Assembly: GCA_964348395.1 (NCBI GenBank) | Contig: CAYGCK010000002.1 | Span: forward strand, 12,729 to 76,728 | Direction: 5' to 3' | Length of the DNA stretch: 64,000 bases | DNA from: an uncultured Candidatus Saccharibacteria bacterium | GTDB taxonomy: Bacteria; Patescibacteriota; WWE3; 9FT-COMBO-53-11 | Shown: piece after piece, positions 1 through 64,000 of the stretch | Layout of the letters: every line of letters starts with the position of its first letter | Position numbering within the stretch: the stretch's first letter is position 1 | The notes under the pieces: model-generated | Told to the model about the DNA's origin: nothing | The model's database searches: none | The model's input: only the letters and a program-made list of their open reading frames with translations | Program-made: the position numbers and the translations under genes

Positions 1-498
1 GGTCTTAATGTCGATGCCGATTCTGATTTAATTAAAAATTTTGTTTTGGCTCGCCCACGCGACATTAACGTTAGTTGTGCTGTTGGAAAAGAGCATAAAA
101 AGCTCACTTTTTATGTTTTTAACGATCAAGCAATCAGTACTTTTGATAAGAGGTTAGCTGATGAACGCGCAAAGATCAAAGGTTACAACATCGTTGATCA
201 GCGAAAAATTCCCGTCCTCCCACTTAAGACGATATTAGGGGAATACATACCTGATCAGCAGGAAATAGATTTTATGAATGTAGATGTTGAAGGTAAGGAT
301 TTAGAAGTTCTGCAAACAAATGACTGGAGTAAATACAGACCCAGATTTTTGTTAGTGGAATGTCGGAAAGTAAATTTCTTAACTGATTTGAAAAAAGATC
401 CTATCGCTAGGCTTTTGAGTTCTCATAACTATGTCCCAGTTGCAAAATCTTATAACACTATCTTTTTTGCGGATAAAGATAACTATGAAAATAAATAA
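1..498 (+). CDS. FkbM-family SAM-dependent methyltransferase, C-terminal part (5' end lies outside window)
   Basis: Open frame runs from nt 1 with no stop. The C-terminal sequence (NFVLARPRDINVSCAVG...KLTFYVF...VDVEGKDLEVL) fits the FkbM methyltransferase pattern. Confidence 0.6.
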   Translation, partial: GLNVDADSDLIKNFVLARPRDINVSCAVGKEHKKLTFYVFNDQAISTFDKRLADERAKIKGYNIVDQRKIPVLPLKTILGEYIPDQQEIDFMNVDVEGKDLEVLQTNDWSKYRPRFLLVECRKVNFLTDLKKDPIARLLSSHNYVPVAKSYNTIFFADKDNYENK

Positions 499-1447
499 CT
501 CTGCTGTACCAGTAGTGCTTTTTGTGTATAATCGCTCTCACCAGCTTTTGAAAACATTGAGAGGACTTAAAGCTAACAATATCCCGCTACTCTACGTTTT
601 TGCTGATGGTCCGAAAAGCAAAGAAGATGCTGATGCGGTTGAAGAAGTCCGTCAAATTATAGACGCGATTCATTGGGTTAAAGTTGAAAAAATTTATCAC
701 GAAGTCAACAAAGGTTTGCGCCGTTCGGTGATTGAAGGACTCGATTTCATATTCAGTCGGTACAACCAAGCCGTCATCATAGAAGATGATGTTTATGTCA
801 CTCCGGGGTTTTATGATTACATGGTTAGATGTTTGGTTAAATACAAAGACGCTCCTGATATCGCTGGTGTGACTGGGCTCCGCTACCCGTTTGAAAGGAC
901 ACACCTTAGTGATGATAAATATGATGTATTTCTTAGTCCAAGAATTTCTTCGTGGGGTTGGGGTACGTGGAGAAGAGTATGGAAAAACATGAACTTTGAC
1001 CATCGTAAACTAGTTAAAGTTTGTAGTGATAAGAAACTCAATTTGGCTTACGGAGGTATAGATATGCTTGAGATGGTTGAACAATTTTGTGCGGATTATC
1101 TGACGACGTCGTGGGCGGTGATATTTTACATTAATATGCGCATCCATAACCAATATTTCATATGGCCAAAAAGGAATATGGTAGTTAACACTGGAGTGTT
1201 TGGAGGTACTCATCCTGGTAGTAAGGATAATGTACGGTGGCGACTCCGTTGGGAAATGGGACAAACTGAGCGGCCCGTATGGTCTTTACCTGATAAACCT
1301 ACTGTTAACCCTGATCTGTTGGATGATTTTCTTGCCTTTTTTGGATCGCAGCGATCTTACGAGGTTTCGCTTCAAAGAAAGATAAAACAAGCTGTAAGGG
1401 GGTTTACTGCTCGCATGAAAAGTTTCCCAAGGGATGTTTTCGGATGA
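485..1447 (+). CDS. GT-A fold glycosyltransferase (GnT-I/GT13-like, EDD motif)
   Basis: ATG at 485 (MKINNS). VVLFVYNR...LLYVFADG followed by VIIEDDVYVTPGFYDYM resembles the GnT-I-type DxD region. Confidence 0.55.
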   Translation: MKINNSAVPVVLFVYNRSHQLLKTLRGLKANNIPLLYVFADGPKSKEDADAVEEVRQIIDAIHWVKVEKIYHEVNKGLRRSVIEGLDFIFSRYNQAVIIEDDVYVTPGFYDYMVRCLVKYKDAPDIAGVTGLRYPFERTHLSDDKYDVFLSPRISSWGWGTWRRVWKNMNFDHRKLVKVCSDKKLNLAYGGIDMLEMVEQFCADYLTTSWAVIFYINMRIHNQYFIWPKRNMVVNTGVFGGTHPGSKDNVRWRLRWEMGQTERPVWSLPDKPTVNPDLLDDFLAFFGSQRSYEVSLQRKIKQAVRGFTARMKSFPRDVFG

Positions 1448-2192
1448 GGGGATAGTTGTGACTATACTCTGGGTTCTAAGCCAAAAGTTTAGAGTACTGC
1501 TCGCAAAGGCGAAATCTTACTATGCTAAGGTACTCCGACTATCCAATCGAGTGAGGGTTGATCCATATTTTGGGCTCACCCCGAAGGACTACTCTACCAC
1601 TTTTAACCCGATGGAAGTGCCTTGTCAAAAAGAAACCTACTATTTCGCACTCAACAATCTTGTAAAATCCAATTCTAAGGTTTTAGATGTGGGTTTTGGT
1701 CAAGGGTATGGAATGTCCATCCTATCGGTGTTAGCAAAAGAAGTTTATGGTGTTGAGGTCGACGAGAAAGCTTTGGATTTTTCAAGGAGGACGCTTCTTG
1801 GGAAGAATCCTAAAATTAGAGGTTTGTATCTTTACGATGGGTATCACCTACCTTTCCAGCGTGAGTTCTTTGATGTTGCGACATGCGTGGATGTTATAGA
1901 ACATGTTGAGGATTACGATAGATTTATCGACGAGTTGTTGCGGGTTTCCAGGTGCGTTTTGTTTTCCACGCCGAACCGCCGACCTGAATACACTAACCCG
2001 GATGGGACACCTAAGAACCGGTGGCACCTTCGGGAGTGGAGTTACGAGGAACTTGACGTAATACTGCGCAGGCATAATGCTAAATTAGAGTGGTATTTCA
2101 TTGATGGGCCATGGGACGGTCCGTTTAAAGTCGTAGATAAACTCTCCCGAAAGACGTTGGTGCTTATGCCAATACTCTTTAAGAGGAAGTAA
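1434..2192 (+). CDS. class I SAM-dependent methyltransferase
   Basis: Motif I VLDVGFGQGYG and post-I acidic residue (VEVDEKA); VDVIEHV motif. Start overlaps the upstream gene by 14 nt. Confidence 0.7.
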   Translation: MFSDEGIVVTILWVLSQKFRVLLAKAKSYYAKVLRLSNRVRVDPYFGLTPKDYSTTFNPMEVPCQKETYYFALNNLVKSNSKVLDVGFGQGYGMSILSVLAKEVYGVEVDEKALDFSRRTLLGKNPKIRGLYLYDGYHLPFQREFFDVATCVDVIEHVEDYDRFIDELLRVSRCVLFSTPNRRPEYTNPDGTPKNRWHLREWSYEELDVILRRHNAKLEWYFIDGPWDGPFKVVDKLSRKTLVLMPILFKRK

Positions 2193-2224
2193 ACCTAATG
2201 AAGTGTTTAGATTAAGGGGGGTTA

Positions 2225-2980
2225 ATGGTAAACAAAGTAGTTATCACAAACGTAAATAGGGCTAGATGGCTTGAAGCACAAAAGTTCTCTCTTGAATCTG
2301 CCTCGCGCAGCTACGAATCTGGTGACGATTGGAACCATTGGTGGAAGGAGAAGTTTGATGGTTACAGAGTGCTTGAGGGAAAAAAATTTGAAAACGTTTT
2401 AGAGGTGGGCTGTGGGCCCCATACCAACCTGCGGTTAATTCTTCCTCTTATAGAAGCAAAAAATCTGTATTTTGAGGATCCGTTGATTCGGGATTTTTTC
2501 GATTTTTTCGCTCCTGCGTCTGTGGGCTGGAAAAGACGCTGGTTCGGGTGGTTGAAACCTGCTAAACCCGGTCCCGAACATCACCTGAAGAAGATAGTTG
2601 AGGATCGTAGGTACCGGGTTGATCTTACTTCAGACCCGCTTGAGGAGCTTCCTTATAAAGACAAGTTGATGGATCTGATTGTTTGCAACAACGTTTTGGA
2701 TCACGTTATGGACGCAGGGAAATGCATGAAGGAAATGCATAGAGTACTCAAGAAAGGCGGTTTAGTAGTCCTCGGGCAGGATTTATCGGACGAGGAGGAC
2801 TATAGACGCAGTCCCGATTCTTGGAAGGATGTCGGTCATCCGATTAAACTAGACGAGAAAACCATAAACAAATATATGGTTGGATACGAGAGGATTTTTT
2901 ACAATGTTCTTCCCCGGGAAGAGGGTCGGAATCCTGCTGCCCACTACGGGACTTATCTGTTGATAGGCCGGAAAGGGTAA
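2225..2980 (+). CDS. class I SAM-dependent methyltransferase
   Basis: VLEVGCGPHTNL glycine-rich motif I; CNNVLDHV and VLKKGGLVVL motifs typical of Methyltransf_11/23. Confidence 0.7.
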   Translation: MVNKVVITNVNRARWLEAQKFSLESASRSYESGDDWNHWWKEKFDGYRVLEGKKFENVLEVGCGPHTNLRLILPLIEAKNLYFEDPLIRDFFDFFAPASVGWKRRWFGWLKPAKPGPEHHLKKIVEDRRYRVDLTSDPLEELPYKDKLMDLIVCNNVLDHVMDAGKCMKEMHRVLKKGGLVVLGQDLSDEEDYRRSPDSWKDVGHPIKLDEKTINKYMVGYERIFYNVLPREEGRNPAAHYGTYLLIGRKG

Positions 2981-2982
2981 TT

Positions 2983-4143
2983 ATGCTTCGGCAAGTGCTC
3001 CAACGGGTTTTGCGTAAAATAATAAATCCAGATACCGTAACACTTTTTCCCTCAGGCGATTTCAAAGGACGTGTTTTATTTAGTTATCTTGCCGAGCCTC
3101 TGCTTTGGAAAGATAGCGACCCTCGATTTGGGGGACACACAAATAAATGGAAGAGCTGGAAAATTGCCAAGATATTCCAAGGATTGGGATACGCGGTAGA
3201 CGCAATCGAATGGACCGACCACAAGTTTGAGCCGGAGAAGAGCTATGACGTTATATTTGATATTCATGCAAACCTGCAACGGTTGACTTCTTTTAATGCA
3301 AGAGCCAGAAAGATTTTGTATTTAACGGGAAGCTATGTCGATTACCAGAATTCAGCCGAACTCGAGAGGTTAAAGGAATTAAAAAAAAGGAAAGGTGTTC
3401 GTCTTGTTCCCCGTAGATTCATTAGGGACGCAGGCGACTATAAAAAATCCTTGGCGCTGGCCGATTACTGCCTCTTGGCCGGGAACGAAAACACTCACAA
3501 AACTTTCCCCAAGCGTTACCGGGGTAAAATCCATCCGATATCCAATCCCGGTTCCCACCTAGGCTGGAGGAAGTCCCGTGGTGCTTTTGTCCCGGTGCAG
3601 AGAGAATTTTTGTGGTTCTCGGGCGGCGGTGCCGTACATAAAGGTTTAGACCTTGTTTTGGAGGTGTTTTCTGCAAAGCCTTACCTGGTACTCAATGTAG
3701 TAGGGCCGGTGGATCATGAACAGGACTTCTTCGATGCCTACAGAGAAGAACTGACCCGAACGACTAACATCCGCTATCACGGTTTTTTGGATCCGTCTAG
3801 TGAGGAGTTCAGGGAAATAGTTTCTCGTGTTTTTTGCTTTGTTGCCCCCTCGTGTAGTGAAGGGGCCTCTAGCGCGGTACTGACTTGCTTGGAAATTGGT
3901 ATTTTTCCGATTCTAAGTCGCGATACGGGGGTATCTCTGCCCAGGGGTTCCGGCTTTTTTCTGCGCGATCTTTCAATTGGTGAGATTGGAAGTTTGGTAG
4001 ATAAGGCGTACCAAATACCTAAAGATGAATTGACCAAGAGAATCGATGTAGTTCAGAACTTTGTTTTGAAACAGCACTCAAAGGAAAAGTTCTCCGAAGA
4101 TATCAAGCAACATATCATACAAGCGTTAAAGATGAACGACTAG
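2983..4143 (+). CDS. GT-B fold glycosyltransferase (GT1/GT4-like)
   Basis: 386 aa. C-terminal half FLWFSGGGAVHKGLDLVLEVF...YHGFLD resembles the GT4 nucleotide-sugar-binding domain. Confidence 0.55.
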   Translation: MLRQVLQRVLRKIINPDTVTLFPSGDFKGRVLFSYLAEPLLWKDSDPRFGGHTNKWKSWKIAKIFQGLGYAVDAIEWTDHKFEPEKSYDVIFDIHANLQRLTSFNARARKILYLTGSYVDYQNSAELERLKELKKRKGVRLVPRRFIRDAGDYKKSLALADYCLLAGNENTHKTFPKRYRGKIHPISNPGSHLGWRKSRGAFVPVQREFLWFSGGGAVHKGLDLVLEVFSAKPYLVLNVVGPVDHEQDFFDAYREELTRTTNIRYHGFLDPSSEEFREIVSRVFCFVAPSCSEGASSAVLTCLEIGIFPILSRDTGVSLPRGSGFFLRDLSIGEIGSLVDKAYQIPKDELTKRIDVVQNFVLKQHSKEKFSEDIKQHIIQALKMND

Positions 4144-4147
4144 ATTT

Positions 4148-5134
4148 ATGGAACTAACAGCTTACTGTATGGATTGGCATATAACTCAAAGCGGTGCTTT
4201 TAAAAAGTTACTGGTGGAACCACTGAGTTCACGCGCAGAAATCAGGTTGACCCCTTGGGACGGATATCGCGTCCCCAAACCTCCTAGTCCTAAAAGGACT
4301 CTAGTTTTTTGTATGTTGCCCCCTGATCAGACATTACTTTCGCGCTCCGATATTAACCTAGTTTGGATACCGATGTGGGATCAAGCGCAGGGTTACGACG
4401 ATTCGTGGTGGAAAAATTTACCAAAAAGTTTGCGGGTAATTGCTTTTTCTGAAAGGGTATACGAAAAAGCAATATTTGCGGGTTTACAGGTGCTTCGTTT
4501 GCAATATTTCCTCGACCCAATGCTACAAAGTTCTGCTAAGTGGCACGATGGTCATACTCTTTTTTACTGGAATAGAGTTGGTTTAGTTGGCCCGAACTTT
4601 CTAAGAAAGCTGTGTGAATCTTTGGAAATTAGGAAATTTCTTTTTAAACCCGTTTTGGATCCAAGGATTTCAAGCGACAAGTACTATACACTACCACGAA
4701 AGCTAGGATCTACGGAAGTTGTAACTATTGGTAGCACAAAAACCCATCAGGAGTTTTTGAGATTAATTGAACCTGCTAACATTGTTCTTGCTCCGCGTTT
4801 AACTGAAGGTGTTGGGATGGTTTTCCTAGAATCCATGAGTCGTGGATGTGCTGTTATAGCTAACGACGGTTCTACAATGAACGAATATATTTCGAGTGGG
4901 AGAAATGGATTGCTCTTACGCGGTGGAGAATTTTCCTTACTTCGCCGAATAGCAAAACGCTTTATACCAAAGGCATCACCATTTCTGCTGTCTGATTCTC
5001 AACCGTGGAGAAAAATGGCAGAGATCGATTTTCAGATTCTGGGAAATAAAGCTAGGGAAGACCACCGAACAGGTTACAATAAATGGCAGAAGTCTCTGGA
5101 AGAGTATGCTGATTTTGTCTTGAATTGGGGATGA
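4148..5134 (+). CDS. glycosyltransferase family 4 (GT-B)
   Basis: LAPRLTEGVGMVFLESMSRGCAVIANDGSTMNEYI carries the E-x7-E-like GT4 C-terminal signature. Confidence 0.65.
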   Translation: MELTAYCMDWHITQSGAFKKLLVEPLSSRAEIRLTPWDGYRVPKPPSPKRTLVFCMLPPDQTLLSRSDINLVWIPMWDQAQGYDDSWWKNLPKSLRVIAFSERVYEKAIFAGLQVLRLQYFLDPMLQSSAKWHDGHTLFYWNRVGLVGPNFLRKLCESLEIRKFLFKPVLDPRISSDKYYTLPRKLGSTEVVTIGSTKTHQEFLRLIEPANIVLAPRLTEGVGMVFLESMSRGCAVIANDGSTMNEYISSGRNGLLLRGGEFSLLRRIAKRFIPKASPFLLSDSQPWRKMAEIDFQILGNKAREDHRTGYNKWQKSLEEYADFVLNWG

Positions 5135-5958
5135 TGGACAGTAAGATTAAAGTTTCAGTAGTAATAGGGTCGTATAATCGGCGGAGGTTTTTGGAACCCA
5201 CTATTGAAAGCGTCCGTTCTGAAATTGAGAATATACCTCACGAAATAATCGTTGTGGATGGAGGATCGGATGATGGGGCTTTAAGTTGGTTAGTTAAGCA
5301 GAAAGACATTGTTACCATCGTGCAGCACAACAGGGGTAGATGGAAAGGGAAACCTGTAGAGCGAAAATCGTGGGGATACTTTATGAACCTCGGTTTTAAA
5401 GCTGCAAAAGGGAAATATATCTGCATGCTAAGTGACGATTGTTTAGTGGTACCTGGAGCAATCAAAAACGAAATCAAAGTTTTTGAACGCGAACTTAAGA
5501 AAAAAAGGAAAATCGGAGCGGCTGCCTTCTATTGGCGCAATTGGCCTGAGCAAAAAGATTACTGGGTGGGTTTGACTTTCGGTAACACAGTTTTTGTGAA
5601 CCACGGTTTATATCTAAAGAAAGCTTTAGAGGAAATCGGTTACGCGGATGAAGATTCTTATCAGTTCTACCACGCCGATGGTGATATTTGTATGAGGATG
5701 CAAAAGGATGGTTACGCTTGTGTAGACTCGCCTGAATCTTTTATTGAACATTACTCTCATGCCAACCTGAAGGTAAGAAGGTCAAACTTGTCCGCTCAGA
5801 AGAAAGATTGGGAGGTTTATAAGGAGAGGTGGGGTAGGTTGGGCATTCCAAAGGAGGACTGGATTATTAGGAGGTTTGATGACCCAACAAAAACAGCCGA
5901 GAAATATTGGGGAGGATTAGGTTGGTCCCCCCGACTTAGGAGAGGATTAGGGAGATGA
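5125..5958 (+). CDS. glycosyltransferase family 2
   Basis: KVSVVIGSYNRRRFLEPTIESV...EIIVVDGGSDDG is the classic GT2 N-terminus. Start overlaps the upstream stop. Confidence 0.75.
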   Translation: MGMMDSKIKVSVVIGSYNRRRFLEPTIESVRSEIENIPHEIIVVDGGSDDGALSWLVKQKDIVTIVQHNRGRWKGKPVERKSWGYFMNLGFKAAKGKYICMLSDDCLVVPGAIKNEIKVFERELKKKRKIGAAAFYWRNWPEQKDYWVGLTFGNTVFVNHGLYLKKALEEIGYADEDSYQFYHADGDICMRMQKDGYACVDSPESFIEHYSHANLKVRRSNLSAQKKDWEVYKERWGRLGIPKEDWIIRRFDDPTKTAEKYWGGLGWSPRLRRGLGR

Positions 5959-6602
5959 AACTACATTTAGGTTGTGGGGAAATCTACTTGAAGAGTTACA
6001 CCAATATCGACTACCCACCCACAAAGCACACCGTGCAAACCAGGAGCATAGCGGACGAGTATCACGACATCACAAAGCTTCGCTATCCCAAAGAAAGTAT
6101 AGAGGAGGTAAGGCTGCACCACGTTTTCGAGCACTTTAACCGATCGGTGTATTTAGCACTTCTTGCTTCTTGGTGGAGCTGGTTAAAGGTGGGGGGAATT
6201 TTGCGTATAGAGGTTCCGGATTTCGATCGTACTGCCAAGGTTGTGCTTAGCCGTTTCTCCTCGGATAAAGCTAATAGGAAGGCGTTGCGGCATATTTTTG
6301 GGGCACAAGAGGCGCCGTGGGCGGTCCATTACGAGGGTTGGTCTGTGAAGCGTCTTTCCAGTTTGCTCTCGGAATTCGGGTTTAATGTAGATAAAGTCAG
6401 CAAAAACTCCTACAAGGGAACCTACAACGTCGAGGTTTTTGCAAGTAAGAAGAAAATCTCGATGGGGGAGAAGGATTTTGAGAGTGCCGCGAAGAGATTT
6501 CTTTCAGATTATTTAGTAGACGACTCATCAACCGAAAAACGTATGCTCGACACCTGGATCAAAACCTATCGTACGCAGATCAAAAAATCTTTTGCAAGAT
6601 GA
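5955..6602 (+). CDS. class I SAM-dependent methyltransferase
   Basis: MKLHLGCGEIYLKSYTNID is a Methyltransf_23-type N-terminus. ATGA overlap with the upstream gene. Confidence 0.65.
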   Translation: MKLHLGCGEIYLKSYTNIDYPPTKHTVQTRSIADEYHDITKLRYPKESIEEVRLHHVFEHFNRSVYLALLASWWSWLKVGGILRIEVPDFDRTAKVVLSRFSSDKANRKALRHIFGAQEAPWAVHYEGWSVKRLSSLLSEFGFNVDKVSKNSYKGTYNVEVFASKKKISMGEKDFESAAKRFLSDYLVDDSSTEKRMLDTWIKTYRTQIKKSFAR

Positions 6603-7498
6603 GAAAACAACCCTTAGTCTCGGTAATTATTCCGGCCTACAACGCCGCGCAATTTCTCCCGGAAACTATTGAAAGCGCGCTCAAGCAAACTTACAAAAAT
6701 ATTGAGGTTATCGTGGTCGACGACGGTTCAACCGATAACACCGAAGAGGTCGTGAAGAAATATCCAGTCAGGTATATCAAAATCGAACATTCTGGTGGCC
6801 CCGCAACTCCCCGAAACGAGGGGGTGCATAAAGCTAAGGGAGAACTAGTTGCGTTCCTCGACTCAGATGATGTCTGGTTATCCAAAAAGTTAGAGAAGCA
6901 AGTTGATTTTTTACGGAAAAGGGATTTTGACTTTGTATCTTGTGATGCCGTAATTATCGATGAGGATGGGAAGAAACTTCGCAAAAGCTATCTTGGTGGA
7001 AGGAAGATTCCAGAAGGAGAGGTTTTCTCTTCTCTCTACCAGGACAATTTCATTATCACTTCCGCTACCCTCGCAAGAAAGACCGTTCTTATAGATGCAG
7101 GTTTATTTGATTCGAGTGTGAATCTTGTCGGGGTTGAGGATTATGATCTCTGGCTCCGGGTCGCGGCAAAGTCTAGATTCGGTTTTCATCCAGGACAACT
7201 GGTTTTATATCGTGAGCGAAGCACAAGCCTTAGCGAAGTTGCTTCGACTGCCGACTTGGGAAAACTGCTTCGTGTTCTTCAGAAAAATTCCGGGTTGGCC
7301 AAACGACTGATGGGTCCGGCTTATAAAGCTAGGCTCTTTGAGTTATTCTGGCCACTTATGGTAGCGGGTGTGAGGGATAAGAGTTTACGGCGGGGTGTTA
7401 AGTACTTCCTGCTCTGTTTACGGTACTCGCCCGTTCTTACCGCAAATAGGATAATAAAGACAGTATCTAAAAGGTTTGTGGGTGAGAATAAGCAGTGA
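6599..7498 (+). CDS. glycosyltransferase family 2
   Basis: LVSVIIPAYNAAQFLPETIESALKQTYKNIEVIVVDDGSTDNT; DSDD (DxD) motif. Confidence 0.85.
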   Translation: MRKQPLVSVIIPAYNAAQFLPETIESALKQTYKNIEVIVVDDGSTDNTEEVVKKYPVRYIKIEHSGGPATPRNEGVHKAKGELVAFLDSDDVWLSKKLEKQVDFLRKRDFDFVSCDAVIIDEDGKKLRKSYLGGRKIPEGEVFSSLYQDNFIITSATLARKTVLIDAGLFDSSVNLVGVEDYDLWLRVAAKSRFGFHPGQLVLYRERSTSLSEVASTADLGKLLRVLQKNSGLAKRLMGPAYKARLFELFWPLMVAGVRDKSLRRGVKYFLLCLRYSPVLTANRIIKTVSKRFVGENKQ

Positions 7499-8682
7499 AA
7501 ATTTTACATACGGTTGAATTTTACGATCCTTCTGTTGGCGGAATGCAGGAGGTGGTCAAACAGCTTTCGGAGCGATTGGTAGAGCTGGGACACGACGTAA
7601 CAGTAGCTACCACAAAACTTCCGAACCGCAGATCCTCGGAGATTAACGGGGTCAAGATTGTCGAATTCGATATTTCTGGCAATTTGGTAAGGGGTCTTTC
7701 CGGCGAGATTGAAAAATATAAAAAGTTCTTGGTCGAGTCAAACTTTGGCGTAGTTGTAAACTTTGCCGCCCAGCAGTGGGCGACCGATATCGCTTTGGAT
7801 ATTCTTGGCGAGATTAAAGCAAAGAAGGTCTTCGTCCCCACGGGGTTTTCCGGCTTTTACCTTCCCGAATACCAAAGCTACTTTAGGAAGATGAAGGATC
7901 GGATTAAAAAGTACGATATGGACGTTTTCCTATCCAACGACTATCGCGATATCAATTTTGCCAGAGACGTTGGGGTGGACAGGAAGAAAATTACCATCAT
8001 TCCCAACGGAGCGAACGAAAAAGAGTTTTTGAGCAAGAGTAAGAGTAAGATTGACGTCCGGGAGCGGTTGGATACTCCAGAGGAGCACTTTCTCATCCTC
8101 CACGTCGGCTCCCACACCGGGGTAAAGGGTCACAAGGAGGCGATTGAAATCTTTTCCCGTGCCAAAATCAAAAACGCCACTTTTTTAATGGTCGGCAATA
8201 TTTTTGGTGGGGGCTGCAGCGTTTACTGTCCTGCCAAAGCCCTCCTTTTTAAATTTTCGCCCAGGCGCTTGCGTGACGGTAAACGTCTTGTGGTTACCCA
8301 GCTCAAGCGGGAGGAGACGGTCGCCGCTTACCAAGCCGCTGATCTTTTTCTGTTCCCTTCCAATATTGAGTGTTCGCCGATAGTTCTTTTTGAGGCGATG
8401 GCTTCCAAGACCCCTTTCCTAACCGCCGACGTGGGCAACTCGGCCGAGATTGTTGAATGGTCGGGCGGGGCCGGAATAGTTCTGCCAACCGACAAGAATA
8501 AAGAAGGTTTTGCCAGGGTGCGGATTCCCGAGTCGATAAAAATTCTAGAGGATATTTACCGTGACGAGAAGCGGTGGGAAAAGATGGCTAAGGATGGATT
8601 TTCCGCTTGGAAGAAGCGTTTTACGTGGGAAAAGATTGCGAAGGAGTATGAGAAGCTCTATGAGAGCTTGGCTAATAGTTAA
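7495..8682 (+). CDS. glycosyltransferase family 4
   Basis: MKILHTVEFYDPSVGGMQEVV N-terminus; C-terminal FPSNIECSPIVLFEAMASKTPFLTADVG is GT4-typical. Confidence 0.8.
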   Translation: MKILHTVEFYDPSVGGMQEVVKQLSERLVELGHDVTVATTKLPNRRSSEINGVKIVEFDISGNLVRGLSGEIEKYKKFLVESNFGVVVNFAAQQWATDIALDILGEIKAKKVFVPTGFSGFYLPEYQSYFRKMKDRIKKYDMDVFLSNDYRDINFARDVGVDRKKITIIPNGANEKEFLSKSKSKIDVRERLDTPEEHFLILHVGSHTGVKGHKEAIEIFSRAKIKNATFLMVGNIFGGGCSVYCPAKALLFKFSPRRLRDGKRLVVTQLKREETVAAYQAADLFLFPSNIECSPIVLFEAMASKTPFLTADVGNSAEIVEWSGGAGIVLPTDKNKEGFARVRIPESIKILEDIYRDEKRWEKMAKDGFSAWKKRFTWEKIAKEYEKLYESLANS

Positions 8683-8740
8683 TGGCAAATGACTAATGGT
8701 TAGGAGCCCTTCGACTACGCTCAGGGTAAACTAAAAACAA

Positions 8741-9613
8741 ATGATTACCGTAGATATTTTTGGAGGTTTAGGGAACCAGATGTTCCAGTATGCACTAGGG
8801 CGGCACCTCTCCCTGAAAAATAAAGACTCGTTGACCCTTAGATATATAGATGTGGGAGCGTTTTCTAAAAGACCGTACGCTCTTGCGTGTTTTAGACTTG
8901 CGCCGAACACAGTAGTGAGGTCAGAGGTTGGAGGTTTGAGGTCAGAGTTTAGGAAAGTTTTGGAGAAGACTATTCCTTTATCTTTATATAGAGGAGAGGC
9001 GCTAATTCGGGAAAGGAGCTTTCGGTTTGACCCGAAGATTTTGAAGCTTAAAAGAGATGTTCACCTGCACGGGTATTGGCAGAGCGAAAAATATTTCAGA
9101 GACATTCGGGAAACGATTTTAGAGGATTTTACTTTTACGCCCCCGCTGAACAGCCGCAACCAAAAAATTCTTGAAAAGATCAAGAAAACAAATTCGGTGA
9201 GTGTGCATGTGCGGCGTGGGGATTATGTTATGGATCCTAAAACCCACGAGTTCCACGGCGTCTGCGGTCCCGATTATTACCAGAAAGCGGTTAAGGTTGT
9301 CTCCAAGAAGGTCGAGAACCCGACCTTTTACTTTTTCTCGGACGACATCAGGTGGGTCGAAAAGAACTTAAAAACCAAGGTCGAGAATACTTATGTGGAC
9401 TGGAACACCGGCGAGAAAAGTTTTGTGGATATGCAACTAATGAGTAGTTGCAAACATCACATTCTCGCCAACAGCAGCTTTAGCTGGTGGGGGGCTTGGT
9501 TAAACCGAAACAAAGATAAAATGGTTGTTGCGCCTAAACAATGGTTCCAAGACCCGAGTATGGATACACGGGATTTAATCCCGGAAGGATGGTTAACGGT
9601 GGATAGTAAGTAA
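8741..9613 (+). CDS. alpha-1,2-fucosyltransferase (GT11 family)
   Basis: N-terminal MITVDIFGGLGNQMFQYALGRHLS is the GT11 (FutC/WbsJ-type) motif I; HVRRGDY motif present. Confidence 0.8.
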   Translation: MITVDIFGGLGNQMFQYALGRHLSLKNKDSLTLRYIDVGAFSKRPYALACFRLAPNTVVRSEVGGLRSEFRKVLEKTIPLSLYRGEALIRERSFRFDPKILKLKRDVHLHGYWQSEKYFRDIRETILEDFTFTPPLNSRNQKILEKIKKTNSVSVHVRRGDYVMDPKTHEFHGVCGPDYYQKAVKVVSKKVENPTFYFFSDDIRWVEKNLKTKVENTYVDWNTGEKSFVDMQLMSSCKHHILANSSFSWWGAWLNRNKDKMVVAPKQWFQDPSMDTRDLIPEGWLTVDSK

Positions 9614-9633
9614 GGCATAGGAATAGGAGGTAG

Positions 9634-11832
9634 TTGGTGGAGAAACGAAAACAAAAATCTAAATTACGAATTACGAATAACGAATTACGACGGAACCCAA
9701 AAGTTTCGGTTGTGATGGCCACCTATAACGCGCGCGAGTATTTGCGAGAAGCTATCGAAAGCGTTTTAAACCAAACCTTTAAGGATTTTGAGTTTGTGAT
9801 TATCGACGACGGCTCGACCGACGATACTCGTGAAATCATCAAAAGCTATGAGGATCCAAGAATACGGCTCTACAAAAAGGACCACCGGGGGCTTATCGCC
9901 TCGTTAAACGAAGGGATTAAGCTCTCGCGGGGCGAGTATGTCGCCAGAATGGACGCTGACGACATCTCCCACCCACGCCGTTTCGAACTGCAGATTAAGT
10001 TTCTGGATTCTCACCCCGATTACGCCATGGTAGGAACCACAACCGAGATTACCGATACCGAAGGACGAACCTTCAAAATCTCTGCCGAGCCCTTAAGTCA
10101 TGAGGATATATTGAGGGGACTTTTAGTGCGGAATGTCTTTGCGCACGGCTCGATGATGGCGCGACGAGAAGTGCTTTTGGAGTTTGATGGCTACAGCCCG
10201 GAGGCGCTGCACGCCGAGGATTACGACCTGTGGGCCAGAATTATCCGCCTCTACAAAGGAGCCAACCTTCCGCAAGCGCTTTTTAGATGGCGCTCGAACC
10301 CAAAAGGGGTTACCGCCACCAAATTCAGGAGACAACAACAAACAGTTGAGTGGATAACCTCGAGAGAGTGGGGGATAGCCACGAGGGGAGGCAAGTTTCC
10401 CGAAGTTAGTCTGCGAGAGGTCTGGAAAAGGCGTCGGCAGCGGGATCCGGACGACGCTTTTTGGCATCTAAGGAAAGATGCGCTTTCCGCCATTTATGCG
10501 CGGCTGGGGAGAAGCTTTCTGGTTCACGGTAAACGCTTGCGCGCTATAAAGAGTGGTTTGGCTTCGATAATTTTGAACCCGATAGCGCTTAGGAATTACT
10601 TCTACCTTTTAATGGCTTTACTGCCGACGGGGGCTCTCGTCCCGACCGAAAATTTTCTGCGCCCTTTAAAAAGCAGGCTATCAGGAACTTGGAGAAGGGT
10701 CAGACCTCTTAGTCTGATCGAAATTCCCGAAGGAGGAATTCTTTTTGTTCGCCGCGGTATTTACCCGGGGTTTGACTTCCCCGAAGCCCACCAGTTTGCC
10801 GAGGAGCTGGTGAGGCAAGGCAAGACCGTGGGGGTCGTGTGTCTTAGCGCGGGAGGTGAACCTTCTTATGAGGTCATAAACGGGGTCAAGGTTTTCCGCT
10901 TGGCTCCCAACGCCAAGTTTTACCGCTGGATATACCAGTTTTTGTTGGTTTTTAATCTGTGGGGGAGAAAGTATGACATCATCCATGTCTTTTGGGGGAA
11001 GGGATTCTCGTTCCTGCCTCTCTTGGCCCCCTGGTCGGCAAAAAAGTGGGTGCTGGACGTTCGCTCGGGCCATATCGAGGAATCCTGGACCGCCAAGCTC
11101 ATCAACTTTATGATTGTGGTAGATTCTTACCTCTTTGACCACGTGATAACGCTGGATGAGAGGTTGCTCGAGCAGGTTTGGGGGAACTTTCCGGAGCCCG
11201 ACGAGGTCAGTTTTGTCCCCATGGGGGTCAATACCAAACTCTTTCGCTACCGCTACGACAGCAAACTTGCCGAAAGCTTAGGTTTGCGGCGGGGTGACCC
11301 AATATTCGTTTACCAGGGGACCCTGGATCCGGCGAGAAAGTTGGACAAGTTTTTGCGCGGTTTTGCCCAAGCCAAGAAGAAAATTGCTCGTCTCAAGCTC
11401 CTGATGGTGGGGGATGGAGGTGGTAGGGGGGAACTGGAGCGACTCACGCGGTGGCTGGGAATCGAGGATTTGGTTATTTTTGTGGGCCGCGTGCCGTTTG
11501 AGGAGGTCCCGCGTTATATCTCTCTGGGGGATTTTGGGGTCTCTTACGTCCCTCAAACCCCCGCTTTTACGGGCCAGCAGGTGACCAAGACCTTGGAATA
11601 TCTCGCTTGCGGCCGGCCGGTTTTGGCTACAAACCTACCCTTTAACAAGGAGGTTTTGAACGGTAATTCTGGGGTTTTGACCGACGACGATCCCCAATCC
11701 GTCGCTCGCGGTATTGAGAAGATTATTCGGCTTTGGCGGGACAAGAAGCTCAGCGTTGACCCCGATATCGTCAAAAGCTCGTCTTGGTCGAGCATCGTAG
11801 AAGAAAAGCTTCTTCCAGTTTACGGATTTTAG
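9634..11832 (+). CDS. bifunctional glycosyltransferase (N-terminal GT2 domain + C-terminal GT4 domain)
   Basis: AGGAGG RBS at 9623-9628, TTG/GTG start at 9634/9637. GT2 signature VSVVMATYNAREYL...FEFVIIDDGSTDDT. C-terminal GT4 domain (VYQGTLDPARKLDKF...LLMVGDGGGRGELE). Confidence 0.8.
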   Translation: MVEKRKQKSKLRITNNELRRNPKVSVVMATYNAREYLREAIESVLNQTFKDFEFVIIDDGSTDDTREIIKSYEDPRIRLYKKDHRGLIASLNEGIKLSRGEYVARMDADDISHPRRFELQIKFLDSHPDYAMVGTTTEITDTEGRTFKISAEPLSHEDILRGLLVRNVFAHGSMMARREVLLEFDGYSPEALHAEDYDLWARIIRLYKGANLPQALFRWRSNPKGVTATKFRRQQQTVEWITSREWGIATRGGKFPEVSLREVWKRRRQRDPDDAFWHLRKDALSAIYARLGRSFLVHGKRLRAIKSGLASIILNPIALRNYFYLLMALLPTGALVPTENFLRPLKSRLSGTWRRVRPLSLIEIPEGGILFVRRGIYPGFDFPEAHQFAEELVRQGKTVGVVCLSAGGEPSYEVINGVKVFRLAPNAKFYRWIYQFLLVFNLWGRKYDIIHVFWGKGFSFLPLLAPWSAKKWVLDVRSGHIEESWTAKLINFMIVVDSYLFDHVITLDERLLEQVWGNFPEPDEVSFVPMGVNTKLFRYRYDSKLAESLGLRRGDPIFVYQGTLDPARKLDKFLRGFAQAKKKIARLKLLMVGDGGGRGELERLTRWLGIEDLVIFVGRVPFEEVPRYISLGDFGVSYVPQTPAFTGQQVTKTLEYLACGRPVLATNLPFNKEVLNGNSGVLTDDDPQSVARGIEKIIRLWRDKKLSVDPDIVKSSSWSSIVEEKLLPVYGF
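9662..9689. repeat. heptanucleotide tandem repeat (AATTACG)x4, in the 5' coding leader of the GT2-GT4 gene
   Basis: aattacg aattacg aataacg aattacg at codons 10-19. It lies between the start codon and the first GT2 beta-strand. Confidence 0.8.
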
Positions 11833-11851
11833 ATGCTTTAAAATAAGGGCG

Positions 11852-14509
11852 ATGACCAAGACACGGTTGGAAAAACTAGCGGTTTTCTTTTTCCTAATCT
11901 TTTTTATTCTCTCTCCCTTGACTTACAAGCTGCAGATTAGAGGTGGTGTTTATCAGGAGGGGATTTACGTGGAGCCGTTGATAATCTTCCTCCTCTTAAG
12001 CGTGGCGCTTTTTATCTGGGGGATTTGGAAAGGAGGAAGGAGAAAGTTTTGGGTACGTCTCAAAGAGTTTCTTATCCCGCATCCCGTCGCTTTCCTTTTT
12101 TACCTTCTGATAGCGGTTCTTTTGGCCTCCTACCTTTATGGCATCGCTCTTACAGGTTTAACCGCGTTGGGGGATTTCTTGCGCCTCGGCAAGTACGGTT
12201 TGTACTTTTTATCCTTTCCTCTAGCGGTAAAAACCATTCGGGTTTTGGGCGATGTGTGGATCAGAAGAATTTTGATGTTTTTGGTTTTGGCAGGGTTTGC
12301 GGTATCGGTGGTATCTCTCGGGCGCATCTATGGTTACGTTTCGGGAGGAGGGGTTATAGATTTTTGGACTTACTCTCCCTTATCAAGGAGCGTGGGGTTT
12401 TTAGGACAATATTTGGACTTGAGAGACTTTAGCGTAGGGCAAATCCAAAAAGCCGCTCACGCCACCTTTGGTCTTTATCTTTCGGTGGTTTTGGCGGTGG
12501 CTTTTGCCCTCTTTTCCCAAGCTCGGAGCTTCTCCAAGAAGTGGTTTGCCTACCTTTTGGGGGTCGGTACAATCTTCGCTGCGCTTTTGTATACCCTTTC
12601 CCGCGGGGCGGTCGTGACCGGCGACTTGGTGCTTTTGGCGGGGATTGTATGGCTTCTTTTGAAGAAGCGTTTTTGGGCGGTTTTGGTTTTGACAGTTTTT
12701 CTGTTCTTGGAATCGTCCGTTCTTTTACAGTTAAACCCCGAGATCTATCAAAAATTCGCCTCGACCTTCCCCGGCGCGCAAAAGGCGGCGGCGGCGCTCA
12801 TTAAGGTCTCGGCTCCTGTGGGACAGGGGATAATCGGCACGTTTGAGCGTGTTTTTGGTGTATACGAGCCGGATTCGAGAGTACCGACACCTCAGAATGT
12901 TGTGGAAGCCCCGGAAGTTACCGCGTACAGCAACCTTTCTGTGGATAAGTCGCTAAGCGATAGAGTGGTTACGTGGGGGGAGACGCTAAATCTTTTGACC
13001 TCCAAACCGCAGTTTTTCCTTTTTGGAGTGGGGTACAGCATAGATAATCTGCGTCACTTTACCGACGGGGCAGTGGTGTTCCCTCATAGTTTATTCCTGG
13101 ACCAATGGGTTCGCGGGGGACTTTTGGCCCTCGGGGTAGTTCTTGTTATTTGGTTAGTTCTTTTTGTAAAGACCATTCAATTTTGGTCCTCCAAAAACGA
13201 TCTTGTCCGCGCCGTTGGGGTCACCCTCTTTGCCTTTTTGGTGGGGTGGTTTTTGGATAACGCCTTCTCCGGCGAGCAATTTTTCTCGGATGCGCCGATG
13301 CTTGTGTTTTGGGGAACTTTAGGGCTCGTGACAGCGTTGTCAGAGATCAGAGGTCAGAGATCAGAGGTCAGGAAGGTGCTCATAGCGCTTACGAGCTCTA
13401 AGCTGGGAGGGGCGCCGCAGGTCGCTTATGACTTGCTCTCGCAAGTCAGTAAGAGAAAGAGTAAGAGTGGAGAGGGGAAATTTGAATTTATTGTCGCTGC
13501 ACCGAAGGGTGGGGTTTTCAATAAAAAGTTTAGGGAGTTGGGGTACAAGGTTTATCCGGTCCCGCTTAACCGGATTGGTATTGGAGGGTTTATCGGGCTT
13601 CTCAAGGTCGCCCTTAAGGAAAAGGTCGATCTAATAAACTCCCACGGCAAGGGCGCAGGTATCTACGCCCGAAAGGTTGGTGTGCTTTTGGGTATCCCTG
13701 TGGTTCAGACTTTCCACGGTCTGCACTACGATTACAAAAACCCTTTTGCGCGGTTTTTCTACCTCTGGCTGGAACGCTTCCTCACCCCCTTTATGAGATT
13801 TGTAATAAATGTTTCTCCCGGCCAGGAAAAGGAAGGTATCAGATTGAGGATTTTCCCCAAGAGTAAGTCGCGGTTGGTCGTAAACGGAATAGACGTGGGG
13901 AAGTTTGACAGGGTTAGGGTGAACAAGGACAGCCTTCGAAAGAAATTGGGACTCGCGCCGCGGGATTTCGCAGTCGCCGTAGTAGCGCGGTTTGATAGGG
14001 TTAAGGGCCATATACGCCTCATAAACCATATTCCCGACCTTATTAAAAGCATTCCGAACTTAAAAGTCGTTTTTGTCGGGGGTGGGGAAGAGCAAGTAAG
14101 AGCAAGAGCTAGAGCAAGAGAGTTAGGAGTTCAGGATTCAGTGGTTTTTTTGGGAGAGAGAAGTGACGTTCCCAAGATCCTCAAATCCGCAGACGCTCTG
14201 ATTTTGCCATCTTTTCATGAGGGGATGCCTCTTGCGGTGCTTGAGGCCTACGCGTGCGAGCTCCCCGTTATCGGTGCGGACGTGGTTGGAGTGGCGGATG
14301 TAGTCGAGGATGGAAGGACCGGATATTTGGTTTCTTTTGACGAGGGGTCAACGGAGCTCAAGCGCGCGCTCGGTAAGCTCTACAAGAGCAAGACGCTTAG
14401 GGAAAAGCTTGGCAAGGCGGGGAGACGCATGGTGGAGGAGAAGTTTTCCCTAGACCGGTTTGTTCGAGGTACACTTAAGGTGTACAAGGAGGCACTTCTT
14501 AGGTCATGA
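11852..14509 (+). CDS. fusion protein: O-antigen ligase/polymerase-like (Wzy_C) polytopic membrane domain + C-terminal GT4 glycosyltransferase
   Basis: About 10 predicted TM helices. Wzy_C-like LYTLSRGAVV and GVGYSIDNL...FPHSLFLDQWVRGGLLALG motifs. A GT4 domain follows from about KVLIALTSSKLGGAPQVAYDL, with the C-terminal ILPSFHEGMPLAVLEAYACELPVIGADVVG. Confidence 0.75.
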   Translation: MTKTRLEKLAVFFFLIFFILSPLTYKLQIRGGVYQEGIYVEPLIIFLLLSVALFIWGIWKGGRRKFWVRLKEFLIPHPVAFLFYLLIAVLLASYLYGIALTGLTALGDFLRLGKYGLYFLSFPLAVKTIRVLGDVWIRRILMFLVLAGFAVSVVSLGRIYGYVSGGGVIDFWTYSPLSRSVGFLGQYLDLRDFSVGQIQKAAHATFGLYLSVVLAVAFALFSQARSFSKKWFAYLLGVGTIFAALLYTLSRGAVVTGDLVLLAGIVWLLLKKRFWAVLVLTVFLFLESSVLLQLNPEIYQKFASTFPGAQKAAAALIKVSAPVGQGIIGTFERVFGVYEPDSRVPTPQNVVEAPEVTAYSNLSVDKSLSDRVVTWGETLNLLTSKPQFFLFGVGYSIDNLRHFTDGAVVFPHSLFLDQWVRGGLLALGVVLVIWLVLFVKTIQFWSSKNDLVRAVGVTLFAFLVGWFLDNAFSGEQFFSDAPMLVFWGTLGLVTALSEIRGQRSEVRKVLIALTSSKLGGAPQVAYDLLSQVSKRKSKSGEGKFEFIVAAPKGGVFNKKFRELGYKVYPVPLNRIGIGGFIGLLKVALKEKVDLINSHGKGAGIYARKVGVLLGIPVVQTFHGLHYDYKNPFARFFYLWLERFLTPFMRFVINVSPGQEKEGIRLRIFPKSKSRLVVNGIDVGKFDRVRVNKDSLRKKLGLAPRDFAVAVVARFDRVKGHIRLINHIPDLIKSIPNLKVVFVGGGEEQVRARARARELGVQDSVVFLGERSDVPKILKSADALILPSFHEGMPLAVLEAYACELPVIGADVVGVADVVEDGRTGYLVSFDEGSTELKRALGKLYKSKTLREKLGKAGRRMVEEKFSLDRFVRGTLKVYKEALLRS
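13341..13372. repeat. heptanucleotide tandem repeat (CAGAGAT/CAGAGGT)x4 at the Wzy_C/GT4 domain junction
   Basis: cagagat cagaggt cagagat cagaggt cagg, encoding SEIRGQRSEVR between the last TM region and the GT4 N-terminus. Confidence 0.8.
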
Positions 14510-15660
14510 AGAAAAGGAAACTCCGCATTGGAATAGACGCTCGGCTTTGGGGTCCCTACGGGCGGGGTGTGGGCCGCTATGTGGAGAATTTGGTCGAAAA
14601 CCTTGAGGAGGTGGATAAGAAAAACGAGTACGTCATTTTCCTGCGCGAGCAGAATTTCGACCTCTATAACCCCAGAGGTAAAAACTTTAGCAAGGTTTTG
14701 GCCGACGTTCCTTGGTACGGTGTTGCGGAACAGACGGCTCTGCCCAAAATATTCTTTGCCCAAAACCTCGATGTCCTGCACGTCCCACACTTTAACGTTC
14801 CGGTTTTCTATAGCGGGAATATGGTGGTAACCATTCACGATTTGACTATGCTTAGGTTCGGAGGGCGGGAGGCGACGACCCGCGCCTTGCCGCTCTATCT
14901 CTTGAAGCGTCTGGGGCTCTGGGCGGTTTTATCGACCGCCTTGAGGCGCGCGAGCGCGATTGTGACGCCCTCCCAGTTTGTCAAAGACGATGTGGTTCGG
15001 ACTTTTCGTATAACTCCTAAAAAAGTTTTCGCTACTTATGAGGCCGGGGTTTTGGGAGGGAAGGGGCGAACGCGCGAGGAGAGGGAGGTCGAGGACGTTT
15101 TGGGAAGGCACGAGATTACAAAACCTTATATCCTTTACGTCGGTGGGTTTTATCCTCACAAAAACATCGCCCGGCTCCTTGAGGCGGTAAAAATCTTAAA
15201 CGAAAAGTTGAAGCAAAAAACGCAACTCGTCTTGGTGGGGGCCGAGGACGTCTTCCGAGCTAGGGTGGCCAGGCAGGCCCTTGAGGTTGGGGCGCTAAAG
15301 TATATATCTTTTACCGGTTACGTGACGGATGATGACTTGGTGGACCTTTATAAAAACGCCGAAGCTTACGTTCAGCCGTCCTTATCGGAAGGGTTTGGTC
15401 TGCCCTCGCTTGAGGCAATGGCGCTCGGGGTGCCTGTTGTCGAGTCCAACTCCTCCTGCCTTCCGGAGATAGCCGGCGAGGCGGCTTTATATTTTGACCC
15501 ATATGACGCGGGAGATATAGCCGAGAAGCTGGGTAAGGTCTTAAGCAGCAAGTCGCTTAGGCAGAAGTTGGTTAAAAAAGGACTCAAGAGGTCGAAGGAG
15601 TTTTCCTGGGAAGAAATGGCGCGCGAGACCGTAGAAGTTTACAAGAAAGTAGGGAAATGA
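14506..15660 (+). CDS. glycosyltransferase family 4
   Basis: MKKRKLRIGIDARLWGPYGRGVGRYVENL (GT4 RfaB-like N-terminus); C-terminal SLSEGFGLPSLEAMALGVPVV. Confidence 0.85.
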   Translation: MKKRKLRIGIDARLWGPYGRGVGRYVENLVENLEEVDKKNEYVIFLREQNFDLYNPRGKNFSKVLADVPWYGVAEQTALPKIFFAQNLDVLHVPHFNVPVFYSGNMVVTIHDLTMLRFGGREATTRALPLYLLKRLGLWAVLSTALRRASAIVTPSQFVKDDVVRTFRITPKKVFATYEAGVLGGKGRTREEREVEDVLGRHEITKPYILYVGGFYPHKNIARLLEAVKILNEKLKQKTQLVLVGAEDVFRARVARQALEVGALKYISFTGYVTDDDLVDLYKNAEAYVQPSLSEGFGLPSLEAMALGVPVVESNSSCLPEIAGEAALYFDPYDAGDIAEKLGKVLSSKSLRQKLVKKGLKRSKEFSWEEMARETVEVYKKVGK

Positions 15661-16583
15661 AGGCGCTTGTAACGGGGGGAGCGGGATTTATAGGAAGCCA
15701 CTTGGTAGACGCGCTGTGTAAACGAGGAGATGAGGTTTTGGTGGTCGACGACCTTTCAAACGGCCGCGCCGAAAACGTCAACCCCAACGCAAAGCTTCTG
15801 ACCGAGGATATCGGCGAGGGTGTGGTCTCGAAACTTATCGACGAGGAGAAACCCGAGGTTATTTTCCACTTAGCCGCCCATATAGACGTTCGCCGCTCGG
15901 TCGAGGAGCCCTCCTTGGACGCCAAGGCCAATATCTTGGGGAGCCTAAACCTCATTAAAGCCGCGGCGGAGGCGGGGATTAAAAAATTCGTTTTCTCCTC
16001 AACCGGCGGGGCGATTTACGGAAACGCAACCGAGATCCCGACACCCGAGACCTACCCCCCTAAACCCCTTTCCCCGTATGGAATAGCCAAGCTCGCAGTC
16101 GAAGGGTACATCAAGCTTTGGGAGGGCCTTTTTGGGATCAAGTACACGGCTCTTCGCTACTCCAACGTCTTTGGGCCTAGGCAGGGGGAGGTGGGAGAGG
16201 CGGGGGTGACCGCGATTTTTGCCAGGAAGCTTCTCTCTGGAGGAAACGTTACGATATTTGGGGATGGCGAGCAGACCCGCGATTACGTCTACGTTTCGGA
16301 TGTGGTCGAGGCGAATCTTCTGGCCGCCGGCTCGGCGGATTCGGGGATTTTCAACATCTCAACCGGTATTGAGACGAGCGTAAACACCGTTTTTGATAAA
16401 CTGCTCAAGCTTTCCGGTAAAAAGGTTAAACACTCCTACCTTCCCTTAAACCGCGGGGAGGTCTTGCGAAGCGCTTTGGATTACTCGTTGGCCCGCGAAA
16501 AACTGGGTTGGGAGCCGAAAGTTCCTTTTGAAGAGGGGATTGAGAGGACATTCGATTATTTTCTAGCTCAGCAAAGACAGTAA
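15657..16583 (+). CDS. NAD-dependent epimerase/dehydratase (UDP-hexose 4-epimerase, GalE-like)
   Basis: MKALVTGGAGFIGSHLVDAL Rossmann motif; YxxxK (YGIAKLAVE); 308 aa. Confidence 0.85.
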   Translation: MKALVTGGAGFIGSHLVDALCKRGDEVLVVDDLSNGRAENVNPNAKLLTEDIGEGVVSKLIDEEKPEVIFHLAAHIDVRRSVEEPSLDAKANILGSLNLIKAAAEAGIKKFVFSSTGGAIYGNATEIPTPETYPPKPLSPYGIAKLAVEGYIKLWEGLFGIKYTALRYSNVFGPRQGEVGEAGVTAIFARKLLSGGNVTIFGDGEQTRDYVYVSDVVEANLLAAGSADSGIFNISTGIETSVNTVFDKLLKLSGKKVKHSYLPLNRGEVLRSALDYSLAREKLGWEPKVPFEEGIERTFDYFLAQQRQ

Positions 16584-16584
16584 A

Positions 16585-17706
16585 ATGAGTGTTGCTATAC
16601 CTAAAAACTTGAAGAATTTAAAAGTTGCTTTAGTCCACGAGGATTTGTCGGTTCCTCACGAAGGGGCGGCCAAGGTATTTCTGGCGATCGCCGAACTTTT
16701 CCCCGACGCTTCGATTTTTATCCCCATGGCAACCACGAGGTGGTTAAAACGACTTTCGGCGTGGAAGGTAACCACCTCTTTTATGCAGCGTTTTCCTGCT
16801 AAAAGGAGACTGCAGCGGGCCTTTACTCCTTTTTATCCTCTGGCTTTTGAGTCCTTTGATCTTTCTGATTACGATTTGGTAATCTCCTCCTCGTCCCGCT
16901 TCGCTCACGGCGTTGTTACAAAGCCCGAAACCAAGCACGTCTGCTACATGCACTCGCCGGGTCGTATGTTTTGGGAGCCTCACCAATATTTTGGGAAGGA
17001 TTCAAACCTCCGGAAACTTTTATCGCCGGCACTTTCTTACTTTCGCCTTTGGGACGGGGCTGCGTCGGCGCGCGTAGATCGTTTTGTAGCCAACTCTAAA
17101 AACACAGCACGAAGGATAAAAAAATATTATGGGCGGGAAGCATCCATTGTGCACCCATTCGCGGATCTGGAGCGGTTTGCTCCTAAACCAGAGAGCGGGG
17201 AGCAGAGAACGGAGAGTAGTTACTACCTTGTGGTGACAAGGCTGGCTCCTTGGAAGAGGGTGGATGTGGCTATTGAGGCGGCGAAAAAGGTTGGGGTGCG
17301 GGTGAAGATTGTGGGTTCCGGTCCCGACCGAAAGCGGCTTGAAGGGATAAAGGGAGCGAGCGCAAAGATTTTGGGGAGCGTGGGAGATGGGGAATTAGCG
17401 CGACTTTACCAAAACTGCCGAGCGTTCATTATGACCCAGGAGGAGGATTTTGGAATAACCGCACTTGAAGCCCAAGCCGCGGGCTGTCCGGTGGTGGCGT
17501 ATGGTGCGGGGGGAGCGCTTGAAACCATTAGCGAGGGGAAAACCGGGGAGTTTTTCTATCCTCAAACCGGTGTGGCGCTCGCTAAAGCTCTCAAAAGCTT
17601 CGATCCCAAAAAATACAAACTCGAAGATTGCCGAGCCAACGCCCAGCGCTTTAGCAAAAAGAGGTTTCAAGAAAACCTGCTGAAAGAAATAAGCAAGGAT
17701 TTTTAA
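16585..17706 (+). CDS. glycosyltransferase family 4
   Basis: C-terminal MTQEEDFGITALEAQAAGCPVVAYGAGGALE GT4 signature. Confidence 0.8.
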   Translation: MSVAIPKNLKNLKVALVHEDLSVPHEGAAKVFLAIAELFPDASIFIPMATTRWLKRLSAWKVTTSFMQRFPAKRRLQRAFTPFYPLAFESFDLSDYDLVISSSSRFAHGVVTKPETKHVCYMHSPGRMFWEPHQYFGKDSNLRKLLSPALSYFRLWDGAASARVDRFVANSKNTARRIKKYYGREASIVHPFADLERFAPKPESGEQRTESSYYLVVTRLAPWKRVDVAIEAAKKVGVRVKIVGSGPDRKRLEGIKGASAKILGSVGDGELARLYQNCRAFIMTQEEDFGITALEAQAAGCPVVAYGAGGALETISEGKTGEFFYPQTGVALAKALKSFDPKKYKLEDCRANAQRFSKKRFQENLLKEISKDF

Positions 17707-17746
17707 GTTGAAGGAAAGAACCTTTCCATATTCGGTATAATCTTAG

Positions 17747-18433
17747 TTGCCTGCCATGGATACGTCACTTATGAAAGATTTCATCTACGCCGCTTTAAAG
17801 CGGTTTCTTGATGTAGCTGGTTCGGTCGTCGGAATCTTCGTTTTTTCCATTCCCATGGTCGTTGTATATATCCTCAACAAGCGCGAAGCTCCGGGACCGG
17901 CGGTTTTTGTGCAAACGCGGGTGGGGTTGGGAGGCAAAAATTTTAAGATGTATAAATTTGCCTCTATGATCACTCGCACGGAAGAGCAGGAGCGGAAGTT
18001 TTTGAAAGAACTAGCCCGAGAAAGGCCAAAACTTTGGGAGCGCTACAAGAAAAACAATTTCAAGACCTTGGAGGACGACCCCCGCTTGACCGCATTTGGC
18101 AAGTTCTTGAGGAAATCGTCGCTCGATGAGCTGCCTCAATTTTTTAACGTTTTTAAAGGCGAGATGTCCATCGTCGGTCCGCGCGCCTACAAACCAGACG
18201 AGCTTAAAAGTTACGCCGCCGAACATCCAGAATTTAAGGAAGATATAGAGAACTTGCTCACGGTTAAGCCGGGAATAACGGGTCCGTGGCAGGTTTCCGG
18301 CCGTTCCAACCTCCCATTATCAGAGCGCCTGAAGTTAGACTCCTCCTACGCCGAAAGAAAATCTTTCCTCGACGATATGAAAATAATTTTCAAGACCCCC
18401 GTGGCCGTTTTGCGAAGAGACGGCGCCTATTAG
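17747..18433 (+). CDS. monotopic phosphoglycosyl transferase (PglC/WbaP C-domain type; Bac_transf family), priming enzyme
   Basis: KRFLDVAGSVVGIFVFSIP re-entrant helix. PGPAVFVQTRVGLGGKNFKMYKFASM and DPRLTAFGKFLRKSSLDELPQFFNVFKGEMSIVGPRA are Bac_transf hallmarks. Confidence 0.85.
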   Translation: MPAMDTSLMKDFIYAALKRFLDVAGSVVGIFVFSIPMVVVYILNKREAPGPAVFVQTRVGLGGKNFKMYKFASMITRTEEQERKFLKELARERPKLWERYKKNNFKTLEDDPRLTAFGKFLRKSSLDELPQFFNVFKGEMSIVGPRAYKPDELKSYAAEHPEFKEDIENLLTVKPGITGPWQVSGRSNLPLSERLKLDSSYAERKSFLDDMKIIFKTPVAVLRRDGAY

Positions 18434-18472
18434 TTAAGAGTCCAATTTTCTGTATTCTTATATTGTTATCCG

Positions 18473-20515
18473 ATGGTTGAATTTTTGCGTCCGGAACACA
18501 CAAGTGATCAGAGAACAGAAGGTACAGAACAGCCCGCGGTGGGTGGAGAGGTTAAGAAGCAGAGTAGAATCCGAAGAATCCTCCGGTTCCCACTAAAATC
18601 CAAAATTACCGATTTCATAGGTAGAAGTCGCCGGCGTAAGGTTTTGTTTCTGTCCCTTTTGGCTATGCCTTTTGTACTTCTTTTGCTTGTAGTCGTTATA
18701 CCGGCCGCTACTGTCTACTCCCAAGTCAGATCTTTACCGGCGCAGGTGGGGGTTATCAGGGGTTCGGTAGAGGAGAGGGATTTGGATAAAGCCGAGGCTG
18801 CTTTGGGGGAATTGGACTCCTCGCTGTCCCGGTTTTCCAGAACCTACAACTATCTTTCCTACCTTAAATTCATTCCGTTTTTGGGTAGATACTACTCTGA
18901 TGGGGTCCATCTCTTAAACGCCGCACGCCTGGCGGTTGATTCCGGGGAGATGGTGGTGGCATCTCTCAAGCCGTACCAGGAGATTTTGGGGTTGAAGGAA
19001 GGTTTTGGGGACCAGATTACCGTGGAGCAGCGTCTCACGAATCTGTTGGGAACACTGCCGAGCTTAAGTGGGAGTTTGGATGAGGTTTGGGGGAATCTCC
19101 TTCTTATCGAGGCGGAGCTTGAGGAGGTCGATCCCACCCGCTACCCGGAGGAGATCAGGGGAGTGAAGGTTAGATTTTGGATTGAGGAGGCGCGGAGCAT
19201 TTTGGCAGAGACGGGGCCGCTGCTTGAGGAGGGGAGGACGATTTTGGAGCTCGCGCCACAGCTTTTGGGCTCACCCACCCCTCGTACCTATCTGGTTCTT
19301 TTCCAAAACGACGCCGAGATTCGAGCAACCGGTGGGTTTATTACCGGGCTTTCTATGATAACTCTTGAAGGAGGCAAGGTTGTGGAGAACGAGTTTAAAA
19401 GCGGGGCCTACGTCGCCAGAACCACGCCTTACATCCCGCCCCCGGCGCCTTTGGGGAAGTACTTGCGAGTCGGTACTTGGCATTTCCAGGACGCAAACTA
19501 CTACCCAGATTTTCCCGCCTCGGCCCGCGAGGTTCTTAGGGTTTGGGAGCTTTCGCGCCTGCCCGCCCCCGCCGGGGTGGTATCCATTAACACCCAGGTG
19601 GCCTCTAACATTCTTGAGATCACGGGACCCATACACATCCCGGGCTATGACTTGGACTTATCAAAACTATCTTTCTTGCCCGAGTCCTGCCAGGCCGGCG
19701 GACGAGAGTTCACCACAGAAAACTTGGTTTGCCGCTTGGAGTATTATGTGGAGCGCAATCCCCAGGAGGGGACGGCTACGGAGGAGCGCAAACTCATCCT
19801 GGGTAAGCTCTCCGACGCGGTCATTCAGAAAATCACCTCGGCTACTTCGGAGATATGGCCGCGGCTTGTGGATATGGTTTTTGAGAGCTTGGAGCAGAAG
19901 AATATCATGATTTATGCTCTCGAGGCGCGCGAGCAGGAACTTATTAAGTCTTTGGGTTGGGCGGGGGAGATGCGGGATTTTGAGGGCGACTACCTTCACA
20001 TCTCCGACAGCAACTTTGGCGGCAAAAAAACCGATCTCTTCTTGGAAGAAGAGGTGGAGCAGATTCTAGAGCGCAGGGAGGACGGGGTTTGGCAAAAAAC
20101 GGTCAAAATCAGCTACTTCAACCCCCAACCCCTCGACAACTGGCTATCCTCGGTCTACAAAGATTTTGTTCGGCTTTACGTCCCGTCTGGCTCTCGATTG
20201 TTGTCGGTCGAGGGCGGGGCTCAAATCTGGACAGCACCCGATAAGTGGGCCACCGGTATAGAAAATCCCGCGGGTTGGCAGGAGTTTGGGAAGACCGTTT
20301 TTGGCGCTTACTTCACTCTTTGGCCCCAACAAGAGCACGCGATAACCTTCGTCTATGAGCTGCCCCAGGGCGCGGTTGGGGGTGAGACGTATCGGCTCTT
20401 GATGCAGAAGCAATCCGGTACAAATATAGGTCTTGTAGAAGTAAAAATCGGTGGTAATATAGAGGCGTTCGAGTTAAAAACCGATTTCGAAGTTTCGTCA
20501 ACCGTTGAACAATGA
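18473..20515 (+). CDS. hypothetical membrane-anchored extracytoplasmic protein (N-terminal basic tail + single TM; possibly DUF4012-like)
   Basis: 680 aa. Basic N-terminus, a TM helix (VLFLSLLAMPFVLLLLVVVI), then a large non-repetitive ectodomain. The family assignment is an unverified recollection. Confidence 0.5.
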   Translation: MVEFLRPEHTSDQRTEGTEQPAVGGEVKKQSRIRRILRFPLKSKITDFIGRSRRRKVLFLSLLAMPFVLLLLVVVIPAATVYSQVRSLPAQVGVIRGSVEERDLDKAEAALGELDSSLSRFSRTYNYLSYLKFIPFLGRYYSDGVHLLNAARLAVDSGEMVVASLKPYQEILGLKEGFGDQITVEQRLTNLLGTLPSLSGSLDEVWGNLLLIEAELEEVDPTRYPEEIRGVKVRFWIEEARSILAETGPLLEEGRTILELAPQLLGSPTPRTYLVLFQNDAEIRATGGFITGLSMITLEGGKVVENEFKSGAYVARTTPYIPPPAPLGKYLRVGTWHFQDANYYPDFPASAREVLRVWELSRLPAPAGVVSINTQVASNILEITGPIHIPGYDLDLSKLSFLPESCQAGGREFTTENLVCRLEYYVERNPQEGTATEERKLILGKLSDAVIQKITSATSEIWPRLVDMVFESLEQKNIMIYALEAREQELIKSLGWAGEMRDFEGDYLHISDSNFGGKKTDLFLEEEVEQILERREDGVWQKTVKISYFNPQPLDNWLSSVYKDFVRLYVPSGSRLLSVEGGAQIWTAPDKWATGIENPAGWQEFGKTVFGAYFTLWPQQEHAITFVYELPQGAVGGETYRLLMQKQSGTNIGLVEVKIGGNIEAFELKTDFEVSSTVEQ

Positions 20516-20532
20516 CCACTCAACCTGCCTAA

Positions 20533-21282
20533 ATGCCTGCATTTAGGGAAGAAGGAATAGTAATAAGAAAGAAAGATTTCGGCGAAGCCGATAAGATTTT
20601 AACCATTTACACCAGAGACCACGGACGAATTACCGCTTTTGCACCCGGGGCCCGCAAGGTAACCTCCAGAAAAACCTCCGCCACCGAACTCTTCACCCAC
20701 GGAATATATTTTTTGTCCCAAGGTAGGAGTATGGACGTCGTCACCGAGTGGGAAGTCTTAAACTCGTTCTACCAGATAAGAGACGACTTGAACAAAGCCG
20801 CCTTGTCTTTTTATTTGGCCGAGGTTCTAAACTCCTTTTTGGTCGATGGACAGCCAAACTACCCGATGTACCGCCTTTTTCTGGAATCGCTTTCGCTTCT
20901 GTCGCGCGCGAAGCAAAACCATGAGCTTTGGGTGAGAGCGTTTGAGATCAAATCTCTGACCCAACTCGGCTTTGGCCCCGAACTTTACCAGTGCGCCTCC
21001 TGTGCTGCGCCTTTGACCTCCGATAAGTACTTTCAAGTGGAGCAGGGGGGAACGGTTTGTCGGGAGTGTGTGGAGGACGGGCTCCTTTTAAGTGACGAGC
21101 AGCTCGCGTTTCTTCGTGATATCGCGAGTTTAAACTGGAACGAACTCTCGCGGTTGAGGTACGAGGACCATAGTCTCGATGAGGCGGAGAAGATTTTGTC
21201 CTACTACCTCCGAGGGATTCTGGAGAAGGAGCTTTCAACCTCTGATTTTGTGAAACAAGCAAGGCAGGAACTCGCCGTTTAA
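20533..21282 (+). CDS. recO: DNA repair protein RecO
   Basis: MPAFREEGIVIRKKDFGEADKILTIYTRDHGRITAFAPGARK OB-fold N-terminus; C4 zinc motif CASCAAPL...CRECV. Confidence 0.85.
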   Translation: MPAFREEGIVIRKKDFGEADKILTIYTRDHGRITAFAPGARKVTSRKTSATELFTHGIYFLSQGRSMDVVTEWEVLNSFYQIRDDLNKAALSFYLAEVLNSFLVDGQPNYPMYRLFLESLSLLSRAKQNHELWVRAFEIKSLTQLGFGPELYQCASCAAPLTSDKYFQVEQGGTVCRECVEDGLLLSDEQLAFLRDIASLNWNELSRLRYEDHSLDEAEKILSYYLRGILEKELSTSDFVKQARQELAV

Positions 21283-21323
21283 CCGATTGCCTTTCTGTCG
21301 CTTGTGCTGTTAATCTATAACCT

Positions 21324-22616
21324 GTGATGGCTTCTGATACGTTCGAAAAGGTCGTGGCACTTTGTAAGCGCCGCGGTTTTGTCTATCCTGGATCCGACAT
21401 TTACGGCGGTTTAAAGGGATTTTGGGATTATGGTCCTTTGGGGGTTGAGCTCAAAAACAACATAAAGCGCGCCTGGTGGCAGGATACAGTTTACGCGCGC
21501 GATGATGTGATTGGGGTAGACGCGGCGATTATTATGAATCCCAAAGTGTGGAAGGCTTCTGGACATACCGAAGCCTTCACCGACCCTCTGGTTGAGTGCA
21601 AAAAGTGTCATAAAAGATTTAGAGCCGATCAGAAAGAGGAGATAAACGGGCATGAAAGGAAGGAACACGGGGGGAAAGGGGACTGGACCGAGCCTAAACG
21701 CTTTAATCTCTTGACCGAGGTTTATCTTGGAACGACCGAGCCCAAACAGAAAGCTTATCTTAGAGGTGAGGTCACCCAGGGTGTCTTTGTGAACTTTCAA
21801 AACATCGTTTCCTCTGCACGTGTAAAAATCCCTTTTGGGGTCGCTCAAATTGGGAAGGCTTTCAGAAACGAAATAACCCCCGGTAACTTTACCTACCGAA
21901 GTCGCGAGTTTGAGCAAATGGAGCTTGAATTTTTCATAAATCCCGATAAAAAGGAGGCCGAGCGCATTTTTAAGTACTGGAAGAAGGAAAGGTTTGATTG
22001 GTACGTTGGTTTGGGTATGGATAAGGCCAAGCTTCGGTTTAGAGAGCATGGCGATGACGAACGGGCGCACTACGCCCGAGCGGCTGAGGATATAGAGTAC
22101 AAAGCGCCGTTTGGTTGGAGTGAGTTTGAGGGGATTCACGATAGGGGAGATTGGGATCTCTCGCGTCATAATCTAACCTATAAAGATCCAGACGGCGATG
22201 AAGAATACATCCCCTGGGTTATCGAAACCTCAGGGGGAGTCGACAGGTCGGCTTTCTTCTTCCTCCTTGACGGTTACCACGAGGACAGGGACAGAGTAGT
22301 TCTCAAACTCCACCCCCGTCTAGCGCCCTACAAGGTAGCAGTTTTTCCGCTGGTGGCTAATAAGCCGGAACTGGTAAAGAAGGCCCGGGAGATTTACGAT
22401 TCGTTGAAAGGGTCGTTTCCGATAACTTGGGACGAGCGCGGCAATATCGGAAAGCGCTATTTCGCTCAAGATGAGACAGGAACACCTTGGTGTGTAACTA
22501 CCGATTATCAGACTTTGGAAGATAACACTGTGACAGTTAGAGATAGAGATACAACGAAACAGAAGCGCGTGAAGTTGGAGGAATTGGCCGATTACTTTCG
22601 AGATAATCTTTCCTAA
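21324..22616 (+). CDS. glyQS: glycine--tRNA ligase (dimeric alpha2 type)
   Basis: YPGSDIYGGLKGFWDYGPLGVELKNNIKRAWW class II aaRS motifs; C-terminal anticodon-binding domain. Confidence 0.9.
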   Translation: MMASDTFEKVVALCKRRGFVYPGSDIYGGLKGFWDYGPLGVELKNNIKRAWWQDTVYARDDVIGVDAAIIMNPKVWKASGHTEAFTDPLVECKKCHKRFRADQKEEINGHERKEHGGKGDWTEPKRFNLLTEVYLGTTEPKQKAYLRGEVTQGVFVNFQNIVSSARVKIPFGVAQIGKAFRNEITPGNFTYRSREFEQMELEFFINPDKKEAERIFKYWKKERFDWYVGLGMDKAKLRFREHGDDERAHYARAAEDIEYKAPFGWSEFEGIHDRGDWDLSRHNLTYKDPDGDEEYIPWVIETSGGVDRSAFFFLLDGYHEDRDRVVLKLHPRLAPYKVAVFPLVANKPELVKKAREIYDSLKGSFPITWDERGNIGKRYFAQDETGTPWCVTTDYQTLEDNTVTVRDRDTTKQKRVKLEELADYFRDNLS

Positions 22617-22627
22617 GCGAAACTAGC

Positions 22628-22810
22628 GATCGGTAAGATCACGTCCTATTCCCAAGACGAGATCGGGACCCCCTGGTGTGTGACGGTGGACTACCAAACC
22701 ATGGAGGAGGGGACCATAACCGTCCGCGACCGCGACACCACCAAGCAAGATAGACTAGAGATACAGGACTTACCCTCTTATTTTCTAGGGAAATTATCAC
22801 ACCTCTAGTG
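22628..22810 (+). pseudogene. displaced duplicate of the glyS 3' end (about 60 codons of the anticodon-binding domain), in frame directly after the glyS stop
   Basis: Translation [52 protein letters not shown] aligns to glyS residues about 375-425 ([51 protein letters not shown]). The nucleotides are diverged and GC-richer than the in-place 3' end. Confidence 0.7.
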
Positions 22811-22860
22811 CCACGACTCCCCCGCTAGGGGAGAGTGTTTGGCGACCTGTGTTTGCACTC

Positions 22861-22926
22861 TTGACTTAGAGATCTATTTTTGTCTAAAGTGGTGATAAGT
22901 GGCAGCAAGTACCACAAAGTGGGTAC
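22861..22926 (+). promoter_or_regulatory. mraZ promoter region with MraZ-box-like direct repeats (AAGTGG x3-4 at 10-bp spacing)
   Basis: TTGACT -35-like hexamer at 22861-22866. aagtggtgat aagtggcagc aagtaccaca aagtgggtac at 22887-22926 gives phased GTGG(G) repeats like known MraZ operators. Confidence 0.5.
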
Positions 22927-22977
22927 GTTAGCCACGCGGTTCCTGCCCAGGGACCTGCCCTTTAATAACGAAAGATC

Positions 22978-23397
22978 ATGCTGATTGGTGAGTATCGGAT
23001 CCGTGTTGGAGCTAAGAATCGCCTATCGTTGCCTAAGAAACTTCGCGAAGACTTGGGCGAGGAGGCGGTGGTGATGCGTGGTTATGAGGGTGCGGTTCTT
23101 GTGGTGTCAAAGAAGAACTGGTCCTCACTGGTTGAGGAGGTTTTGAGCGGTCCGTTGACCGATTCCCAAGTTCGGGATACGGCTCGGTTCTTGATGGGAG
23201 GGGCACACGAAGTGGAGCTGGACTCGCAAGGGCGCTTTGTTCTCCCTCAACCTTTGGTTAGCTTTAGCGGTATAGCCCCCAAAGATGTGGTTGTCTTTGT
23301 GGGTTTGGGACGCTGGGTTGAGATTTGGTCGAGCGAGCGCTGGAGTGAGCGTTTAGCGAATTTGGGCGAGCGCGCTGCAGGAAACCTCAAATTATAA
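22978..23397 (+). CDS. mraZ: transcriptional regulator MraZ
   Basis: 139 aa. Two tandem MraZ/SpoVT-AbrB-like halves (NRLSLPKKLRE / QGRFVLPQPL). First gene of the dcw cluster. Confidence 0.8.
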   Translation: MLIGEYRIRVGAKNRLSLPKKLREDLGEEAVVMRGYEGAVLVVSKKNWSSLVEEVLSGPLTDSQVRDTARFLMGGAHEVELDSQGRFVLPQPLVSFSGIAPKDVVVFVGLGRWVEIWSSERWSERLANLGERAAGNLKL

Positions 23398-23399
23398 GT

Positions 23400-24266
23400 A
23401 TGGCAATTCACAAACCGGTACTTCCTACCGAGGTACTTAAGTTATTACAAGTTAAGGAAGGCGGTCGCTACATTGACGCGACCTTGGGGGAAGGCGGACA
23501 CGCCTTGGAGGTTGCGAATCGCGGGGGTCTGGTTCTGGGAATAGAGAAAGACCCGGAGATTCTTGAGGAAGCCAGGCAGAGGCTGGAGGGCAAGGTAAAG
23601 GTTGTTCGCGGAAACTTTGCCGATATCGATCAAATCGCCAAGACGCGCAAATTTGACGGAGCGGACGGGATACTTTTCGACTTAGGTGTGTCCTCATGGC
23701 AACTGGAGCGTTCTGGCCGAGGGTTCTCTTTCCAAAAGGACGAACCCTTAGACATGAGGGCGGACCCAAGTCTGAAAGTTACTGCAGCTGATCTTTTGAA
23801 CGGATTAACAAAACATGAACTGGAAAAACTTCTTCAAAATCTTGGTGAGGAGGAGCGAGCTAGGGAGCTTGCTCGAGCTATTGTTCGCGCCCGTACCTTA
23901 AAACCTTTTGAGACCACCGAAGACCTGGTTCTGGTGGTCGAGGAAGTCAAGGGCGGGAAAGGTAAAAAAAGAATACATCCGGCGACAAAGGTCTTTCAAG
24001 CGCTCCGGATCGCTGTGAACGATGAAATAAACGCACTGCGGTCCGCACTGCCCCGAGCGTTTGGGGTCCTCAAGACCGGCGGAAGGCTCGCAGTCGTAGC
24101 CTTCCATTCGCTTGAGGATAGGGAAGTCAAAGGATTTTTTAGTGAAGCTCAAGCGCGGGAGCTGGGTCGGGTCGTGACAAAAAAGCCCGTGAGGCCCACC
24201 CCCCAGGAGTTAAAAGAGAATCCCCGTTCGCGCTCGGCAAAGTTAAGGGTTTTAGAAAGAATTTGA
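23400..24266 (+). CDS. rsmH: 16S rRNA (cytosine1402-N4)-methyltransferase RsmH (MraW)
   Basis: HKPVLPTEVL...YIDATLGEGGHA, FDLGVSSWQLE and RIAVNDE motifs. Confidence 0.9.
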   Translation: MAIHKPVLPTEVLKLLQVKEGGRYIDATLGEGGHALEVANRGGLVLGIEKDPEILEEARQRLEGKVKVVRGNFADIDQIAKTRKFDGADGILFDLGVSSWQLERSGRGFSFQKDEPLDMRADPSLKVTAADLLNGLTKHELEKLLQNLGEEERARELARAIVRARTLKPFETTEDLVLVVEEVKGGKGKKRIHPATKVFQALRIAVNDEINALRSALPRAFGVLKTGGRLAVVAFHSLEDREVKGFFSEAQARELGRVVTKKPVRPTPQELKENPRSRSAKLRVLERI

Positions 24267-24267
24267 A

Positions 24268-24531
24268 ATGACAAGAAAAATCTTTGCCGTACTTTTCTTC
24301 TTGAGCGTGGCTGCCCAAGTCGTCGTGGCTAACTCTTTGGTTTCCAAGGGGAGGCGAATGGATGAGCTCGTGCTCGAGCGCAAGCGCCTTGAGTCACAAC
24401 TTCTAGATTTGGAAAACAAAATTGCTCAGGCCTCATCGCTTTCTGCTATAAAGGAAAAAGCAGAGAGTCTCGGGATGAAGCCCGGCAGTTTGCAGTATCT
24501 CCCACCAGCGCCGGTGGCGCTTAACCGCTGA
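24268..24531 (+). CDS. ftsL: cell division protein FtsL/DivIC-like (septum formation initiator)
   Basis: 87 aa, N-terminal TM plus coiled coil (LERKRLESQLLDLENKIAQ). Position between rsmH and ftsI. Confidence 0.65.
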   Translation: MTRKIFAVLFFLSVAAQVVVANSLVSKGRRMDELVLERKRLESQLLDLENKIAQASSLSAIKEKAESLGMKPGSLQYLPPAPVALNR

Positions 24532-26300
24532 TGCGCCTTAAGGTTGTTTTTGTATTCTTCGCGTTGGTTTTGGTCTTTATTTCGCTGCGCCTTTTTAAAA
24601 TTCAAGTTATTGATCATGAGCAGTACCTGATTTTAGCCGAGGGTCAGCGGGTACGTTCCTATGAAATCCCGGCTGAGCGGGGGCGTATCTTCTCCTCCGG
24701 AGGAATCTTGGCTACCAACGAGGAGGCGTATAGGTTATTTGCCGATTTAAACGCGGTTGAGGACCCTGAATCTTTAGCGCAGGAGTTGGTGCCTATTCTT
24801 CTTGAGGATCATCGTTTTTTTACCTATAATCCTATGCCCTCTGAGCTTGTCTCGAAAGTGGGGGATTCGAGCGACCCTAGGGAAACTTTGACCGCTCGCC
24901 TCGTCGAGCTTTTAACCAAGGAGGACAGACAGTGGGTTTCGTTGGCAAGAAAAGTTTCGCTTTCAGTCGCCGAAAAAGTAAGGGAGAAAGAGTTTGCCGG
25001 TTTAACCTTTGAACCAGATCCCCGAAGATTTTACCCTGAAGGGACGCTTGGCGCGGGTGTCTTGGGTTTTGTCGCCTCGGACGAGGAGGGAAGCGATCGC
25101 GGTTATAACGGGTTGGAGGGGTATTATGACGGGGACCTTCGTGGCAAGGCGGGGTGGTCCGCGAGTGAGTACTCCCCGACGCGCCAATCGATACTTATTG
25201 GTACCTCCTCCGCGGTCGAAGCCCAAAACGGGGCGGATCTTTATTTGACGGTCAATCGCGGGGTACAAACCATTTTGGAGGAGAAGATTAAGGAGGGAGT
25301 GGAGCGATACGGAGCCAAAAGCGGCTCTTTTGTCGCTATTGAGCCAAAGACCGGCAAGATCCTGGCTATGGGTAACTATCCAAGCTTTGATCCGGGGAAC
25401 TTTAGCCCGCTCGAGGAAGGAGGAGACTCGGATTACGGGCGGGAGTTTAGAAATCTCTCGATTGCGACGACCTATGAGCCAGGCTCTATTATGAAGCCGG
25501 TTACCCTCTCCTCGGCTTTGGACTCCGGTAAAATTGGCACCGATTGGACTTTCGTCGACAGCGGACCGCTCAAGATTGGGGAGTCGACCATAAATACCTG
25601 GGACGGAAAGCACTGGGGCAAGCAAACTTTGAGCGAACTTTTGCAGAAGTCCAACAACGTAGGAGCGGCGCAGGTGGCACTTGAGGTAGGAGCCGAAACC
25701 TTAAGGAGTTATTTCCTTAACTTTGGCTTTGGTTCGAGTTTGGGAGTGGATTTGGAGGGGGAGGAGGCCGGCCTGGTTAAGGATCTGAAGAATTGGCGTC
25801 GGGTGGATCTGGCGACCGCCGGTTTTGGCCAGGGCGTTGCGGTGACTCCTCTTCAGATGACCGCGGCTTACGCGGCGATTGCCAACGGAGGGGTTCTGAT
25901 GAAGCCTTATGTGGTTGAGAAGATTATCGATAGAGCTGGTCGCGAGATCGATTTTTCTCCTACTCCTATAAGGCGAGTAATCTCGCCCCAAACCGCCGAC
26001 GTTGTGACCGAGCTTCTGCGCTCCGCCACCTCCGGTGGCGAGTCGGTCGCGCTTAGGAACGCACGCTACGTGATAGCCGGCAAAACCGGGACCGCACAGA
26101 TTCCGGTCGGCGGTCGCTACGACCCCAACAAAAGCAATACGACGTTTGTCGGTTTTCCCTTTAAAGATAAAGAGTTTGTGATGCTCATCCGCCTTGAGGA
26201 ACCGACGACCTCTACGTTTTCGGCGACGACCGTAGTTCCTTTGTGGCTCGAGGCGTTTGAGAAGGTTGCGCCCCTTTTTGGAATCCTTCCTGATAGGTAA
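24531..26300 (+). CDS. ftsI: peptidoglycan D,D-transpeptidase FtsI (class B PBP)
   Basis: N-terminal TM and PBP dimerisation domain. Transpeptidase motifs SNNVG (SxN) and KTGTA (KTG). Confidence 0.85.
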   Translation: MRLKVVFVFFALVLVFISLRLFKIQVIDHEQYLILAEGQRVRSYEIPAERGRIFSSGGILATNEEAYRLFADLNAVEDPESLAQELVPILLEDHRFFTYNPMPSELVSKVGDSSDPRETLTARLVELLTKEDRQWVSLARKVSLSVAEKVREKEFAGLTFEPDPRRFYPEGTLGAGVLGFVASDEEGSDRGYNGLEGYYDGDLRGKAGWSASEYSPTRQSILIGTSSAVEAQNGADLYLTVNRGVQTILEEKIKEGVERYGAKSGSFVAIEPKTGKILAMGNYPSFDPGNFSPLEEGGDSDYGREFRNLSIATTYEPGSIMKPVTLSSALDSGKIGTDWTFVDSGPLKIGESTINTWDGKHWGKQTLSELLQKSNNVGAAQVALEVGAETLRSYFLNFGFGSSLGVDLEGEEAGLVKDLKNWRRVDLATAGFGQGVAVTPLQMTAAYAAIANGGVLMKPYVVEKIIDRAGREIDFSPTPIRRVISPQTADVVTELLRSATSGGESVALRNARYVIAGKTGTAQIPVGGRYDPNKSNTTFVGFPFKDKEFVMLIRLEEPTTSTFSATTVVPLWLEAFEKVAPLFGILPDR

Positions 26301-26301
26301 T

Positions 26302-26856
26302 TCAATCCTGTTCCATCTCGCGTCGTAGTTTTTGAATAGTTCGATAGAGAATCGTTCCCACATTAGTCTCCGAAAGCCCCATCACCTTGGCTATCGCTCG
26401 GTTGGTCAACCCCTCGTAGAACTTGAGGTAGATTATCTCGCGTTCCCGCTCCTCTATCTTAAAAAGTGCTCGTCCGAGCCACTCCTTTTCCTCCTCCTCT
26501 TGAAGTTCCTCAAGCTGAGCCGGGAGGTCACCTTTGAGAGGAGGTCTCTCCTCTACGCTAACCTTGCGTTTACCCCCTTCCTTTCGCAGGTGGTCGAAGA
26601 ATGTGTTTCTTGCTATTGTGAAAAGCCACGCGGAGAAAGGAATCCCCTGCCATTGAAAGCTGCCTAAACCGCCTAAAGCTTTTTCGAATGTTTCGGAGGT
26701 TAAATCTTCGGCGAGATCCGTATCTGCCAGCCTTGAGGTAAAGTAACCTCTGACTTTCGGTGCGTAGTGCTCCCACAGCACACCAAAGGGGCGGTTGGGG
26801 CCGCTTTTGATCTTTTTGGCGGCTTCGACAAGCCTTTCCTCCTCTTTTATGTCCAT
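26302..26856 (-). CDS. RNA polymerase sigma factor, ECF (sigma-24) subfamily
   Basis: Region 2 (LAEDLTSETFEKA...FSAWLFTIARN) and region 4 HTH (LTNRAIAKVMGLSETNVGTILYRTIQKLR). Confidence 0.85.
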   Translation of the reverse strand: MDIKEEERLVEAAKKIKSGPNRPFGVLWEHYAPKVRGYFTSRLADTDLAEDLTSETFEKALGGLGSFQWQGIPFSAWLFTIARNTFFDHLRKEGGKRKVSVEERPPLKGDLPAQLEELQEEEEKEWLGRALFKIEEREREIIYLKFYEGLTNRAIAKVMGLSETNVGTILYRTIQKLRREMEQD

Positions 26857-27665
26857 AACCTATCGGAGAGTTCAAGAAGTACAGGCCACAGTTTTTTAGA
26901 TGGTCCTATGAGAACGACGACTTCACCCGCCTTGACGCGCCTTGGGGCTTTAGCGATACTCTTTTCTGAAACGACGATTTTTTTTCCGGCAAAATTTTCT
27001 AGAACCTCGTCGAGCGCTTCTTTTTTTGGTGGGAGATACTCGTGGGTCGCGTCGATTATGATCCCTCCCTCCTTTGCGGGTAGGATTCTTATACGCGCCT
27101 TGGGGAGCGTGAAATTGGCGAGTGCGTCTTTTGCGGCTTTGGGAGGAATCCCAAAAAGCTTTCCTACTCTTACTGCTGCGTCGAAATAACCCCTAAGGCC
27201 CTTCGCCTCCTTAACCCTCACAGTTTTTGGGGCTTTATACTCTTTTGAGAGATACGGGGCATCCCCACAGACAACCGCGACCTGCGGTTGGGTAATCTTC
27301 CAAAAATAATCGAAAGTTTCCGCTCTCGTGTAGCCTATCTCAAGGACCAGAAAATTTTTGTGCTTGGGCAAAATTAGAAGTTGGGTGGCGCTTTTCAAGA
27401 GAATGAGCAACCACTCGGCATACGTTTTGGGGTACGAGCGAGTTCCTAGAACCGTAAGCGGTAGGACGAACTCTGCGTCTGGCGTCTCCAAATTTCGACG
27501 GGTTGGGAAGTGGTGCTTTAGGACATGATAGGTTGCTTCTCTGGCTGTCGCCGTCTGTCCATTTCCCAAAATAGCGATAACCGTAGGTTCGTGTTTTCTA
27601 ATCACCCACCTGGAGAGAAGGAGGAGTGCGAAGCGCAAAGTACGGCGCAAGAGCTTCTTTAGCAT
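26847..27665 (-). CDS. Mur ligase family-like protein (central + partial C-terminal domain) with degenerate P-loop
   Basis: PTVIAILGNGQTATAREATYHVL aligns to the Mur ligase GxxGKT(T/S) loop but with Lys->Gln and one residue deleted. NLETPDAEFVLPLTVLG, LVLEIGYTRAE (EMG-like) and IIIDATHEYLPPKKEALDEVL (DDSYNANP-like) are present. There is no N-terminal domain. Overlaps the ECF sigma start by 10 nt. Confidence 0.55.
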   Translation of the reverse strand: MLKKLLRRTLRFALLLLSRWVIRKHEPTVIAILGNGQTATAREATYHVLKHHFPTRRNLETPDAEFVLPLTVLGTRSYPKTYAEWLLILLKSATQLLILPKHKNFLVLEIGYTRAETFDYFWKITQPQVAVVCGDAPYLSKEYKAPKTVRVKEAKGLRGYFDAAVRVGKLFGIPPKAAKDALANFTLPKARIRILPAKEGGIIIDATHEYLPPKKEALDEVLENFAGKKIVVSEKSIAKAPRRVKAGEVVVLIGPSKKLWPVLLELSDRLWT

Positions 27666-27802
27666 AATTTGATTATAACCCCAACAGCTGTGACGGCGTT
27701 CTTCTTGTCCCGTTTTTCTTTTTGATGAGACACTGCCGCGCGCCGCCCTTCCTATAAGATTGTATTGCCGAGCCTCCGGTTGCTAGTATTGAAACGGAAA
27801 TT

Positions 27803-28894
27803 ATGCAGGAATTTACAGTGAAGGCCTTAGGATATCTTCTTCTATCGACGGTCGCGACGGGCGCGCTCTATCCGGTTTTTATTAATTTTTTGTACAAATT
27901 TCAGCTCAGGGAGCCTATTAACCCTGACGTTCCGAGAACCCACTTTGCAAAGCAAGGTACGCCGACCGCCGGCGGGTTCCTGCCCGTCTTGGTCTTTCTT
28001 CTCTTGAACCTTATCTTTAACCTAAGCCCCGAGGTCGCGGCTCTGGCGGCGGTTGTGGGGGCTTTGTCCGTTTTGGGAGTGTTAGAGGATCTTTTTAAGA
28101 TCTATCGTCGCTCAAGGTTGCAAAAGACTATTAGGGAGAAAATCGTTCCCATCGTTACCCTCTCCGATTTAACGTGGGACGTCTACAAGCTAGTCCTTTT
28201 CCCGTGGCGCGCTTTTAAAGAAGTTTTTAGAGCGCTCGGTTCGCAGAACGTGGGCGGAGTCGCCCCTTATCAGAAAGTGCTCTTTCAAACCGCCGCCGGC
28301 GCGGCCTTTGCCCTTTGGCATTCTATAGCGAGAGGGACGGAGGTTTGGCTCCCTCTCTTGGGGGTCGTGGATCTAGGATTTTTTTATATTCCTTTGGTTC
28401 TCTTGCTCTTTCTGTTCTTTGTCAACGCCATCTCGGTTACTGACGGTTTGGACGGTTTGGTGGGAGGGCTTTTGGCCTTGGGGTTGACCGCTTTTCTAGC
28501 GATAGCTTTGATTAACGGTCGAGGTGATTTGGCGATCGCGGCGGCTATACTGGTTGGGACGCTCTTCCCTTTTATGTACTTCAATATTTTTCCTGCGCGT
28601 ATTTTTGCCGGCAACGTCGGCGCTTTGGGTTGGGCGGGGGCTTTTATTACCTTGGGCCTTCTTCTTGATCGCTCTATCCTTCTTTTTATAGTTGGAGGGG
28701 TGTTCGTTCTTGAGGGATTGTCTGTTCTAATCCAGGTTGCGGCGGTGAAGTTGAAGAAAGGAAGAGTTTTTTTGATGGCTCCCATCCACCATCACTTTGA
28801 GATGAAGGGGTGGGCGGAGGCCAAAGTCACGATGCGCTTCTGGTTGGCAGGAGCTTTCCTCGCCTTTTTGGGGCTTTTTGTAGCCCTCCTTTAA
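27803..28894 (+). CDS. mraY: phospho-N-acetylmuramoyl-pentapeptide transferase MraY
   Basis: DGLDGLVGG, NVGALG and PIHHHFEMKGW motifs; 10 TM helices. Confidence 0.9.
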   Translation: MQEFTVKALGYLLLSTVATGALYPVFINFLYKFQLREPINPDVPRTHFAKQGTPTAGGFLPVLVFLLLNLIFNLSPEVAALAAVVGALSVLGVLEDLFKIYRRSRLQKTIREKIVPIVTLSDLTWDVYKLVLFPWRAFKEVFRALGSQNVGGVAPYQKVLFQTAAGAAFALWHSIARGTEVWLPLLGVVDLGFFYIPLVLLLFLFFVNAISVTDGLDGLVGGLLALGLTAFLAIALINGRGDLAIAAAILVGTLFPFMYFNIFPARIFAGNVGALGWAGAFITLGLLLDRSILLFIVGGVFVLEGLSVLIQVAAVKLKKGRVFLMAPIHHHFEMKGWAEAKVTMRFWLAGAFLAFLGLFVALL

Positions 28895-28896
28895 TT

Positions 28897-30063
28897 ATGA
28901 TTGCAAAGAGAACGAAGGTTAAACTCTCCTCGCACCATCGACCAGACGTCCCTTTTATAATTGGGGCTTTGGCACTCTTGGCGTTTGGGGTTTTGATGGT
29001 TTATGATTCCTCGGCCGTTTCCGCGGTTGGACTTTTAGGGGGGCAGTACCACTACCTTATACTTCAACTTATATGGGTGGGACTGGGTGTGGCGGGGGCT
29101 TTATTTTTCTACTTCTTGGATTATCACAAGCTCAAAAAAGTCGCCTTTCCTCTTTTTTTGGTGACCGTCGTTCTTCTTGTTCTGGTTCTTCTTCCGACCT
29201 CGATCTCCTACGTTATAAGGGGTTCCCGCAGTTGGCTGGTCTTGCCGCTTCGACTCCCTCTTATTGAAGGGTTTTCTATCCAACCCTCTGAGCTTTCCAA
29301 ACTCGCTCTTATTTTGTATCTGGCGGCTCTTTTTACCAATCAAGGCAGGGGTAGATCTAAAGAAAAGGAAGGCGGCCCAAAGTTTCTTTTTTTTGCCGTG
29401 CCCACTGCGTTAATAGCTGCCCTTATCCTTCTTGAGCCCGATCTTGGAACGGCTGCGATTATAGTCGCTTTGGGATTTGCCGCCTTTTTCTTTGCGGAAG
29501 GAGCGCTTTGGAAGATACTGCTGACTCTACCCGCGGTTTTGGCGGCGGGTGTGGGATTTATCCTTTTGAATCCCAGTCGGCTGGGGAGAATAAGGGCGTT
29601 TCTTGATCCGTCCTCGGATCCTCTAGGCGTGGCCTACCACGTTAACCAAATTCTGATCGCTCTGGGGTCTGGAGGTCTTTTGGGTTTGGGAATCGGGGAG
29701 TCCCGACAGAAGTACGGTTATATACCGGACGTTTCGACAGACGCGATTTTTGCGGTCGTTGGAGAAGAGTTTGGGTTTTTAGGTACTTTTTTCGTGGTCG
29801 CTCTTTTAGGTTTTATTCTTTATCGGGGATTTCTTATCGCCAAACACGCTCCTGACGGGTTTGGACGGGTTCTTGCGGCCAGTATCTCCTCCTGGGTTGG
29901 GCTTCAAGCGTTAGTCAATTTAGGAGCGGTGACCAATATCCTACCCCTCACAGGTGTTCCTCTACCCCTAATATCTTACGGCGGTTCGTCGTTGGTGGTT
30001 TTGCTTTCATCTTTTGGAATACTTTTGAACATAAGTCGGCAAACAGTAAGAAGTAGAAAGTGA
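28897..30063 (+). CDS. ftsW: SEDS-family peptidoglycan glycosyltransferase FtsW
   Basis: ATG at 28897 immediately after the mraY stop. Polytopic; the long ORF from 28810 overlaps mraY and is not used. Confidence 0.8.
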   Translation: MIAKRTKVKLSSHHRPDVPFIIGALALLAFGVLMVYDSSAVSAVGLLGGQYHYLILQLIWVGLGVAGALFFYFLDYHKLKKVAFPLFLVTVVLLVLVLLPTSISYVIRGSRSWLVLPLRLPLIEGFSIQPSELSKLALILYLAALFTNQGRGRSKEKEGGPKFLFFAVPTALIAALILLEPDLGTAAIIVALGFAAFFFAEGALWKILLTLPAVLAAGVGFILLNPSRLGRIRAFLDPSSDPLGVAYHVNQILIALGSGGLLGLGIGESRQKYGYIPDVSTDAIFAVVGEEFGFLGTFFVVALLGFILYRGFLIAKHAPDGFGRVLAASISSWVGLQALVNLGAVTNILPLTGVPLPLISYGGSSLVVLLSSFGILLNISRQTVRSRK

Positions 30064-31184
30064 CTCAAGAGAAAAAACTACCAATTCGTGCGGTCATAAC
30101 GGGAGGTCATCAAGACCCGGCTATCGCCGTTTTGCAGGAGCTGGAGAAGGAGGGTCGATTCGAGTTTCATTGGGTGGGGCAAAAAAATGAGGGGGGACAG
30201 GACGGTCCGTCTTTGGAATTTAGAACCGTAAGAAAGCTTGGCATTCCCTTTTATGACTTAAAAACCGGCAAGCTCTATAAGAGCTCAATTCTGGAGTGGG
30301 TGAAGATACCGTTTGGGTTTTTCCACGCTTTGTATCTGCTTTTTAGGATTAGGCCGCGAGTCGTCATATCCTTCGGCGGCTATATTGCGGCGCCCGTTGT
30401 TTTGGCGGCCTATACCTTAGGGATACCGTCGGTTACTCACGAGCAGACCGTAGTTTTGGGGTGGGCCAACCGCTTCATTTCGCTTTTCGCCAAAAAAATC
30501 TTCGTCTCTTGGGAAGAGTCATTAAAACACTTTCCTAAAGGTAAGACCGTCTTGACCGGTAATCCTGTTCGCCGGGCGGTGTTTGAGAAAAAAGTCAGAA
30601 GATTTGAGTTTAAAAACGACCTCCCAACGGTATACGTAACCGGAGGGAAGCGAGGAGCACACGTTATAAACGAGACGATAAGGGGAGCTTTGTCCACTTT
30701 TCTGGAGCGCTTCAACATCATTCATCAAACCGGCGCGTCTGAGGTTTTTCAGGATTATCAAAAACTACAACTTCTTAAAACCCAGCTCCCCAAAAAATTA
30801 CGGTCGCACTATATTGTTCAGGAGTTTTTTGGCTTGGACGAGATCGGCGCTGTTTTTGCCGCTTGTGACCTCATCGTCGGTCGCGCCGGTGCCAATACCG
30901 TAACCGAGCTAGCCGCTTTAGCAAAACCAGCCGTTCTTATCCCAATTCCTTGGGCTTCTCACAATGAACAGTATTTAAACGCCAAGCTTTTGTCCGCGCG
31001 GGGCGCAGTTTTAATACTCCCCGAGAGCGAGCTCTCCACGACCAATTTTTTGGAGGCGGTTTCTACGATAGTTTCCGATCTAGGTCGTTTCAGAAAGAGT
31101 GCTCGTAGCGCTAAAGGTCTTGTTAAACCCGACGCTGCAAGTCTTATAGCTCGCGGGATTAGGGAGCTGGTAGACTTAAGCTGA
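30060..31184 (+). CDS. murG: undecaprenyldiphospho-muramoylpentapeptide beta-N-acetylglucosaminyltransferase MurG
   Basis: VITGGHQDPAIAV..., GGYIAAPVVLAA and VTGGKRGAHVINE motifs (GT28). Confidence 0.85.
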   Translation: MTQEKKLPIRAVITGGHQDPAIAVLQELEKEGRFEFHWVGQKNEGGQDGPSLEFRTVRKLGIPFYDLKTGKLYKSSILEWVKIPFGFFHALYLLFRIRPRVVISFGGYIAAPVVLAAYTLGIPSVTHEQTVVLGWANRFISLFAKKIFVSWEESLKHFPKGKTVLTGNPVRRAVFEKKVRRFEFKNDLPTVYVTGGKRGAHVINETIRGALSTFLERFNIIHQTGASEVFQDYQKLQLLKTQLPKKLRSHYIVQEFFGLDEIGAVFAACDLIVGRAGANTVTELAALAKPAVLIPIPWASHNEQYLNAKLLSARGAVLILPESELSTTNFLEAVSTIVSDLGRFRKSARSAKGLVKPDAASLIARGIRELVDLS

Positions 31185-31966
31185 TGCGGCTTTTCCCATC
31201 AAGAAGAAGGCTGAAAACGCTTAGACGTTCTCCGAGGTTTTTCATTTCTGCCCCCACAGGTCGCCAAATTGTTGTGCCGTTTCGCCCCGTCTCGACCGTT
31301 TTGATTGTTGTTCTGGCTCTTCTTAGTGTCTTTCTCGCTCTTCGCTCGGATATCTTTCAGGTTAAGGCGCTTGAGTTTGAGCTTGAGGAGATTGCCGATG
31401 AAACCCTTGTGAGACAGCGGGTTATGGAAGAAGTCATGGGCCGAAGTATCTTTTTCTTAAACACCTCAAAAGTCGAGAACTCCATTAAGGGAGATTTCCC
31501 AACCATCAAAGAGGTTATTTTGGAGAAGAAACTTCCCGATGGACTCTACATTGCGGTAAACGTTCGGGTTCCGCTGGCCGTCGTTGAGGATAAGGATGGG
31601 GATAAATTCTTGGTGGATCAGGAGGGTTTTCTTTTTGAAGAAGGTGCCGGAGAGAATCTTCCGGTTATCAAGTTAGGGGGCGATTTTGACGGCGCGGTTG
31701 GTCTTTCTGTAAGTGATAAAGGAGTCCGCTCTTATCTGGAGACGCTCGAGCTTGCTGCGCAGAAAGGTTTTGTGGTTCGTGCTATTTATCTCAACTCTAC
31801 AACGATCGAACTTCGTCTTGAAGGGACGGTGGTTTGGCTTAGCGCTGAGGGAAAAATTTCCTCACAACTTGAGCTTCTGACGAACCTTCTCCAGCGCTAC
31901 AAACTAGGCGGAACGACCCCAAAATCGGTAGACCTTCGCTTCGCACGTCCTGTGGTTAGACTTTAG
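31184..31966 (+). CDS. ftsQ: cell division protein FtsQ/DivIB (POTRA)
   Basis: N-terminal TM then POTRA-like domain. Position between murG and ftsA. Confidence 0.7.
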   Translation: MRLFPSRRRLKTLRRSPRFFISAPTGRQIVVPFRPVSTVLIVVLALLSVFLALRSDIFQVKALEFELEEIADETLVRQRVMEEVMGRSIFFLNTSKVENSIKGDFPTIKEVILEKKLPDGLYIAVNVRVPLAVVEDKDGDKFLVDQEGFLFEEGAGENLPVIKLGGDFDGAVGLSVSDKGVRSYLETLELAAQKGFVVRAIYLNSTTIELRLEGTVVWLSAEGKISSQLELLTNLLQRYKLGGTTPKSVDLRFARPVVRL

Positions 31967-31998
31967 CCCGTACTCCTGCTGCTTATGATATTATTCGC

Positions 31999-33264
31999 TT
32001 GAGAAGTAAATCACGCGCCATGCCCAAAGAAAACATTGTTACAGGGATAGACGTCGGCTCTACCAAAATCTCAACCGTTATCTCCTCCTTATCACCCGAG
32101 AATAAAATCTCTGTAGTAGGGGTCTCAACTGTTCCTTCAAGAGGAATAAAAAAAGGCGTCGTTGTCGATATCGACGAGGCGGTCGAGGCTATAGCCGAGA
32201 GTTTGGAGCAAGCGGAACGTATGGCCGGGTATTCGGTTTCCTCGGCTTTTGTTGCGGTCGACGGGAAGCACATCTCCTCCCTCAACTCCCACGGCGTCGT
32301 CGCGGTTGGCGGTGAGGGGGCAGAGATAGCGGAAACAGATGTAGAGCGGGTGACGGAGGCGGCGCGTGCCGTATCGCTTCCTTCCTCTCGCGAGATCATC
32401 CATGTTTTGCCGCGGGGTTTCACCGTTGATTCCCAAGATGGGATAAAAGATCCGGTCGGAATGAGCGGAGTTCGCATGGAGGTAGAGACAAATATTATCT
32501 CCGGATCAACGACCGTGATGAGAAACTTGGTGAAGTGTATTCAGCACGTGGGGGTTGACGTCGAGGACTTGGTTTTTTGCGGTTTGGCCTCCTCCGAAGC
32601 GGTTCTTTCGGAGACGGAGAAAGAGCTTGGTTGTGCACTGGTTGATATAGGTGGGGAGACCACCCAAATTTTAATTTTTACCAACGGAAGTCCGGTTTAC
32701 GCCGCGGTTGTACCCTATGGAGGACAAAGTATCACCAATGATCTGGCGGTTGGACTTAGGGTATCGCTTGAGGATGCGGAGAGGATAAAACAGAAGCTTT
32801 CGAGCGAATCTTTGGCTAAGCAGGAGGAGAAGAAAGACGAAGTTGATATTTCAGAGTTGGGACTAGAGACTAAATCCATACCTCTTTCATTTGTTGAAAA
32901 CATAATTGAAGCTCGACTTTCCGAGGTCGTAAATATGATAGGGCTTGAGGTTAAAAACTCCGGACAGCAAGGTAACCTTCCCGCAGGTTTGATCATAACC
33001 GGTGGGGCGGTTGAAACCTTAAAACTCAAAGACACGGTTAAAAAACACCTTCGCCTCCCCTTGAGGATAGGGCGTCCCAAAGGGGTTTCCGGATTGATCG
33101 AAGAGGTATCAACCCCCGCCCACTCAACTTCCATAGGTCTTGTTCTTTACGGTTCATACGCAGGTCCTAAGGAGGGGCGCGTCGGATTACCGTCGGTGGA
33201 CCTGCGGCGGGTTTCCCAGGCATTTGGGAGGGTGATAGAATGGGGAAAGAGTTTCCTGCCCTAG
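31999..33264 (+). CDS. ftsA: cell division protein FtsA
   Basis: IVTGIDVGSTKISTVIS actin-fold phosphate-1 motif; VDIGGETT phosphate-2. Confidence 0.9.
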   Translation: MRSKSRAMPKENIVTGIDVGSTKISTVISSLSPENKISVVGVSTVPSRGIKKGVVVDIDEAVEAIAESLEQAERMAGYSVSSAFVAVDGKHISSLNSHGVVAVGGEGAEIAETDVERVTEAARAVSLPSSREIIHVLPRGFTVDSQDGIKDPVGMSGVRMEVETNIISGSTTVMRNLVKCIQHVGVDVEDLVFCGLASSEAVLSETEKELGCALVDIGGETTQILIFTNGSPVYAAVVPYGGQSITNDLAVGLRVSLEDAERIKQKLSSESLAKQEEKKDEVDISELGLETKSIPLSFVENIIEARLSEVVNMIGLEVKNSGQQGNLPAGLIITGGAVETLKLKDTVKKHLRLPLRIGRPKGVSGLIEEVSTPAHSTSIGLVLYGSYAGPKEGRVGLPSVDLRRVSQAFGRVIEWGKSFLP

Positions 33265-33306
33265 TGTATAAAATCCAAGCGTCGTATACTGTCCAAAAGT
33301 ATTCTC

Positions 33307-34362
33307 ATGCGCGTTAAACCACAAATAGAAAAAGCTGCGAACATAAAGGTCGTTGGTATGGGGGGTGCCGGCGGTAACGCCATAAACTCTATGATTAGAA
33401 ACCAGAAGATTCAGGGTGTTGAGTTTGTAGCGATTAATACGGACTCTCAGGCGCTCGCCTCCTCCGATGCCCCAGCTAAGATCCAAATTGGGGAGAAGAT
33501 CACCCGAGGCTTGGGTTCGGGGGGAAACCCGGAGGTTGGTCGCAAGGCCGCAGAGGAGTCCACCGAGATGTTAAAGGATAGAATGGATGGCGCGGATATG
33601 GTTTTTATAACGGCCGGTATGGGCGGAGGAACCGGGACGGGAGGGGGCCCTATTGTTGCGGAACTAGCGAAATCGCTTGGTGCTTTGACCGTCGGTGTCG
33701 TTACCAAACCTTTTGGATTTGAGGGCTCGCGTCGTATGGAAAACGCGGTTAAGGGTATCGAAGAATTGAGGGAAAAGGTAGACGCGCTGATTGTTATTCC
33801 CAACCAAAAACTTTTGGAAATTGTCGAGCGTAACATGTCTATTTTAGACGCATTTCGCCTGGCCGATTCGATTTTGGGACGGGCGGTTCAGGGTATTTCG
33901 GATCTTATTGTTATCCCGGGTTTGGTGAACGTTGATTTTGCTGATGTGCGCTCCATTATGACCAACGCAGGAAGTGCTCTTATGGGGATAGGGGAGGGGA
34001 GTGGAGAGGACAAGGCGGCCACAGCAGCGCGAGCGGCTGTTACTTCGCCTCTACTTGAAGTTTCGGTTGACGGTGCGATGGGAATTCTTCTGAATATTGT
34101 CGGAGGGGGCGACCTTGCTATGCATGAAGTCGATGAGGCCGCCCGACTTATTTCGGAGTCGGCCGACCCCAATGCGGATATCATTTTCGGGGCTTCGATT
34201 GACGAGGAGATGAAGGATGAGATCAAAATCACGGTGATAGCAACGGGGTTTACTCTCGGATCGTCTGAGGGTGGGAGCCCGAAGAAAGAAGAAAGAAAGG
34301 AGGAGTCGGAGGAATCCGACGAGTTCGAGGCTCCGGCTTTCTTGCGCCGAGGTAAACGTTAG
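33307..34362 (+). CDS. ftsZ: cell division GTPase FtsZ
   Basis: GGGTGTGGGPIVAELAK tubulin signature; NTDSQAL; acidic C-terminal tail. Confidence 0.95.
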   Translation: MRVKPQIEKAANIKVVGMGGAGGNAINSMIRNQKIQGVEFVAINTDSQALASSDAPAKIQIGEKITRGLGSGGNPEVGRKAAEESTEMLKDRMDGADMVFITAGMGGGTGTGGGPIVAELAKSLGALTVGVVTKPFGFEGSRRMENAVKGIEELREKVDALIVIPNQKLLEIVERNMSILDAFRLADSILGRAVQGISDLIVIPGLVNVDFADVRSIMTNAGSALMGIGEGSGEDKAATAARAAVTSPLLEVSVDGAMGILLNIVGGGDLAMHEVDEAARLISESADPNADIIFGASIDEEMKDEIKITVIATGFTLGSSEGGSPKKEERKEESEESDEFEAPAFLRRGKR

Positions 34363-34497
34363 CCAAGCTTGTCAAGTTTGTTCCGATATTTCTGGAGAGA
34401 ACGGATCTTGTATAGCGCTTTTTATTTATGGTAAGAGGTTAAAGATACGCTTATGACATAGCGCTATCCCCACTGCCCGTTTTTTGTTGCTCTTGAT

Positions 34498-36927
34498 ATG
34501 CCAAAACGAAAAAATCTGGATCTTAAAAGTGCTATTGAGATTGCCGAGGGGAAGTTTAACATGTCTGCCAACGCGGCCGAGGTTTTTGTCCGCCGTTATG
34601 TTCGAAGGGGTAAGGACGGGATGCCAGCCGAAACCCCCCAGCAAACATTTCGGCGAGTAGCTCGTGCGATAGCTGATCCCGATAAAAAATACGGAAAGGA
34701 CCCCAAAGTTGCGGAAAAAGAGTTCTATAAAACTCTAGCCGAATTTCGTTTTGTGCCCAACTCTCCGACCTGGACGGGGGCGGGGACTCCTTTGGGGCAG
34801 CTCGCGGCGTGTTTTGTTTTACCTATTAAGGACGATCTTGGACGTGATTCTCGGGGAATATTCTCTACGCTTCGGGTCGCGGCTTTGATTCAACAAACCG
34901 GCGGTGGAAACGGATTTGCTTTCTCCGATCTTAGACCGCGGGGGGACTTTGTGAGTCGTTCCGGCGGGCGCTCTAGCGGGCCAGTCGGTTTTTTGAGTGC
35001 CTACGACGCGGCCTTTGGGGTGATCGCACAAGGTGGGGTGCGTCGAGGCGCCAATATGGCGGTTTTAAAAGTCAGCCACCCTGATGTTCGGACTTTTATC
35101 CACTGCAAAGAAAAAGAGGGGGAGATTTCAAATTTCAATATCTCGATCGGAGCGACCGATGAGTTTATGCGTGCCGTCGAAAAAGAGGGAAAGTTCAAAC
35201 TGATCAACCCTAGAGACGGTAAGGCGTGGGATAAAGTAGACGCCAAGGCGCTCTTTGACGAGATTGTTACCGCCGCCCACAGAAACGGTGAACCCGGGAT
35301 TCTCTTTATCGACGCCGCCAATCGTGAGAATCCCGTTCCCCAGCTTTATGAGCTCAAGGCAACGAACCCCTGCGGTGAGCAGTGGCTCGGTCCTTATGAG
35401 AACTGTTGTCTTGGTTCGGTAAACCTGGCCCAGCACACTACGGTAAGGGGAGAGGTGGATTGGAAAAAGCTCGGCGAGACAGTCCGCTTGTCTACCTGCT
35501 TCCTGGATAACGTCGTGGATGCGAACGCCTATGTTCCCGAGGTTCCCGAACTTGAGGAGGCGGCGCTTAACGTCCGTCGCATCGGTTTGGGAATTATGGG
35601 GCTGGCCGATATGATGTACAGGGTTGGGGTTTCCTACGCCGAAGAGGACGGGGTGGAACTGGCGTCTCAGATTATGGAGTTTGTTCGTTACCATACCATG
35701 GCGGCCTCCATTGAGAGAGCGCGCGAGCGGGGAGCTTTCCCGGCAATCAAAGGCTCCCTTTACGACCCCAAGCGTCTTAAGTGGAAACCGCCGACGCCTC
35801 TTCATCCTCACAAGCGCGATTTTGGCCGTCCTAAGCTTGATTGGAGGAAAATTGCGTCCGGAATCAAAAAGCACGGTATAAGAAACGGCGCTCAACAAAC
35901 CATCGCTCCAACTGGTACCATCTCAACCGTCGCGGGTATTGAGGGGTATGGGTGCGAACCGGTTTTTGCGCTCTCCTACATCCGCCGTCTATTCCAGGCG
36001 GCGGGGGAGGACTCGGAACGTCGTGAATTGATTTACACGAGTCCCGCTTTTGAGAAGGCGCTTGAAGAGGTGGGCTTGAGTGAGGGTGAGCGGGAGAACG
36101 TCTATGCGACGGTTAGGGAGACCGGTACAGTCCAGGGCGTTAAGGGGGTGCCCAAGGAGGTTCAGCGGATTTTTGTGGTCTCCCAGGATATAACTCCGCG
36201 CCAGCATATCGGGATGCAGGCGGCGTTGCAGCGGTTTGTCGACAACTCAATTTCCAAAACTTGCAATTTCCCACCGGACGCCACGGTCGAGGATGTCAAA
36301 GAAGCATATATGGAGGCCTGGCGTTTGGGTTGCAAGGGCTTGACGGTCTACGTTACCGGGACAAGACGGGAGGTGGTTCTGGAAACCGAGGAGACGAGGA
36401 AGAAGAGGGAGGTAGACGATCTATCCATAAAGCCCCGCCCGGTTAAAACCATCGGCTCGACATACCGCATCGGTACCCCTGTCGGGTCGGCTTTTGTGAC
36501 CGTCAATGAAAATGGAGACGGAAACCCTCTTGAGGTTTTTATAAACGTAGGGAAAGCGGGCAGCGACATAGCCGCCGACGCCGAGGCGATAGGACGTCTT
36601 TCCTCTCTTGTTCTGAGGGTGGACCCGACCATGAGTCCTAAGGACCGTCTTACCGCGATAATCGACCAGCTCGTCGGGATTGGTGGATCTCGCGTCGTGG
36701 GTTTTGGTGCAGAACGGGTTCGTAGTCTCGCCGATGGAGTTTCGAAGGTTTTGAGTCAATACTTAGGTTGGAAGAAGGAGGAGCAAAAGATTAAGGAGGG
36801 TCAGCCTCAGCTTCCGGTTGGAAGATTAGAGAAAATTGGAGATCTTTGCCCGACCTGCGGCCAAGCTACCTTGGTTTACGAGGAAGGCTGCCGCAAGTGT
36901 TACTCTTGTGGTTATTCTGAGTGTTAG
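34498..36927 (+). CDS. nrdJ: ribonucleoside-diphosphate/triphosphate reductase, class II (adenosylcobalamin-dependent)
   Basis: 809 aa. NPCGEQWL active-site cysteine region. C-terminal CPTCG...CRKCYSCG redox pair typical of NrdJ. Confidence 0.85.
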   Translation: MPKRKNLDLKSAIEIAEGKFNMSANAAEVFVRRYVRRGKDGMPAETPQQTFRRVARAIADPDKKYGKDPKVAEKEFYKTLAEFRFVPNSPTWTGAGTPLGQLAACFVLPIKDDLGRDSRGIFSTLRVAALIQQTGGGNGFAFSDLRPRGDFVSRSGGRSSGPVGFLSAYDAAFGVIAQGGVRRGANMAVLKVSHPDVRTFIHCKEKEGEISNFNISIGATDEFMRAVEKEGKFKLINPRDGKAWDKVDAKALFDEIVTAAHRNGEPGILFIDAANRENPVPQLYELKATNPCGEQWLGPYENCCLGSVNLAQHTTVRGEVDWKKLGETVRLSTCFLDNVVDANAYVPEVPELEEAALNVRRIGLGIMGLADMMYRVGVSYAEEDGVELASQIMEFVRYHTMAASIERARERGAFPAIKGSLYDPKRLKWKPPTPLHPHKRDFGRPKLDWRKIASGIKKHGIRNGAQQTIAPTGTISTVAGIEGYGCEPVFALSYIRRLFQAAGEDSERRELIYTSPAFEKALEEVGLSEGERENVYATVRETGTVQGVKGVPKEVQRIFVVSQDITPRQHIGMQAALQRFVDNSISKTCNFPPDATVEDVKEAYMEAWRLGCKGLTVYVTGTRREVVLETEETRKKREVDDLSIKPRPVKTIGSTYRIGTPVGSAFVTVNENGDGNPLEVFINVGKAGSDIAADAEAIGRLSSLVLRVDPTMSPKDRLTAIIDQLVGIGGSRVVGFGAERVRSLADGVSKVLSQYLGWKKEEQKIKEGQPQLPVGRLEKIGDLCPTCGQATLVYEEGCRKCYSCGYSEC

Positions 36928-37029
36928 CCACAAGAGCTAGAGTTTCAGCGAAGCGAACTCGTCCTCCTGCGGATATTCAGAATGTTAATCCACCCCAAAG
37001 AAAAAAGGCCAAGCTTCTTCGCTTGACCT

Positions 37030-37683
37030 TTAGAACTCGAACTCCTCCGGATTATCCAATTCGCTTTGGAAGATCATGAGCTCATCGGCTTCAAACTGCG
37101 CCGGCGGTTGAAACCGCTTAAGCTGCCTCTTGTAAAGCGCAAGCCACGTGGGTTTTTCGCCTCGCTTCTCAAGCTGTGCGTCCAAACCCAGACATCTTTG
37201 GATTAGAACCTCTCTATCGCACAGAACCCAAACGATCGCGGTCTTGTAACCGTATTTGCGAGGTACGCGAAGCCGTCTTTCCCGTTCCACTCGAATTTGG
37301 TTACCCGAGTCGGAGACCATAGCGATACCCCATTTGCAGACCTCTTTGAAAATTTCCTCTCTAAGGTAACGCGTTAGCGCCTGGCGCGGCCAATACCCTT
37401 GCCCGTCGACCGTCTTATCATCGTCAAGAAGCGGGAATCGGGAGTTTAGGAGGTCGTGGATGCGCCGAGTCGAGACCTGAAAGAAGCGCGAAAGCTCGCC
37501 GTGGTGCTCAACGAACCAAGTCTTGCCCGAAAGCGAACGCCCCACCATCATCACGAAAATCCTGCGACGGGGGGCGTTTGACGCCTCCCAAAGGATATCT
37601 TTGGCTATATCCTCGAGCTTCTCCCGCGTCGGAGGATAAATTCGGTAAAGCCCGCCGACCACGAATCCCCACAACTTTCCCAT
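37030..37683 (-). CDS. P-loop NTPase / predicted small-molecule or nucleotide kinase (function unknown)
   Basis: Walker A VGRSLSGKT; acidic LLDDD segment; 217 aa with no other recognisable domain. Confidence 0.5.
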   Translation of the reverse strand: MGKLWGFVVGGLYRIYPPTREKLEDIAKDILWEASNAPRRRIFVMMVGRSLSGKTWFVEHHGELSRFFQVSTRRIHDLLNSRFPLLDDDKTVDGQGYWPRQALTRYLREEIFKEVCKWGIAMVSDSGNQIRVERERRLRVPRKYGYKTAIVWVLCDREVLIQRCLGLDAQLEKRGEKPTWLALYKRQLKRFQPPAQFEADELMIFQSELDNPEEFEF

Positions 37684-37767
37684 ATTCTCGTCTCCTTTCG
37701 TTTGGTTTTATGTTTTTATGCTATCACGCGCTTGTGCGGGTTTGGGGTTATTGTAAACTTACGGGGT

Positions 37768-38292
37768 ATGCCAGAGAAGGGTTCGATTTTAGTTTTTACC
37801 GGAGGTGGAAAAGGTAAGACCACGGCCGCCGTGGGGCAAGCGGTTCGCGCCCGAGGTCGAGATTGGCGTGTCCTGATGATTCAATTTATTAAGAAATGGG
37901 TATCTGGCGAGGTTACACCTCTTAAGAATTTAGGGGTTGAGGTCCACCCTATGGGTTTAGGTTTTGTAGGTATCATGGGGGACAGGCGACCGAGGAGCGA
38001 GCACGAGGAGGCTGCGCGAGACGCTCTTGAACTCGCTCGTAAGAAAATAGACGAGGAGATTTACGATCTTCTAATTTTGGATGAAGTGAATGTGGCGATT
38101 TCCTTAGGACTTCTCGGGACGAGCGAAGTTTTGGAGTTTTTGGAAAATAAACCGAGGAACTTGAGCGTTATTTTAACCGGTCGCGGTGCCCCTAGTGAGT
38201 TTGTCGAAATCGCTGATCTAGTTTCGGAGGTTAAGGAGGTGAAGCATCCCTTTCAGAAAGGCGCGCGAGCCAAAAAAGGGGTGGAGCTTTAA
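37768..38292 (+). CDS. cobO: cob(I)yrinic acid a,c-diamide (corrinoid) adenosyltransferase, CobO/BtuR type
   Basis: MPEKGSILVFTGGGKGKTTAAVGQAVRARG...VLMIQFIK matches the CobA/CobO P-loop family. ATG at 37768 is preferred over the longer frame from 37702. Confidence 0.8.
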   Translation: MPEKGSILVFTGGGKGKTTAAVGQAVRARGRDWRVLMIQFIKKWVSGEVTPLKNLGVEVHPMGLGFVGIMGDRRPRSEHEEAARDALELARKKIDEEIYDLLILDEVNVAISLGLLGTSEVLEFLENKPRNLSVILTGRGAPSEFVEIADLVSEVKEVKHPFQKGARAKKGVEL

Positions 38293-38295
38293 GCA

Positions 38296-38318
38296 AAGAA
38301 AAAGCCCGCGGCTTTAGC
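38296..38318 (-). terminator. rho-independent terminator (bidirectional hairpin) after the sigma-70 gene
   Basis: AAAGCC-cgc-GGCTTT hairpin. On the minus strand it is followed by TTTTCTTTG. Confidence 0.5.
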
Positions 38319-39207
38319 CATGGGCTTTATGTGTGTTGATTTGGGCTGAGAGCTTCTTGCGGGCCTCAGCTTCAATCTGCCGAACTCTCTCTTTGGTTAC
38401 CCCCTCTTTCCTGCCTATCTCCTCAAGCGTCGCGGGGGTAAGGACCCTAAGCTCAAGTATATTTCTCTCCCTGTCGGTCAAGACTTGAGTCATAGCCACG
38501 AGACATTGGATAAGGAGTATCCGGGCCATCGCTTGGCTCTCCACGGTTGTGGGATCGGGGATGACGCTGTAGAAATCGCTATTGCGCTCCTCGGAATCCA
38601 AATACTCGTCGAGCGAAACGGTCGTGGGGAACGCTCTTACAAGCTCGACCTCTTCCGTCGTGACCCTCGCTTCCTCGGCAATTGTCTCCAGTGTAACCGG
38701 TCTGCCGAGTTTCTCCAGCTTCGACTGGGCTTTGAGAACCCGTCTTGCGAGTTGACGCTTCTCGACCGGAACCCTTATCGTTTTGGCGTATCCGTCGCCT
38801 AGCTGACCAATCTCACGCCGTACCCAGTGGATGGCGTAGTTGGCGAAGCTGCCTCGATTCGGATCAAACTTCTCAACCGCGCGCAGCAAGCCAACGTTTC
38901 CCGCTTGAATGAGGTCCACGACGCCGATTCCTCGGAATCCCCACGTCCAAGATCGGGCGGTTTTGAAGGCCTCGGAGATAGCGAGTCGGAGGTTGCAGCA
39001 GATGAGTCTCTCGCGCGCTTCTTTACCGCGAAGCATTGCGGACTCAAGCTTCTCCTTCTCTTGTAAGGGGAGTTTGCCATCGGTCCTCTCAAGCATCGTT
39101 TGAGCTTCCCGACCTTCCCGGTAGAGATTGGCTAAGTCTCTTTCCTCGTGTCTCGTTAATAAGTTATACCTGCCGACATCTTTAAGATATAGCCTGAAGA
39201 CGTCCAT
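38314..39207 (-). CDS. RNA polymerase sigma factor, sigma-70 family (compact RpoD-like, lacks region 1.1)
   Basis: Region 2.4 DLIQAGNVGLLRAVEKFD, region 3 and region 4.2 HTH (TLEEIGRKEGVTKERVRQIE); 297 aa. Confidence 0.8.
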   Translation of the reverse strand: MDVFRLYLKDVGRYNLLTRHEERDLANLYREGREAQTMLERTDGKLPLQEKEKLESAMLRGKEARERLICCNLRLAISEAFKTARSWTWGFRGIGVVDLIQAGNVGLLRAVEKFDPNRGSFANYAIHWVRREIGQLGDGYAKTIRVPVEKRQLARRVLKAQSKLEKLGRPVTLETIAEEARVTTEEVELVRAFPTTVSLDEYLDSEERNSDFYSVIPDPTTVESQAMARILLIQCLVAMTQVLTDRERNILELRVLTPATLEEIGRKEGVTKERVRQIEAEARKKLSAQINTHKAHG

Positions 39208-39319
39208 CGTCCCTCCTTCCTATAGTTATTGTCAAGATGCCCTTATACTACTATGAGTCTTTTGTTCCGTCAACTTTGCTCAGGGAATATCACTCTGATA
39301 AACTCTTCATAAAGATAAG

Positions 39320-42307
39320 ATGCCGACCAGTTTCAAAAAAGTTGATGCGGTTGTCGACTTCCCCAAGCTCGAGAGGGAGATTTTGAAGTGGTGGTATTCC
39401 TCTTCGCTGGCTAAGAAGTATCTTGAGAAAAACGATAAATCCGAAAAGAGATTCCGCTTTCTAGATGGTCCAATAACAGCCAACAACCCTATGGGTGTTC
39501 ATCACGCCTGGGGGCGAAGCTATAAAGACCTTTTCCAGCGCTATAAAAATATGCGTGGCTTCAAACAACGCTTCCAGAACGGTTTTGACGCCCAAGGGCT
39601 TTGGGTTGAGGTGGAGGTCGAGCGCGAGCTTGGGTTTAGCTCCAAACGCGATATAGAGCGCTATGGCATAGACCGGTTTGTCGAGCGGTGTAAAAAACGC
39701 GTCTTCAAATACGCCAAAATCCAAACCGAACAATCAAAGCGCTTGGGTTATTTTATGGACTGGGATGACGATTCTTTTTTTCGCGAGGTGCCGAAAAAAA
39801 CAAGGTTCTCGAGCGGAGCGGGAGGTTCTTACTATACTTTATCCGATGAAAACAACTACGCAATCTGGCATTTTCTTAAGACGTGTCACCAAAAGGGTTG
39901 GATTTATGAGGGACGGGATGTGGTGCCTTGGTGCACCCGCTGCGGGACGGCTCTTTCGGAGCACGAGATAGTTACGGAAGGTTATAAAGAGCTGGCCCAC
40001 CCAGGACTTTTTGTTAAGTTTCCCGTGACGGGAAAACGCGACACTTTTCTTCTCGCTTGGACAACCACCCCCTGGACGTTACCGGCAAATACCGCTTTAG
40101 CGGTTGGCGAGGATATAAAGTACGTTTTTCTTAAGGCTAAGGACGGGATCTATATTCTAGCTCGGGAACGATTAAAGGAGAGCGGAGTCGAGGGGAAGGT
40201 GGTTCGCGAGGTTTTGGGGAAAAATTTGGTGGGGTTGAGTTATGGATCGCTCTTCCCGGAGTTTTTTGCCCAGGGCGGCGTTAAGCATCGGGTGGTTGGA
40301 GCCGACTTTGTCACTTTGGAAGAGGGGACGGGTATAGTCCATATCGCTCCGGCAAGCGGAAGGGAGGATTATCAGCTTGCACGCGAGAAAAACCTTTCGG
40401 TTGTTGAATATCTTGATGAAGGCGGGATGTTCCTGGAAGGTTTTGGAAGCTACTCTGGCAAGAGTGCTTTTGAGGTCGGTCCTCAGGTTATCGAGGATCT
40501 CAAAAAGAAGGGACGCATCCTGAAGGTCGAGAGCTATTCTCACCGGTATCCGGTTTGCTGGCGCTGTGGAACGGAATTGATATTTAGGCTTGTCGACGAG
40601 TGGTATATTGCGATGGATGAGCTAAGAGGTCCCATGGCTCAGGTCGTTAGATCCATAAATTGGATTCCTGGTTTTGGAAAAGAGCGAGAGTTGGATTGGC
40701 TTCGCAATATGAGCGACTGGCTCATATCGAAAAAGCGTTATTGGGGTTTAGCGCTTCCTTTTTATAAGTGTCAGAGGTGCGGCCATCTTGAGGTTGTGGG
40801 TAGTAAAAAAGAGCTTAAGGAGAAAGCGGCCGCCGGTTGGGAGGAGTTCAAAGACCACTCTCCTCATCGTCCCTGGATTGACGAGGTGAAAATTCGCTGC
40901 CCAAACTGTGGGGAGGCGGTCTCTCGCATTAAGGACGTGGGGAACCCCTGGCTCGACGCGGGGATAGTTTCTTTCTCCACCTTGGTCGACCCGAAGACCG
41001 AGAACGTAAGTTATACCACCGACAAGAAATACTGGCGTAAATGGTTTCCCTTTGACTTTATCACGGAGTCCTTCCCCGGACAGTTTAGAAATTGGTTTTA
41101 TTCACTCCTTGCTATGTCAACCGTATTGGAGGATACTGCTCCTTTCAAAAACGTTTTGGGGCACGCACTGGTGCGGGACGAGCGCGGGCGTGAGATGCAT
41201 AAATCTTGGGGCAACGCGATTGAGTTCAACGAGGGCGCGGAACGCATGGGGGTTGACATTATGCGGTGGCTTTATCTCTCGCACGATCCTGCAACCAACG
41301 TTAACTTTGGTTACGGTCCCGCCGAGGTCGTAAGACGGAGATTTTTCCTGATTTTCTGGAACGTTTATAGATTCTTTATTGAAAATGCGTTGGTAGACGG
41401 GTGGAAACCTAGCAAAAAGCTTCAAGTTGCAGGCAACAAGTTGCAGGTTTTGGATCGTTGGGTTTTATCCCGTCTTAACTCGACAATAGAGCTCGCCACC
41501 CAAGCCTTAGATAAGTATGACCCAAAAACCGCGGCCGAGGCGATTGAGCGTTTTGTGGTTGACGATGTCTCTCAATGGTGGCTTCGCCGTTCGAGACCCC
41601 GCGTTGGTCCGACTGCTCAGAGGGAAGACGACAAGGAAGTTTTCTATCAAGTTGCTCATCTTGTCCTGACAACCTCTGTGCGACTTCTGGCTCCCTTTAT
41701 TCCTTTTGTGACAGAAGGGATGTACCAGAACCTTATGCGCCCTCTCGGGACCTCGCGGGCAGTTTATACGACCTCGCGCTCTGTACATCTTGCCGATTGG
41801 CCAGAACCCAAAAAAACGTTTTTAGACCCTCGTCTTGAGCGACAGATGCTAAAGCTTCGCGAGATCGTAACCTTGGGACACTCGTTTCGAAAGACAAAAG
41901 GTATCCCGCTTCGTCAGCCGCTTTCCAAACTAACCGTTACAGGATTTTCTGGATTTTCTGGAAAGGAACTAACCGATCTTTTGGCCGAGGAGCTGAACGT
42001 TAAGGGTGTCGAGTTTAAGAAAGGTAGTGAACTTAAAGTGCGCTTTAGTACTCGCTTGACGGACGAGCTGAGGGCCGAGCGCTTTGCGCGGGAGCTTATT
42101 CGAGCGGTGCAGGATATTCGAAAGGAAAAGGGACTTCGACTTGACGATAAAATTGTAGTCACCTATCCACAAACCGTCGAAAACAAATTGGCCGTCGCCG
42201 CTTTTTCGGACCTGATTCGCCGACAAACGCTTGCTTCCAAGCTTAAACCCGGGGGGAAGCTGTCTTTGAGTGTGGAGAGGAAGAATTCCAAACGCCGCGC
42301 GCCGTGA
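39320..42307 (+). CDS. ileS: isoleucine--tRNA ligase
   Basis: HxGH-type motif PMGVHHAWG, WTTTPWTLPANTAL, KMHKSWGN (KMSKS); 995 aa. Confidence 0.9.
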   Translation: MPTSFKKVDAVVDFPKLEREILKWWYSSSLAKKYLEKNDKSEKRFRFLDGPITANNPMGVHHAWGRSYKDLFQRYKNMRGFKQRFQNGFDAQGLWVEVEVERELGFSSKRDIERYGIDRFVERCKKRVFKYAKIQTEQSKRLGYFMDWDDDSFFREVPKKTRFSSGAGGSYYTLSDENNYAIWHFLKTCHQKGWIYEGRDVVPWCTRCGTALSEHEIVTEGYKELAHPGLFVKFPVTGKRDTFLLAWTTTPWTLPANTALAVGEDIKYVFLKAKDGIYILARERLKESGVEGKVVREVLGKNLVGLSYGSLFPEFFAQGGVKHRVVGADFVTLEEGTGIVHIAPASGREDYQLAREKNLSVVEYLDEGGMFLEGFGSYSGKSAFEVGPQVIEDLKKKGRILKVESYSHRYPVCWRCGTELIFRLVDEWYIAMDELRGPMAQVVRSINWIPGFGKERELDWLRNMSDWLISKKRYWGLALPFYKCQRCGHLEVVGSKKELKEKAAAGWEEFKDHSPHRPWIDEVKIRCPNCGEAVSRIKDVGNPWLDAGIVSFSTLVDPKTENVSYTTDKKYWRKWFPFDFITESFPGQFRNWFYSLLAMSTVLEDTAPFKNVLGHALVRDERGREMHKSWGNAIEFNEGAERMGVDIMRWLYLSHDPATNVNFGYGPAEVVRRRFFLIFWNVYRFFIENALVDGWKPSKKLQVAGNKLQVLDRWVLSRLNSTIELATQALDKYDPKTAAEAIERFVVDDVSQWWLRRSRPRVGPTAQREDDKEVFYQVAHLVLTTSVRLLAPFIPFVTEGMYQNLMRPLGTSRAVYTTSRSVHLADWPEPKKTFLDPRLERQMLKLREIVTLGHSFRKTKGIPLRQPLSKLTVTGFSGFSGKELTDLLAEELNVKGVEFKKGSELKVRFSTRLTDELRAERFARELIRAVQDIRKEKGLRLDDKIVVTYPQTVENKLAVAAFSDLIRRQTLASKLKPGGKLSLSVERKNSKRRAP

Positions 42308-42332
42308 TAGAATTACTCGCTTTCCCTTGATC

Positions 42333-42671
42333 ATGGAAAAAAAGAAAACACGGAGTTCAAAATCCAAAAGTACCAAGACAAAAGAGGAAAAATTAGCCGT
42401 TTTAGGGTTGGGTGGCGGGCAACACCTGGTTCGTGAGGGTGCCGAGCTTGAGGTGAACCGCTTACCGTTCAAGAAGGGCGAGAAAAAAGAAGAGGAAGCA
42501 CTGGTCCTCAAGCCCAGAATCGCCAAAGGTAAGGTTATCTACAAGGTCTCAGAGCACACCAAAGGGCCCAAACTCACCGTCCAGACCTACAAGGCTAAGT
42601 CGCGTTACAGGAGGAAAAAGGGGTTTCGGGCGAGTTTGACGAAAATTGTGATCGAAACTATAAAAATTTGA
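42333..42671 (+). CDS. rplU: 50S ribosomal protein L21
   Basis: ATG at 42333 (MEKKK). Core [24 protein letters not shown]...KVIYKVSEH...[16 protein letters not shown] matches L21, with a Lys-rich N-terminal extension. Confidence 0.8.
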
Positions 42672-42672
42672 C

Positions 42673-42921
42673 ATGGCTAAGAAAAAAGCGGGAGGTGCAA
42701 AGGCAAGACAAGCGTCGCGCGTCGCGGGCAAGCGACTCGGGCTAAAAGTTGCAGGTGGGCAGGGAGTTGTGGCTGGTAATATTATTGCTCGCCAGCGCGG
42801 TATGACGGTGGCGCCCGGGCAAGGAGTGGGTATGGGACGTGATTTCACCTTATACGCACTTAAGGACGGGCGGGTGGAGTTTTTTGAGAGGCAGGGTAAA
42901 AAGTACGTTAGCGTCGTCTAA
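42673..42921 (+). CDS. rpmA: 50S ribosomal protein L27
   Basis: [26 protein letters not shown]...GNIIARQRG. Confidence 0.9.
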
Positions 42922-42926
42922 AGCGT

Positions 42927-43511
42927 TTAGTAGGTCGGCGGTTTAATGAGGGCGAGGGCCTCGGGTGGCCAGTACCGCAGCCAAACCCGACCGATTATAT
43001 CCTCACGATTTACGGCGCCCCATTCCCGAGAGTCCGAGGAACGTTCTCTGTTATCGCCCATGACTACGTAGCCGTCCTCGGTTGAGAAGACCTCTCCTTC
43101 TCTTATCGTTCTGCGGCTGTAGGTTCCGGTTCCTCCCTCAAGATAGGGTTCGTTCAGAAGAAATCCTTCAGGATGCTCGCTGTTTATGATGAAAACATCG
43201 CCGTTTTGGATTTTAACCTTTTCTCCAGGCAAAGCGACTATTCTTTTTATAAAATCCAGGTTCGGCTGCTCCGGCGAGCGAAAGACGATGACCTCCCCTC
43301 GCTCTGGGGGGTGCTTGAGGAGGTTATAGGTGACCATTTCGGTAAGAAGATATTCGCCGTCGTGGAAATTGGGGAGCATTGAGTCTCCTCTTATTTGGTG
43401 TGGGCGGACCAGAAAAAGGTAGAGGGCTAGGAAAATAAGAAGCGCCAGAGCGGCGGTCTCCGCAATTTCGAGTAAAAATGTAATTACGGTCTTGATGAAT
43501 TTAAGAACCAC
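42927..43511 (-). CDS. lepB: signal peptidase I
   Basis: N-terminal TM, GDSMLPNF (Ser box) and VMGDNRERSSDSREWG (box E). Confidence 0.85.
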   Translation of the reverse strand: MVLKFIKTVITFLLEIAETAALALLIFLALYLFLVRPHQIRGDSMLPNFHDGEYLLTEMVTYNLLKHPPERGEVIVFRSPEQPNLDFIKRIVALPGEKVKIQNGDVFIINSEHPEGFLLNEPYLEGGTGTYSRRTIREGEVFSTEDGYVVMGDNRERSSDSREWGAVNREDIIGRVWLRYWPPEALALIKPPTY

Positions 43512-43688
43512 GGGGGTATTATAAAATAGTTAAGCGGCGGTAGTTAAGGATGAGAGTTAGCCCGATAGCGAAAAAGGAGGATCGCTATCGCTCTCGCCTT
43601 GGGCGAGAGACAATGGGACGCGATGTTTAAAAACATCGCTGCCTTTTTGCGGGGGCGAAAAGGAGAACACCTCTTCGAATCCTGCTGA

Positions 43689-43764
43689 TGGGCTCGTAGC
43701 TCAGTGGCCAGAGCGCTCGGTTCACATCCGAGAGGTCATCCGTTCAAATCGGATCGAGCCCACC
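43689..43764 (+). tRNA. tRNA-Val (anticodon CAC), CCA encoded
   Basis: Acceptor GGGCTCG/CGAGCCC; anticodon arm CTCGG-TTCACAT-CCGAG; T-arm CATCC-GTTCAAAT-CGGAT(G); ACCA 3' end. Confidence 0.85.
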
Positions 43765-43772
43765 AGCACGAT

Positions 43773-43790
43773 TAAAGCCTGTAAGGCTTT
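43773..43790 (+). terminator. terminator-like hairpin unit 1 (AAAGCC-tgtaa-GGCTTT + TTTTCATC)
   Basis: 6-bp stem, 5-nt loop, followed by a T-run. It is the first of two covarying copies. Confidence 0.55.
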
Positions 43791-43794
43791 TCAT

Positions 43795-43831
43795 CGAGGG
43801 AGTCGCAGGTTCGAATCCTGTACTCTCCACC
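43795..43831 (+). other. orphan tRNA 3'-half fragment (T-arm GCAGG-TTCGAAT-CCTGT + acceptor 3' strand ACTCTCC-A-CCA), no matching 5' half
   Basis: Canonical T-loop and CCACCA end. No GGAGAGT 5' acceptor strand upstream. An 11-mer TTCGAATCCTG also occurs at 43674-43684. Confidence 0.55.
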
Positions 43832-43836
43832 ACGGT

Positions 43837-43855
43837 TAAATCCCGTGAGGGATTT
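43837..43855 (+). terminator. terminator-like hairpin unit 2 (AAATCCC-gtga-GGGATTT + TTTCATCC)
   Basis: Same architecture and flanks (CCA-ACG-TTAAA...TTTTCATC) as unit 1, with compensatory stem changes. Confidence 0.55.
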
Positions 43856-44109
43856 TCATCCGAAAGGCTGCTGAATCCGCCTCGAGCGGATAATCGCCTA
43901 AGGCGACGGCTCAAATCCAGTAGCACCCACCATTGCTGTTGGAGTCCCGTTTTCATTTCCCCCTTCCGTTTTAGTTATAGTGTTAGTGAGTGGACGGATT
44001 CCGCCCAGGGCGGAAACCTAGCATTTGCTCGCTAACGCTCACAAATGGACGATCGCCTTCGGCGATCTAGCATTAGAGTTACAATTTTCGTAGCTCATCA
44101 TAACGTCTA

Positions 44110-45345
44110 ATGTGGAGAAAGATTGGCACCAACACCGTTTACCAGCTAATTGGCAAAGGCGTAAGCGTTATATCAAGCGTCATCATTGTCTCACTTTTGA
44201 CTCGCTCTTTGGGAGGCGAAAACTACGGCGAATATGTACTTGTGACCTCGGTTCCCGCCTTTCTTTATCTTTTTGTTGATTTCGGTCTAAACGCCATTTT
44301 TCTGAGGGAAATCTCCTCGGCCGGCAGACACAGCAAGAGATTCGGGAGTTTTTTTGCCCTGCGCGCTATTCTTTCGATGATCGCTTTTTTGACGGGTTTG
44401 GCCTTTGCCTTCATCTACACCTCAGAACCTCTGATTCGAACGGGAATGGCAATCGCCCTGACGACCGTTTTTACACAGGGTGCCTTTACCAGTTTCAACG
44501 CTCTTTTTCAGCATTCCTTGCGTTATAACCTCTCGGCCCTAGCCGCCGTGGTCTCTTACGCTTTTGCGGTTTCTGCTGTATTTGTTGGATTTTTATCGCG
44601 AGCTAACTTTCTTTATTTTGTGGGCGTTTGGACGTTGGCGTCTGTTGTTTTGGCGGGGGCCTCTCTTATTTTTGCCCAAAAACTTTCTGAGAAACCCATA
44701 TTCTCTTGGGACAAGGCGTGGGTTAAAAGCATCTTTAAAGCTTCTTTACCCATAGGTTTGATGCTGGTGTTTGCCCAAATTAACGCCCGAGCCGACGTCT
44801 TTCTTCTTCGCGCGCTTGATTCGGCTGAAGCCGTGGGTATATATCGCTTGGCATACAGTGTTTTTGAAAATATTCTTCCCATACCGATATTTTTTGTCAA
44901 CGCTCTTTATCCGGTGATGCTCCGAGATCGCAAACTAGGAATCGCTGCCCTGTTTGGGCGGCTTAAAAAAAGCCTTTCTATACTGGTCTTGGCTTCTATT
45001 GCTTTGGGTGCCGTGATCTTTGTTTTTGCTCCTTGGGTAATCTATATCCTAGGCGGGGAGGAGTTTGCCCCCTCGTTTCTGGTTTTAAGATTATTGGCCG
45101 TTTCGTTTCCTTTGTTTTTCGTGACCGCGCCGTTGCAGTGGACGCTTATTACTGTGGGTAAGGAGCGCGTGTTGCCCGTGATATACGCCGTCGCCGCCGT
45201 GGTCAACGTTTTGGTCAACGTAGTTTTCATTCCTTACTTCTCCTATCTAGCCTCGGTTGCCGCCACAATACTATCCGAATTGCTGATACTCGCCGGCCTC
45301 GTTTATGCTATATCGAGATTCAGAAGCAAATCCGGTGGGGGTTAG
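44110..45345 (+). CDS. polysaccharide biosynthesis/export protein, MOP-superfamily flippase (Wzx-like)
   Basis: 411 aa with about 12 TM helices. N-terminal VYQLIGKGVSVISSVIIVSLLTRSLGGENYGEYVL is typical of Wzx/RfbX. Confidence 0.7.
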   Translation: MWRKIGTNTVYQLIGKGVSVISSVIIVSLLTRSLGGENYGEYVLVTSVPAFLYLFVDFGLNAIFLREISSAGRHSKRFGSFFALRAILSMIAFLTGLAFAFIYTSEPLIRTGMAIALTTVFTQGAFTSFNALFQHSLRYNLSALAAVVSYAFAVSAVFVGFLSRANFLYFVGVWTLASVVLAGASLIFAQKLSEKPIFSWDKAWVKSIFKASLPIGLMLVFAQINARADVFLLRALDSAEAVGIYRLAYSVFENILPIPIFFVNALYPVMLRDRKLGIAALFGRLKKSLSILVLASIALGAVIFVFAPWVIYILGGEEFAPSFLVLRLLAVSFPLFFVTAPLQWTLITVGKERVLPVIYAVAAVVNVLVNVVFIPYFSYLASVAATILSELLILAGLVYAISRFRSKSGGG

Positions 45346-45349
45346 GTGC

Positions 45350-46108
45350 CTAACTCTCGTAGGTTACGGTTAACTCAACCTTCTCTTCATTTCCGGCCTT
45401 GTCGGTAGCGACGATTGTGATTTTTATTTCGCCCGGTTTTGAAGCATTTATCGTCCCTTCGAACGTTCCGTCAGCCAGAACGGTGGCTTGGTACGAATTT
45501 ATCCTCACGGTCGCCCCGGCCTCTGTTTTACCGGCTATTTGGATAGTTTTATCCTCACCATTAAAGGTTTGGTTGTTTTGCGGTTTGGAGACCTCAAGTG
45601 TGGGGGGCTCGGTATCTAAAGTTATAATTAACTCTGCTGATTTTTGGCTTTGGTTTCCCGCTTTATCCGTCGCGGTGGCTACCAGAGTGTTTTTTCCTTC
45701 CGAAAGAGTGACGTCTGCGAAACTAAACGTCCCCCCAGCCTCGGCTATTATCTTGCCAACCTCACTGTCGTTTAAGAGCAGGGTTACCTCAGATCCGGGC
45801 TCGGCGTATCCACTCACCTCCACCTTTTGCTCCTTTGTATAGGGGGATGCGGGCGCGAAGGTCGGAGGCGGTGGGGCAACGGTATCACCCTTTGTCGACG
45901 TTTTTTCCCCGGTGAATATCGCCCAAAAATCCGATATGTGGGTCAGCCCGCTTACCCCTAAAAAATAGATGGCCGAGATGATGACGGCGGTGACGACAAG
46001 TATTTGAAGAAGACCTGTCAATTCACTTTTGTCCTCTCGACTTAAAGCGCGCCAACCTTTCTTGAGGCTCCGCTTTCTTTTGACAAAATAACGTCTCGAT
46101 TTCCTCAT
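45350..46108 (-). CDS. membrane-anchored surface protein with bacterial Ig-like domain repeats
   Basis: Basic N-terminus plus TM. Two about 80-aa beta-rich repeats (…GEDKTIQIAGKTEAGATVRINSYQATVLADGTFEGTIN… / …SEVGKIIAEAGGTFSFADVTL…ATATDKAGN). Confidence 0.55.
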   Translation of the reverse strand: MRKSRRYFVKRKRSLKKGWRALSREDKSELTGLLQILVVTAVIISAIYFLGVSGLTHISDFWAIFTGEKTSTKGDTVAPPPPTFAPASPYTKEQKVEVSGYAEPGSEVTLLLNDSEVGKIIAEAGGTFSFADVTLSEGKNTLVATATDKAGNQSQKSAELIITLDTEPPTLEVSKPQNNQTFNGEDKTIQIAGKTEAGATVRINSYQATVLADGTFEGTINASKPGEIKITIVATDKAGNEEKVELTVTYES

Positions 46109-46112
46109 GTTC

Positions 46113-46187
46113 TGGAGCCGAGGGCGGGATTTGAACCCGCAACCCCTCCCTTACGAAGGGAGTGCTCTGCCGTTGAGCTACCTCGGC
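46113..46187 (-). tRNA. tRNA-Thr (anticodon CGT)
   Basis: Reverse complement GCCGAGGTAGCTCAACGGCAGAGCACTCCCTTCGTAAGGGAGGGGGTTGCGGGTTCAAATCCCGCCCTCGGCTCCA. Anticodon loop TTCGTAA. Confidence 0.85.
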
Positions 46188-46227
46188 ACAAATCGCGTCC
46201 GAAGGGAGTGCTGACCGTCTTGTCGGC

Positions 46228-46249
46228 CTCCGCCCTAGGCGGAGTTTTT
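46228..46249 (+). terminator. plus-strand hairpin + T5 (CTCCGCC-cta-GGCGGAG TTTTT) with no annotated plus-strand gene upstream
   Basis: 7-bp GC-rich stem followed by TTTTT. It lies between tRNA-Thr (minus) and the ROK kinase (minus). Confidence 0.4.
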
Positions 46250-46275
46250 CACTGTTTATTTTATCAGCTGCGGCC

Positions 46276-47118
46276 TTAGGAAGTTTGAAGTTTGGCAATA
46301 AGCGCTGCGCCGGTTGCACCCGCGGCTTGTCCCAACGAGGATTTTAAGATTGGGATGTTCTTACTTTCGGGGTTGGCTATGTGTTCTGCGGCAGATTTTT
46401 TTGCCTCCTTTATGAAAAGCTCATACGCGTCCCCTATACCACCCCCGACAATTACCGCTTGGGGGTCGAGGATATTAACGACGTTGGCGATGATGTGCCC
46501 GAGGTTGGTCCCAAATTCCGCCCAGAGCTTTTGCGCTTCCTTATCGCCCTTTTGTGCGCCTTGGCGGGTTTCGACCGGGTCTTTCCCTAATTTTCTGAAA
46601 AACTTCGCAGAGGCGAGATCCTCTGCTTCCTCATCCCCTCGGAGGTTTAATACCGTGTGTCCAATTTCCGCCCCTCCTCGCCCAACGTAGAGTTTGCCGT
46701 TTATCACCAACCCTCCCCCGAGACCGCTGCCCAGCGTGAGGCCCACGACGTTCTCGAACCCTAAAGCCGCGCCGAGCGCCACCTCTGCATAGGTGAAGGC
46801 GTTAGCGTCGTTGTGGAGAACGACCGAGGCGTTAAAAATCTTTTCCACTTCCTGGGCTAGCGGATAACCCACGAGCTCCGGGAAGTTGGGAGCGTAGTTT
46901 AGAGTCCCGTCTTTTGGCAGCCCCGGTACGCCGACACCTACCTTCTCAACCGCCACCCCCTTCTTTTGAAGGTCCGTTTTTATTTGACCGCATACCTCAA
47001 GAATTTTTCCGGTATTTTGGGGAGTAAGGTCGTAGCGCCCTTCGGCAACTGAGTCGCTGCCTTCCAAAGCTACAAAGTAGGCCTTGCTTGCTCCTATATC
47101 GATTCCTAAGTAAGCCAT
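46276..47118 (-). CDS. ROK/BadF-type sugar kinase (putative glucokinase)
   Basis: MAYLGIDIGASKAYFVAL (phosphate-1), VGLTLGSGLGGGLVINGKLY (phosphate-2), VIVGGGIG (adenosine motif). Confidence 0.75.
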   Translation of the reverse strand: MAYLGIDIGASKAYFVALEGSDSVAEGRYDLTPQNTGKILEVCGQIKTDLQKKGVAVEKVGVGVPGLPKDGTLNYAPNFPELVGYPLAQEVEKIFNASVVLHNDANAFTYAEVALGAALGFENVVGLTLGSGLGGGLVINGKLYVGRGGAEIGHTVLNLRGDEEAEDLASAKFFRKLGKDPVETRQGAQKGDKEAQKLWAEFGTNLGHIIANVVNILDPQAVIVGGGIGDAYELFIKEAKKSAAEHIANPESKNIPILKSSLGQAAGATGAALIAKLQTS

Positions 47119-47258
47119 CTTTATGAAGATGTTACCAGGTTTTCACGGATCCGTTCCTCTGTTAAAATTGAGTGGGCCCCGCGGTGAGAGACGATCGTTT
47201 ACAAATTTTTGATGGTCTTAATCCGTCTTCGACGGATCGTGGTGGAGATGAATCATCT

Positions 47259-47337
47259 GGTCCCGTGGTGTAGTCTGGTCTAACACGCCTGATTGTCAAT
47301 CAGGAGATCGCCGGTTCAAATCCGGTCGGGACCGCCA
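47259..47337 (+). tRNA. tRNA-Asp (anticodon GTC)
   Basis: Acceptor GGTCCCG/CGGGACC; anticodon arm CCTGA-TTGTCAA-TCAGG; T-loop TTCAAAT; CCA encoded; long (11-nt) D-loop. Confidence 0.8.
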
Positions 47338-47338
47338 G

Positions 47339-47412
47339 GCGGGTATAGTTGAGTGGCTCAATGCCACCTTCCCAAGGTGGAGACACGGGTTCAATTCCCG
47401 TTACCCGCTCCA
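47339..47412 (+). tRNA. tRNA-Gly (anticodon CCC)
   Basis: Acceptor GCGGGTA/TACCCGC; anticodon arm CCACC-TTCCCAA-GGTGG; T-loop TTCAATT; CCA encoded. Starts 1 nt after tRNA-Asp. Confidence 0.85.
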
Positions 47413-47435
47413 AATTATTTCCTGTTACTATTTCA

Positions 47436-49214
47436 TTGGTGGAAGGTATCAAATTCTCAAATATCTCGATCGCAAAAGCGCTTAGTGAGGTCGCAGCGGC
47501 CTACGAGGTTAAGGGGGAGAACCGCTTTAAGATTAGAGCCTATAATACCGCGGCAGATTCTGTGGAGCACGCGACGAGCGAGGTTAAAGATCTTTGGGAG
47601 GAGGGCAAGCTCGACGAGTTACCAGGGATAGGGGAGAGCATTTCCTCTCACCTCGACGAATACTTTCGCACCGGGCGGGTGAAGCATTTTGAGGAAGTTA
47701 AAGAGGATCTCCCGGCCGGTATGTTTGAGATTTTCGGTCTTGAGGGGGTGGGTCCGAAGCGCGCTTTCCGTTTGTCCGAGGAACTCGGGGTAAAAAGCGT
47801 GGAGGGCTTATACAAAGCGGCGCAGGAGGGTAAGATAGCAGACCTTGAGGGGTTTGGAGAAAAGAGTCAGGAGCAGATAGTTAAGGCTATAGAGCGAAAA
47901 AGCAGAGAGCAGATGAGAACCCCACTGCCCATAGCGTTTTCTTTGGCGGAACGTCTTCTTGAGAAGATTCTAAAATTCCCCAGAGTTTCCCGTGCGGACC
48001 CTTTGGGATCCTTGAGAAGGATGGTCGCAACCGTCGGCGACGTCGATATCGGCGTTGCCACGACAAAGCCTGAGGAGACAATCGAACGTTTCGTCAAACT
48101 TCCCGAGGTGGGGAGGGTTCTGGCCGCTGGAGGTGCTAAGGCTTCGGTACTTCTCAAGACCGGCCAACAAGTCGATGTAAGAGCTCACGACCCAGAAAGC
48201 TACGGAGCGCTCTTGCAGTATTTCACCGGCTCCAAACAGCACAATATCCACCTTAGAAAAATTGCCAACGCCAAAGGATACACGCTTTCCGAATACGGCA
48301 TCGCCAAGTTCGCCAAAGGTAAAAAAGTAGGTGAGCCGCTGCCGGTTGATAGCGAAGAAGAGTTTTACCGCTTACTTGGTATGCCTTGGATTGCGCCTGA
48401 GCTTCGCGAGGATCAGGGTGAAATAGAGGCGGCTCAACGACAAGCTCAGGGTAAACCCGACAGGTTGCCGGAGCTTGTTGAGCTTAAGGATATTAAAGGT
48501 GAGGTACACGTCCACACCGACAACTCCCCGGATGGTGAGATTCCTGCCGAGGAGCTCGTCAAAAGGGCCGTGGGTCTAGGGTACGAGTTTATCGGTATCG
48601 CCGACCACTCTCCGTCGGTCCACACCCGCGGAAGGGAAGGTGCAAGGCGTGAGATATTAAAACGAAAAAAAGAGGTTGAAAGGTTGCGAAAGAAATTCAA
48701 AAGAAGGATCGAAATTTTTTTCGGAGCGGAAACCAATATAGACGCCACGGGAAAAATGGCGCTCCCCAACGAGCTTCTAAAGCTACATGAGTTTATAGTT
48801 GCCTCGATTCATACCTCCTTCGATCAACCCCGGAGCGAGATTACGCAGCGGCTGGTCTCGGCGCTCAGGAACCCGTACGTCAATATGATCGGCCACCCAA
48901 CTGGAAGACTCTTGACCATGCGCGAAGCTTACGAGGCCGACTGGGATAGGGTTTTCAAAATTACCAAGGAGGAGGGTAAGATTATGGAGATAAACGCTTA
49001 TCCGCTTCGATTAGATTTGCCTGACAGGATAGTAAAAACGGCAAAGGATATGGGTATTCCAATTGTTATAAGTACGGACGCGCATAGGGTGGAACACCTG
49101 GAGAATTTGAGATTCGGAGTGTCTGTCGCAAGGCGGGGATGGTGTGAGAAAAAGGATATTTTGACAACCCGCGGCGCTTCGGAATTTGCTAAACTTTTTA
49201 GGATAAGGAGGTGA
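47436..49214 (+). CDS. DNA polymerase X family protein with C-terminal PHP 3'-5' exonuclease/phosphoesterase domain (PolX)
   Basis: TTG/GTG start at 47436/47439, after tRNA-Gly. PolX helix-hairpin-helix N-terminus IAKALSEVAAAYEVKGENRFKIRAYNTAADSV. PHP motifs VHVHTDNSPDG...HTSF...STDAH. The long ATG frame from 47349 overlaps the tRNA. Confidence 0.8.
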   Translation: MVEGIKFSNISIAKALSEVAAAYEVKGENRFKIRAYNTAADSVEHATSEVKDLWEEGKLDELPGIGESISSHLDEYFRTGRVKHFEEVKEDLPAGMFEIFGLEGVGPKRAFRLSEELGVKSVEGLYKAAQEGKIADLEGFGEKSQEQIVKAIERKSREQMRTPLPIAFSLAERLLEKILKFPRVSRADPLGSLRRMVATVGDVDIGVATTKPEETIERFVKLPEVGRVLAAGGAKASVLLKTGQQVDVRAHDPESYGALLQYFTGSKQHNIHLRKIANAKGYTLSEYGIAKFAKGKKVGEPLPVDSEEEFYRLLGMPWIAPELREDQGEIEAAQRQAQGKPDRLPELVELKDIKGEVHVHTDNSPDGEIPAEELVKRAVGLGYEFIGIADHSPSVHTRGREGARREILKRKKEVERLRKKFKRRIEIFFGAETNIDATGKMALPNELLKLHEFIVASIHTSFDQPRSEITQRLVSALRNPYVNMIGHPTGRLLTMREAYEADWDRVFKITKEEGKIMEINAYPLRLDLPDRIVKTAKDMGIPIVISTDAHRVEHLENLRFGVSVARRGWCEKKDILTTRGASEFAKLFRIRR

Positions 49215-49220
49215 TATTTT

Positions 49221-49772
49221 TTGAATTGGATTTATATTGTTTTGGGAATCGTTGGCGCGCTAGGGATTTTTCTTTTTTGGCTCTATAACACCCTTGTTCG
49301 TTCCCGTACTCGGGTTGAAGAAGCCTGGAGCCATATCGACGTCCAGCTAAAGCGACGTGCGGATCTCATACCAAATTTGGTCGAGACGGTCAAGGGATAC
49401 GCCAAACACGAGAAGGGGGTTTTTGAGAATGTTACCAAAGCCCGTTCCGCCATACTTTCGGCCAAGACCGTTAAAGAGTCGGAGGATGCGGATAACATGC
49501 TAACCGGTGCCCTCAAAACACTTTTCGCGGTGGCTGAGAATTATCCCGAACTTAAGGCCTCAGAGAATTTCAAGGAGCTTCAGGATGAGCTTTCCGATAC
49601 GGAAAACAAGATCGCCTACGCCCGACAGTTCTACAACGGTAACGTTCGCGACTTTAACATTCTGATTAAGAGTTTTCCGAACGTGCTTCTCTCATCCGCG
49701 CTGGGATTCAAACCGGCTGAGTTCTTCGAAGCCGAGGCCGGTGAGCGGGAAAAGCCGGAGGTGAAGTTTTAG
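49221..49772 (+). CDS. lemA: LemA family protein
   Basis: N-terminal TM plus [44 protein letters not shown]. Confidence 0.85.
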
Positions 49773-49805
49773 GGTATAGCGACTAGGGTTTAGGGTATAG
49801 GAATG
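49770..49805. repeat. intergenic spacer made entirely of heptanucleotide repeats (TAGGGTA-like x5) from the lemA stop to the htpX start
   Basis: tagggta tagcgac tagggtt tagggta taggaATG. Each unit starts with TAG, so a stop is present in all three frames. Confidence 0.75.
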
Positions 49806-50678
49806 ACGCTTTACTCGCAAATCGCCGCCAATCGCCGCAGGACGTTCTTCTTGTTCTTTTTTACATTTCTGATAATTGTCGCGTTAGGCTATATTTTTGG
49901 GATTTATTTTGAAGACCCTTACTTTGGGGCTCTGGCGGCTTTTGTCTTCACTATTTTCTATTCTCTCTTTTCTTATTATTTCTCCTCCAGCATAGTTCTG
50001 GCGATTTCCGGCGCCAGACCAATTGATAAAAAGGATAATCCTTATCTTTATCGAATGGTCGAAAATTTGTGTATCGGTGCGGGATTGCCCAGACCTAAGA
50101 TCTACATCATTGAGGAGCAAGCGATGAACGCTTTCGCCACCGGTAGAGGTCCCAAAAATTCCGCTGTAGCGGTGACTAGAGGGTTACTCGAGAATTTAGA
50201 GAATGAGGAACTCGAGGGTGTTTTAGCCCACGAGCTTTCCCACATTCAAAATTATGACATTCGGATAATGACGCTGGCGGCCGTTATGGCCGGGGCGGTA
50301 GTGATGTTGGCGGATGTATTTTTGCGAAGCACCAGGTTTGGGAGCTCGCGAAGCCGTCGAGGGGCAGGGGGGGTTCTTATTCTTGTGGGGTTTCTCTTGG
50401 CGCTTCTTTCGCCGATTTTCGCCCAGCTAATCAAGCTGGCGATCTCCCGTCAGCGGGAGTTTTTGGCCGACTCCTCTGGTGCTCTTTTGACCCGCTATCC
50501 TGAAGGATTGGCTCGGGCGCTCGAGAAGATATCGGCCGATAAGACGCCTCTCAAGCACGTTTCGGAGGCGACGGCCCATCTTTATATCAAAAACCCATTA
50601 GGTAGGGGTTTTTGGTCAGGGCTTTTTGCCACCCATCCTCCGGTTGGGGAGAGAATAAGACGGCTTCGTGCGGTGTGA
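49803..50678 (+). CDS. htpX: M48-family zinc metalloprotease HtpX homologue
   Basis: Two N-terminal TM helices. HELSHIQNYD (HExxH) and the downstream E of the M48 motif. The LemA-HtpX pair is a common operon. Confidence 0.85.
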   Translation: MTLYSQIAANRRRTFFLFFFTFLIIVALGYIFGIYFEDPYFGALAAFVFTIFYSLFSYYFSSSIVLAISGARPIDKKDNPYLYRMVENLCIGAGLPRPKIYIIEEQAMNAFATGRGPKNSAVAVTRGLLENLENEELEGVLAHELSHIQNYDIRIMTLAAVMAGAVVMLADVFLRSTRFGSSRSRRGAGGVLILVGFLLALLSPIFAQLIKLAISRQREFLADSSGALLTRYPEGLARALEKISADKTPLKHVSEATAHLYIKNPLGRGFWSGLFATHPPVGERIRRLRAV

Positions 50679-50709
50679 CGGACCCTATGAGTTATGATAG
50701 TTTAAGAAG

Positions 50710-51003
50710 ATGCCGAAGTCTCCCAAACTCGATGTCAATTACGTTGCCCATCTTGCGCGTTTGCACCTAACACCTTCCGAAAAGAAGAGGTTCTCAAAGC
50801 AGCTCGAGGATGTTTTAGCTCACATAGAGCAGCTCTCCAAACTCGATTTATCCAAAGTTCCCCCGACCTTCCAGACCACCGGAGCAGGTGACGTGTTTCG
50901 CGACGACGAGGTTGACAAGAGGCGGACCCTGACGTCCCGTGCGGCTCTTTCTAACGCGGCGGCAAAGAAGGGTTCGTTTTTCCGTATTCCAAAAATCCTA
51001 TGA
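50710..51003 (+). CDS. gatC: Asp-tRNA(Asn)/Glu-tRNA(Gln) amidotransferase subunit C
   Basis: VNYVAHLARLHLTPSEKKRFSKQLEDVLAHIEQLSKLDLSKVPPT. Confidence 0.85.
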   Translation: MPKSPKLDVNYVAHLARLHLTPSEKKRFSKQLEDVLAHIEQLSKLDLSKVPPTFQTTGAGDVFRDDEVDKRRTLTSRAALSNAAAKKGSFFRIPKIL

Positions 51004-52406
51004 GCGATATCTTGAATCTCACTCTTAAAGAGCTTTCATCCGGGGTAAGAGAGGGACGATTTAGTGCTAGTGAAGTTTTGGAGGAGTTTGCTCGTGAGAT
51101 CGAAAGGAAGGAAAGCAAACTCCACGCTTTCATAAGTATTTTTCTTGAGGAGGCAAAGAAGCGCACAAGGGAAACGAAACGTGGGGGTCGGGGAAAGCTC
51201 TTGGGCGTACCACTCGCCGTAAAGGATAATATCGTAACCCGCGGACTCCGCACGACGGCGGGTTCAAAGATTATAGAAAATTTTATCCCTCAGTACGACG
51301 CAACCGTGGTCTCTAAGCTGCTGGGTGAGGGTGCGATTATTTTGGGTAAAACCAACATGGACGAGTTCGCTATGGGCTCCTCCACCGAAAACTCTGCCTT
51401 TGGGCCGACAAGAAATCCTTACGACCCCAAGCGTGTTCCTGGCGGCTCCTCTGGAGGGTCTGCAGCGGCCGTAGCTTCCCGTATGGTGCCCGCCGCGTTG
51501 GGTACTGATACTGGTGGATCTATCAAGCAGCCGGCGGCGTTTTGTGGGGTAGTGGGGCTGCGACCCACCTACGGGGCGGTGTCGCGTTATGGCGTTATTG
51601 CTTTGACCTCTTCTCTTGACCAGGTGGGGCCTTTGGCTCGCACCGTGGAGGATGTACGCTATCTTTTTTCGGTTATAAGAGGTAGGGATCTTTATGACGC
51701 TACTTCCTGGGAAAACCCAAACCCGACCGAGGGGGTCGAGATTAAAAACCTCCGGGTCGGGCTGCCTAAGGAGTATTTTACGAGCGGCGTTGAAAAGGGG
51801 ATTACCGACCGTATTGGGCAAGTAGCGAAATTTCTTGAAGGCCAGGGCGTTAAGGTTGAGGAAGTTTCTCTTCCGCATACCGAGTATGGAATAGCGGTTT
51901 ACTATATCATCACACCTTCTGAAGTGTCGACGAATTTATCGCGGTTTGACGGCATTCGGTTTGGGTTGCAGGTTCGGCAGAAAGATGTTATTTCTTTGGT
52001 TTCAAAATCCCGAGGGACTGGATTTGGGGAGGAGCCCAAAAGGAGAATTATTCTGGGTACCTTTGCCCTTTCCTCGGGTTACGCCGATAAGTACTACCTT
52101 CGCGCGGCCCGCGCCAGAACGTTAGTGGCGCGCGATTTTGAGCAGGTTTTTAAGAAGGTGGACGCCCTTTTGACACCTACCGCCCCAACAACCGCCTTTA
52201 AAATTGGGGAAAAGAAGGATCCCCTCTCGATGTATATGTCTGATATCTTCACCATTCCGGCGAACTTGGCTGGTTTGCCGGGCTTGTCTGTACCGGTGGG
52301 GGACGTCGGGGGGCTACCGGTTGGTGCGCAGCTTCTGGGACCGAAGTTTTCAGAAAACACGTTGTTTTCTCTCGGCGAGATTGTGGAGGGCGGAACATGG
52401 TCTTAG
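51000..52406 (+). CDS. gatA: Glu-tRNA(Gln)/Asp-tRNA(Asn) amidotransferase subunit A (amidase)
   Basis: Amidase signature GGSSGGSAAAVASRMVPAALGTDTGGSIKQPAAFCG. Confidence 0.9.
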   Translation: MSDILNLTLKELSSGVREGRFSASEVLEEFAREIERKESKLHAFISIFLEEAKKRTRETKRGGRGKLLGVPLAVKDNIVTRGLRTTAGSKIIENFIPQYDATVVSKLLGEGAIILGKTNMDEFAMGSSTENSAFGPTRNPYDPKRVPGGSSGGSAAAVASRMVPAALGTDTGGSIKQPAAFCGVVGLRPTYGAVSRYGVIALTSSLDQVGPLARTVEDVRYLFSVIRGRDLYDATSWENPNPTEGVEIKNLRVGLPKEYFTSGVEKGITDRIGQVAKFLEGQGVKVEEVSLPHTEYGIAVYYIITPSEVSTNLSRFDGIRFGLQVRQKDVISLVSKSRGTGFGEEPKRRIILGTFALSSGYADKYYLRAARARTLVARDFEQVFKKVDALLTPTAPTTAFKIGEKKDPLSMYMSDIFTIPANLAGLPGLSVPVGDVGGLPVGAQLLGPKFSENTLFSLGEIVEGGTWS

Positions 52407-52798
52407 ACTTTCTTTTCGGGAGAAAAGAAAAGAAGGTAGTAAGGACGACCGTGGGGGTGCTCAAGCCCTACGATAGGGATTATATAAAGGGGGAATGGAC
52501 CAGGGTCGAGGAGTTGGTTTCGACCGCCCGTCCTAGCGCTTTTAAGGAAGCGGTTATCTTGGCAGATAAACTTTTAGATTACGCGCTTGCACAAATTTCC
52601 TCGGGCGAGACCATGGGGGAGAGGTTAAAAAACGCCGCACCCGCTTTTTCTCGGGATATTTACCAAGGACTTTGGGACGCCCATAAGGCGCGAAACGCTC
52701 TGGTTCATGAGGCGCAATTTGATTTAACGACCGCTCTGGCAAAGGATGTTCTGGCTAAATTTAAGAAAGGCTTTATGGAGCTGGGGGTCAGAATATGA
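52397..52798 (+). CDS. hypothetical 133-aa protein inserted between gatA and gatB; C-terminal Rx4HE motif (HEPN-like?)
   Basis: GGAGGG RBS 7 nt upstream; overlaps the gatA stop and the gatB start (ATGA). Helical C-terminal half contains KARNALVHEAQF (R-x4-H-E). No confident family assignment. Confidence 0.55.
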   Translation: MVLDFLFGRKEKKVVRTTVGVLKPYDRDYIKGEWTRVEELVSTARPSAFKEAVILADKLLDYALAQISSGETMGERLKNAAPAFSRDIYQGLWDAHKARNALVHEAQFDLTTALAKDVLAKFKKGFMELGVRI

Positions 52799-54135
52799 GA
52801 AAACCGGAAACTGGAAACCGGAAACTGGAAACTGATTACCGACCCGTCATCGGACTGGAGGTCCACGTGCAGGCTAAGACCCGCTCGAAGATGTTTTGCG
52901 GGTGTCCTGCCGATACTTTTGGAAAAAAGCCCAACTCGGTCGTGTGTCCCGTTTGTCTGGGTTTGCCGGGGGCGATACCCGTTCCCAACAGGGCGGCTAT
53001 TGAGAAGACAATTGCTCTGGCCAAAGCTTTGGGGTGTCGGATAACCAAGTTCTCTCAATTCGAGCGCAAAAACTACTTTTATCCTGATTTGCCCAAGGGG
53101 TTTCAGATCAGCCAGTACGAACACCCTATCGGGGTTGAGGGTAAACTTCTAGGATTTGCGGTGAGCCGCGTCCATTTAGAGGAAGACACCGGCAAGCTTC
53201 TTCACGAGGGCGGGCAAACGTTTATTGACTTCAACCGTTCCGGCGTTCCGCTGGTTGAAATAGTGACCGAACCCGAATTCGAAGATCCGGCCCGGGTGTC
53301 CGAGTTTCTAAAGGAACTTCGACTTCTGGTCGTAAACGCCGACATCTCTGACGCCGATATGGAAAAAGGTTCTATGCGGCTTGAGGCCAACGTTTCGCTA
53401 AAGAAATCGGGGTCGAAAAAACTACCGGGCTACAAGGTCGAGCTCAAAAATATCAATTCCTTTGCTTTCCTTAAGAAAGCTCTCGAGGTTGAAATAGAAC
53501 GACAAGGTAAGCTTCTAAAAAGCGGGAAACAACCTCACCAGGAAACCCGCGGGTTTGACCCCAAGCGCGGAGTGACGGTAGCGCAGCGCACTAAAGAGGA
53601 GGCGTTTGACTACCGGTATTTCCCCGAACCGGACATCCCGCCGTTGGAGAAAATCTTAGTTCAAAAAGTTACGCGGACAAAGACAATTACTGCAGATGCC
53701 ATACTTGTGGAATCGCCAGAAAAGATTCGCGAGAAGTATCGCTCTCAAGGCCTCTCGGCTCAATACACCGAGGTCTTAGTTGGAAATCCTAAGTTGGCGA
53801 GGATTTTTGAGGAGGTGAGTGCCAAAATTCCGGCGGATGAGGCGGCAAACATCATAGTAAACAGGCGGTTTGGTGATCCTCTTCGACTCGGCGTCAAAAA
53901 ACTCATAGCGGCTTATGAGAAGGAGAGGAAAAAAGAAGTTTTATCCGGGGATAAACTTTTACCCACCGCCAAACGCGTAGTCGCCGACAACCCGCGTGCG
54001 GTTTCCGACTACAGACAAGGGAAAACCGCCGCTTTAAAGTTTCTTTTGGGACAGCTTATGAGGGAAACCGACGGTAAAATGGATCCTAAGGTGGGAGAGT
54101 TGATACTCAAGAAACTTTGCGATGCCAGAACTTAA
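52795..54135 (+). CDS. gatB: Asp-tRNA(Asn)/Glu-tRNA(Gln) amidotransferase subunit B
   Basis: YRPVIGLEVHVQ...MFCGC N-terminal core; GatB/YqeY C-terminal domain. There is a 13-aa N-terminal extension encoded by heptad repeats. Confidence 0.9.
   Translation: MRKPETGNRKLETDYRPVIGLEVHVQAKTRSKMFCGCPADTFGKKPNSVVCPVCLGLPGAIPVPNRAAIEKTIALAKALGCRITKFSQFERKNYFYPDLPKGFQISQYEHPIGVEGKLLGFAVSRVHLEEDTGKLLHEGGQTFIDFNRSGVPLVEIVTEPEFEDPARVSEFLKELRLLVVNADISDADMEKGSMRLEANVSLKKSGSKKLPGYKVELKNINSFAFLKKALEVEIERQGKLLKSGKQPHQETRGFDPKRGVTVAQRTKEEAFDYRYFPEPDIPPLEKILVQKVTRTKTITADAILVESPEKIREKYRSQGLSAQYTEVLVGNPKLARIFEEVSAKIPADEAANIIVNRRFGDPLRLGVKKLIAAYEKERKKEVLSGDKLLPTAKRVVADNPRAVSDYRQGKTAALKFLLGQLMRETDGKMDPKVGELILKKLCDART
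52801..52835. repeat. heptanucleotide tandem repeat (AAACCGG/AAACTGG)x5 in the gatB 5' coding leader
   Basis: aaaccgg aaactgg aaaccgg aaactgg aaactga immediately after the ATG, encoding KPETGNRKLETD. Confidence 0.8.
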
Positions 54136-55912
54136 ACTCCTTGAGGAGAAAACTAGCTACGAGCTAATAGAAAGCCGGGACAGGATGGGAGAGGTTGTTA
54201 CCGAGCTGAAAAAAATCCCCACCTTGGCTGTGGATTTGGAGGGAACGAGTCTAGACCCTCATAAAGCAAATCTCCTGCTTTTCCAGGTAGCTACTCCAGG
54301 GAAAGCTTATATTTTTGACGCGCGAAGGGTCGATCTGACACCTTTGGCCGATATCCTATCTAGTAAAAAAATATTGAAAATAGCTCAAAACGCAAAGTTC
54401 GATTACGGTATGCTTATGGCTCAAACCGGTATGGAGCTTGCAAACATATTCGATACGTTTTTGGCGGAACGAGTTCTTACTACTGGGATCTCCAGGGAAA
54501 ACTCACTTGAAGCTATTGCGCAAAAGTATCTGGGGGTGCAGCTTGAAAAACAGGTTCGCGAAACCTTTATGAAACACACACGAGAGTTTTCCAAGAAACA
54601 ACTGGAGTACGCGGCGGCTGACGTTTTGGTTCTCTTTCCAATTTATGAGGTACAGAAGAAATCACTTAAGAAAGAAGGACTCGAGGATATTGCTAAGGTC
54701 GAGTTCGATCTGGTCCCTACGGTTGCTGAGATGGAGCTTAGAGGCTTTATGGTTGACGTTAAAAAATGGCGAGAGGTGATCGAAGATTACAAGAAAAAAG
54801 CCGTGGAGATTGATCAAAAGATACAAAATGACTTGAGACCGCACTTTGCGCATAGTCAGAAGGATCTCTTTGGAAACCACGCGGACGTCGTCAACCTAAA
54901 CTCGCCCGCCCAAATCCTCAACGCTTTTCGGAAGGTGGGGCTCGACCTTCCTTCAACGGGGGAAGGGATACTTTCCCAGTACGACCATCCTTTGGCGAAG
55001 CTACTTCTTGAATACCGCAAATACGAGAAAATCATAACCGCGTTTGGGGAGAATTTGCTCTCCAAAATCGATAAAAAAACCGGGCGGGTACACCCCGATT
55101 ACATGCAAATTGGGGCGGATACTGGGAGGTTTGCCTGCTCTAACCCAAACCTTCAGCAGATTCCTGCCGACTCGCTTTTTCGCGGTTGTTTCATCGCGCC
55201 TAAGGGCTATAAACTCGTCGTCGCGGACTACTCCCAAATTGAGCTTCGCATTCTAGCCGAGTTGTCGCGCGATTCGGTTTTCGTTGAGGCTTTTAAGAAG
55301 GATCAGGACCTTCATACCCTAACCGCCTCGCAAATGTTTGGAGTTCCGATTGAAAAAGTCGATAAGGGAAAGAGATTTCAGGCCAAATCGATAAACTTCG
55401 GTTTGATGTACGGACGAGGCGCGCACTCGTTAGCCGTACAGCTTGGGGTTTCGGATGATGAAGCGAGGAAACTCCTAGATCGCTACTTTAAAAAATACAG
55501 TAGAGTTAGGAGCTGGCTTGACAGGGTAGCAAAAGAGGCGGTTCGTCTGGGGTATAGCAAAACCATAGGCGGTCGCAAGAGATACTATCAGCGGATTAAC
55601 CCAGGGGATCCCGGATATGAAAGACAGGTTGCTTATATTGAACGGCAAGGCAAGAACACGCCGATTCAAGGGACGTCGGCCGATATGACCAAGGTGGCCT
55701 TGGTTTACGTACGCGATAGAATAAAAAAGGAAGGTTTGGATTCCACACCTATACATACCGTGCACGACGAGATTGTAGTTGAGGCAAAAGAAGGACAGGC
55801 AAAGAAAACTGCTAAGATTTTATCTGAGGAGATGATGCGAGCAGGGAAGAAATTCTTAAAAGTAGTTCCGGTAAAGGTAGACGTGGTTGTTTCTGATATT
55901 TGGGAGCATTAG
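54122..55912 (+). CDS. polA: DNA polymerase I-like (family A) with 3'-5' exonuclease domain, no 5'-3' nuclease domain
   Basis: 596 aa. Exo motif LAVDLEG / YAAADV. Pol motifs A-C (…RFQAKSINFGLMYG…, VHDEIVVE). Confidence 0.8.
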   Translation: MPELKLLEEKTSYELIESRDRMGEVVTELKKIPTLAVDLEGTSLDPHKANLLLFQVATPGKAYIFDARRVDLTPLADILSSKKILKIAQNAKFDYGMLMAQTGMELANIFDTFLAERVLTTGISRENSLEAIAQKYLGVQLEKQVRETFMKHTREFSKKQLEYAAADVLVLFPIYEVQKKSLKKEGLEDIAKVEFDLVPTVAEMELRGFMVDVKKWREVIEDYKKKAVEIDQKIQNDLRPHFAHSQKDLFGNHADVVNLNSPAQILNAFRKVGLDLPSTGEGILSQYDHPLAKLLLEYRKYEKIITAFGENLLSKIDKKTGRVHPDYMQIGADTGRFACSNPNLQQIPADSLFRGCFIAPKGYKLVVADYSQIELRILAELSRDSVFVEAFKKDQDLHTLTASQMFGVPIEKVDKGKRFQAKSINFGLMYGRGAHSLAVQLGVSDDEARKLLDRYFKKYSRVRSWLDRVAKEAVRLGYSKTIGGRKRYYQRINPGDPGYERQVAYIERQGKNTPIQGTSADMTKVALVYVRDRIKKEGLDSTPIHTVHDEIVVEAKEGQAKKTAKILSEEMMRAGKKFLKVVPVKVDVVVSDIWEH

Positions 55913-55960
55913 CAGAGGAGCTTTGACTTTGCTAAGGTGTTCAACTAAAATTCTAAAGGA

Positions 55961-58027
55961 ATGATTTGCCAAAATTGTGGAAAAAGACAAGCGGTTTTTC
56001 AGACCCACCATCTCGTTGATGGTCGGCCCACCATAATTTATCTTTGTGAGGTATGTGCCGAAGAGGTTCGCTCTGGAGGTCGGCGGACCTCGACGCTAGA
56101 TCGTTACGGACGAAACATCTCCGCCTTGGCAGAGAAGGGTAAGCTCGATCCGGTGATTGGGAGGGGGGAGGAGATTAATCGTGTAATCCATGTTCTCTCC
56201 AGAAGAACCAAGAACAACCCCGTTTTGATAGGGGACCCAGGAGTCGGCAAGACCGCAATTGTGGAGGGGTTAGCGCAAAGAATTATTGAAGGCAACGTCC
56301 CAGAACCTTTGCTTGGGAAGAGAATAGTAGCCCTCGATCTTGCTCTTATGCTTGCCGGCGCATCCCACCGCGGGGAATTTGAGGAGCGTATGAAGAAAGC
56401 AATTGAGGAGGTTACCGCTGCCCGTGGTGAGATAGTTCTTTTTATAGACGAGCTTCATACGGTAGTTGGGGCGGGTGCGGCGCAAGGTGCAATCGACGCC
56501 TCCAATATGCTTAAACCCCCGCTTGCCCGAGGTGAGCTCCAGTGTATTGGCGCAACCACACTTGACGAGTATCGACGGTATATCGAAAAAGATGGTGCCT
56601 TGGAACGGCGTTTCCAGCCGGTCATGGTCACGGAACCGACGCAGGGGGAGACCCTCGATATTTTGCGCGGTCTTAGGCCAAATTACGAGGACCATCATAG
56701 GGTGCGTTTAACCGATGGTGCGCTAGGTGCTGCGGTTGAACTTTCCGACCGCTACATTACCGACCGTTTTCTTCCCGATAAGGCCATCGACCTTTTGGAT
56801 GAAACCTCCGCCAAAAAGCGTTTGGAATCCGTCGGTTACACATCTAATAATAAGGCGGATAAAATCTCCGAAGAGCTTACGCGGTTAAAGGGTAAATCAC
56901 GCAAGACCTTGGCCGAAATGGAGCGTATCGAAGAGTTAACCGCACTAAAAGGTGGACAAGTAGATGAGCAGGAGCTTGCGCTTGAGAATATTCCCGAGGT
57001 TACCGCCCAAGACGTTGCTAAAACTGTGTCTAAGATTACCGGGATTCACGTTGAGGATATATCAACCGACGAGAGGAAACGCCTCATGGATCTTGAGAAG
57101 AAACTCCACGAACGGATCGTTGGGCAGGATGAGGCCGTGAAGGCCGTCTCATCTGCCATCAGACGCGCACGCGCAGGGCTTAAGGATCCAAACCGACCGG
57201 TTGGTTCGTTTATCTTTCTTGGTCCAACCGGGGTTGGAAAAACGGAACTTGCTAAGGCTCTTGCCGAAGCGCTTTACGGAGATGAGGATTCGATGGTCAG
57301 GTTGGATATGTCAGAATACGCGGAGCGCCATACCGTCTCTCGGATGATCGGTTCTCCTCCTGGGTATGTGGGGTACGAGGACGCCGGACAACTTACGGAG
57401 GCTGTTCGCCGGAAACCCTTCTCGGTTGTACTTTTTGATGAAATCGAAAAAGCGCATCCCGAGGTCTTTAACATTCTCCTCCAAATTCTGGAGGATGGGC
57501 GTTTGACCGACGCTCACGGACGGACGGTCGATTTCAAAAATACGGTTTTAATCATGACTTCAAATGTTGGAACTAGCGCGATATCTGCTAAGGCGGTTGG
57601 GTTCGGCGAGGGCGCTAAAAAGAAGGATTACGAGGAGCTTAAAGAAGGGCTTCTAGGGGATCTCCAAAAGAGCTTTAGACCAGAATTCTTAAACAGAATA
57701 GACGAGATAATTGTCTTTCACCCTCTAAGTGAGAAGCATGTTAGGAAGATCGCAGACATTCTCATCGAAAGGAGCAAAAAACTTCTGGAATCCCAAGGAA
57801 TAAGCTTGGACGTAACAAAAAGAGCGCGAAACTTTCTTGCCGAGCGCGGTTTTGATCCAGAGCTAGGAGCCCGTCCTCTAAAGCGCTTGATCCAAAAAGA
57901 GATAGAAAACCCAATTTCAAACGGAATAGTTTCGGGTGACTACAGGAAAGGGGACACGGTTGGATTTGACTTTACGGGTGGTAAAACAACCTTTCAGATC
58001 AAAAAGCGCGTCCCCGTAAAGGTTTAG
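55961..58027 (+). CDS. clpC: Clp/Hsp100 double-AAA+ unfoldase (ClpC/ClpA-like) with N-terminal ClpX-type C4 zinc ribbon in place of Clp_N repeats
   Basis: N-terminus [11 protein letters not shown]...[11 protein letters not shown]1 Walker [17 protein letters not shown]2 Walker [23 protein letters not shown] loop. 688 aa. Confidence 0.8.
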
Positions 58028-58030
58028 AGG

Positions 58031-58375
58031 ATGGAAAAAAAGCCCAAAGCCAAAAAGAAAAAAGAAGTTAAAAAGCCCAAAGTCCAAGAACCCGGGGAGG
58101 GATACAGGCCGGGGGACGTTGTGCGAGTTAGTTTCAAGGTGAGGGAGGAGGGAAAGGAAAGGGTCCAACCCTTTGAGGGTATCTTGATTGCAAAACGCGG
58201 CGAGGGACCCTCCAAGACAATTACCGTCAGAAAGATGGGGACTGCGGGGGTGGGTGTGGAGCGTATTTTTCCTGTTAATTCCCCCAAGGTTGAAAAGATT
58301 GAGGTGGTCAAGAAAGGTAAAACACGCCGCGCTAAATTATATTTCGTTCGAGAAAAACCAACACTTAAGGTTTAG
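58031..58375 (+). CDS. rplS: 50S ribosomal protein L19
   Basis: [61 protein letters not shown], with a Lys-rich N-terminal extension. Confidence 0.9.
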
Positions 58376-58379
58376 TAAA

Positions 58380-59006
58380 GTGGGTCCAAGGATTCCCAAC
58401 TTTTCCTTTGAAAAGAAATTATGGAATAGGGGGTTGCAGCGTGTGGCCGGGGTTGATGAGGCAGGACGCGGCGCTTTGGCCGGATCTCTTTTTGCCTCAG
58501 CGGTTGTCTTTCCGCCAAACGTGCGTCTTAAGATAAAACCTCGCGATTCAAAAAGACTTTCCCCCAAGAAGCGCATTGAACTTGCGGGTTTCGTAAAGGA
58601 TAAAGCTTACTTTTGGTCGGTTTCCTCGGTTGGGGTTGGCTTTATCGATAAGTTCGGGATGGCCAAAGCCGGTCGGGAGGCGATGAAGAAGGCGCTCGAA
58701 GATCTCTCCGGCGTACCTGAGTTTGTGTTGGTGGACTACTACAAACTTCCTTTTTGGCCAAAAGAGAATCAGCTTTCTATCAAATTTGGCGACAACACTT
58801 CTTCCTCTATTGCTGCGGCTTCCATCCTGGCCAAGGTGGCGAGGGATGAGATGATGGTTGACCTGGCCGAAAAATATCCGCAGTATGGTTTTGACCTCCA
58901 CAAGGGTTACGGGACCGCTCGGCACCGGGAAGCGCTGTTGGAGTACGGTCCTTGCGAAATCCACAGGAAAAGTTTTATCGGGTCAATAGTTACCGCCGAG
59001 CGCTAG
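58380..59006 (+). CDS. rnhB: ribonuclease HII
   Basis: GTG at 58380 just after the rplS stop. VAGVDEAGRGALAGSLFASAVVF motif. The longer ORF from 58188 overlaps rplS. Confidence 0.85.
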   Translation: MGPRIPNFSFEKKLWNRGLQRVAGVDEAGRGALAGSLFASAVVFPPNVRLKIKPRDSKRLSPKKRIELAGFVKDKAYFWSVSSVGVGFIDKFGMAKAGREAMKKALEDLSGVPEFVLVDYYKLPFWPKENQLSIKFGDNTSSSIAAASILAKVARDEMMVDLAEKYPQYGFDLHKGYGTARHREALLEYGPCEIHRKSFIGSIVTAER

Positions 59007-59072
59007 AACCTAGGTAACTATTGGGCGAGGAGGGAGAAGTTCAGATTGAACATTTTCCCAGTATTACCTAAT

Positions 59073-59147
59073 TGGTGGCCCCAAGGGGAATCGAACCCCT
59101 GTTTCCGCCTTGAAGGGGCGGTGTCCTATCCGTTAGACGATGGGGCC
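59073..59147 (-). tRNA. tRNA-Glu (anticodon TTC)
   Basis: Reverse complement GGCCCCATCGTCTAACGGATAGGACACCGCCCCTTCAAGGCGGAAACAGGGGTTCGATTCCCCTTGGGGCCACCA. Confidence 0.85.
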
Positions 59148-59148
59148 A

Positions 59149-59223
59149 TGGTAGGTCCGGAGGGAATCGAACCCTCGACACCCGGCTTAAAAGGCCGGTG
59201 CTCTACCACTGAGCTACGGACCT
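59149..59223 (-). tRNA. tRNA-Lys (anticodon TTT)
   Basis: Reverse complement AGGTCCGTAGCTCAGTGGTAGAGCACCGGCCTTTTAAGCCGGGTGTCGAGGGTTCGATTCCCTCCGGACCTACCA. Confidence 0.85.
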
Positions 59224-59366
59224 CCGACGCTACTCAATTTTATCAGACAATTTCACAGTATATCAGGAAAGCACTGGATTTTATGTTTTTTCTCTTCGCT
59301 TTTTGCTAAACTCTTTTCGACTGGTTGATTTGTAAACCGCCAGGCCTTGAGAGGCGGTGAGAATGT

Positions 59367-59624
59367 TTGAATAAAAAACTTTACGTTGGAAACCTTCCCT
59401 ATAGTACGACTGACGATCAGCTGAAAGAGCTTTTTTCCGAGGCAGGAACCGTCGAAAGTGCTGTCGTTATAACCGATAAGCAATCTGGACGCTCCAAAGG
59501 ATTTGGATTTGTTGAGATGTCAACAGAGGATGAGGCGAAAAAGGCTGTGGAGTCTCTTGACGGGCGCGAGGTTGAAGGGCGAAATCTCAAAGTCGCCGAA
59601 GCCCGCCCGCCCCGGGAAGCTTAG
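59367..59624 (+). CDS. RNA-binding protein with single RRM domain
   Basis: TTG start. RNP2 LYVGNL and RNP1 KGFGFVEM. Confidence 0.85.
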   Translation: MNKKLYVGNLPYSTTDDQLKELFSEAGTVESAVVITDKQSGRSKGFGFVEMSTEDEAKKAVESLDGREVEGRNLKVAEARPPREA

Positions 59625-59656
59625 CGCCATTTGTTAAAAATGGTTTAATTAGTTAA

Positions 59657-59941
59657 ATGGGGGAGAAACAGAGCATTTCACGAGCCCGTCTCAAAATCTA
59701 CGGCCGGGTTCAGGGGGTGGGCTTTCGCTTTTATGTTCACCGCAAAGCCTCGGCAGTTGGTCTTGGGGGATGGGTTCGAAATGCAAACGGGTTTGTAGAG
59801 GTCGTTCTGGAGGGTCCCCCGGAAAAAGTGAAGGTGTGTATTGAGGATTGCCGTAAGGGTCCCATGTTTTCCAAAGTCGATCATATCGAAACGAATGAGG
59901 AGAAACCAACCGGAGAATTTGCGCGTTTTGAGATAAGATAA
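59657..59941 (+). CDS. acyP: acylphosphatase
   Basis: IYGRVQGVGFRFYV and GWVRNANGFVEVVLEG signatures; 94 aa. Confidence 0.85.
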   Translation: MGEKQSISRARLKIYGRVQGVGFRFYVHRKASAVGLGGWVRNANGFVEVVLEGPPEKVKVCIEDCRKGPMFSKVDHIETNEEKPTGEFARFEIR

Positions 59942-60041
59942 TCTCTTGCTCCTCGCAGGCGCGACTTACCCAACGGAAGTGTTATCATAGTTTCGACAGT
60001 AATTCATACGACCGAATCGTATACTTATTCACAAAGCAAAC

Positions 60042-61466
60042 ATGGCTGAATCTCAGACGTACGTATTTCGAAAAGAGGAACTCAAACTCAACCCTTACAT
60101 CTTCCGAACCAACGACATAAGAGGGATTTACGAGAAAGATTTTGACGACGATGACTCTCGAGCTATTGGCCAAGCCTACGGAACTTGGCTCCAGGAGAAA
60201 GGAAAAGACAGTGTGGCCTTGGGTATGGATAATAGGATAACCTCCCCTAAAATCCACGCCACGGTTTTGGAAGGACTCATGAAAACCGGTATCAAAGTTT
60301 ACGATCTCGGGCTCGTAACCACCCCAATGAGCTATGCTGCTCCCGTTCTTGTTCCGTGCGGTGGGGCTATGATGGTCACCGCCTCCCACCTTTCATCGGA
60401 GTGGAACGGTATCAAGCTGTCCATAGAGGATCGAACCATTTTTGGGGATGAGATCCAGGAGGTTAGGAAAATCGCCGAGCGAAAAAACTTTAAGGAGGGA
60501 AAGGGATCCTCGGAGAAATTTGAATTTGCCGCCATGTATGAGGCGGCGCTTCAGAAAAGTATTGAGGAGCTAGCGCAGATCTCAAAAGAACCCAAAAAGC
60601 GCACGCTTAAGGTGGTAGTTGACTCGGGTAACGGAACTGCGGGGCTTTATGCCCCCAAACTTCTGCGCGACATCGGGTGTGAGGTAATAGAGATGCACTC
60701 GAGGCTGGACGGTACCTTTCCAAACCACGGTCCCGATCCAACGTTGGGGCCCAACATGCTTGAGGCGATAAACCGCGTAAAAAAAGAGAAGGCGGATTTG
60801 GGGATGGTTTTTGATCCTGACGCCGATCGCGTCAACATCTGTGACGAAGAAGGCTTTGTTCTTTGGGGGGACGGCATTCTTCTTCTTTTTGCTAGAGACA
60901 TTCTGTCTCGCCACCCCCGAACCGAGATTCTTTATAACACCCAGTGTTCGCCCGCGGTCGAGGAGGACATAGTTGCCCACGGCGGAATACCTGTGATGGT
61001 GCCAACGGGACACTCGCTCGTTTTAAACGAGCTGAGGTTTTACGGGGGTGTTTTTGCGGGGGAGTACAAGTGTCACTTTTACTTCTATGACCACTACTAC
61101 GGTTTTGACGATGCCCTCTACGCCGCGCTCAGGCTCGTTAAAATTCTGGAAAAAACCGATAGACCTCTTTCGCAGATTATGTCAGACGTTCCTTTTTACC
61201 ACGCTTCCGGGGAAGTGGAGATTCCCGTTCCTGACGAGAGAAAAATGATGGTTCAAGAGAAAGTAAAAAACGAGCTTAGGAAGCGTTATTTTGTTAACGA
61301 GATGGACGGGGCGCGAGTTAAGTTCCGGGATATGCCAAACACCTGGGGACTTATGCGGGCTTCCGGAACTTTTCCTAAAGTTGAGGTTTTTTCGTGGGCA
61401 AAGGAAAGACAGCACATGGAAAAAGCCAAGGAGATTCTTCTTGGCGAGGTGCAAAAGCACCTCTGA
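60042..61466 (+). CDS. alpha-D-phosphohexomutase (phosphoglucomutase/phosphomannomutase)
   Basis: Active-site Ser loop VTASHLSSEWNGIKL; metal-binding MVFDPDADR; sugar-binding loop. Confidence 0.8.
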   Translation: MAESQTYVFRKEELKLNPYIFRTNDIRGIYEKDFDDDDSRAIGQAYGTWLQEKGKDSVALGMDNRITSPKIHATVLEGLMKTGIKVYDLGLVTTPMSYAAPVLVPCGGAMMVTASHLSSEWNGIKLSIEDRTIFGDEIQEVRKIAERKNFKEGKGSSEKFEFAAMYEAALQKSIEELAQISKEPKKRTLKVVVDSGNGTAGLYAPKLLRDIGCEVIEMHSRLDGTFPNHGPDPTLGPNMLEAINRVKKEKADLGMVFDPDADRVNICDEEGFVLWGDGILLLFARDILSRHPRTEILYNTQCSPAVEEDIVAHGGIPVMVPTGHSLVLNELRFYGGVFAGEYKCHFYFYDHYYGFDDALYAALRLVKILEKTDRPLSQIMSDVPFYHASGEVEIPVPDERKMMVQEKVKNELRKRYFVNEMDGARVKFRDMPNTWGLMRASGTFPKVEVFSWAKERQHMEKAKEILLGEVQKHL

Positions 61467-61489
61467 AGGTGATAAATAGTAACTTAAGT

Positions 61490-62008
61490 ATGGCACACAT
61501 AACCGTCCGAAAAATTGAAGAAATGAAAGAGGTCTGTTTGGAACCTAAGGCAATAGAGTTGAAAGACTCCGACGAAGCCTACTGGGTTATACGGGAGCCC
61601 GGTCGCAATCTAACCATCTTCGCCCCTTACAGACTCGGTCGAGAATTTCCAAAAACATATGGACACTTTCACGTACCTCCTTACGAGGAAACCTACAAGG
61701 TCCTGTATGGCAAGGCGGCTTTTCTTATTCAAAAAATGGAAGGAGAGAAGGTTTCGGAGGTTCAATTCAAGGTCTTGGAGGAAGGTGAAAGCTTTACCGT
61801 CCCATTGGGCTTTGGCCATACCATGCTTAATTTAGGCGACGACTATGTAATTACTATGGACGACCATGATCCCAAACACTTTGAAAACGATTACTCCTTG
61901 ATTAAGAAACTGCGAGGATTTGCTTACTACATAGTTGAAAAGGATGGGGGGTGGGAATCCATACCCAACGAGAACTACAAAAACCTCCCACCGCTTAAAA
62001 GCGACTGA
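61490..62008 (+). CDS. cupin-type (archaeal-type) glucose-6-phosphate isomerase
   Basis: TYGHFHVPPYEETY aligns with the Pyrococcus cPGI metal site TKGHFH...E; second His in PLGFGHTMLNLGDD; about 172 aa. Confidence 0.75.
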   Translation: MAHITVRKIEEMKEVCLEPKAIELKDSDEAYWVIREPGRNLTIFAPYRLGREFPKTYGHFHVPPYEETYKVLYGKAAFLIQKMEGEKVSEVQFKVLEEGESFTVPLGFGHTMLNLGDDYVITMDDHDPKHFENDYSLIKKLRGFAYYIVEKDGGWESIPNENYKNLPPLKSD

Positions 62009-62009
62009 T

Positions 62010-62204
62010 ATGGCAGGTAACGAGTTTCAGGAATACTCTCCGAAAGAGGAGGAGCGCGTCAAACGACGCGAAAAAAAGCGCAAACCTTCAATGGGGGTAT
62101 CCGGGCGGAGTGTCCTAGAGCTTGCGAGACTTATAAAACTGCGGGGTGAAGAGGGGACAAAGAGAAAAAAATCGAAGCGCAAAAAGAAAAGGAAGAAGAA
62201 ATGA
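62010..62204 (+). CDS. small highly basic protein (64 aa; C-terminal KRKKSKRKKKRKKK)
   Basis: Starts 2 nt after the cPGI stop and overlaps the next gene start (ATGA). Function unknown. Confidence 0.4.
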   Translation: MAGNEFQEYSPKEEERVKRREKKRKPSMGVSGRSVLELARLIKLRGEEGTKRKKSKRKKKRKKK

Positions 62205-63634
62205 GAACGCTTATATTTCTTGACGAAATTGGTTTTTCGGACTCTATAGCCTTTGGTGAAGAAGCGGTCCTTTTGGGGAACCTCACCAAAGCTGCAGTTC
62301 CCGTTTCTCCGGCGTTTCTTCTGCCAACCCAGGCTTACGGTGAATACGTCTCCGCGGCTGCCGTAAAGGACGTTCTGGACCGCGGCGGTTTGCGAGGTGA
62401 AGAGGAGGTTCGTCAAACTCTCCTCGCCTCTGCTATCCCCAGGCGTCTCGGGGAGGAGATAAAAAGTTTCTACCGTAGTCTTTCTGGGCCGCGTAACGTT
62501 CACGTTTCGGTTCGTTCTCCATCCCGTGAGGTCAGGGCGGATGGCCCCGAGTCTCTTGTTTCCTCCATCAGGCAAATTTGGGTTGATCACATACTCTCGG
62601 TTCTCGGTCGCGACGGAAATGTTTTTAAGGAATCACTGCCGATTATTGTTCAGCAGATAACGGACTCGAGTTTGTTTGGCACGCTTTACACCTCTGATCC
62701 GCACCTTGGTAGTCTGGATCTTTGCCTGGTTGAGGTTGTCCACAAAGATGGTGTGGAGAAGATTGTTTTTGAAAAAGGAACCGGCAAGCTTGTTAGGAGA
62801 AATGTCTTTGGAAGTGCGGAGGAAGCAACCGGGGTTGGAGGGTTTGAGGCCTTGGCTTCGTGGGCGAGGAAGATCGAGCAAATACTCGGTGGTGCGTACC
62901 GCGTAGGGTGGAATATTTACCAAGGGGAAGTAGCTTTTGAGAAGGTGGGGCGGATGTATATTCCGCAGGCTCGTGCGTCGACGCTTGAACTTTGGCTCGA
63001 CGCGGAGTCGGGCGATCTAAATAAGTCGAAGGGGGTTTCAGGATTTGTTGCAAGAGACGGCGCGCTCGCTACTCGCTTGGCGCGGGATTTTCCCGGGCAC
63101 CGAGTACTTCTACTTCTTGACTCCGCGCATACCGAGCAGCTTGAGCACTTTAGGCAAGGGAGACACAAGCTAAACCTTAAAAACCTTCATGTGGTTCTGC
63201 CGCCGATAAGAACCGTCGATGGACTTCGGGAGATAAAGCGTTACCTTTCGGGAGAGCGGGTTCAGCGGGGGCCAAACCTTGAGTTCTTTTTCAGAGCGCA
63301 TTACCCCTCAAACATCGTTCTTCTTGAGCGCTTCGTAGAGATTGGAGTCGACGGTGTTTTGTTCGATGAGGGCGGTCTGTCTAGGGGGTTTTTGGGCGTT
63401 GATGAGGATGTCGAGCCCGATGAGTCTATAACCTGGGCTATTGGCGAAGCGGGAAAGAAATGTCAAAGAGCAGAGGTTGATATGCTTTACCTTAGCGAGC
63501 AAGCAAGACCTTGGGTGCTTTTAGAACTTGCCAAGGGGGGTGCAAAGGGAGTCGTAGTTCCCCAGAAACTTAAAAGCCAATTCGTGGAAACGCTTCAGGA
63601 GGCGGATCGCGAAAGATTGACTTCCGGTGATTGA
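62201..63634 (+). CDS. PEP-synthase/PPDK-like protein: N-terminal ATP-grasp (PPDK_N) + C-terminal PEP-utilizers-like segment, lacking the central phosphohistidine domain
   Basis: N-terminal ...AVLLGNLTKAAVPVSPAFLLPTQAY resembles the PpsA nucleotide-binding domain. C-terminal GVDGVLFDEGGLSRGFLGVDED resembles the PEP-utilizers TIM-barrel motif. 477 aa versus about 790 for PpsA. Confidence 0.5.
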   Translation: MRTLIFLDEIGFSDSIAFGEEAVLLGNLTKAAVPVSPAFLLPTQAYGEYVSAAAVKDVLDRGGLRGEEEVRQTLLASAIPRRLGEEIKSFYRSLSGPRNVHVSVRSPSREVRADGPESLVSSIRQIWVDHILSVLGRDGNVFKESLPIIVQQITDSSLFGTLYTSDPHLGSLDLCLVEVVHKDGVEKIVFEKGTGKLVRRNVFGSAEEATGVGGFEALASWARKIEQILGGAYRVGWNIYQGEVAFEKVGRMYIPQARASTLELWLDAESGDLNKSKGVSGFVARDGALATRLARDFPGHRVLLLLDSAHTEQLEHFRQGRHKLNLKNLHVVLPPIRTVDGLREIKRYLSGERVQRGPNLEFFFRAHYPSNIVLLERFVEIGVDGVLFDEGGLSRGFLGVDEDVEPDESITWAIGEAGKKCQRAEVDMLYLSEQARPWVLLELAKGGAKGVVVPQKLKSQFVETLQEADRERLTSGD

Positions 63635-64000
63635 ATTTATCGATTCCCTTACTATCTTCGCAAGAGACGTCGGTTTATCGCTCGGCTATCCCGGGGTTGC
63701 GCTCGCCGCTTTCCTGGAAAATTTCTTTCCTCCCATACCTTCTGAGGTGGTATTTCCGTTCTTTGGGTTTGTTTCGGCGGGCGGTGGGTTGAATCTCTTC
63801 CTCGTTGTCGCCTCCGGTAGTTTAGGAGCTCTGGCGGGAGCTTTGTTTTGGTACGGATTGGGATCTGTATTGGGTCGTGCCAACTTAAAAATTTATATCG
63901 AGCGTTTCGGTAAATATCTCCGTCTTGGCTACGAGGATATCGAACGCGCCGAGCGGTGGTTTGAACGATACGAGGCGCCAGCTGTATTTTTTGGTCGACT
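63627..64000 (+). CDS. DedA/SNARE-associated family membrane protein (3' end beyond window)
   Basis: GTG at 63627 overlapping the upstream stop. GYPGVALAAFLENFFPPIPSEVVFPFFGF is the DedA signature. Confidence 0.7.
   Translation, partial: MIEFIDSLTIFARDVGLSLGYPGVALAAFLENFFPPIPSEVVFPFFGFVSAGGGLNLFLVVASGSLGALAGALFWYGLGSVLGRANLKIYIERFGKYLRLGYEDIERAERWFERYEAPAVFFGR

Follow-up and report, generated by a model that had tools for sequence, protein, structure and literature searches.

What are two genes for a reduced relative of a Mur ligase and for an ECF sigma factor doing on the opposite strand in the middle of a dcw cluster? The question is raised by a 64-kb stretch of DNA (the window) in which the 5′ part of the cluster (mraZ, rsmH, ftsL, ftsI; 22978-26300) and its 3′ part (mraY-ftsW-murG-ftsQ-ftsA-ftsZ; 27803-34362) both lie on the + strand, and in which the antisense pair sits between ftsI and mraY (Table 1). 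A preliminary description had placed a two-gene antisense unit here, with a 10-nt overlap between the Mur-ligase-like gene and the sigma gene and with murE, murF, murD, murC and ddl missing. Both genes and their overlap were confirmed from the sequence, and the missing genes were borne out as well: no Mur-ligase, Ddl or MurB domain occurs among the window's ORFs of at least 150 aa. There are likewise no mur genes in the 9.5 kb of contig beyond the window, and the MurF homologues that we retrieved include none from the window genome itself; one candidate for that role, P0220, was discarded since it belongs to another assembly. The window corresponds to contig WVZC01000267.1 of GCA_011772635.1, which carries the NCBI label 'Candidatus Saccharibacteria bacterium', but its closest relatives are WWE3/Patescibacteria MAGs. 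The mraY of the window is 60-75% identical to that of relatives.

Table 1. Features of the antisense gene pair and its surroundings (positions in the window)
Feature	Position	Strand	Remarks
Mini-MurF gene	26847..27665	-	272 aa; MurF-derived, predicted pseudoenzyme
ECF (group 4) sigma factor gene	26302..26856	-	184 aa; sigma-2 and sigma-4 domains only
Overlap of mini-MurF stop and sigma start, 10 nt, ATGGACATAA	26847..26856	-	from sequence
Degenerate P-loop remnant GNGQTAT, mini-MurF residues 34-40	27546..27566	-	from translation
TATAAT -10 box	27672..27677	-	from sequence; ends 6 nt ahead of the mini-MurF ATG
ECF-type promoter-like motif AAACGG-N15-GTCAC (AAC-N16-CGTC)	27690..27715	-	faces the pair; candidate
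Divergent intergenic region mini-MurF/mraY, 137 bp	27666..27802	.	from sequence
ftsI	24531..26300	+	Pfam PBP_dimer and Transpeptidase; convergent with the sigma gene
mraY	27803..28894	+	Pfam Glycos_transf_4; divergent from the pair; first gene of the downstream dcw half

The gene pair and its conservation

The first gene of the pair encodes a protein that we call mini-MurF. A basic helix forms its N terminus, the central domain is reduced, and of the C-terminal part a remnant of about 60 aa is left. The product of the second gene is recognized as a sigma factor both by Pfam (Sigma70_r2, 5.7e-17, 61.7 bits; Sigma70_r4_2, 3.4e-11, 43.1 bits) and by TIGR02937, where it scores 105.1 bits over a cutoff of 42.9, and the r3 and r1.1 regions are absent. 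Its best subfamily match is the BldN-like TIGR02952, under that family's cutoff.

The order mini-MurF then sigma is found in all of the approximately 21 loci examined, from 79% down to about 30% identity: wherever DNA downstream of mini-MurF is available (the window, L001-L005, L007-L013, L016-L019, L021-L023, L101 and L102), the sigma gene is the next one. The preliminary description had allowed that the pair might be missing from this position in all relatives, and a check of synteny shows that it is not. The linkage can also be followed from the sigma side, where a metagenome scan returned 80 ECF loci. Mini-MurF lies directly upstream in seven of the seven loci with at least 38% identity and enough upstream DNA, a borderline locus at 38% (L024) being without it, and in none of the roughly 70 loci whose ECFs have 37% identity or less is there a mini-MurF upstream. 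Mini-MurF is obligatorily paired with one ECF clade.

The junction of the two genes is tight. A 10-nt overlap occurs in five loci (the window, L001, L003, L007 and L008), implying translational coupling of the mini-MurF stop and the sigma start, and in seven others (L002, L004, L005, L011, L012, L101 and L102) they overlap by at most 1 nt or stand up to 24 nt apart. The surroundings are conserved mainly on the sigma side: in 16 of the 17 loci with enough flanking DNA the pair and ftsI or murA(-ftsI) are transcribed convergently, the exception being L002, where it persists outside a dcw cluster. On the divergent side the neighbour may be mraY, ddl, an aminotransferase, murA, ftsW or Cu-oxidase_4, and this variation rules out adjacency to mraY as a conserved feature. 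Mini-MurF and the ECF sigma gene behind it form a conserved operon of two genes, inserted antisense in the dcw cluster of ultra-small bacteria of the WWE3 type. In the window the stop codons of ftsI and sigma are 1 nt apart; this leaves no room for a terminator, no terminator-like site was found in the gap between the two genes, and the convergent transcripts therefore probably overlap.

Descent and losses of mini-MurF

Standard domain searches largely fail to see what mini-MurF is. Pfam gives no match at E ≤ 1, Mur_ligase_M (PF08245) and Mur_ligase_C (PF02875) included, and the NCBIfam murF model TIGR01143 matches at E = 2.4e-9 with 36.7 bits, far under its cutoff of 288.6, whereas the true MurF proteins of relatives score 289-298 bits and pass it. 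The relation to Mur ligases claimed in the preliminary description was recovered by more sensitive comparisons: a profile of the mini-MurF family (34 sequences) matches T. maritima MurF (3zl8) at E = 2.4e-7 over four collinear segments, and hhalign against the true MurF of a relative gives a probability of 95.7%. In an exhaustive HMM search the family, which comprises 66 representative clusters of proteins of about 250-300 aa, grades directly into the canonical CPR MurF enzymes of about 425 aa, whose first 130 or so residues score 100-120 bits. The AF2 model folds confidently (pLDDT 89.4) as a reduced Mur-ligase core, and Foldseek recovers the Mur-ligase central-domain fold with matches that include 8r6s chain Q. 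Mini-MurF has both its origin and its fold in common with the central domain of Mur ligases, and it is descended from the CPR-type MurF of its own lineage.

To map what was lost and what was kept, family members were aligned with canonical CPR MurF and residues were tabulated over 100 members. CPR-type MurF starts directly at the linker helix, and mini-MurF is collinear with it through that helix, beta1 with its loop, RxN..NE-x-G-x-PLT, LxLEmG, GR... and IDDTYN. It differs in its length (272 aa compared with 400-450 aa), in being encoded antisense with a sigma gene, and in the elements that it lacks. The column that holds the Lys of the canonical GxxGK[ST] is Thr in the family by ungapped alignment (position 38, T in 78 of 100 members), and the "P-loop" is hypervariable, with forms such as GEGKT, GNGQT, GDGPT, GENSS and DDTYS. 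The His motif HxEFF is gone and CGxAPYLS stands in its place. The central domain has lost about 110 aa, and the C-domain core (GDMLELG...H...KGS, the amino-acid substrate site) is deleted as well. What is left of the C-terminal domain is its first strand, its last strand and the terminal helix. Among the canonical elements the Mg-binding Glu of LxLEmG is kept, as E109 in 83% of the family and Q or D otherwise.

The dead P-loop of the preliminary description therefore stands in substance and extends to the whole family, but a point change was too little to describe the loss, in view of the two large deletions. Its further claims, that there is no N-terminal domain and that the protein is non-catalytic, are supported as well. 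Without the ATP-binding Lys, the His motif, the 110 aa and the C-domain core, mini-MurF cannot be a canonical ATP-dependent ligase, and from its sequence we take it to be a pseudoenzyme.

Position 37, next to the lost Lys column, is K in 36, Q in 18, E in 14 and P in 10 of the 100 members, with S, N and A also found. K at this position is essentially the mark of a WWE3 subclade with GEGKT, and the Q of the window (GNGQT), where the consensus has K, is no more than a local feature of a loss that is family-wide.

What remains is highly conserved. Residues R56, E60, E65, F66, P69, L70, Y78, P79, W85, D205 and P212 are conserved in 96-100% of members and N58 in 94%, while K24, H25, R42, E43, R57, E109, R191 and Y210 fall in the range of 83-100%. 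Overall, length and about 30 residues are conserved over the 66 representative clusters, a pattern that points to strong constraint and purifying selection. By homology the conserved surface would sit largely around the former MurF cleft, and mini-MurF probably still binds something.

Conservation of this kind also bears on the idea in the preliminary description that mini-MurF is a murF relic in place. A decaying pseudogene, or an artefact of assembly or annotation, might be suspected because the pair occupies the usual murE/murF spot in a window without mur ligases. In relatives, however, genuine murE, murB, ddl and murF genes lie next to this antisense pair. Specifically, murA sits between the sigma gene and ftsI in some of them, in L004 an aminotransferase is fused in frame to a full MurE beside the pair, and a true MurF that passes the TIGR01143 cutoff is found directly before mraY; in one WWE3 genome mini-MurF and MurF are three locus tags apart (COT70_00130 and COT70_00145). 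Since it coexists with intact murF, mini-MurF is an additional, old paralogue that was anciently fixed. In a sub-arrangement seen in the window, L008/L018, L010 and L017, the mur genes have departed from this place. The pair moreover lies on the strand opposite to the cluster and recurs in independent NCBI, JGI, ENA and Logan assemblies, and a decaying gene would hardly keep its length, its conserved residues and a confidently predicted fold. The relic or artefact reading is effectively refuted by these conservation data, and we give it next to no credence.

Control region and candidate anti-sigma factors

The sister ECF clades provide a picture of how such sigma factors are usually organized. 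In 43 of the 44 more distant loci with enough flanking DNA the sigma gene is followed by a coupled, co-directional ORF, and for 36 of these 43 ORFs a TM helix is predicted, in most cases some 90 residues behind a conserved cytoplasmic N-domain. This is the textbook layout of a sigma factor followed by its membrane anti-sigma. The mini-MurF clade is without a classical downstream membrane anti-sigma gene, and what lies downstream is the convergent ftsI or murA. Mini-MurF itself has no TM helix and no anti-sigma domain, it has the Mur-ligase alpha/beta fold, and it is encoded upstream of the sigma factor.

Two other ORFs were considered as anti-sigma candidates. A 220-aa ORF at 25701-26363 on the - strand, which starts inside the 3′ end of sigma, was rejected as a shadow of ftsI: it is wholly antisense to that gene, it contains 14% Arg, and its apparent homologues track ftsI. 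The other is a small ORF of 62-69 aa with the pattern DHxCxxC...H/CxxC/H, which belongs to no Pfam family and follows sigma in L003, L004, L007, L008/L018, L009 and L016 at a loose spacing of 48-425 nt. It could be a real anti-sigma in the relatives that carry one. No such ORF occurs in the window, L001, L002, L010, L012, L017, L021-L023, L101 and L102.

Upstream of mini-MurF two promoter-like elements can be distinguished. In 13 of 18 loci, distant ones included, a TA[TCA]AAT hexamer has its first base 12-16 nt ahead of the start codon, a position from which a leaderless or near-leaderless mRNA would be expected; a generic -35/-10 scanner missed this box because of its poor -35. Further upstream, 9-10 of the 18 loci have the motif AAACGG-N15-(G/A)T(C/T)AC, for which 0.77 matches are expected per shuffled window on both strands. 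Its holders are the window, L003, L004, L005, L007, L009, L011 and L012, with a near-match in L006, and they represent four neighbour contexts (mraY, ddl, aminotransferase or murA on the divergent side). The motif can also be written AAC-N16-(C/T)(G/A)TC. In about half of the loci it is missing or degenerate. The preliminary description had proposed to look for an ECF motif upstream of 27665, and the instance that we find there is oriented toward the pair and is a candidate autoregulatory promoter. A regulon search with the motif gave no convincing second site in the window or in the loci. A riboswitch or other RNA element between mini-MurF and mraY was also considered and set aside, the intergenic region having no match to any Rfam family.

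Possible roles of mini-MurF

The reading that we favour, though we hold it somewhat short of an even chance, is that mini-MurF is a dedicated cytoplasmic regulator or sensor of the ECF sigma factor with which it is paired. Most likely as an anti-sigma or sensor, mini-MurF would hold sigma, and the binding of a ligand in the remnant of the MurF cleft would release sigma or alter the grip on it. Such a ligand would be related to wall precursors, with UDP-MurNAc-peptide, D-Ala-D-Ala or a nucleotide as candidates, and the residues kept for the cleft would be the RRNxE and E-F-x-x-P-L-T motifs together with Glu109, Arg191 and Asp205. Basal expression of the pair could come from the housekeeping TATAAT promoter, giving the near-leaderless mRNA, and induced expression from the upstream ECF-type promoter by positive autoregulation. 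Since the dcw cluster is split by the pair, which has a control region in common with the downstream mur/fts half, this arrangement could couple precursor supply to the expression of wall and division genes. The idea of a partner or sensor for a sigma factor with a putative role in envelope stress was already raised in the preliminary description; its partner or sensor part, which we too hold as an inference, is strengthened by the strict co-occurrence of the two genes and by the missing classical downstream anti-sigma. What speaks against a regulatory role is that a regulator encoded upstream is atypical for ECF systems and that the fold is unlike known anti-sigma domains; some ECF sigma factors, moreover, require no anti-sigma at all. 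The same side is taken by the ECF-like motif, which is missing or degenerate in about half of the loci and has no second copy in the window that would define a regulon, and by the small CxxC ORF behind sigma in several relatives. A more specific proposal, possible but on the doubtful side, is that a Mur-ligase-fold pseudoenzyme has replaced the membrane anti-sigma, and that this metabolite-sensing protein would read the precursor pool from the cytoplasm and tune transcription of the split dcw cluster of genome-reduced CPR bacteria.

Mini-MurF might instead be an effector that the shared operon co-induces with sigma and that modulates precursor synthesis without catalysis, for instance by docking on MraY, MurE, MurF or MurG or by sequestering UDP-MurNAc-peptide. 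We consider this unlikely, as it leaves the near-perfect linkage to a single sigma clade and the start-stop coupling unexplained, the neighbouring mur genes vary, and in L002 the pair persists without a surrounding dcw cluster. Sigma could also be controlled in some other way, by the small Zn-ribbon protein, by an unlinked anti-sigma or by transcription alone, in which case the linkage to mini-MurF would be no more than operon history. The conserved 62-69-aa ORF that follows sigma in some relatives fits such a scheme, and ECF groups without anti-sigmas are generally known to exist (PMC7826278). That ORF is loosely spaced, though, and many loci lack it while keeping mini-MurF, and inertia by itself hardly explains a linkage that is maintained down to about 30% identity, so that we regard this alternative as improbable. 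Finally, the near-invariant polar residues around the former active site (R56, R57, N58, E60, E65, D205 and, in 83%, E109) and the confident predicted fold would suit an enzyme with altered chemistry, such as a transferase or hydrolase that works on a muropeptide precursor without ATP or with a different dependence on nucleotides. The loss of all canonical ATP/Mg elements save one Glu, the hypervariable "P-loop", and the deletion of both the 110 aa of central domain and the D-Ala-D-Ala-binding C-domain core make this more improbable still.

The proposal that mini-MurF regulates its sigma factor can be set beside several known systems. Like class I anti-sigma pairs such as SigW-RsiW, SigE-RseA and those of the sister ECF clades, the locus couples a small ECF sigma factor to one dedicated gene and has a candidate autoregulatory promoter of the AAC...CGTC type; unlike the partners in those pairs, mini-MurF is encoded upstream, is cytoplasmic with no TM helix, has a Mur-ligase fold in place of an anti-sigma domain and is a putative sigma binder. 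RsbW-SigB and SpoIIAB-SigF are cases of enzyme-fold anti-sigmas whose gene directly precedes the sigma gene and overlaps it. RsbW and SpoIIAB have the GHKL kinase fold, keep ATP binding and act on group 3 sigmas through partner-switching with an anti-anti-sigma. Mini-MurF resembles them as a soluble protein with the fold of a nucleotide-binding enzyme, encoded upstream of and overlapping its sigma gene, but its locus shows no GHKL fold, no retention of ATP binding and no partner-switching component.

A precedent for moving the Mur-ligase fold from peptidoglycan synthesis to the transcription machinery is PAP11, the MurE-like subunit of the plastid RNA polymerase (PMC11561172), and from that literature the Foldseek match 8r6s chain Q would be PAP11. 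It differs from mini-MurF in having the full length of a MurE-type protein and additional C-terminal folds, which bind the beta-prime clamp, and in being eukaryotic, nuclear-encoded, of independent origin and not a partner of a sigma factor. MurT, of MurT/GatD, is a different case in that its ATP site is kept, it is catalytic, and its partner is a glutaminase and not a sigma factor. In the literature that we searched we found nothing relevant on an ECF sigma factor with a Mur-ligase-type partner, on CPR ECFs or on MurF paralogues, and the main text of the ECF re-classification paper presents no ECF group with such a partner. The module thus appears to be undescribed, as the preliminary description had supposed.

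The module is an ECF sigma factor with an unconventional partner and a mechanism that we infer. If that mechanism is true, a dead cell-wall enzyme serving as partner would define a new class of ECF regulator, one that does its sensing inside the cytoplasm and not at the envelope, and bacteria would have a counterpart of the MurE-like subunit in the plastid polymerase. No family of signalling sigmas in bacteria is larger than that of the ECF sigma factors, and the control of each of its groups is a central question. The mini-MurF family is also a clean case of the passage from enzyme to pseudoenzyme, with a defined parent in CPR MurF, defined deletions and about 66 clusters for analysis of co-evolution, and the module lends itself to direct tests on purified proteins and in heterologous reporters, for which the organism need not be cultured. 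Regulation in CPR/Patescibacteria is almost unknown and their regulators are very few. In these organisms the pair permanently breaks an otherwise co-directional dcw cluster into two units, and the module may be among their few dedicated controls of wall synthesis and division.

Gene borders around the pair and the region upstream

At the downstream border of the pair, the stop codons of ftsI and of the ECF sigma gene lie 1 nt apart in convergent orientation (window 26300-26302). There is no terminator-like structure at these stops, and the transcripts of the ftsI unit and the sigma unit probably overlap as antisense RNAs. At the other border, another GAAACGG heptamer is found at 27790-27796 (+), 6 nt before the mraY ATG and on the strand opposite to that of the ECF-like motif upstream of mini-MurF, the 272-aa MurF-derived pseudoenzyme. 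Because this heptamer does not recur at other mraY-adjacent loci, it may be there by chance.

Immediately upstream of recO-hisS-dcw lies a large surface-polysaccharide cluster of about 20 kb (431-20515, +), whose co-directional genes include those for glycosyltransferases, methyltransferases, epimerases, sugar-transferases and DUF4012 proteins. Just past the hisS stop (22616), a fragment at 22629-22799 (+) is 61% identical to HisS residues 375-430, as if part of the HisS anticodon-binding domain had been duplicated.

Small CxxC ORF and unusual pair loci

Several relatives share a small conserved ORF (62-69 aa) that runs in the same direction as sigma and lies 48-425 nt downstream of it, ahead of murA. 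Its motif, V-T-K/Q-x-D-H-x-C-x-x-C ... R/H-Y-H/C-x-x-C/H, is zinc-ribbon-like, and no Pfam family was found for it. The ORF is missing in the window and in most loci that carry the pair; it could be an accessory regulator of sigma.

Loci carrying the small CxxC ORF downstream of sigma
Locus	Position (nt)	Remark
L003	3996-4205	
L004	7446-7637	
L007	7582-7770	
L008	7412-7615	L018 is the same
L009	about 7957-8142	
L016	about 1396-1581	

In the very divergent relative L101, the slot between sigma and ftsI that is usually occupied by murA is filled by a 404-aa protein (6374-7588, -) with no Pfam match, and the pair is divergent from ftsW, mraY not adjoining. The only locus with the pair outside a dcw cluster is L002 (8854-11456). 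Here the pair is still divergent from a Glycos_transf_4 gene (338 aa, MraY/WecA-like), the product of which is only 27% identical to the window MraY, and a CofD-family gene comes next after the pair.

A candidate aminotransferase-MurE fusion

In the relative L004, one 860-aa ORF (3268-5850, -) encodes a PLP aminotransferase in residues 1-383 and, in the same frame, a full-length MurE in residues 394-857 (TIGR01085, 447 bits). In L001 the aminotransferase has its own gene (380 aa). The L004 ORF may be a genuine fusion that ties amino-acid supply to stem-peptide synthesis.

Two kinds of MurF and a possible origin of mini-MurF

The profile search with the mini-MurF family also matched a second short family of 250-265 aa (P0108, P0114 and about 20 similar matches), which aligns only to the first ~135 profile positions, has P-loops that read, for example, GQYGT or GSYKT, and is unrelated to mini-MurF in its C-terminal half. 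Its sole context seen is L015, a 1.4-kb contig without downstream sequence, where the neighbour is a SpoU-type methyltransferase.

The MurF proteins in these lineages are of two kinds. The CPR type (P0109, P0111, P0113, P0122) has ~425 aa, with the linker helix as its start, and contains a 'YP...W' insertion that is also present in mini-MurF, whereas the WWE3 relatives' own MurF (L004:1015-2241, L001:5791-6864) has 357-408 aa, lacks the insertion and finds its next-best matches in Bacteroidota and Chloroflexi. The existence of these two kinds hints that mini-MurF derives from the ancestral CPR murF, and that a replacement may now serve as the working murF.

Follow-up and report, generated by a model that had tools for sequence, protein, structure and literature searches.

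Repeated units that carry the 3′ end of a tRNA gene have been described at the tyrT locus of Escherichia coli, where 178-bp repeats (rtT) each open with the last 19 nt of tRNA-Tyr. Displaced tRNA fragments end genomic islands and other integrated elements (Islander, PMC4383910; PMC9897764), and a tRNA-Thr fragment is accompanied by a recombinase-bearing element in Caldiarchaeum (PMC3293823). In actinobacteriophage tRNA-dependent lysogeny, the insertion splits an essential host tRNA gene that is not rebuilt (Guerrero-Bustamante & Hatfull 2024, PMC10865867). The element involved is a prophage of 40-60 kb with a tyrosine integrase and a common core of roughly 10 bp (PMC10865867). Archaeal and eukaryal tRNA introns are located at position 37/38, and multi-intron or split tRNA genes are known as well (PMC4090602, PMC4033280, PMC3218864). 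Within the Patescibacteria, group I introns interrupt tRNA anticodon loops, and standard finders miss the host gene (PMC13011429). In the literature, we found no description of a tRNA-Val gene inside another tRNA-Val gene.

Here we analyzed a 64-kb window, meaning the whole stretch of DNA under study, in which tRNA-Val(CAC) genes are probably nested in one another through serial disruption and replacement by a small locus-specific cassette. The locus was compared with 161 related loci, 85 of them distinct, which are referred to by L-numbers; all features of the window described below lie on the plus strand. The innermost gene, an intact tRNA-Val(CAC) with an encoded CCA that we take to be the currently active one (43690..43765), was called by ARAGORN and by Rfam (RF00005, 68.6 bits). 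No second tRNA was found between 43400 and 44200 by ARAGORN, nor by the Rfam tRNA model even at E≤10. The initial annotation, in which this gene is followed by two covarying hairpin/T-run units, was thus borne out by ARAGORN, Rfam and folding, and no complete tRNA had been missed by eye. Neither of the two orphan tRNA pieces further downstream has the four-arm cloverleaf that tRNA finders see. Read from 5′ to 3′, the locus now consists of one or more 5′ relics, the intact Val, hairpin A, the 3′ half of an older gene no. 1, hairpin B and the 3′ half of an older gene no. 2; the pieces lie only 26-27 nt apart, with no real ORF in the gaps. Since independent assemblies share this contig structure, it is not an assembly artefact.

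Each orphan is the 3′ half of an older tRNA-Val gene and begins in the anticodon loop. The initial annotation had described orphan tRNA 3′ ends; they are indeed tRNA remnants, but the matching profile positions identify them as halves. Orphan 1 (43792..43832), derived from older gene no. 1, consists of CAT (end of the anticodon loop), CGAGG (3′ strand of the anticodon stem), GAGTC (variable loop), the T arm GCAGG-TTCGAAT-CCTGT, the acceptor 3′ strand ACTCTCC, A and CCA. Aligned with the intact gene, its CAT, anticodon stem, variable loop, T arm and acceptor strand all fall in line, and positions 36-77 of a tRNA-Val profile match 43791-43832 in an nhmmer search (E 1.9e-4). A T-arm scan of the window returned no other orphan T arm with 7 nt and NCCA behind it. 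Across the 40 nt that they have in common, orphan 1 and the present gene's 3′ half agree at about 55% of positions, as read off the alignment. Single-sequence searches with the present gene miss the orphans, and searches of single tRNAs against their own flanks are too insensitive to serve as a control. Orphan 2 (43857..43932) is the 3′ half of a still older gene, no. 2, which had the allele GGGTGCT/AGCACCC. It starts with CAT, CCGAA, AGGCT and the T-stem 5′ strand GCTGA, is interrupted by two hairpins (43875-43906) and a linker CGGC (43907-43910), and continues with TCAAAT, CCAGT, AGCACCC, A and CCA. Its assignment is based on repeats (in repeat D8, CATCCGAAAGG of orphan 2 matches the anticodon region of the intact gene, and repeat D2 involves this orphan too), on a weak nhmmer match (43894-43932 against profile positions 39-77), and on the intact allele of L085, which its last 22 nt match at 21 positions. 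The fold of orphan 2 has an energy of −24.1 kcal/mol (z −2.8). L006 contains a homologous split copy and L089 a similar one, and the hairpins covary.

Orphan 1 had been recorded as having no 5′ half, whereas 5′ pieces lie upstream of the intact gene (43551-43563; 43663-43676). In total, the upstream 5′ material of the older gene covers 43551-43565 and 43614-43676. The outermost fragment (43551..43565), directly 3′ of a promoter-like TATTATAAAAT region, comprises the acceptor strand TGAGAGT, TA, the D-stem strand GCCC and GA. TGAGAGT pairs at 6 of 7 positions with ACTCTCC (43822-43828) of orphan 1, and L005, L089 and L099 have homologous fragments, GGGGAGT-TA-GCCC, at the corresponding site. 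The D loop of this old 5′ half contains a hairpin-rich insertion (43566..43662), identified by reading the sequence and from homologous modules in relatives. From 43619 onwards it is a two-hairpin module, GCGATGTTT/AAACATCGC with a T run followed by CTTTTTGC/GCGAAAAG; the first hairpin was flagged as terminator-like in a terminator scan, and homologous D-loop modules with covarying stems are found in L006 and L099. The remainder of the old 5′ half, up to the left break point (43663..43676), aligns with the junctions of L099 and L005 and contains the D-stem 3′ strand GAGAAC, A26, the anticodon-stem 5′ strand CCTC and the loop nucleotides TTC; CCTC pairs with GAGG within CGAGG at 43795-43799. 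When 43551-43565, 43614-43618, 43663-43676 and orphan 1 are joined, ARAGORN calls a tRNA at a relaxed threshold. The upstream and downstream fragments are parts of one former gene. The 11-mer TTCGAATCCTG in the leader, initially taken for a copy of the T arm, turned out to belong to the junction motif TTCGA(A/G)TC that is conserved in L099 and L005; with 2 occurrences found and 1.8 expected at ≤1 mismatch, it is not significant on its own.

The intact gene is bounded by two complementary arms, the left arm GAATCCTGCTGAT (43677..43689) being the leader half and the right arm GCACGATT (43766..43773) the trailer half of a helix. Inverted repeat I1 (43678-43696 versus 43755-43773, 19 nt) is 89% complementary, and in one pairing register the helix takes in the ACCA of the tRNA. 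Across the window, L099 and L005, 20 of 21 cells of the leader/trailer helix are paired, including 3 compensated pairs, compared with 19-33% pairing in slid controls. G+C-rich arm 8-mers of the Woykebacteria type lie within 200 nt of tRNA-Val in 14 of 31 cases and occur elsewhere at chance level (about 1 Mb). Downstream of the right arm follows hairpin unit A (43774..43791), AAAGCCT-gta-AGGCTTT plus T. Its counterpart behind orphan 1 (43833..43856) consists of a trailer CGGTT and hairpin unit B proper (43838-43856), AAATCCC-gtga-GGGATTT plus T. Both units have perfect 7-bp stems and are preceded by TT and followed by CATC; the CAT C… was at first counted as part of the unit and is actually the anticodon-loop end plus the 3′ anticodon stem of an older tRNA-Val. 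Unit A folds with −6.8 kcal/mol as a 7-bp stem and with −10.8 kcal/mol when a closing CGAU/AUCG helix is included, and unit B with −12.7 kcal/mol. They are the sole perfect AAA…TTT hairpins of at least 7 bp followed by T on either strand of the window, and the check for further copies that had been proposed found none elsewhere in these 64 kb; the bare 8-mer TTTTCATC (5 found, 3.7 expected) is not significant alone. In relatives (L005/L097, L099) the composite hairpin motif is present only directly after the …CCA of tRNA-Val, and in L005 and L099 its homologues adjoin the 3′ side of the inner gene. Four copies, all of 7 bp, were compared by per-sequence folds, as MAFFT failed to register the hairpin loops and the insertion-bearing 3′ halves: 4 of the 7 stem positions vary and are compensated every time. 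Both the arms and the hairpin therefore keep their pairing through compensatory changes, which supports the original suggestion that the hairpin structure is under selection. The hairpin is best read as the 3′ module of the cassette, unit A belonging to the youngest cassette and unit B being the fossil module of the cassette that brought gene no. 1. Possibly it is also a terminator-like element of the present Val gene. The four copies have 2-4 G-C pairs per 7-bp stem (3 in each unit of the window), a T run that lies partly within the stem, and fold energies from −4.4 to −8.6 kcal/mol. A consensus terminator scan did not call units A and B, and hairpins of this type are not found at the end of any other gene in the window, so a terminator role is only faintly indicated.

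The same nested layout recurs in many Patescibacteria. It was observed in roughly a quarter of the 85 distinct loci (WWE3, Woykebacteria and others), with a 5′ half and a 3′ half on the outside and, between them, the intact Val with an inverted repeat on either side; in WWE3 the second repeat is accompanied by the hairpin. Throughout the 161 loci, partial copies located upstream are 5′ parts only (profile positions 1-42; 8 distinct cases) and those located downstream are 3′ parts only (profile positions 34-77; 10 distinct cases), and the reversed arrangement was found in neither set. The outer acceptor strands are complementary (at least 6/7) in 12 of 14 loci, a number that was reached in 0 of 20,000 cross-locus permutations. 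As the intron option of ARAGORN does not report outer genes overlapping an inner one, the insert was removed in silico; ARAGORN then called tRNA-Val for L107, L012 and L411, and for L141 at a relaxed threshold. The break falls exactly between positions 37 and 38 in L107, L141 and L411, and likewise on the 3′ side in L012, L147, L149 and L410. In the window, L099 and L005 there is no 37/38 break, the loop being broken after TTC and resumed at (T)CAT. The outer 5′ fragment begins where the simple gene of relatives begins, right after a conserved promoter-like TATAAT, which marks the outer copy as the old resident. All nested loci have tRNA-Val(CAC) as their inner gene, and the outer genes retain a CAC loop remnant, or TAC in L141. 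Alleles alternate among intact, inner and split states between sister genomes. Allele T, the GGGTGCT/AGCACCC type, is the sole gene in L085 and the inner one in L099, and both L006 and the window have it in split form; for allele G, the inner state is seen in L005 and L006 and the split state in L089. Similarly, the split outer allele of L410 is the one found as inner gene in L107 and L404, and the split allele of L404 occurs unbroken in L405-408 and L413.

Under the history that we consider probable, the ancestral Val gene no. 2 (GGGTGCT/AGCACCC, still intact in L085) would have been broken in its anticodon loop by a cassette of roughly 130 bp, in which a complete tRNA-Val (no. 1) stood between a left arm and a complementary right arm, with a short A-tract/T-tract hairpin after the right arm. 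A second cassette, belonging to the same family, would later have interrupted gene no. 1 at the same point and brought the present gene (43690-43765) and hairpin A. Each insertion would have killed the resident gene and supplied its replacement, and the orphans are best regarded as fossils of these events. The cassette may be a small non-autonomous, locus-specific unit whose movement would depend on an enzyme with its gene elsewhere or on homing-like recombination. Its arms may form a processing or recombination helix, the hairpin with its T run may end transcription of the inner gene, and the relics would be carried along in the Val precursor transcript without a function of their own. Genes for a recombinase, transposase or homing endonuclease are absent from the insert and its immediate neighbourhood, and none of the loci has a larger ‘full’ element between the halves or Val fragments far off, so that mobility is deduced solely from the distribution. 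At the junctions, neither a target-site duplication nor a clear common core is visible. The two-step history needs extra deletions or insertions, since the window lacks the 5′ half of gene no. 2 and about 100 nt of hairpins interrupt the upstream relic. The same arms also surround different inner alleles, an observation that a simple ‘cargo’ model leaves unexplained.

Two extensions of this history, taken jointly, seem possible to us rather than probable. The first pictures a tiny site-specific element of the Patescibacteria that acts in the manner of a Russian doll. We tentatively suggest that a tRNA-Val module of roughly 105-130 bp between complementary arms (plus the hairpin in WWE3) enters the anticodon loop. 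In Woykebacteria-type lineages its target would be 37/38, and the module would offset the damage by serving as replacement gene. The next copy could then invade again, resulting in continual turnover of tRNA-Val alleles, for which homing, or an arms race with a nuclease directed at tRNA or tDNA, might be the driving force. The second, bolder extension is that the hairpin modules in the D, anticodon and T loops might be bacterial intervening sequences removed from the RNA, with some outer genes, such as that of L107, still working.

The serial-replacement history shares its logic with tRNA-dependent lysogeny. In both cases the tRNA gene is split and not reconstructed at the junction, here with both halves flanking the insert, and a replacement is supplied: the inner gene is Val(CAC) everywhere, opposite an outer CAC remnant (TAC in L141). 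Loss of the other genes of such an element would leave exactly a 5′ part, a replacement tRNA and a 3′ part. In contrast to the phage system, the insert measures about 105-130 bp, contains no gene but the tRNA, and is bounded by complementary arms; the inserts lack a common core and are stacked two or three deep. There are no ORFs and, by eye, no direct repeat that would betray a prophage with a tyrosine integrase and an attL/attR core.

A different reading, which we judge unlikely, is that the nesting is functional. The outer tRNA-Val would be alive, its D-loop, 37/38 and T-loop inserts being removed and the anticodon-loop insert acting as an ‘intron’ that hosts a second tRNA-Val, or the halves would serve as small RNAs or as a two-piece tRNA-like molecule. 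As with archaeal and eukaryal introns, the break is exactly at 37/38 in several lineages, the canonical site for protein-spliced introns, further insertions occur in the D and T loops, and a helix bounds the inserts. Here, the organisms are bacteria, no bulge-helix-bulge is visible by eye at the junctions, the insert is a whole tRNA with the same anticodon, which would make the outer gene redundant, and the hosts are mostly decayed. The Patescibacteria are unusually rich in introns (PMC13011429), and the group I introns of this phylum interrupt the same tRNA loop and likewise cause finders to miss the host gene; the insert at the present locus, on the other hand, gives no Rfam signal for a group I intron, is too short, is itself a tRNA, and its excision does not restore the loop in the window. 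Relic decay differs in degree between lineages. The outer gene of L107 is flawless once its two inserts are removed, and most outer acceptor stems are intact. Between L101 and L107, the outer ‘exon’ segments and the stems of the D-loop hairpins are nearly identical, although the loop of the hairpin and the flanking DNA have diverged and the peptidase genes show only 74% identity. Together with the flawless gene of L107, this could mean selection on the outer gene instead of decay. The D/T-loop hairpins in the window, L006, L089 and L099 also keep their pairing with different sequences. Most outer genes, however, are beyond repair: arms or strands are missing in L404, L410, L149, L127, L117 and L023, the acceptor strands of L141 do not match, and the outer anticodon loop is not restorable in the window, L005 and L099. 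Moreover, maturation of the inner tRNA by RNase P and at its 3′ end would cleave the outer tRNA. The earlier idea of a small-RNA family derived from tRNA halves is unsupported, in view of the uneven decay, the lack of an Rfam match and the absence of the repeated unit elsewhere in the window.

Classical integrase scars are a still less likely origin. Elements or prophages would have rebuilt the 3′ part of Val and pushed the old 3′ end downstream (attL/attR), only to be deleted later. Integration typically takes place at tRNA genes, and the ends of islands are recognizable by displaced fragments (PMC4383910, PMC9897764); orphan pieces beside an intact gene are in both situations insertion fossils that are often mis-read as odd tRNAs. 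In L415, a prophage-like element with a large serine recombinase adjoins the 3′ end of the same tRNA-Val, with an orphan T-arm/CCA piece at the element junction; this is the only recombinase-bearing element beside Val, and L415 is not nested. Integrase scars predict only 3′ duplicates that resemble the rebuilt gene, whereas 5′ halves flank Val too. The inner gene is whole, all of its stems belong to another allele, and orphan 1 shares only about 55% with the present 3′ half. Island-end fragments duplicate part of the rebuilt gene and lie kilobases away across an integrase element. At the present locus both halves of a different allele lie tens of bases away, neither fragment is near-identical to the intact gene, and the 26-27 nt between the pieces hold no integrase or other element remnant. 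Repeated integration scars had been listed among three explanations and came closest of the three, with the amendments that the scars do not sit at tRNA 3′ ends but are the halves of whole earlier genes parted in the anticodon loop, and that the insert carries a complete replacement Val while the old gene, now an orphan of ~55% identity, was not rebuilt.

Very improbable is a decayed tandem array, in which at least three tandem tRNA-Val genes with their own terminators would have lost parts until one intact gene was left. Every hairpin/T-run does come after a …CCA end, and each hairpin, as this initial suggestion implied, once trailed an active Val. The E. coli tyrT locus, with its tandem tRNA repeats and partial 3′ copies, provides a precedent in that its repeated units are also 3′ of a tRNA gene and include a tRNA 3′ end; those repeats are near-identical, tandem and derived from the 3′ end of the same gene, while the units in the window are 3′ halves that come from diverged alleles and have their 5′ counterparts upstream. 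The arrangement is nested and not tandem. An array gives no reason for 5′-only remnants upstream and 3′-only remnants downstream, and leaves unexplained why they fit one another as one gene and why a 5′ part ends at 37 exactly where a 3′ part begins (38). Chance resemblance or an assembly artefact can be practically dismissed, since, although the short motifs TTTTCATC and TTCGAATCCTG are not significant alone, the composite units are unique to the locus, profile matches back the tRNA halves, the layout occurs in independent assemblies and samples, and the acceptor permutation gave 0/20,000.

Several other identities were considered and rejected. Orphan 1 alone folds into an acceptor/T-arm minihelix with a G:U at a 3:70-like position, A73 and CCA, as in a minihelix-Ala, but its ‘5′ strand’ is the old anticodon-stem 3′ strand plus the variable loop, and L005 and other relatives have not kept this pairing, so it is not a designed feature. 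Orphan 2 with its hairpins gave no ARAGORN or Rfam match to tmRNA, two-piece tmRNA or other known structured RNAs, and Rfam ‘Plastid-ycf2’ matches on the minus strand are antisense tRNA look-alikes. For a group I intron (at least 200 nt, P1-P9 core), there is no Rfam match except tRNA, and the insert of about 130 nt is mostly tRNA. As to a bulge-helix-bulge intron, inspection by eye shows the helix starting directly at the 5′ junction and leaves no way to draw 3-nt bulges around a 4-bp helix. With respect to an integron attC-like site, GTTAAAT of unit B conforms to GTTRRRY, but unit A fails to do so, and a matching RYYYAAC is missing. IS200/IS605-like ends would require a left-end hairpin similar to the right-end one, which is absent. 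A dispersed MITE/REP-like element is contradicted by the confinement of the hairpin unit and the 11-mer to this locus within the 64 kb and by the lack of a junction duplication. Concerning a viral origin, IMG/VR scans with a G+C-rich arm 14-mer and with the pattern CCA-TTAAA-hairpin-TTTTCAT produced only chance matches, none of them beside Val; no exact IMG/VR match was obtained for the 3′-terminal 32-mer of the inner Val allele or for the degenerate 3′-terminal 28-mer of orphan 1.

If serial disruption and replacement is correct, it would add a third way in which inserted DNA can reside inside an essential tRNA gene, namely by carrying a full replacement, next to the two known ways of rebuilding the gene (classical integrases) or being spliced out (introns). 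The replacement element would here be cut down to little beyond the tRNA, and the process repeated serially. This would account for orphan tRNA halves that confuse tRNA annotation in candidate phyla, and the 37/38 and D/T-loop interruptions in a bacterial tRNA gene would bear on the debate about the origin of split and intron-containing tRNA genes. The locus would also offer concrete sequences, with long leader-trailer helices and nested substrates, for tests of precursor processing in organisms with reduced RNA processing. Finally, it would mean rapid allele turnover of a single-copy tRNA in genomes that are thought to be streamlined and static.

The intact tRNA-Val(CAC) gene (43690-43765) lies within a 600-nt intergenic region, flanked by a divergent signal peptidase I gene (42927-43511, minus strand) and a Polysacc_synt-family gene (44110-45345, plus strand). 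It is the sole tRNA called at this locus by ARAGORN and Rfam, and in 43400-44200 Rfam returned no other match to a tRNA model even at E ≤ 10. The sequence of the window has its match in contig WVZC01000267.1 (assembly GCA_011772635.1), and the genomes closest to it belong to candidate division WWE3 (Katanobacteria) within the Patescibacteria. The position of tRNA-Val(CAC) beside the signal peptidase gene is conserved across the Patescibacteria, being found in 107 of the 161 loci that we fetched from related genomes (L-numbers), representing 85 distinct neighbourhoods. Patescibacteria-type synteny of this kind also occurs in records with the GTDB titles Gammaproteobacteria, Nanoarchaeia and Bdellovibrionales (L010, L013, L015-L017, L020, L021, L064 and others), which are probably mislabelled MAGs. 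At the simple locus of the WWE3 genomes L004, L007, L085 and L087, tRNA relics are absent, as is any hairpin between the tRNA-Val CCA and the Polysacc_synt gene, whose start codon lies only ~10-25 nt past the CCA; this short gap points to the tRNA and the downstream gene being transcribed together. In the window, the segment 43985-44085, which precedes the Polysacc_synt gene, is strongly structured (MFE −39.5 kcal/mol, z −4.6), has no Rfam match, and contains a core (ACCTAGCATT..CGCTA.C.CT.ACAA.TGGACGAT-hairpin-ATCTAGCATT) that is conserved in the WWE3 relative L089. This segment could act as a leader or regulatory RNA for the Polysacc_synt gene. The CCA end is encoded in each of the six tRNA genes of the window, and the partners of the pairs tRNA-Asp/tRNA-Gly (47259-47412) and tRNA-Glu/tRNA-Lys (59073-59223) are separated by 1 nt.

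The initial annotation had described two hairpin units following tRNA-Val and proposed selection on their structure. Hairpins A (43774-43791, AAAGCCT-gta-AGGCTTT-T) and B (43838-43856, AAATCCC-gtga-GGGATTT-T) are the only perfect A-tract/T-tract hairpins of at least 7 bp followed by T on either strand of the window, where the composite unit has no further copy. In ~1 Mb of related loci, this unit was found only directly past tRNA-Val …CCA (L005/L097, L099), and 4 of the 7 stem positions vary among the four hairpin copies compared, each difference being compensated. The short motifs alone lack statistical significance. Both the observation and the inferred selection on pairing are therefore upheld by the composite unit. 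Hairpins A and B fail a standard terminator scan and, according to a scan of the window, are not a general gene-end signal of this genome.

What follows each hairpin had been read as a bare tRNA 3' end. Repeat searches and alignments showed that CAT-CGAGG-GAGTC (after A) and CAT-CCGAA-AGGCT (after B) correspond to CAT-CCGAG-AGGTC of the intact gene, and are thus homologous to the end of the anticodon loop, the 3' anticodon stem and the variable loop. On a profile built from 41 tRNA-Val genes, 43791-43832 aligned to positions 36-77 (E 2e-4), and 43894-43932 aligned weakly to positions 39-77. Each orphan is thus a 3' half that starts in the anticodon loop. Orphan 2 is the 3' half of an allele (GGGTGCT…GCTGG-TTCAAAT-CCAGC-AGCACCC-ACCA) that is intact as the sole tRNA-Val in L085, with a two-hairpin insertion between the 5' strand of the T stem and the T loop. 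Contrary to the view that a 5' half was missing, 5' pieces are present upstream of the intact gene: TGAGAGT-TA-GCCC (43551-43563) pairs at 6 of 7 positions with ACTCTCC of orphan 1, and past a hairpin-rich D-loop insertion, GAGAAC-A-CCTC-TTC (43663-43676) supplies the 3' strand of the D stem, the 5' strand of the anticodon stem and the first loop bases, its CCTC pairing with GAGG of CGAGG in orphan 1. When these pieces and orphan 1 were joined in silico, ARAGORN called a tRNA at a relaxed threshold. Orphan 1 alone (43796-43832) folds as an acceptor/T-arm minihelix (−14.3 kcal/mol) with the alanine identity set (G:U at a 3:70-like position, A73 and CCA), a feature that relatives do not share and that is probably due to chance. 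The orphans of the window are most likely inert fossils.

The same nested layout was found in other WWE3 genomes and in distant lineages (Woykebacteria, Levybacteria, Gottesmanbacteria and others). In L005/L097, the split older (outer) gene, GGGTCCG…TTCG-TTC and TCAT-CCGAA-AGGTC-…-CGGACCC-ACCA, encloses GAGTCGCAAT, an intact (inner) tRNA-Val and ATTGCGAC-TAAAGCTT-gaa-AAGCTTT. L099 has the same junctions and hairpin with a different inner allele, and in L006/L086 and L089 the outer gene is split around different inner genes. Nesting rather than tandem decay or chance is indicated by four lines of evidence. Firstly, in all loci with partial copies, those upstream are 5' parts (8 distinct) and those downstream 3' parts (10), none being reversed. 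Secondly, the outer acceptor strands are complementary (at least 6/7) in 12 of 14 loci, a level reached by none of 20,000 cross-locus permutations. Thirdly, the 5' part ends at A37 and the 3' part begins at N38 in L107, L141 and L411; C replaces A37 in L012, and L147, L149 and L410 likewise have their 3' junction immediately before N38. Lastly, removal of the insert in silico restored ARAGORN calls of tRNA-Val(CAC) for L107, L012 and L411 and, at a relaxed threshold, of Val(TAC) for L141. The outer 5' half of L141 (1891-1928) has the loop TTTACA…T, with anticodon TAC instead of CAC, and the acceptor strands of this outer gene now match at only 3 of 7 positions. The outer 5' fragment of relatives begins at the same point as the simple gene, just past a conserved TATAAT-like box, which identifies the outer copy as the old resident and the inner one as the newcomer. 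Two or three levels of nesting are present in the window, L099 and L005.

The WWE3-group insert, located between TTC and TCAT, reads GA(A/G)TC-arm – Val – arm-GA(T/C)T – (T)AAAG-hairpin-CTTT. Its arms pair with each other and extend the acceptor stem (in the window 43678-43696 with 43755-43773, 19 nt, 89% complementary). In a three-way alignment 20 of 21 cells of the arm helix are paired, with compensatory changes in 3 of 7 pairs, compared to 19-33% paired in slid control alignments. Woykebacteria-type loci have G+C-rich arms (consensus CCCGCCTGCC…/…GGCAGGCGGG) and no extra hairpin. The role of an allele shifts from one sister genome to another. The only tRNA-Val of L085 carries allele T (GGGTGCT), which is the inner gene of L099 and a split gene in both L006 and the window. 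Allele G (GGGGAGT) serves as the inner gene in L005 and L006 and is found split in L089; orphan 1 in the window represents a close variant of it. The inner allele of L107, L101 and L404 is the split outer gene of L410, whose own inner allele lies within a different outer allele in L411, and the allele found split in L404 occurs unbroken in L405-408 and L413. The state of the outer genes varies from flawless (L107) to the loss of whole arms (L127, L149, L404, L410, L117), which is the pattern expected of pseudogenes of different ages.

Two-hairpin modules, with stems that covary, occupy the D and T loops of outer genes of different alleles. That in the D loop of the old 5' half (43619-43662; also L006 and L099, and at the same site in L101/L107) has stems covarying between lineages, and its first hairpin with the T run is terminator-like in a terminator scan. 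T-loop hairpins (43875-43906) recur in L006, L089, L074, L021, L010, L125, L120 and L404, the last having one larger insert instead of two hairpins. One of them, (A)TCCGCC…GGCGGA(T), occurs in L089 and L120 as well as in the window and is similar to the G+C-rich arms flanking inner genes elsewhere. This covariation would fit a role at the RNA level, with intervening-sequence-like inserts and an outer gene that is functional in some lineages, as would the near-identity of the outer D arm, anticodon 5' strand, arms and D-loop hairpin stem between L101 and L107, despite a diverged hairpin loop and peptidase genes that are only 74% identical. Since most outer genes are broken beyond repair, however, we regard such a role as quite unlikely.

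The scars suspected at tRNA 3' ends are indeed scars, but they were left by the nested replacement of one gene by another in the anticodon loop. Classical att duplications are disfavoured, given that orphan and intact gene are of different alleles, that 5' and 3' halves both occur and that they are not separated by an element; no locus has a larger parent element between the halves. In the Woykebacteria relative L415 (7323-8902; = L414), a prophage-like element (terminase small subunit, UvrD-type helicase, BanI-type restriction enzyme, 508-aa large serine recombinase) abuts the 3' end of an intact tRNA-Val, with an orphan T-arm/CCA piece (AAGGG-TTCGAAT-CCCTT-TTGGTTC-A-CCA) at the junction, so that this tRNA-Val is also an ordinary integration hot spot. 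A dispersed MITE is excluded by the uniqueness of the hairpin unit in the window and by the Woykebacteria-type arm motifs, of which 14 of 31 occurrences lie within 200 nt of Val and the remainder of ~1 Mb is at chance level, making the element locus-specific. ARAGORN and Rfam results exclude additional tRNAs, tmRNA, a group I intron (these occur in Patescibacteria tRNAs, PMC13011429) and any Rfam family; sub-threshold minus-strand 'Plastid-ycf2 5'UTR' matches (43690-43763, 43770-43827) are antisense images of the tRNA and orphan 1, not true family members.

The comparisons show that, at this locus, a short DNA segment with a complete tRNA-Val has repeatedly entered the anticodon loop of the resident gene, which is left split, the newcomer being the only intact copy at the locus. 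Two successive insertions explain the order Val, hairpin A, 3' half 1, hairpin B, 3' half 2; further deletions and insertions would be needed to account for the large D-loop insertion and for the lack of a 5' half of gene no. 2. Destruction of the resident would make the newcomer indispensable, and hence retained while the halves decay. The insert may be a small non-autonomous cassette of ~105-130 bp, mobilised by homing-like recombination or by an enzyme (recombinase or nuclease) whose gene lies elsewhere. Its arms could form a recombination or processing helix, and the WWE3 hairpin/T-run might stop transcription of the inner gene. Neither an enzyme gene nor a common core or target duplication was found for the insert, and scans of viral contigs were uninformative. 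A host tRNA is likewise split and complemented in tRNA-dependent lysogeny (PMC10865867), whereas the insert here is only ~105-130 bp, and disrupted archaeal tRNA genes are similarly interrupted at positions 37/38, in the D loop and in the T loop; archaeal tRNA fragment/intron models have been described (PMC3293823). In the literature that we searched, no bacterial tRNA gene nested within another tRNA gene was described. The process behind the orphans seems to be a form of tRNA-gene disruption with self-complementation that has not been described before and that recurs across the Patescibacteria.

Follow-up and report, generated by a model that had tools for sequence, protein, structure and literature searches.

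The HEPN domains that most closely resemble the protein described here belong to the HepT/MntA systems, represented by SO_3166 of Shewanella oneidensis (PDB 5yep, 6m6w and 7bxo) and by the HEPN toxin of Aphanizomenon (7ae2). The motif of these toxins is RX4HXY, and its tyrosine is AMPylated by MntA. The cutting of tRNA by HEPN enzymes is well documented, as with HepT and Cas13. DUF4145 (PF13643, Pfam clan CL0291) is another HEPN family, in which the motif is mostly conserved and which is typically fused to restriction endonuclease/helicase modules in restriction-modification or defence contexts. Core RNA-processing HEPN RNases with R-N-x3-H-type sites are also described, namely Las1, the KEN domains of Ire1 and RNase L, and the C6orf70 family, and some housekeeping HEPN RNases are held to the membrane by a single transmembrane (TM) helix (the membrane-anchored C6orf70 family).

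To our knowledge, bacterial HEPN domains occur almost only in conflict systems: toxin-antitoxin modules, abortive infection, CRISPR effectors and anticodon nucleases. The amidotransferase GatCAB has small companion proteins of a different kind, GatC and the yeast mitochondrial GatF, which are encoded or assemble with GatA and GatB.

In this study, we analysed a 64,000-nucleotide stretch of DNA (the window, at its full length) in which a small gene, referred to as X hereafter, is inserted between gatA and gatB. X is likewise encoded with GatA and GatB, its gene lying between theirs and being translationally coupled to both; unlike X, neither GatC nor GatF is a HEPN protein, and gatC is still present beside X here. 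X differs from HepT in its motif (RNx3H[E/D]x versus RX4HXY), in having no MNT partner and no AMPylation tyrosine, in matching no DUF86 model, in being non-mobile and placed in a housekeeping operon, and in often bearing an N-terminal TM helix. In contrast to the fused DUF4145 proteins, X stands alone in gatCAB. The Las1, Ire1, RNase L and C6orf70 proteins are eukaryotic and multidomain with no amidotransferase link, and their homology to X is at the superfamily level only.

Results

The gatC-gatA-X-gatB locus

The features of the locus are collected in Table 1. The preliminary description, which was made from the sequence alone, had pointed to an extra 133-aa ORF between gatA and gatB with a good ribosome-binding site of its own and overlaps with both neighbours, and every part of this description of the ORF is correct. 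The TAG stop of gatA (52404-52406) lies inside the start of X, giving a 10-nt overlap, and the ATGA at 52795-52798 holds both the gatB start (ATG, 52795-52797) and the X stop (TGA, 52796-52798). A 4-nt overlap also joins the gatC ORF and the gatA start. The genes in the 49-58 kb part of the window, lemA, htpX, gatC, gatA, X, gatB, polA and clpC, are all on the + strand, and between positions 49000 and 58200 no promoter-like or terminator-like match rose above the shuffle expectation. The GatB encoded here is shorter by about 40 residues in the helical domain than that of T. maritima (3al0_B). The idea that X offsets this shortening was rejected, as X also occurs in Saccharimonadia loci whose GatB has its full length of about 480 aa.

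Table 1 Positions of the gat genes, of X and of its predicted parts in the window
Feature	Position	Strand	Evidence or remark
gatC	50710..51003	+	First cistron; Pfam GatC, E 2.3e-17
gatA (amidase subunit)	51000..52406	+	Pfam Amidase, E 8.3e-147
X (133-aa predicted HEPN-fold protein, unnamed CPR-wide family)	52397..52798	+	ATG start
X Shine-Dalgarno sequence GGAGG	52386..52390	+	Within the gatA end, 6 nt 5′ of the ATG; sequence read
N-terminal hydrophobic-then-basic peptide MVLDFLFGRKEKK, residues 1-13	52397..52435	+	Consensus xxxLxFLFG in alignment A1; pLDDT ~50
Predicted HEPN helical bundle, residues 24-128	52466..52780	+	AlphaFold2 model
GETMGERLKNA motif, residues 70-80, insert between bundle helices 2 and 3	52604..52636	+	Alignments A1 and A2
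Predicted active-site helix W93-D-A-H96-K-A-R99-N100-A-L-V-H104-E105	52673..52711	+	Alignments A1 and A2, 386-protein sample; criteria of PMC3710099
gatB	52795..54135	+	Pfam GatB_N 7e-102, GatB_Yqey 6e-13; PDB GatB matches

Size and distribution of the X family

An initial homolog search with X gave 176 unnamed proteins, all from Patescibacteria/CPR (WWE3, Saccharibacteria and the generic "Patescibacteria group"), and none of them carried a precomputed Pfam domain. Far from being absent in relatives, a possibility weighed in the preliminary description, the ORF was recovered in large numbers by profile searches. Of 1.84 billion cluster representatives, the X profile matched 2,701 (50% identity) at E ≤ 1e-3, and 1,750 passed E ≤ 1e-10. 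In a separate search, a profile of the Saccharimonadia version matched at least 7,977 clusters at 90% identity. The best 150 of the 2,701 representatives are all small (71-199 aa). Members with a named source are from Patescibacteria (CPR) without exception; no named isolate was found among the matches listed in the Saccharimonadia-profile search. Between X and its closest relatives, dN is about 0.25 and dS is saturated. X is a real gene, far beyond chance.

Predicted fold and HEPN assignment

AlphaFold2 was applied to an alignment of 42 diverse members (A1), and the resulting model (pLDDT 91.7, pTM 0.82) has helices at residues 24-42, 46-67, 73-79, 86-104 and 112-128, with residues 1-22 disordered. 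It is an all-alpha domain of the 100-120 aa class, in which four helices form an up-down bundle and an insert separates helices 2 and 3. In a structural comparison of the model, HepT toxins were closest, YutE, 8xdj, TTHA0636, Dfer_2879, ST0689, TT1696 and HI0074 were among the matches, and KNTase, Csm6, the sacsin HEPN domain, Roquin, AbiA and Csx1 ranked lower. In an independent Foldseek search, the SO_3166 HepT/MntA structures came out at the top (probability 1.00, TM ~0.6, E ~0.03). X and SO_3166 share a length of 133 aa, and the Arg/His pair is at 99/104 in X versus 97/102 in SO_3166, the latter positions following from the PDB entry titles, in which the tyrosine of RX4HXY is Y104.

Sequence searches against Pfam, NCBIfam and the PDB, with each member and as a profile, were empty or gave noise, and X has no DUF86 or HEPN Pfam match. 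A HepT-like_2 match (E 0.21) was obtained with one family member only. The sequence-level ties to solved structures (designed repeat proteins and bS20) were dismissed as noise. Membership in DUF4145 was also rejected, as 0 of the 42 diverse members match PF13643 at E ≤ 10 by hmmscan. Since no profile of a described HEPN family matches X and the Foldseek E value (0.03) is weak, the assignment of X to HEPN rests on the fold and the motif. The preliminary description had guessed at a HEPN-like protein from the R-x4-H-E spacing and had read it as a toxin-like RNase or the remnant of an addiction module. The HEPN part of this interpretation is supported by the predicted bundle, the HepT matches and the family-wide signature described below, while the toxin part fell away, as also described below.

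Conserved residues

According to Anantharaman et al. (2013; PMC3710099), catalytic HEPN domains carry an Rx4-6H motif in which the Arg is followed by N, D or H. They also have an insert that separates helices 2 and 3 and, upstream of the motif, a conserved acidic residue that is typically part of Ex3[KR]. The motif in X is located in KARNALVHEAQF (residues 97-108), and the codons of R99 and H104 are at 52691-52693 and 52706-52708, respectively. Thirteen positions are invariant in A1 (A52, D57, G70, G74, E75, R76, L77, Y89, W93, H96, R99, N100 and H104), and the same core is kept in a second alignment of 16 more distant members with 26-40% identity (A2). The Arg and His of Rx4-6H are thus invariant in both alignments, and the predicted active-site helix combines the HEPN R-N-x3-H with a second invariant His. 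The invariant acidic residues are D57 (in ADK) and E75 (in GERLK), whose spacing is not that of the canonical Ex3[KR].

The same picture was obtained in a larger sample of relatives. R-N-x3-H is present in 382 of the 386 proteins, so that the Arg/His pair is kept across the orthologues. In these 382, the Arg is always followed by Asn, the His is followed by Glu or Asp in 366, and W93 and H96 are kept in 382 and 381, respectively; [ED]RL[KR] was found in 334 of the 386. The family signature can be written as GxxxG[E/D]RLK ... W-x2-H-[K/R]-x-R-N-x3-H-[E/D].

These data bear on the reading that X is a non-catalytic HEPN bundle which binds tRNA, a nucleotide or a protein, for example to tether GatCAB at the membrane. 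HEPN domains of the non-catalytic kind usually lose Rx4-6H (PMC3710099), and the retention of the Arg, the Asn, the His, the second His and the acidic residues in more than 98% of the X members points to chemistry rather than to scaffolding alone. We regard this reading as unlikely. A caveat nonetheless applies to every catalytic claim for X: in Legionella HepT, the R98A and H103A substitutions had a negligible effect on the RNase activity, and a conserved RX4H is no guarantee of a catalytic site.

Operon context in the relatives

The gene context was examined by tblastn with the window proteins in 160 loci, 80 from species-representative genomes and 80 from metagenomes, the latter collected with distant X members having a hydrophobic N-terminus. 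The order gatA-X-gatB was found in 137 loci, 15 were consistent with it and cut by contig ends, and 8 were exceptions; among the loci with room on both sides, it accounts for 137 of the 144. The occurrence of the ORF between gatA and gatB in related genomes, which the preliminary description had named as a check, is thereby established. The wider WWE3 synteny (polX-lemA-htpX...polA-clpC) is gone in many loci, where gatA-X-gatB stays. In two long exceptional loci, X still adjoins gatA, and gatB is elsewhere.

The overlapping stops and starts seen in gatC-gatA-X-gatB here are shared by most relatives. In 101 of the 143 loci, a candidate start codon for X falls no more than 20 nt to either side of the gatA stop, and the same holds in 72 of the 128 loci for a candidate gatB start and the X stop; at both junctions, a 4-nt overlap is the commonest state. 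One copy of X is present per locus. Relative to the window proteins, X averages 43.4% identity, GatA 46.6% and GatB 42.7%, and the divergence of X correlates with those of GatA and GatB (r = 0.67 and 0.70, respectively).

Other genes are sometimes found at the same place: a TM-anchored cyclophilin-type PPIase between gatA and X, and an SDR oxidoreductase, MFS transporters, a restriction-modification pair and assorted others between X and gatB. Because such genes have been inserted there, the gatA/gatB junction evidently tolerates unrelated cargo. This is a point in favour of another explanation, in which X is an independent, CPR-specific and often membrane-anchored HEPN endoribonuclease for the general processing or decay of mRNA, rRNA or tRNA, and its position is an ancient insertion that was locked by the overlapping frames and implies no shared function. 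The same evidence of fold and motif would fit such an enzyme, and no fusion of X with GatA or GatB was seen among the best 150 of the 2,701 family representatives. Against it stand the retention of the position in about 95% of the informative loci, including those that have lost all other synteny, and the two long loci in which X stayed by gatA when gatB had moved. We consider this explanation somewhat unlikely, although it comes closer to the preferred one than the other alternatives do.

N-terminal region

The N-termini of 263 X-family proteins, chosen by the strict H[KR]xRNxxxH form, were classified by hydrophobicity: 82 are TM-like (a 17-residue Kyte-Doolittle mean of at least 1.6) and 34 are intermediate. 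Of 12 Saccharimonadia versions extracted, 11 have a clear TM helix and, behind it, an R/K-rich stretch, and the start codon of the twelfth is uncertain. Given the R/K-rich stretch and the positive-inside rule, the HEPN domain is predicted to be cytoplasmic. In X and its WWE3 relatives, all that is present here is a conserved hydrophobic-basic peptide of short length (consensus xxxLxFLFG), and, judging from the alignment, MVLDFLFGRKEKK is probably the shortened counterpart of the TM helix of the relatives; it may act as a reduced anchor or as a docking peptide.

General decay RNases, RNase Y being an example, typically bear a TM anchor at the N-terminus, which adds to the case for the independent endoribonuclease described above. 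On the other side, Southlakia, which bears X, already encodes RNase Y and RNase J. For the same reason, the idea that X replaces the membrane RNase Y was rejected. As a separate observation, a membrane anchor is no obvious trait for a partner of the soluble GatCAB.

Examination of the toxin and defence readings

The preliminary description had suggested a toxin-like RNase or a remnant of an addiction module, and this reading was examined together with those of a HepT-like toxin and a defence gene. The HepT toxins are indeed the closest structures to X, and one distant member gave a marginal match to a defence model of the CARF-HEPN type (PADLOC CARF_HEPN, E 0.004). The hallmarks of the type VII HepT/MntA modules (an MNT neighbour, RX4HXY and a mobile, patchy spread), however, were all absent. 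An adjoining MNT or antitoxin gene, for which the preliminary description had advised a check, was found in none of the 160 loci. The AMPylation tyrosine at position H+2 is present in 0 of the 382 proteins, where A, V, S, T, P and other residues occur instead. The absence of a DUF86 or HEPN Pfam match argues in the same direction. Across the family, PADLOC and PHROGs gave nothing significant, and tblastn against 72,556 plasmids and 50,697 phage records detected no relative of X even at E ≤ 1. X is instead a gene at a fixed locus, single-copy per locus and vertically inherited, diverging as slowly as GatA and GatB do, and its positional counterpart in Southlakia is depleted, not dispensable, in Tn-seq. 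On these grounds, the toxin-antitoxin and defence readings were rejected as highly improbable.

The counterpart in Southlakia epibionticum

No account of the X gene came up in literature searches that combined HEPN with gatB, Patescibacteria or GatCAB. A counterpart is nevertheless recorded in the supplementary tables of Wang et al. (2023, Cell; PMC10633639): SEML1_0535 of Southlakia epibionticum, a 420-bp "hypothetical protein" gene whose two neighbours, GatA (SEML1_0536) and GatB (SEML1_0534), both overlap it. The tables assign it to a core and Patescibacteria-enriched family, according to the families of Méheust et al. (PMC10633639), and bears the ProtNLM label "DUF4145 domain-containing protein" with a score of 0.98 (PMC10633639, Table S2), which is a guess by a language model. 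Its Tn-seq calls are GD/GD/ES, with normalized reads falling from 126.6 to 5.9 and then to 2.8 (PMC10633639). By the definition in the same paper, these calls place SEML1_0535 among the class II essential genes. The main text of the paper does not take up the gene, nor does the paper consider polarity on gatB (PMC10633639); because gatB is essential, a polar effect on it could account for the depletion. It comes from the only CPR Tn-seq data set.

SEML1_0535 was equated with X by its place in the operon, its length of 139 aa, the overlaps with its gatA and gatB neighbours, its fold class and its domain limits (26-135), rather than by sequence. Its ECOD group is one that we take to be the group holding HEPN domains.

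Discussion

In our reading, X is a core gene of much of the CPR that has been inherited vertically and forms the fourth cistron of gatC-gatA-X-gatB, and we propose that its product is a HEPN RNase-like factor made with GatCAB and acting on the tRNAs of this enzyme; as a joint reading, we give this a probability of roughly 40%. The analysis shows that the gene is real, what its fold class and conserved residues are, that its place in the operon is fixed and coupled, that it is spread through the CPR and that it lacks the marks of a toxin-antitoxin system, whereas RNase activity, tRNA as the target, the membrane topology and a physical link to GatCAB are inferred. The product carries an intact RNase-type site (W..HK.RN...H[E/D] together with D57 and E75/R76) on a small HEPN domain that would be cytoplasmic. 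In many lineages, an N-terminal TM helix would keep this domain at the membrane, the topology being that predicted above, and in the WWE3-like genome analysed here, the helix appears to have been cut down to the short hydrophobic-basic peptide. X would be translated off the gatCAB mRNA through stop/start coupling, and its synthesis should therefore keep pace with that of GatA and GatB. The protein, probably active as a dimer by analogy with other HEPN RNases, whose site is usually a composite of two subunits, may serve as a metal-independent module that cleaves or grips RNA, with the tRNA substrates or products of the amidotransferase as its putative targets. Its role would be that of an accessory or quality-control factor of the transamidation pathway, not that of the toxin of a toxin-antitoxin pair. 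The link between X and GatCAB is one of guilt by association, and a physical contact between them is conceivable.

A stronger version of this proposal can also be stated, namely that GatC-GatA-X-GatB is a four-component system in a large part of the CPR, in which X is essential, often tethered to the membrane and binds or cleaves tRNA. We consider this version improbable, about on a par with the non-catalytic bundle. If it is true, X could, for instance, eliminate mis-acylated Glu-tRNAGln and Asp-tRNAAsn or keep them in check, or it could link transamidation to the membrane, and it would be the first HEPN enzyme of bacteria with a housekeeping role in aminoacyl-tRNA synthesis.

The HEPN fold itself was already known, and the family had been counted as an anonymous CPR-enriched core family in a row of a supplementary table. 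What is new, as far as we found, is a core, often membrane-anchored and apparently fitness-critical HEPN protein of the catalytic type encoded between gatA and gatB. X combines a catalytic-type HEPN motif with the behaviour of a core gene in the operon of an essential translation enzyme, and it does so in thousands of CPR lineages. The family merits a named profile, by which thousands of "hypothetical proteins" would be annotated consistently. Knowing what X does would give a role to one of the conserved uncharacterized genes by which the CPR is defined, and it could reveal a new step in the indirect synthesis of Gln- and Asn-tRNA or in tRNA quality control.

Gene order around X and the length of GatB

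Comparison of the region 47349-58027 of the window with loci L001-L048 (loci of relatives that carry X, the HEPN-fold protein gene) showed that the order polX-lemA-htpX-gatC-gatA-X-gatB-polA-clpC is kept in many WWE3-type genomes, to approximately 40% protein identity. The window also shows a 14-nt overlap of gatB with polA (54122-54135). The genes for tRNA-Asp(GTC) and tRNA-Gly(CCC) lie within 47259-47412, with one base between them; since the start of the 621-aa ORF (see the table) falls inside tRNA-Gly, its real start must be further downstream.

The GatB of the window (52795-54135) is 446 aa long. Its residues 15-343 and 378-443 were aligned with the Thermotoga maritima GatB chain 3al0_B, and between these two blocks (about residues 343-378) it has only about 35 residues where 3al0_B has about 75: the helical domain is thus about 40 residues shorter. 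The Pfam model GatB_Yqey was matched in its final third only. In Saccharimonadia loci that carry X, GatB is about 480 aa long, and the shortening is therefore uncorrelated with X.

The extreme 5′ end of gatB carries a tandem repeat, which can alternatively be described as 2.3 copies of a 14-nt unit. It encodes an N-terminal extension of GatB, MRKPETGNRKLETD. Because the homology of the relatives' GatB begins at about residue 15 of the window GatB, this extension appears, from the sequence comparison, to be particular to the window genome. The ATGA overlap of gatB with X is a product of the extension. Since 7 nt cannot be divided evenly into codons, the gain or loss of repeat copies would cause a frameshift in gatB.

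Genes inserted on either side of X

In one clade, the arrangement is gatA-ppi-X-gatB, with an inserted gene of about 250-270 aa; shorter versions were found in L131 (224 aa) and L127 (216 aa). Judging from its motifs (FHRVIKDFMIQGGDP...), the insert is a predicted cyclophilin-type peptidyl-prolyl isomerase (PPIase) with an N-terminal transmembrane anchor.

Two long loci have no gatB downstream of X, and other genes are found there (see the table). In one of them, L080, gatA is located immediately 5′ of X, and in the other, L050, gatA and the PPIase gene are located 5′ of X.

At the X-gatB junction, a gap of about 700 bp was found in L019, L037, L039, L046, L055, L057, L062, L071 and L073; the insert between X and gatB in a subset of WWE3 genomes is a short-chain dehydrogenase/reductase (about 230 aa). 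Two loci carry an MFS-type transporter there and two a restriction-modification pair, all three identities being assigned by inspection of the sequences by eye. Unrelated genes have been taken up at this junction on repeated occasions, and it is therefore insertion-tolerant in CPR. This tolerance calls for caution against inferring function from the neighbourhood alone.

Positions of the features in the window and in the X-bearing loci of relatives (L numbers)
Feature	Locus	Position	Remark
Tandem repeat AAACTGG	window	52801-52834	7-nt unit, 4.9 copies
621-aa ORF, mechanically listed	window	47349-49214	PolX/PHP-type by eye
PPIase-like insert	L129	1259-2044	
PPIase-like insert	L130	5198-5926	
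PPIase-like insert	L135	5069-5890	
PPIase-like insert	L136	5179-5964	
PPIase-like insert	L138	5162-5926	
PPIase-like insert	L140	5329-6087	
PPIase-like insert	L158	5320-6078	
PPIase-like insert	L050	5086-5868	
PPIase-like insert	L133	762-1523	
~427-aa S1-repeat RNA-binding protein lookalike	L050	6927-8210	downstream of X; by eye
~381-aa protein, apparent N-terminal signal peptide and C-terminal hydrophobic segment	L080	6384-7529	downstream of X; by eye
MFS-type transporter	L068	6381-7631	X-gatB
MFS-type transporter	L143	549-1769	X-gatB
Restriction endonuclease and DNA methyltransferase	L119	870-2286	X-gatB
Restriction endonuclease and DNA methyltransferase	L151	6324-7740	X-gatB
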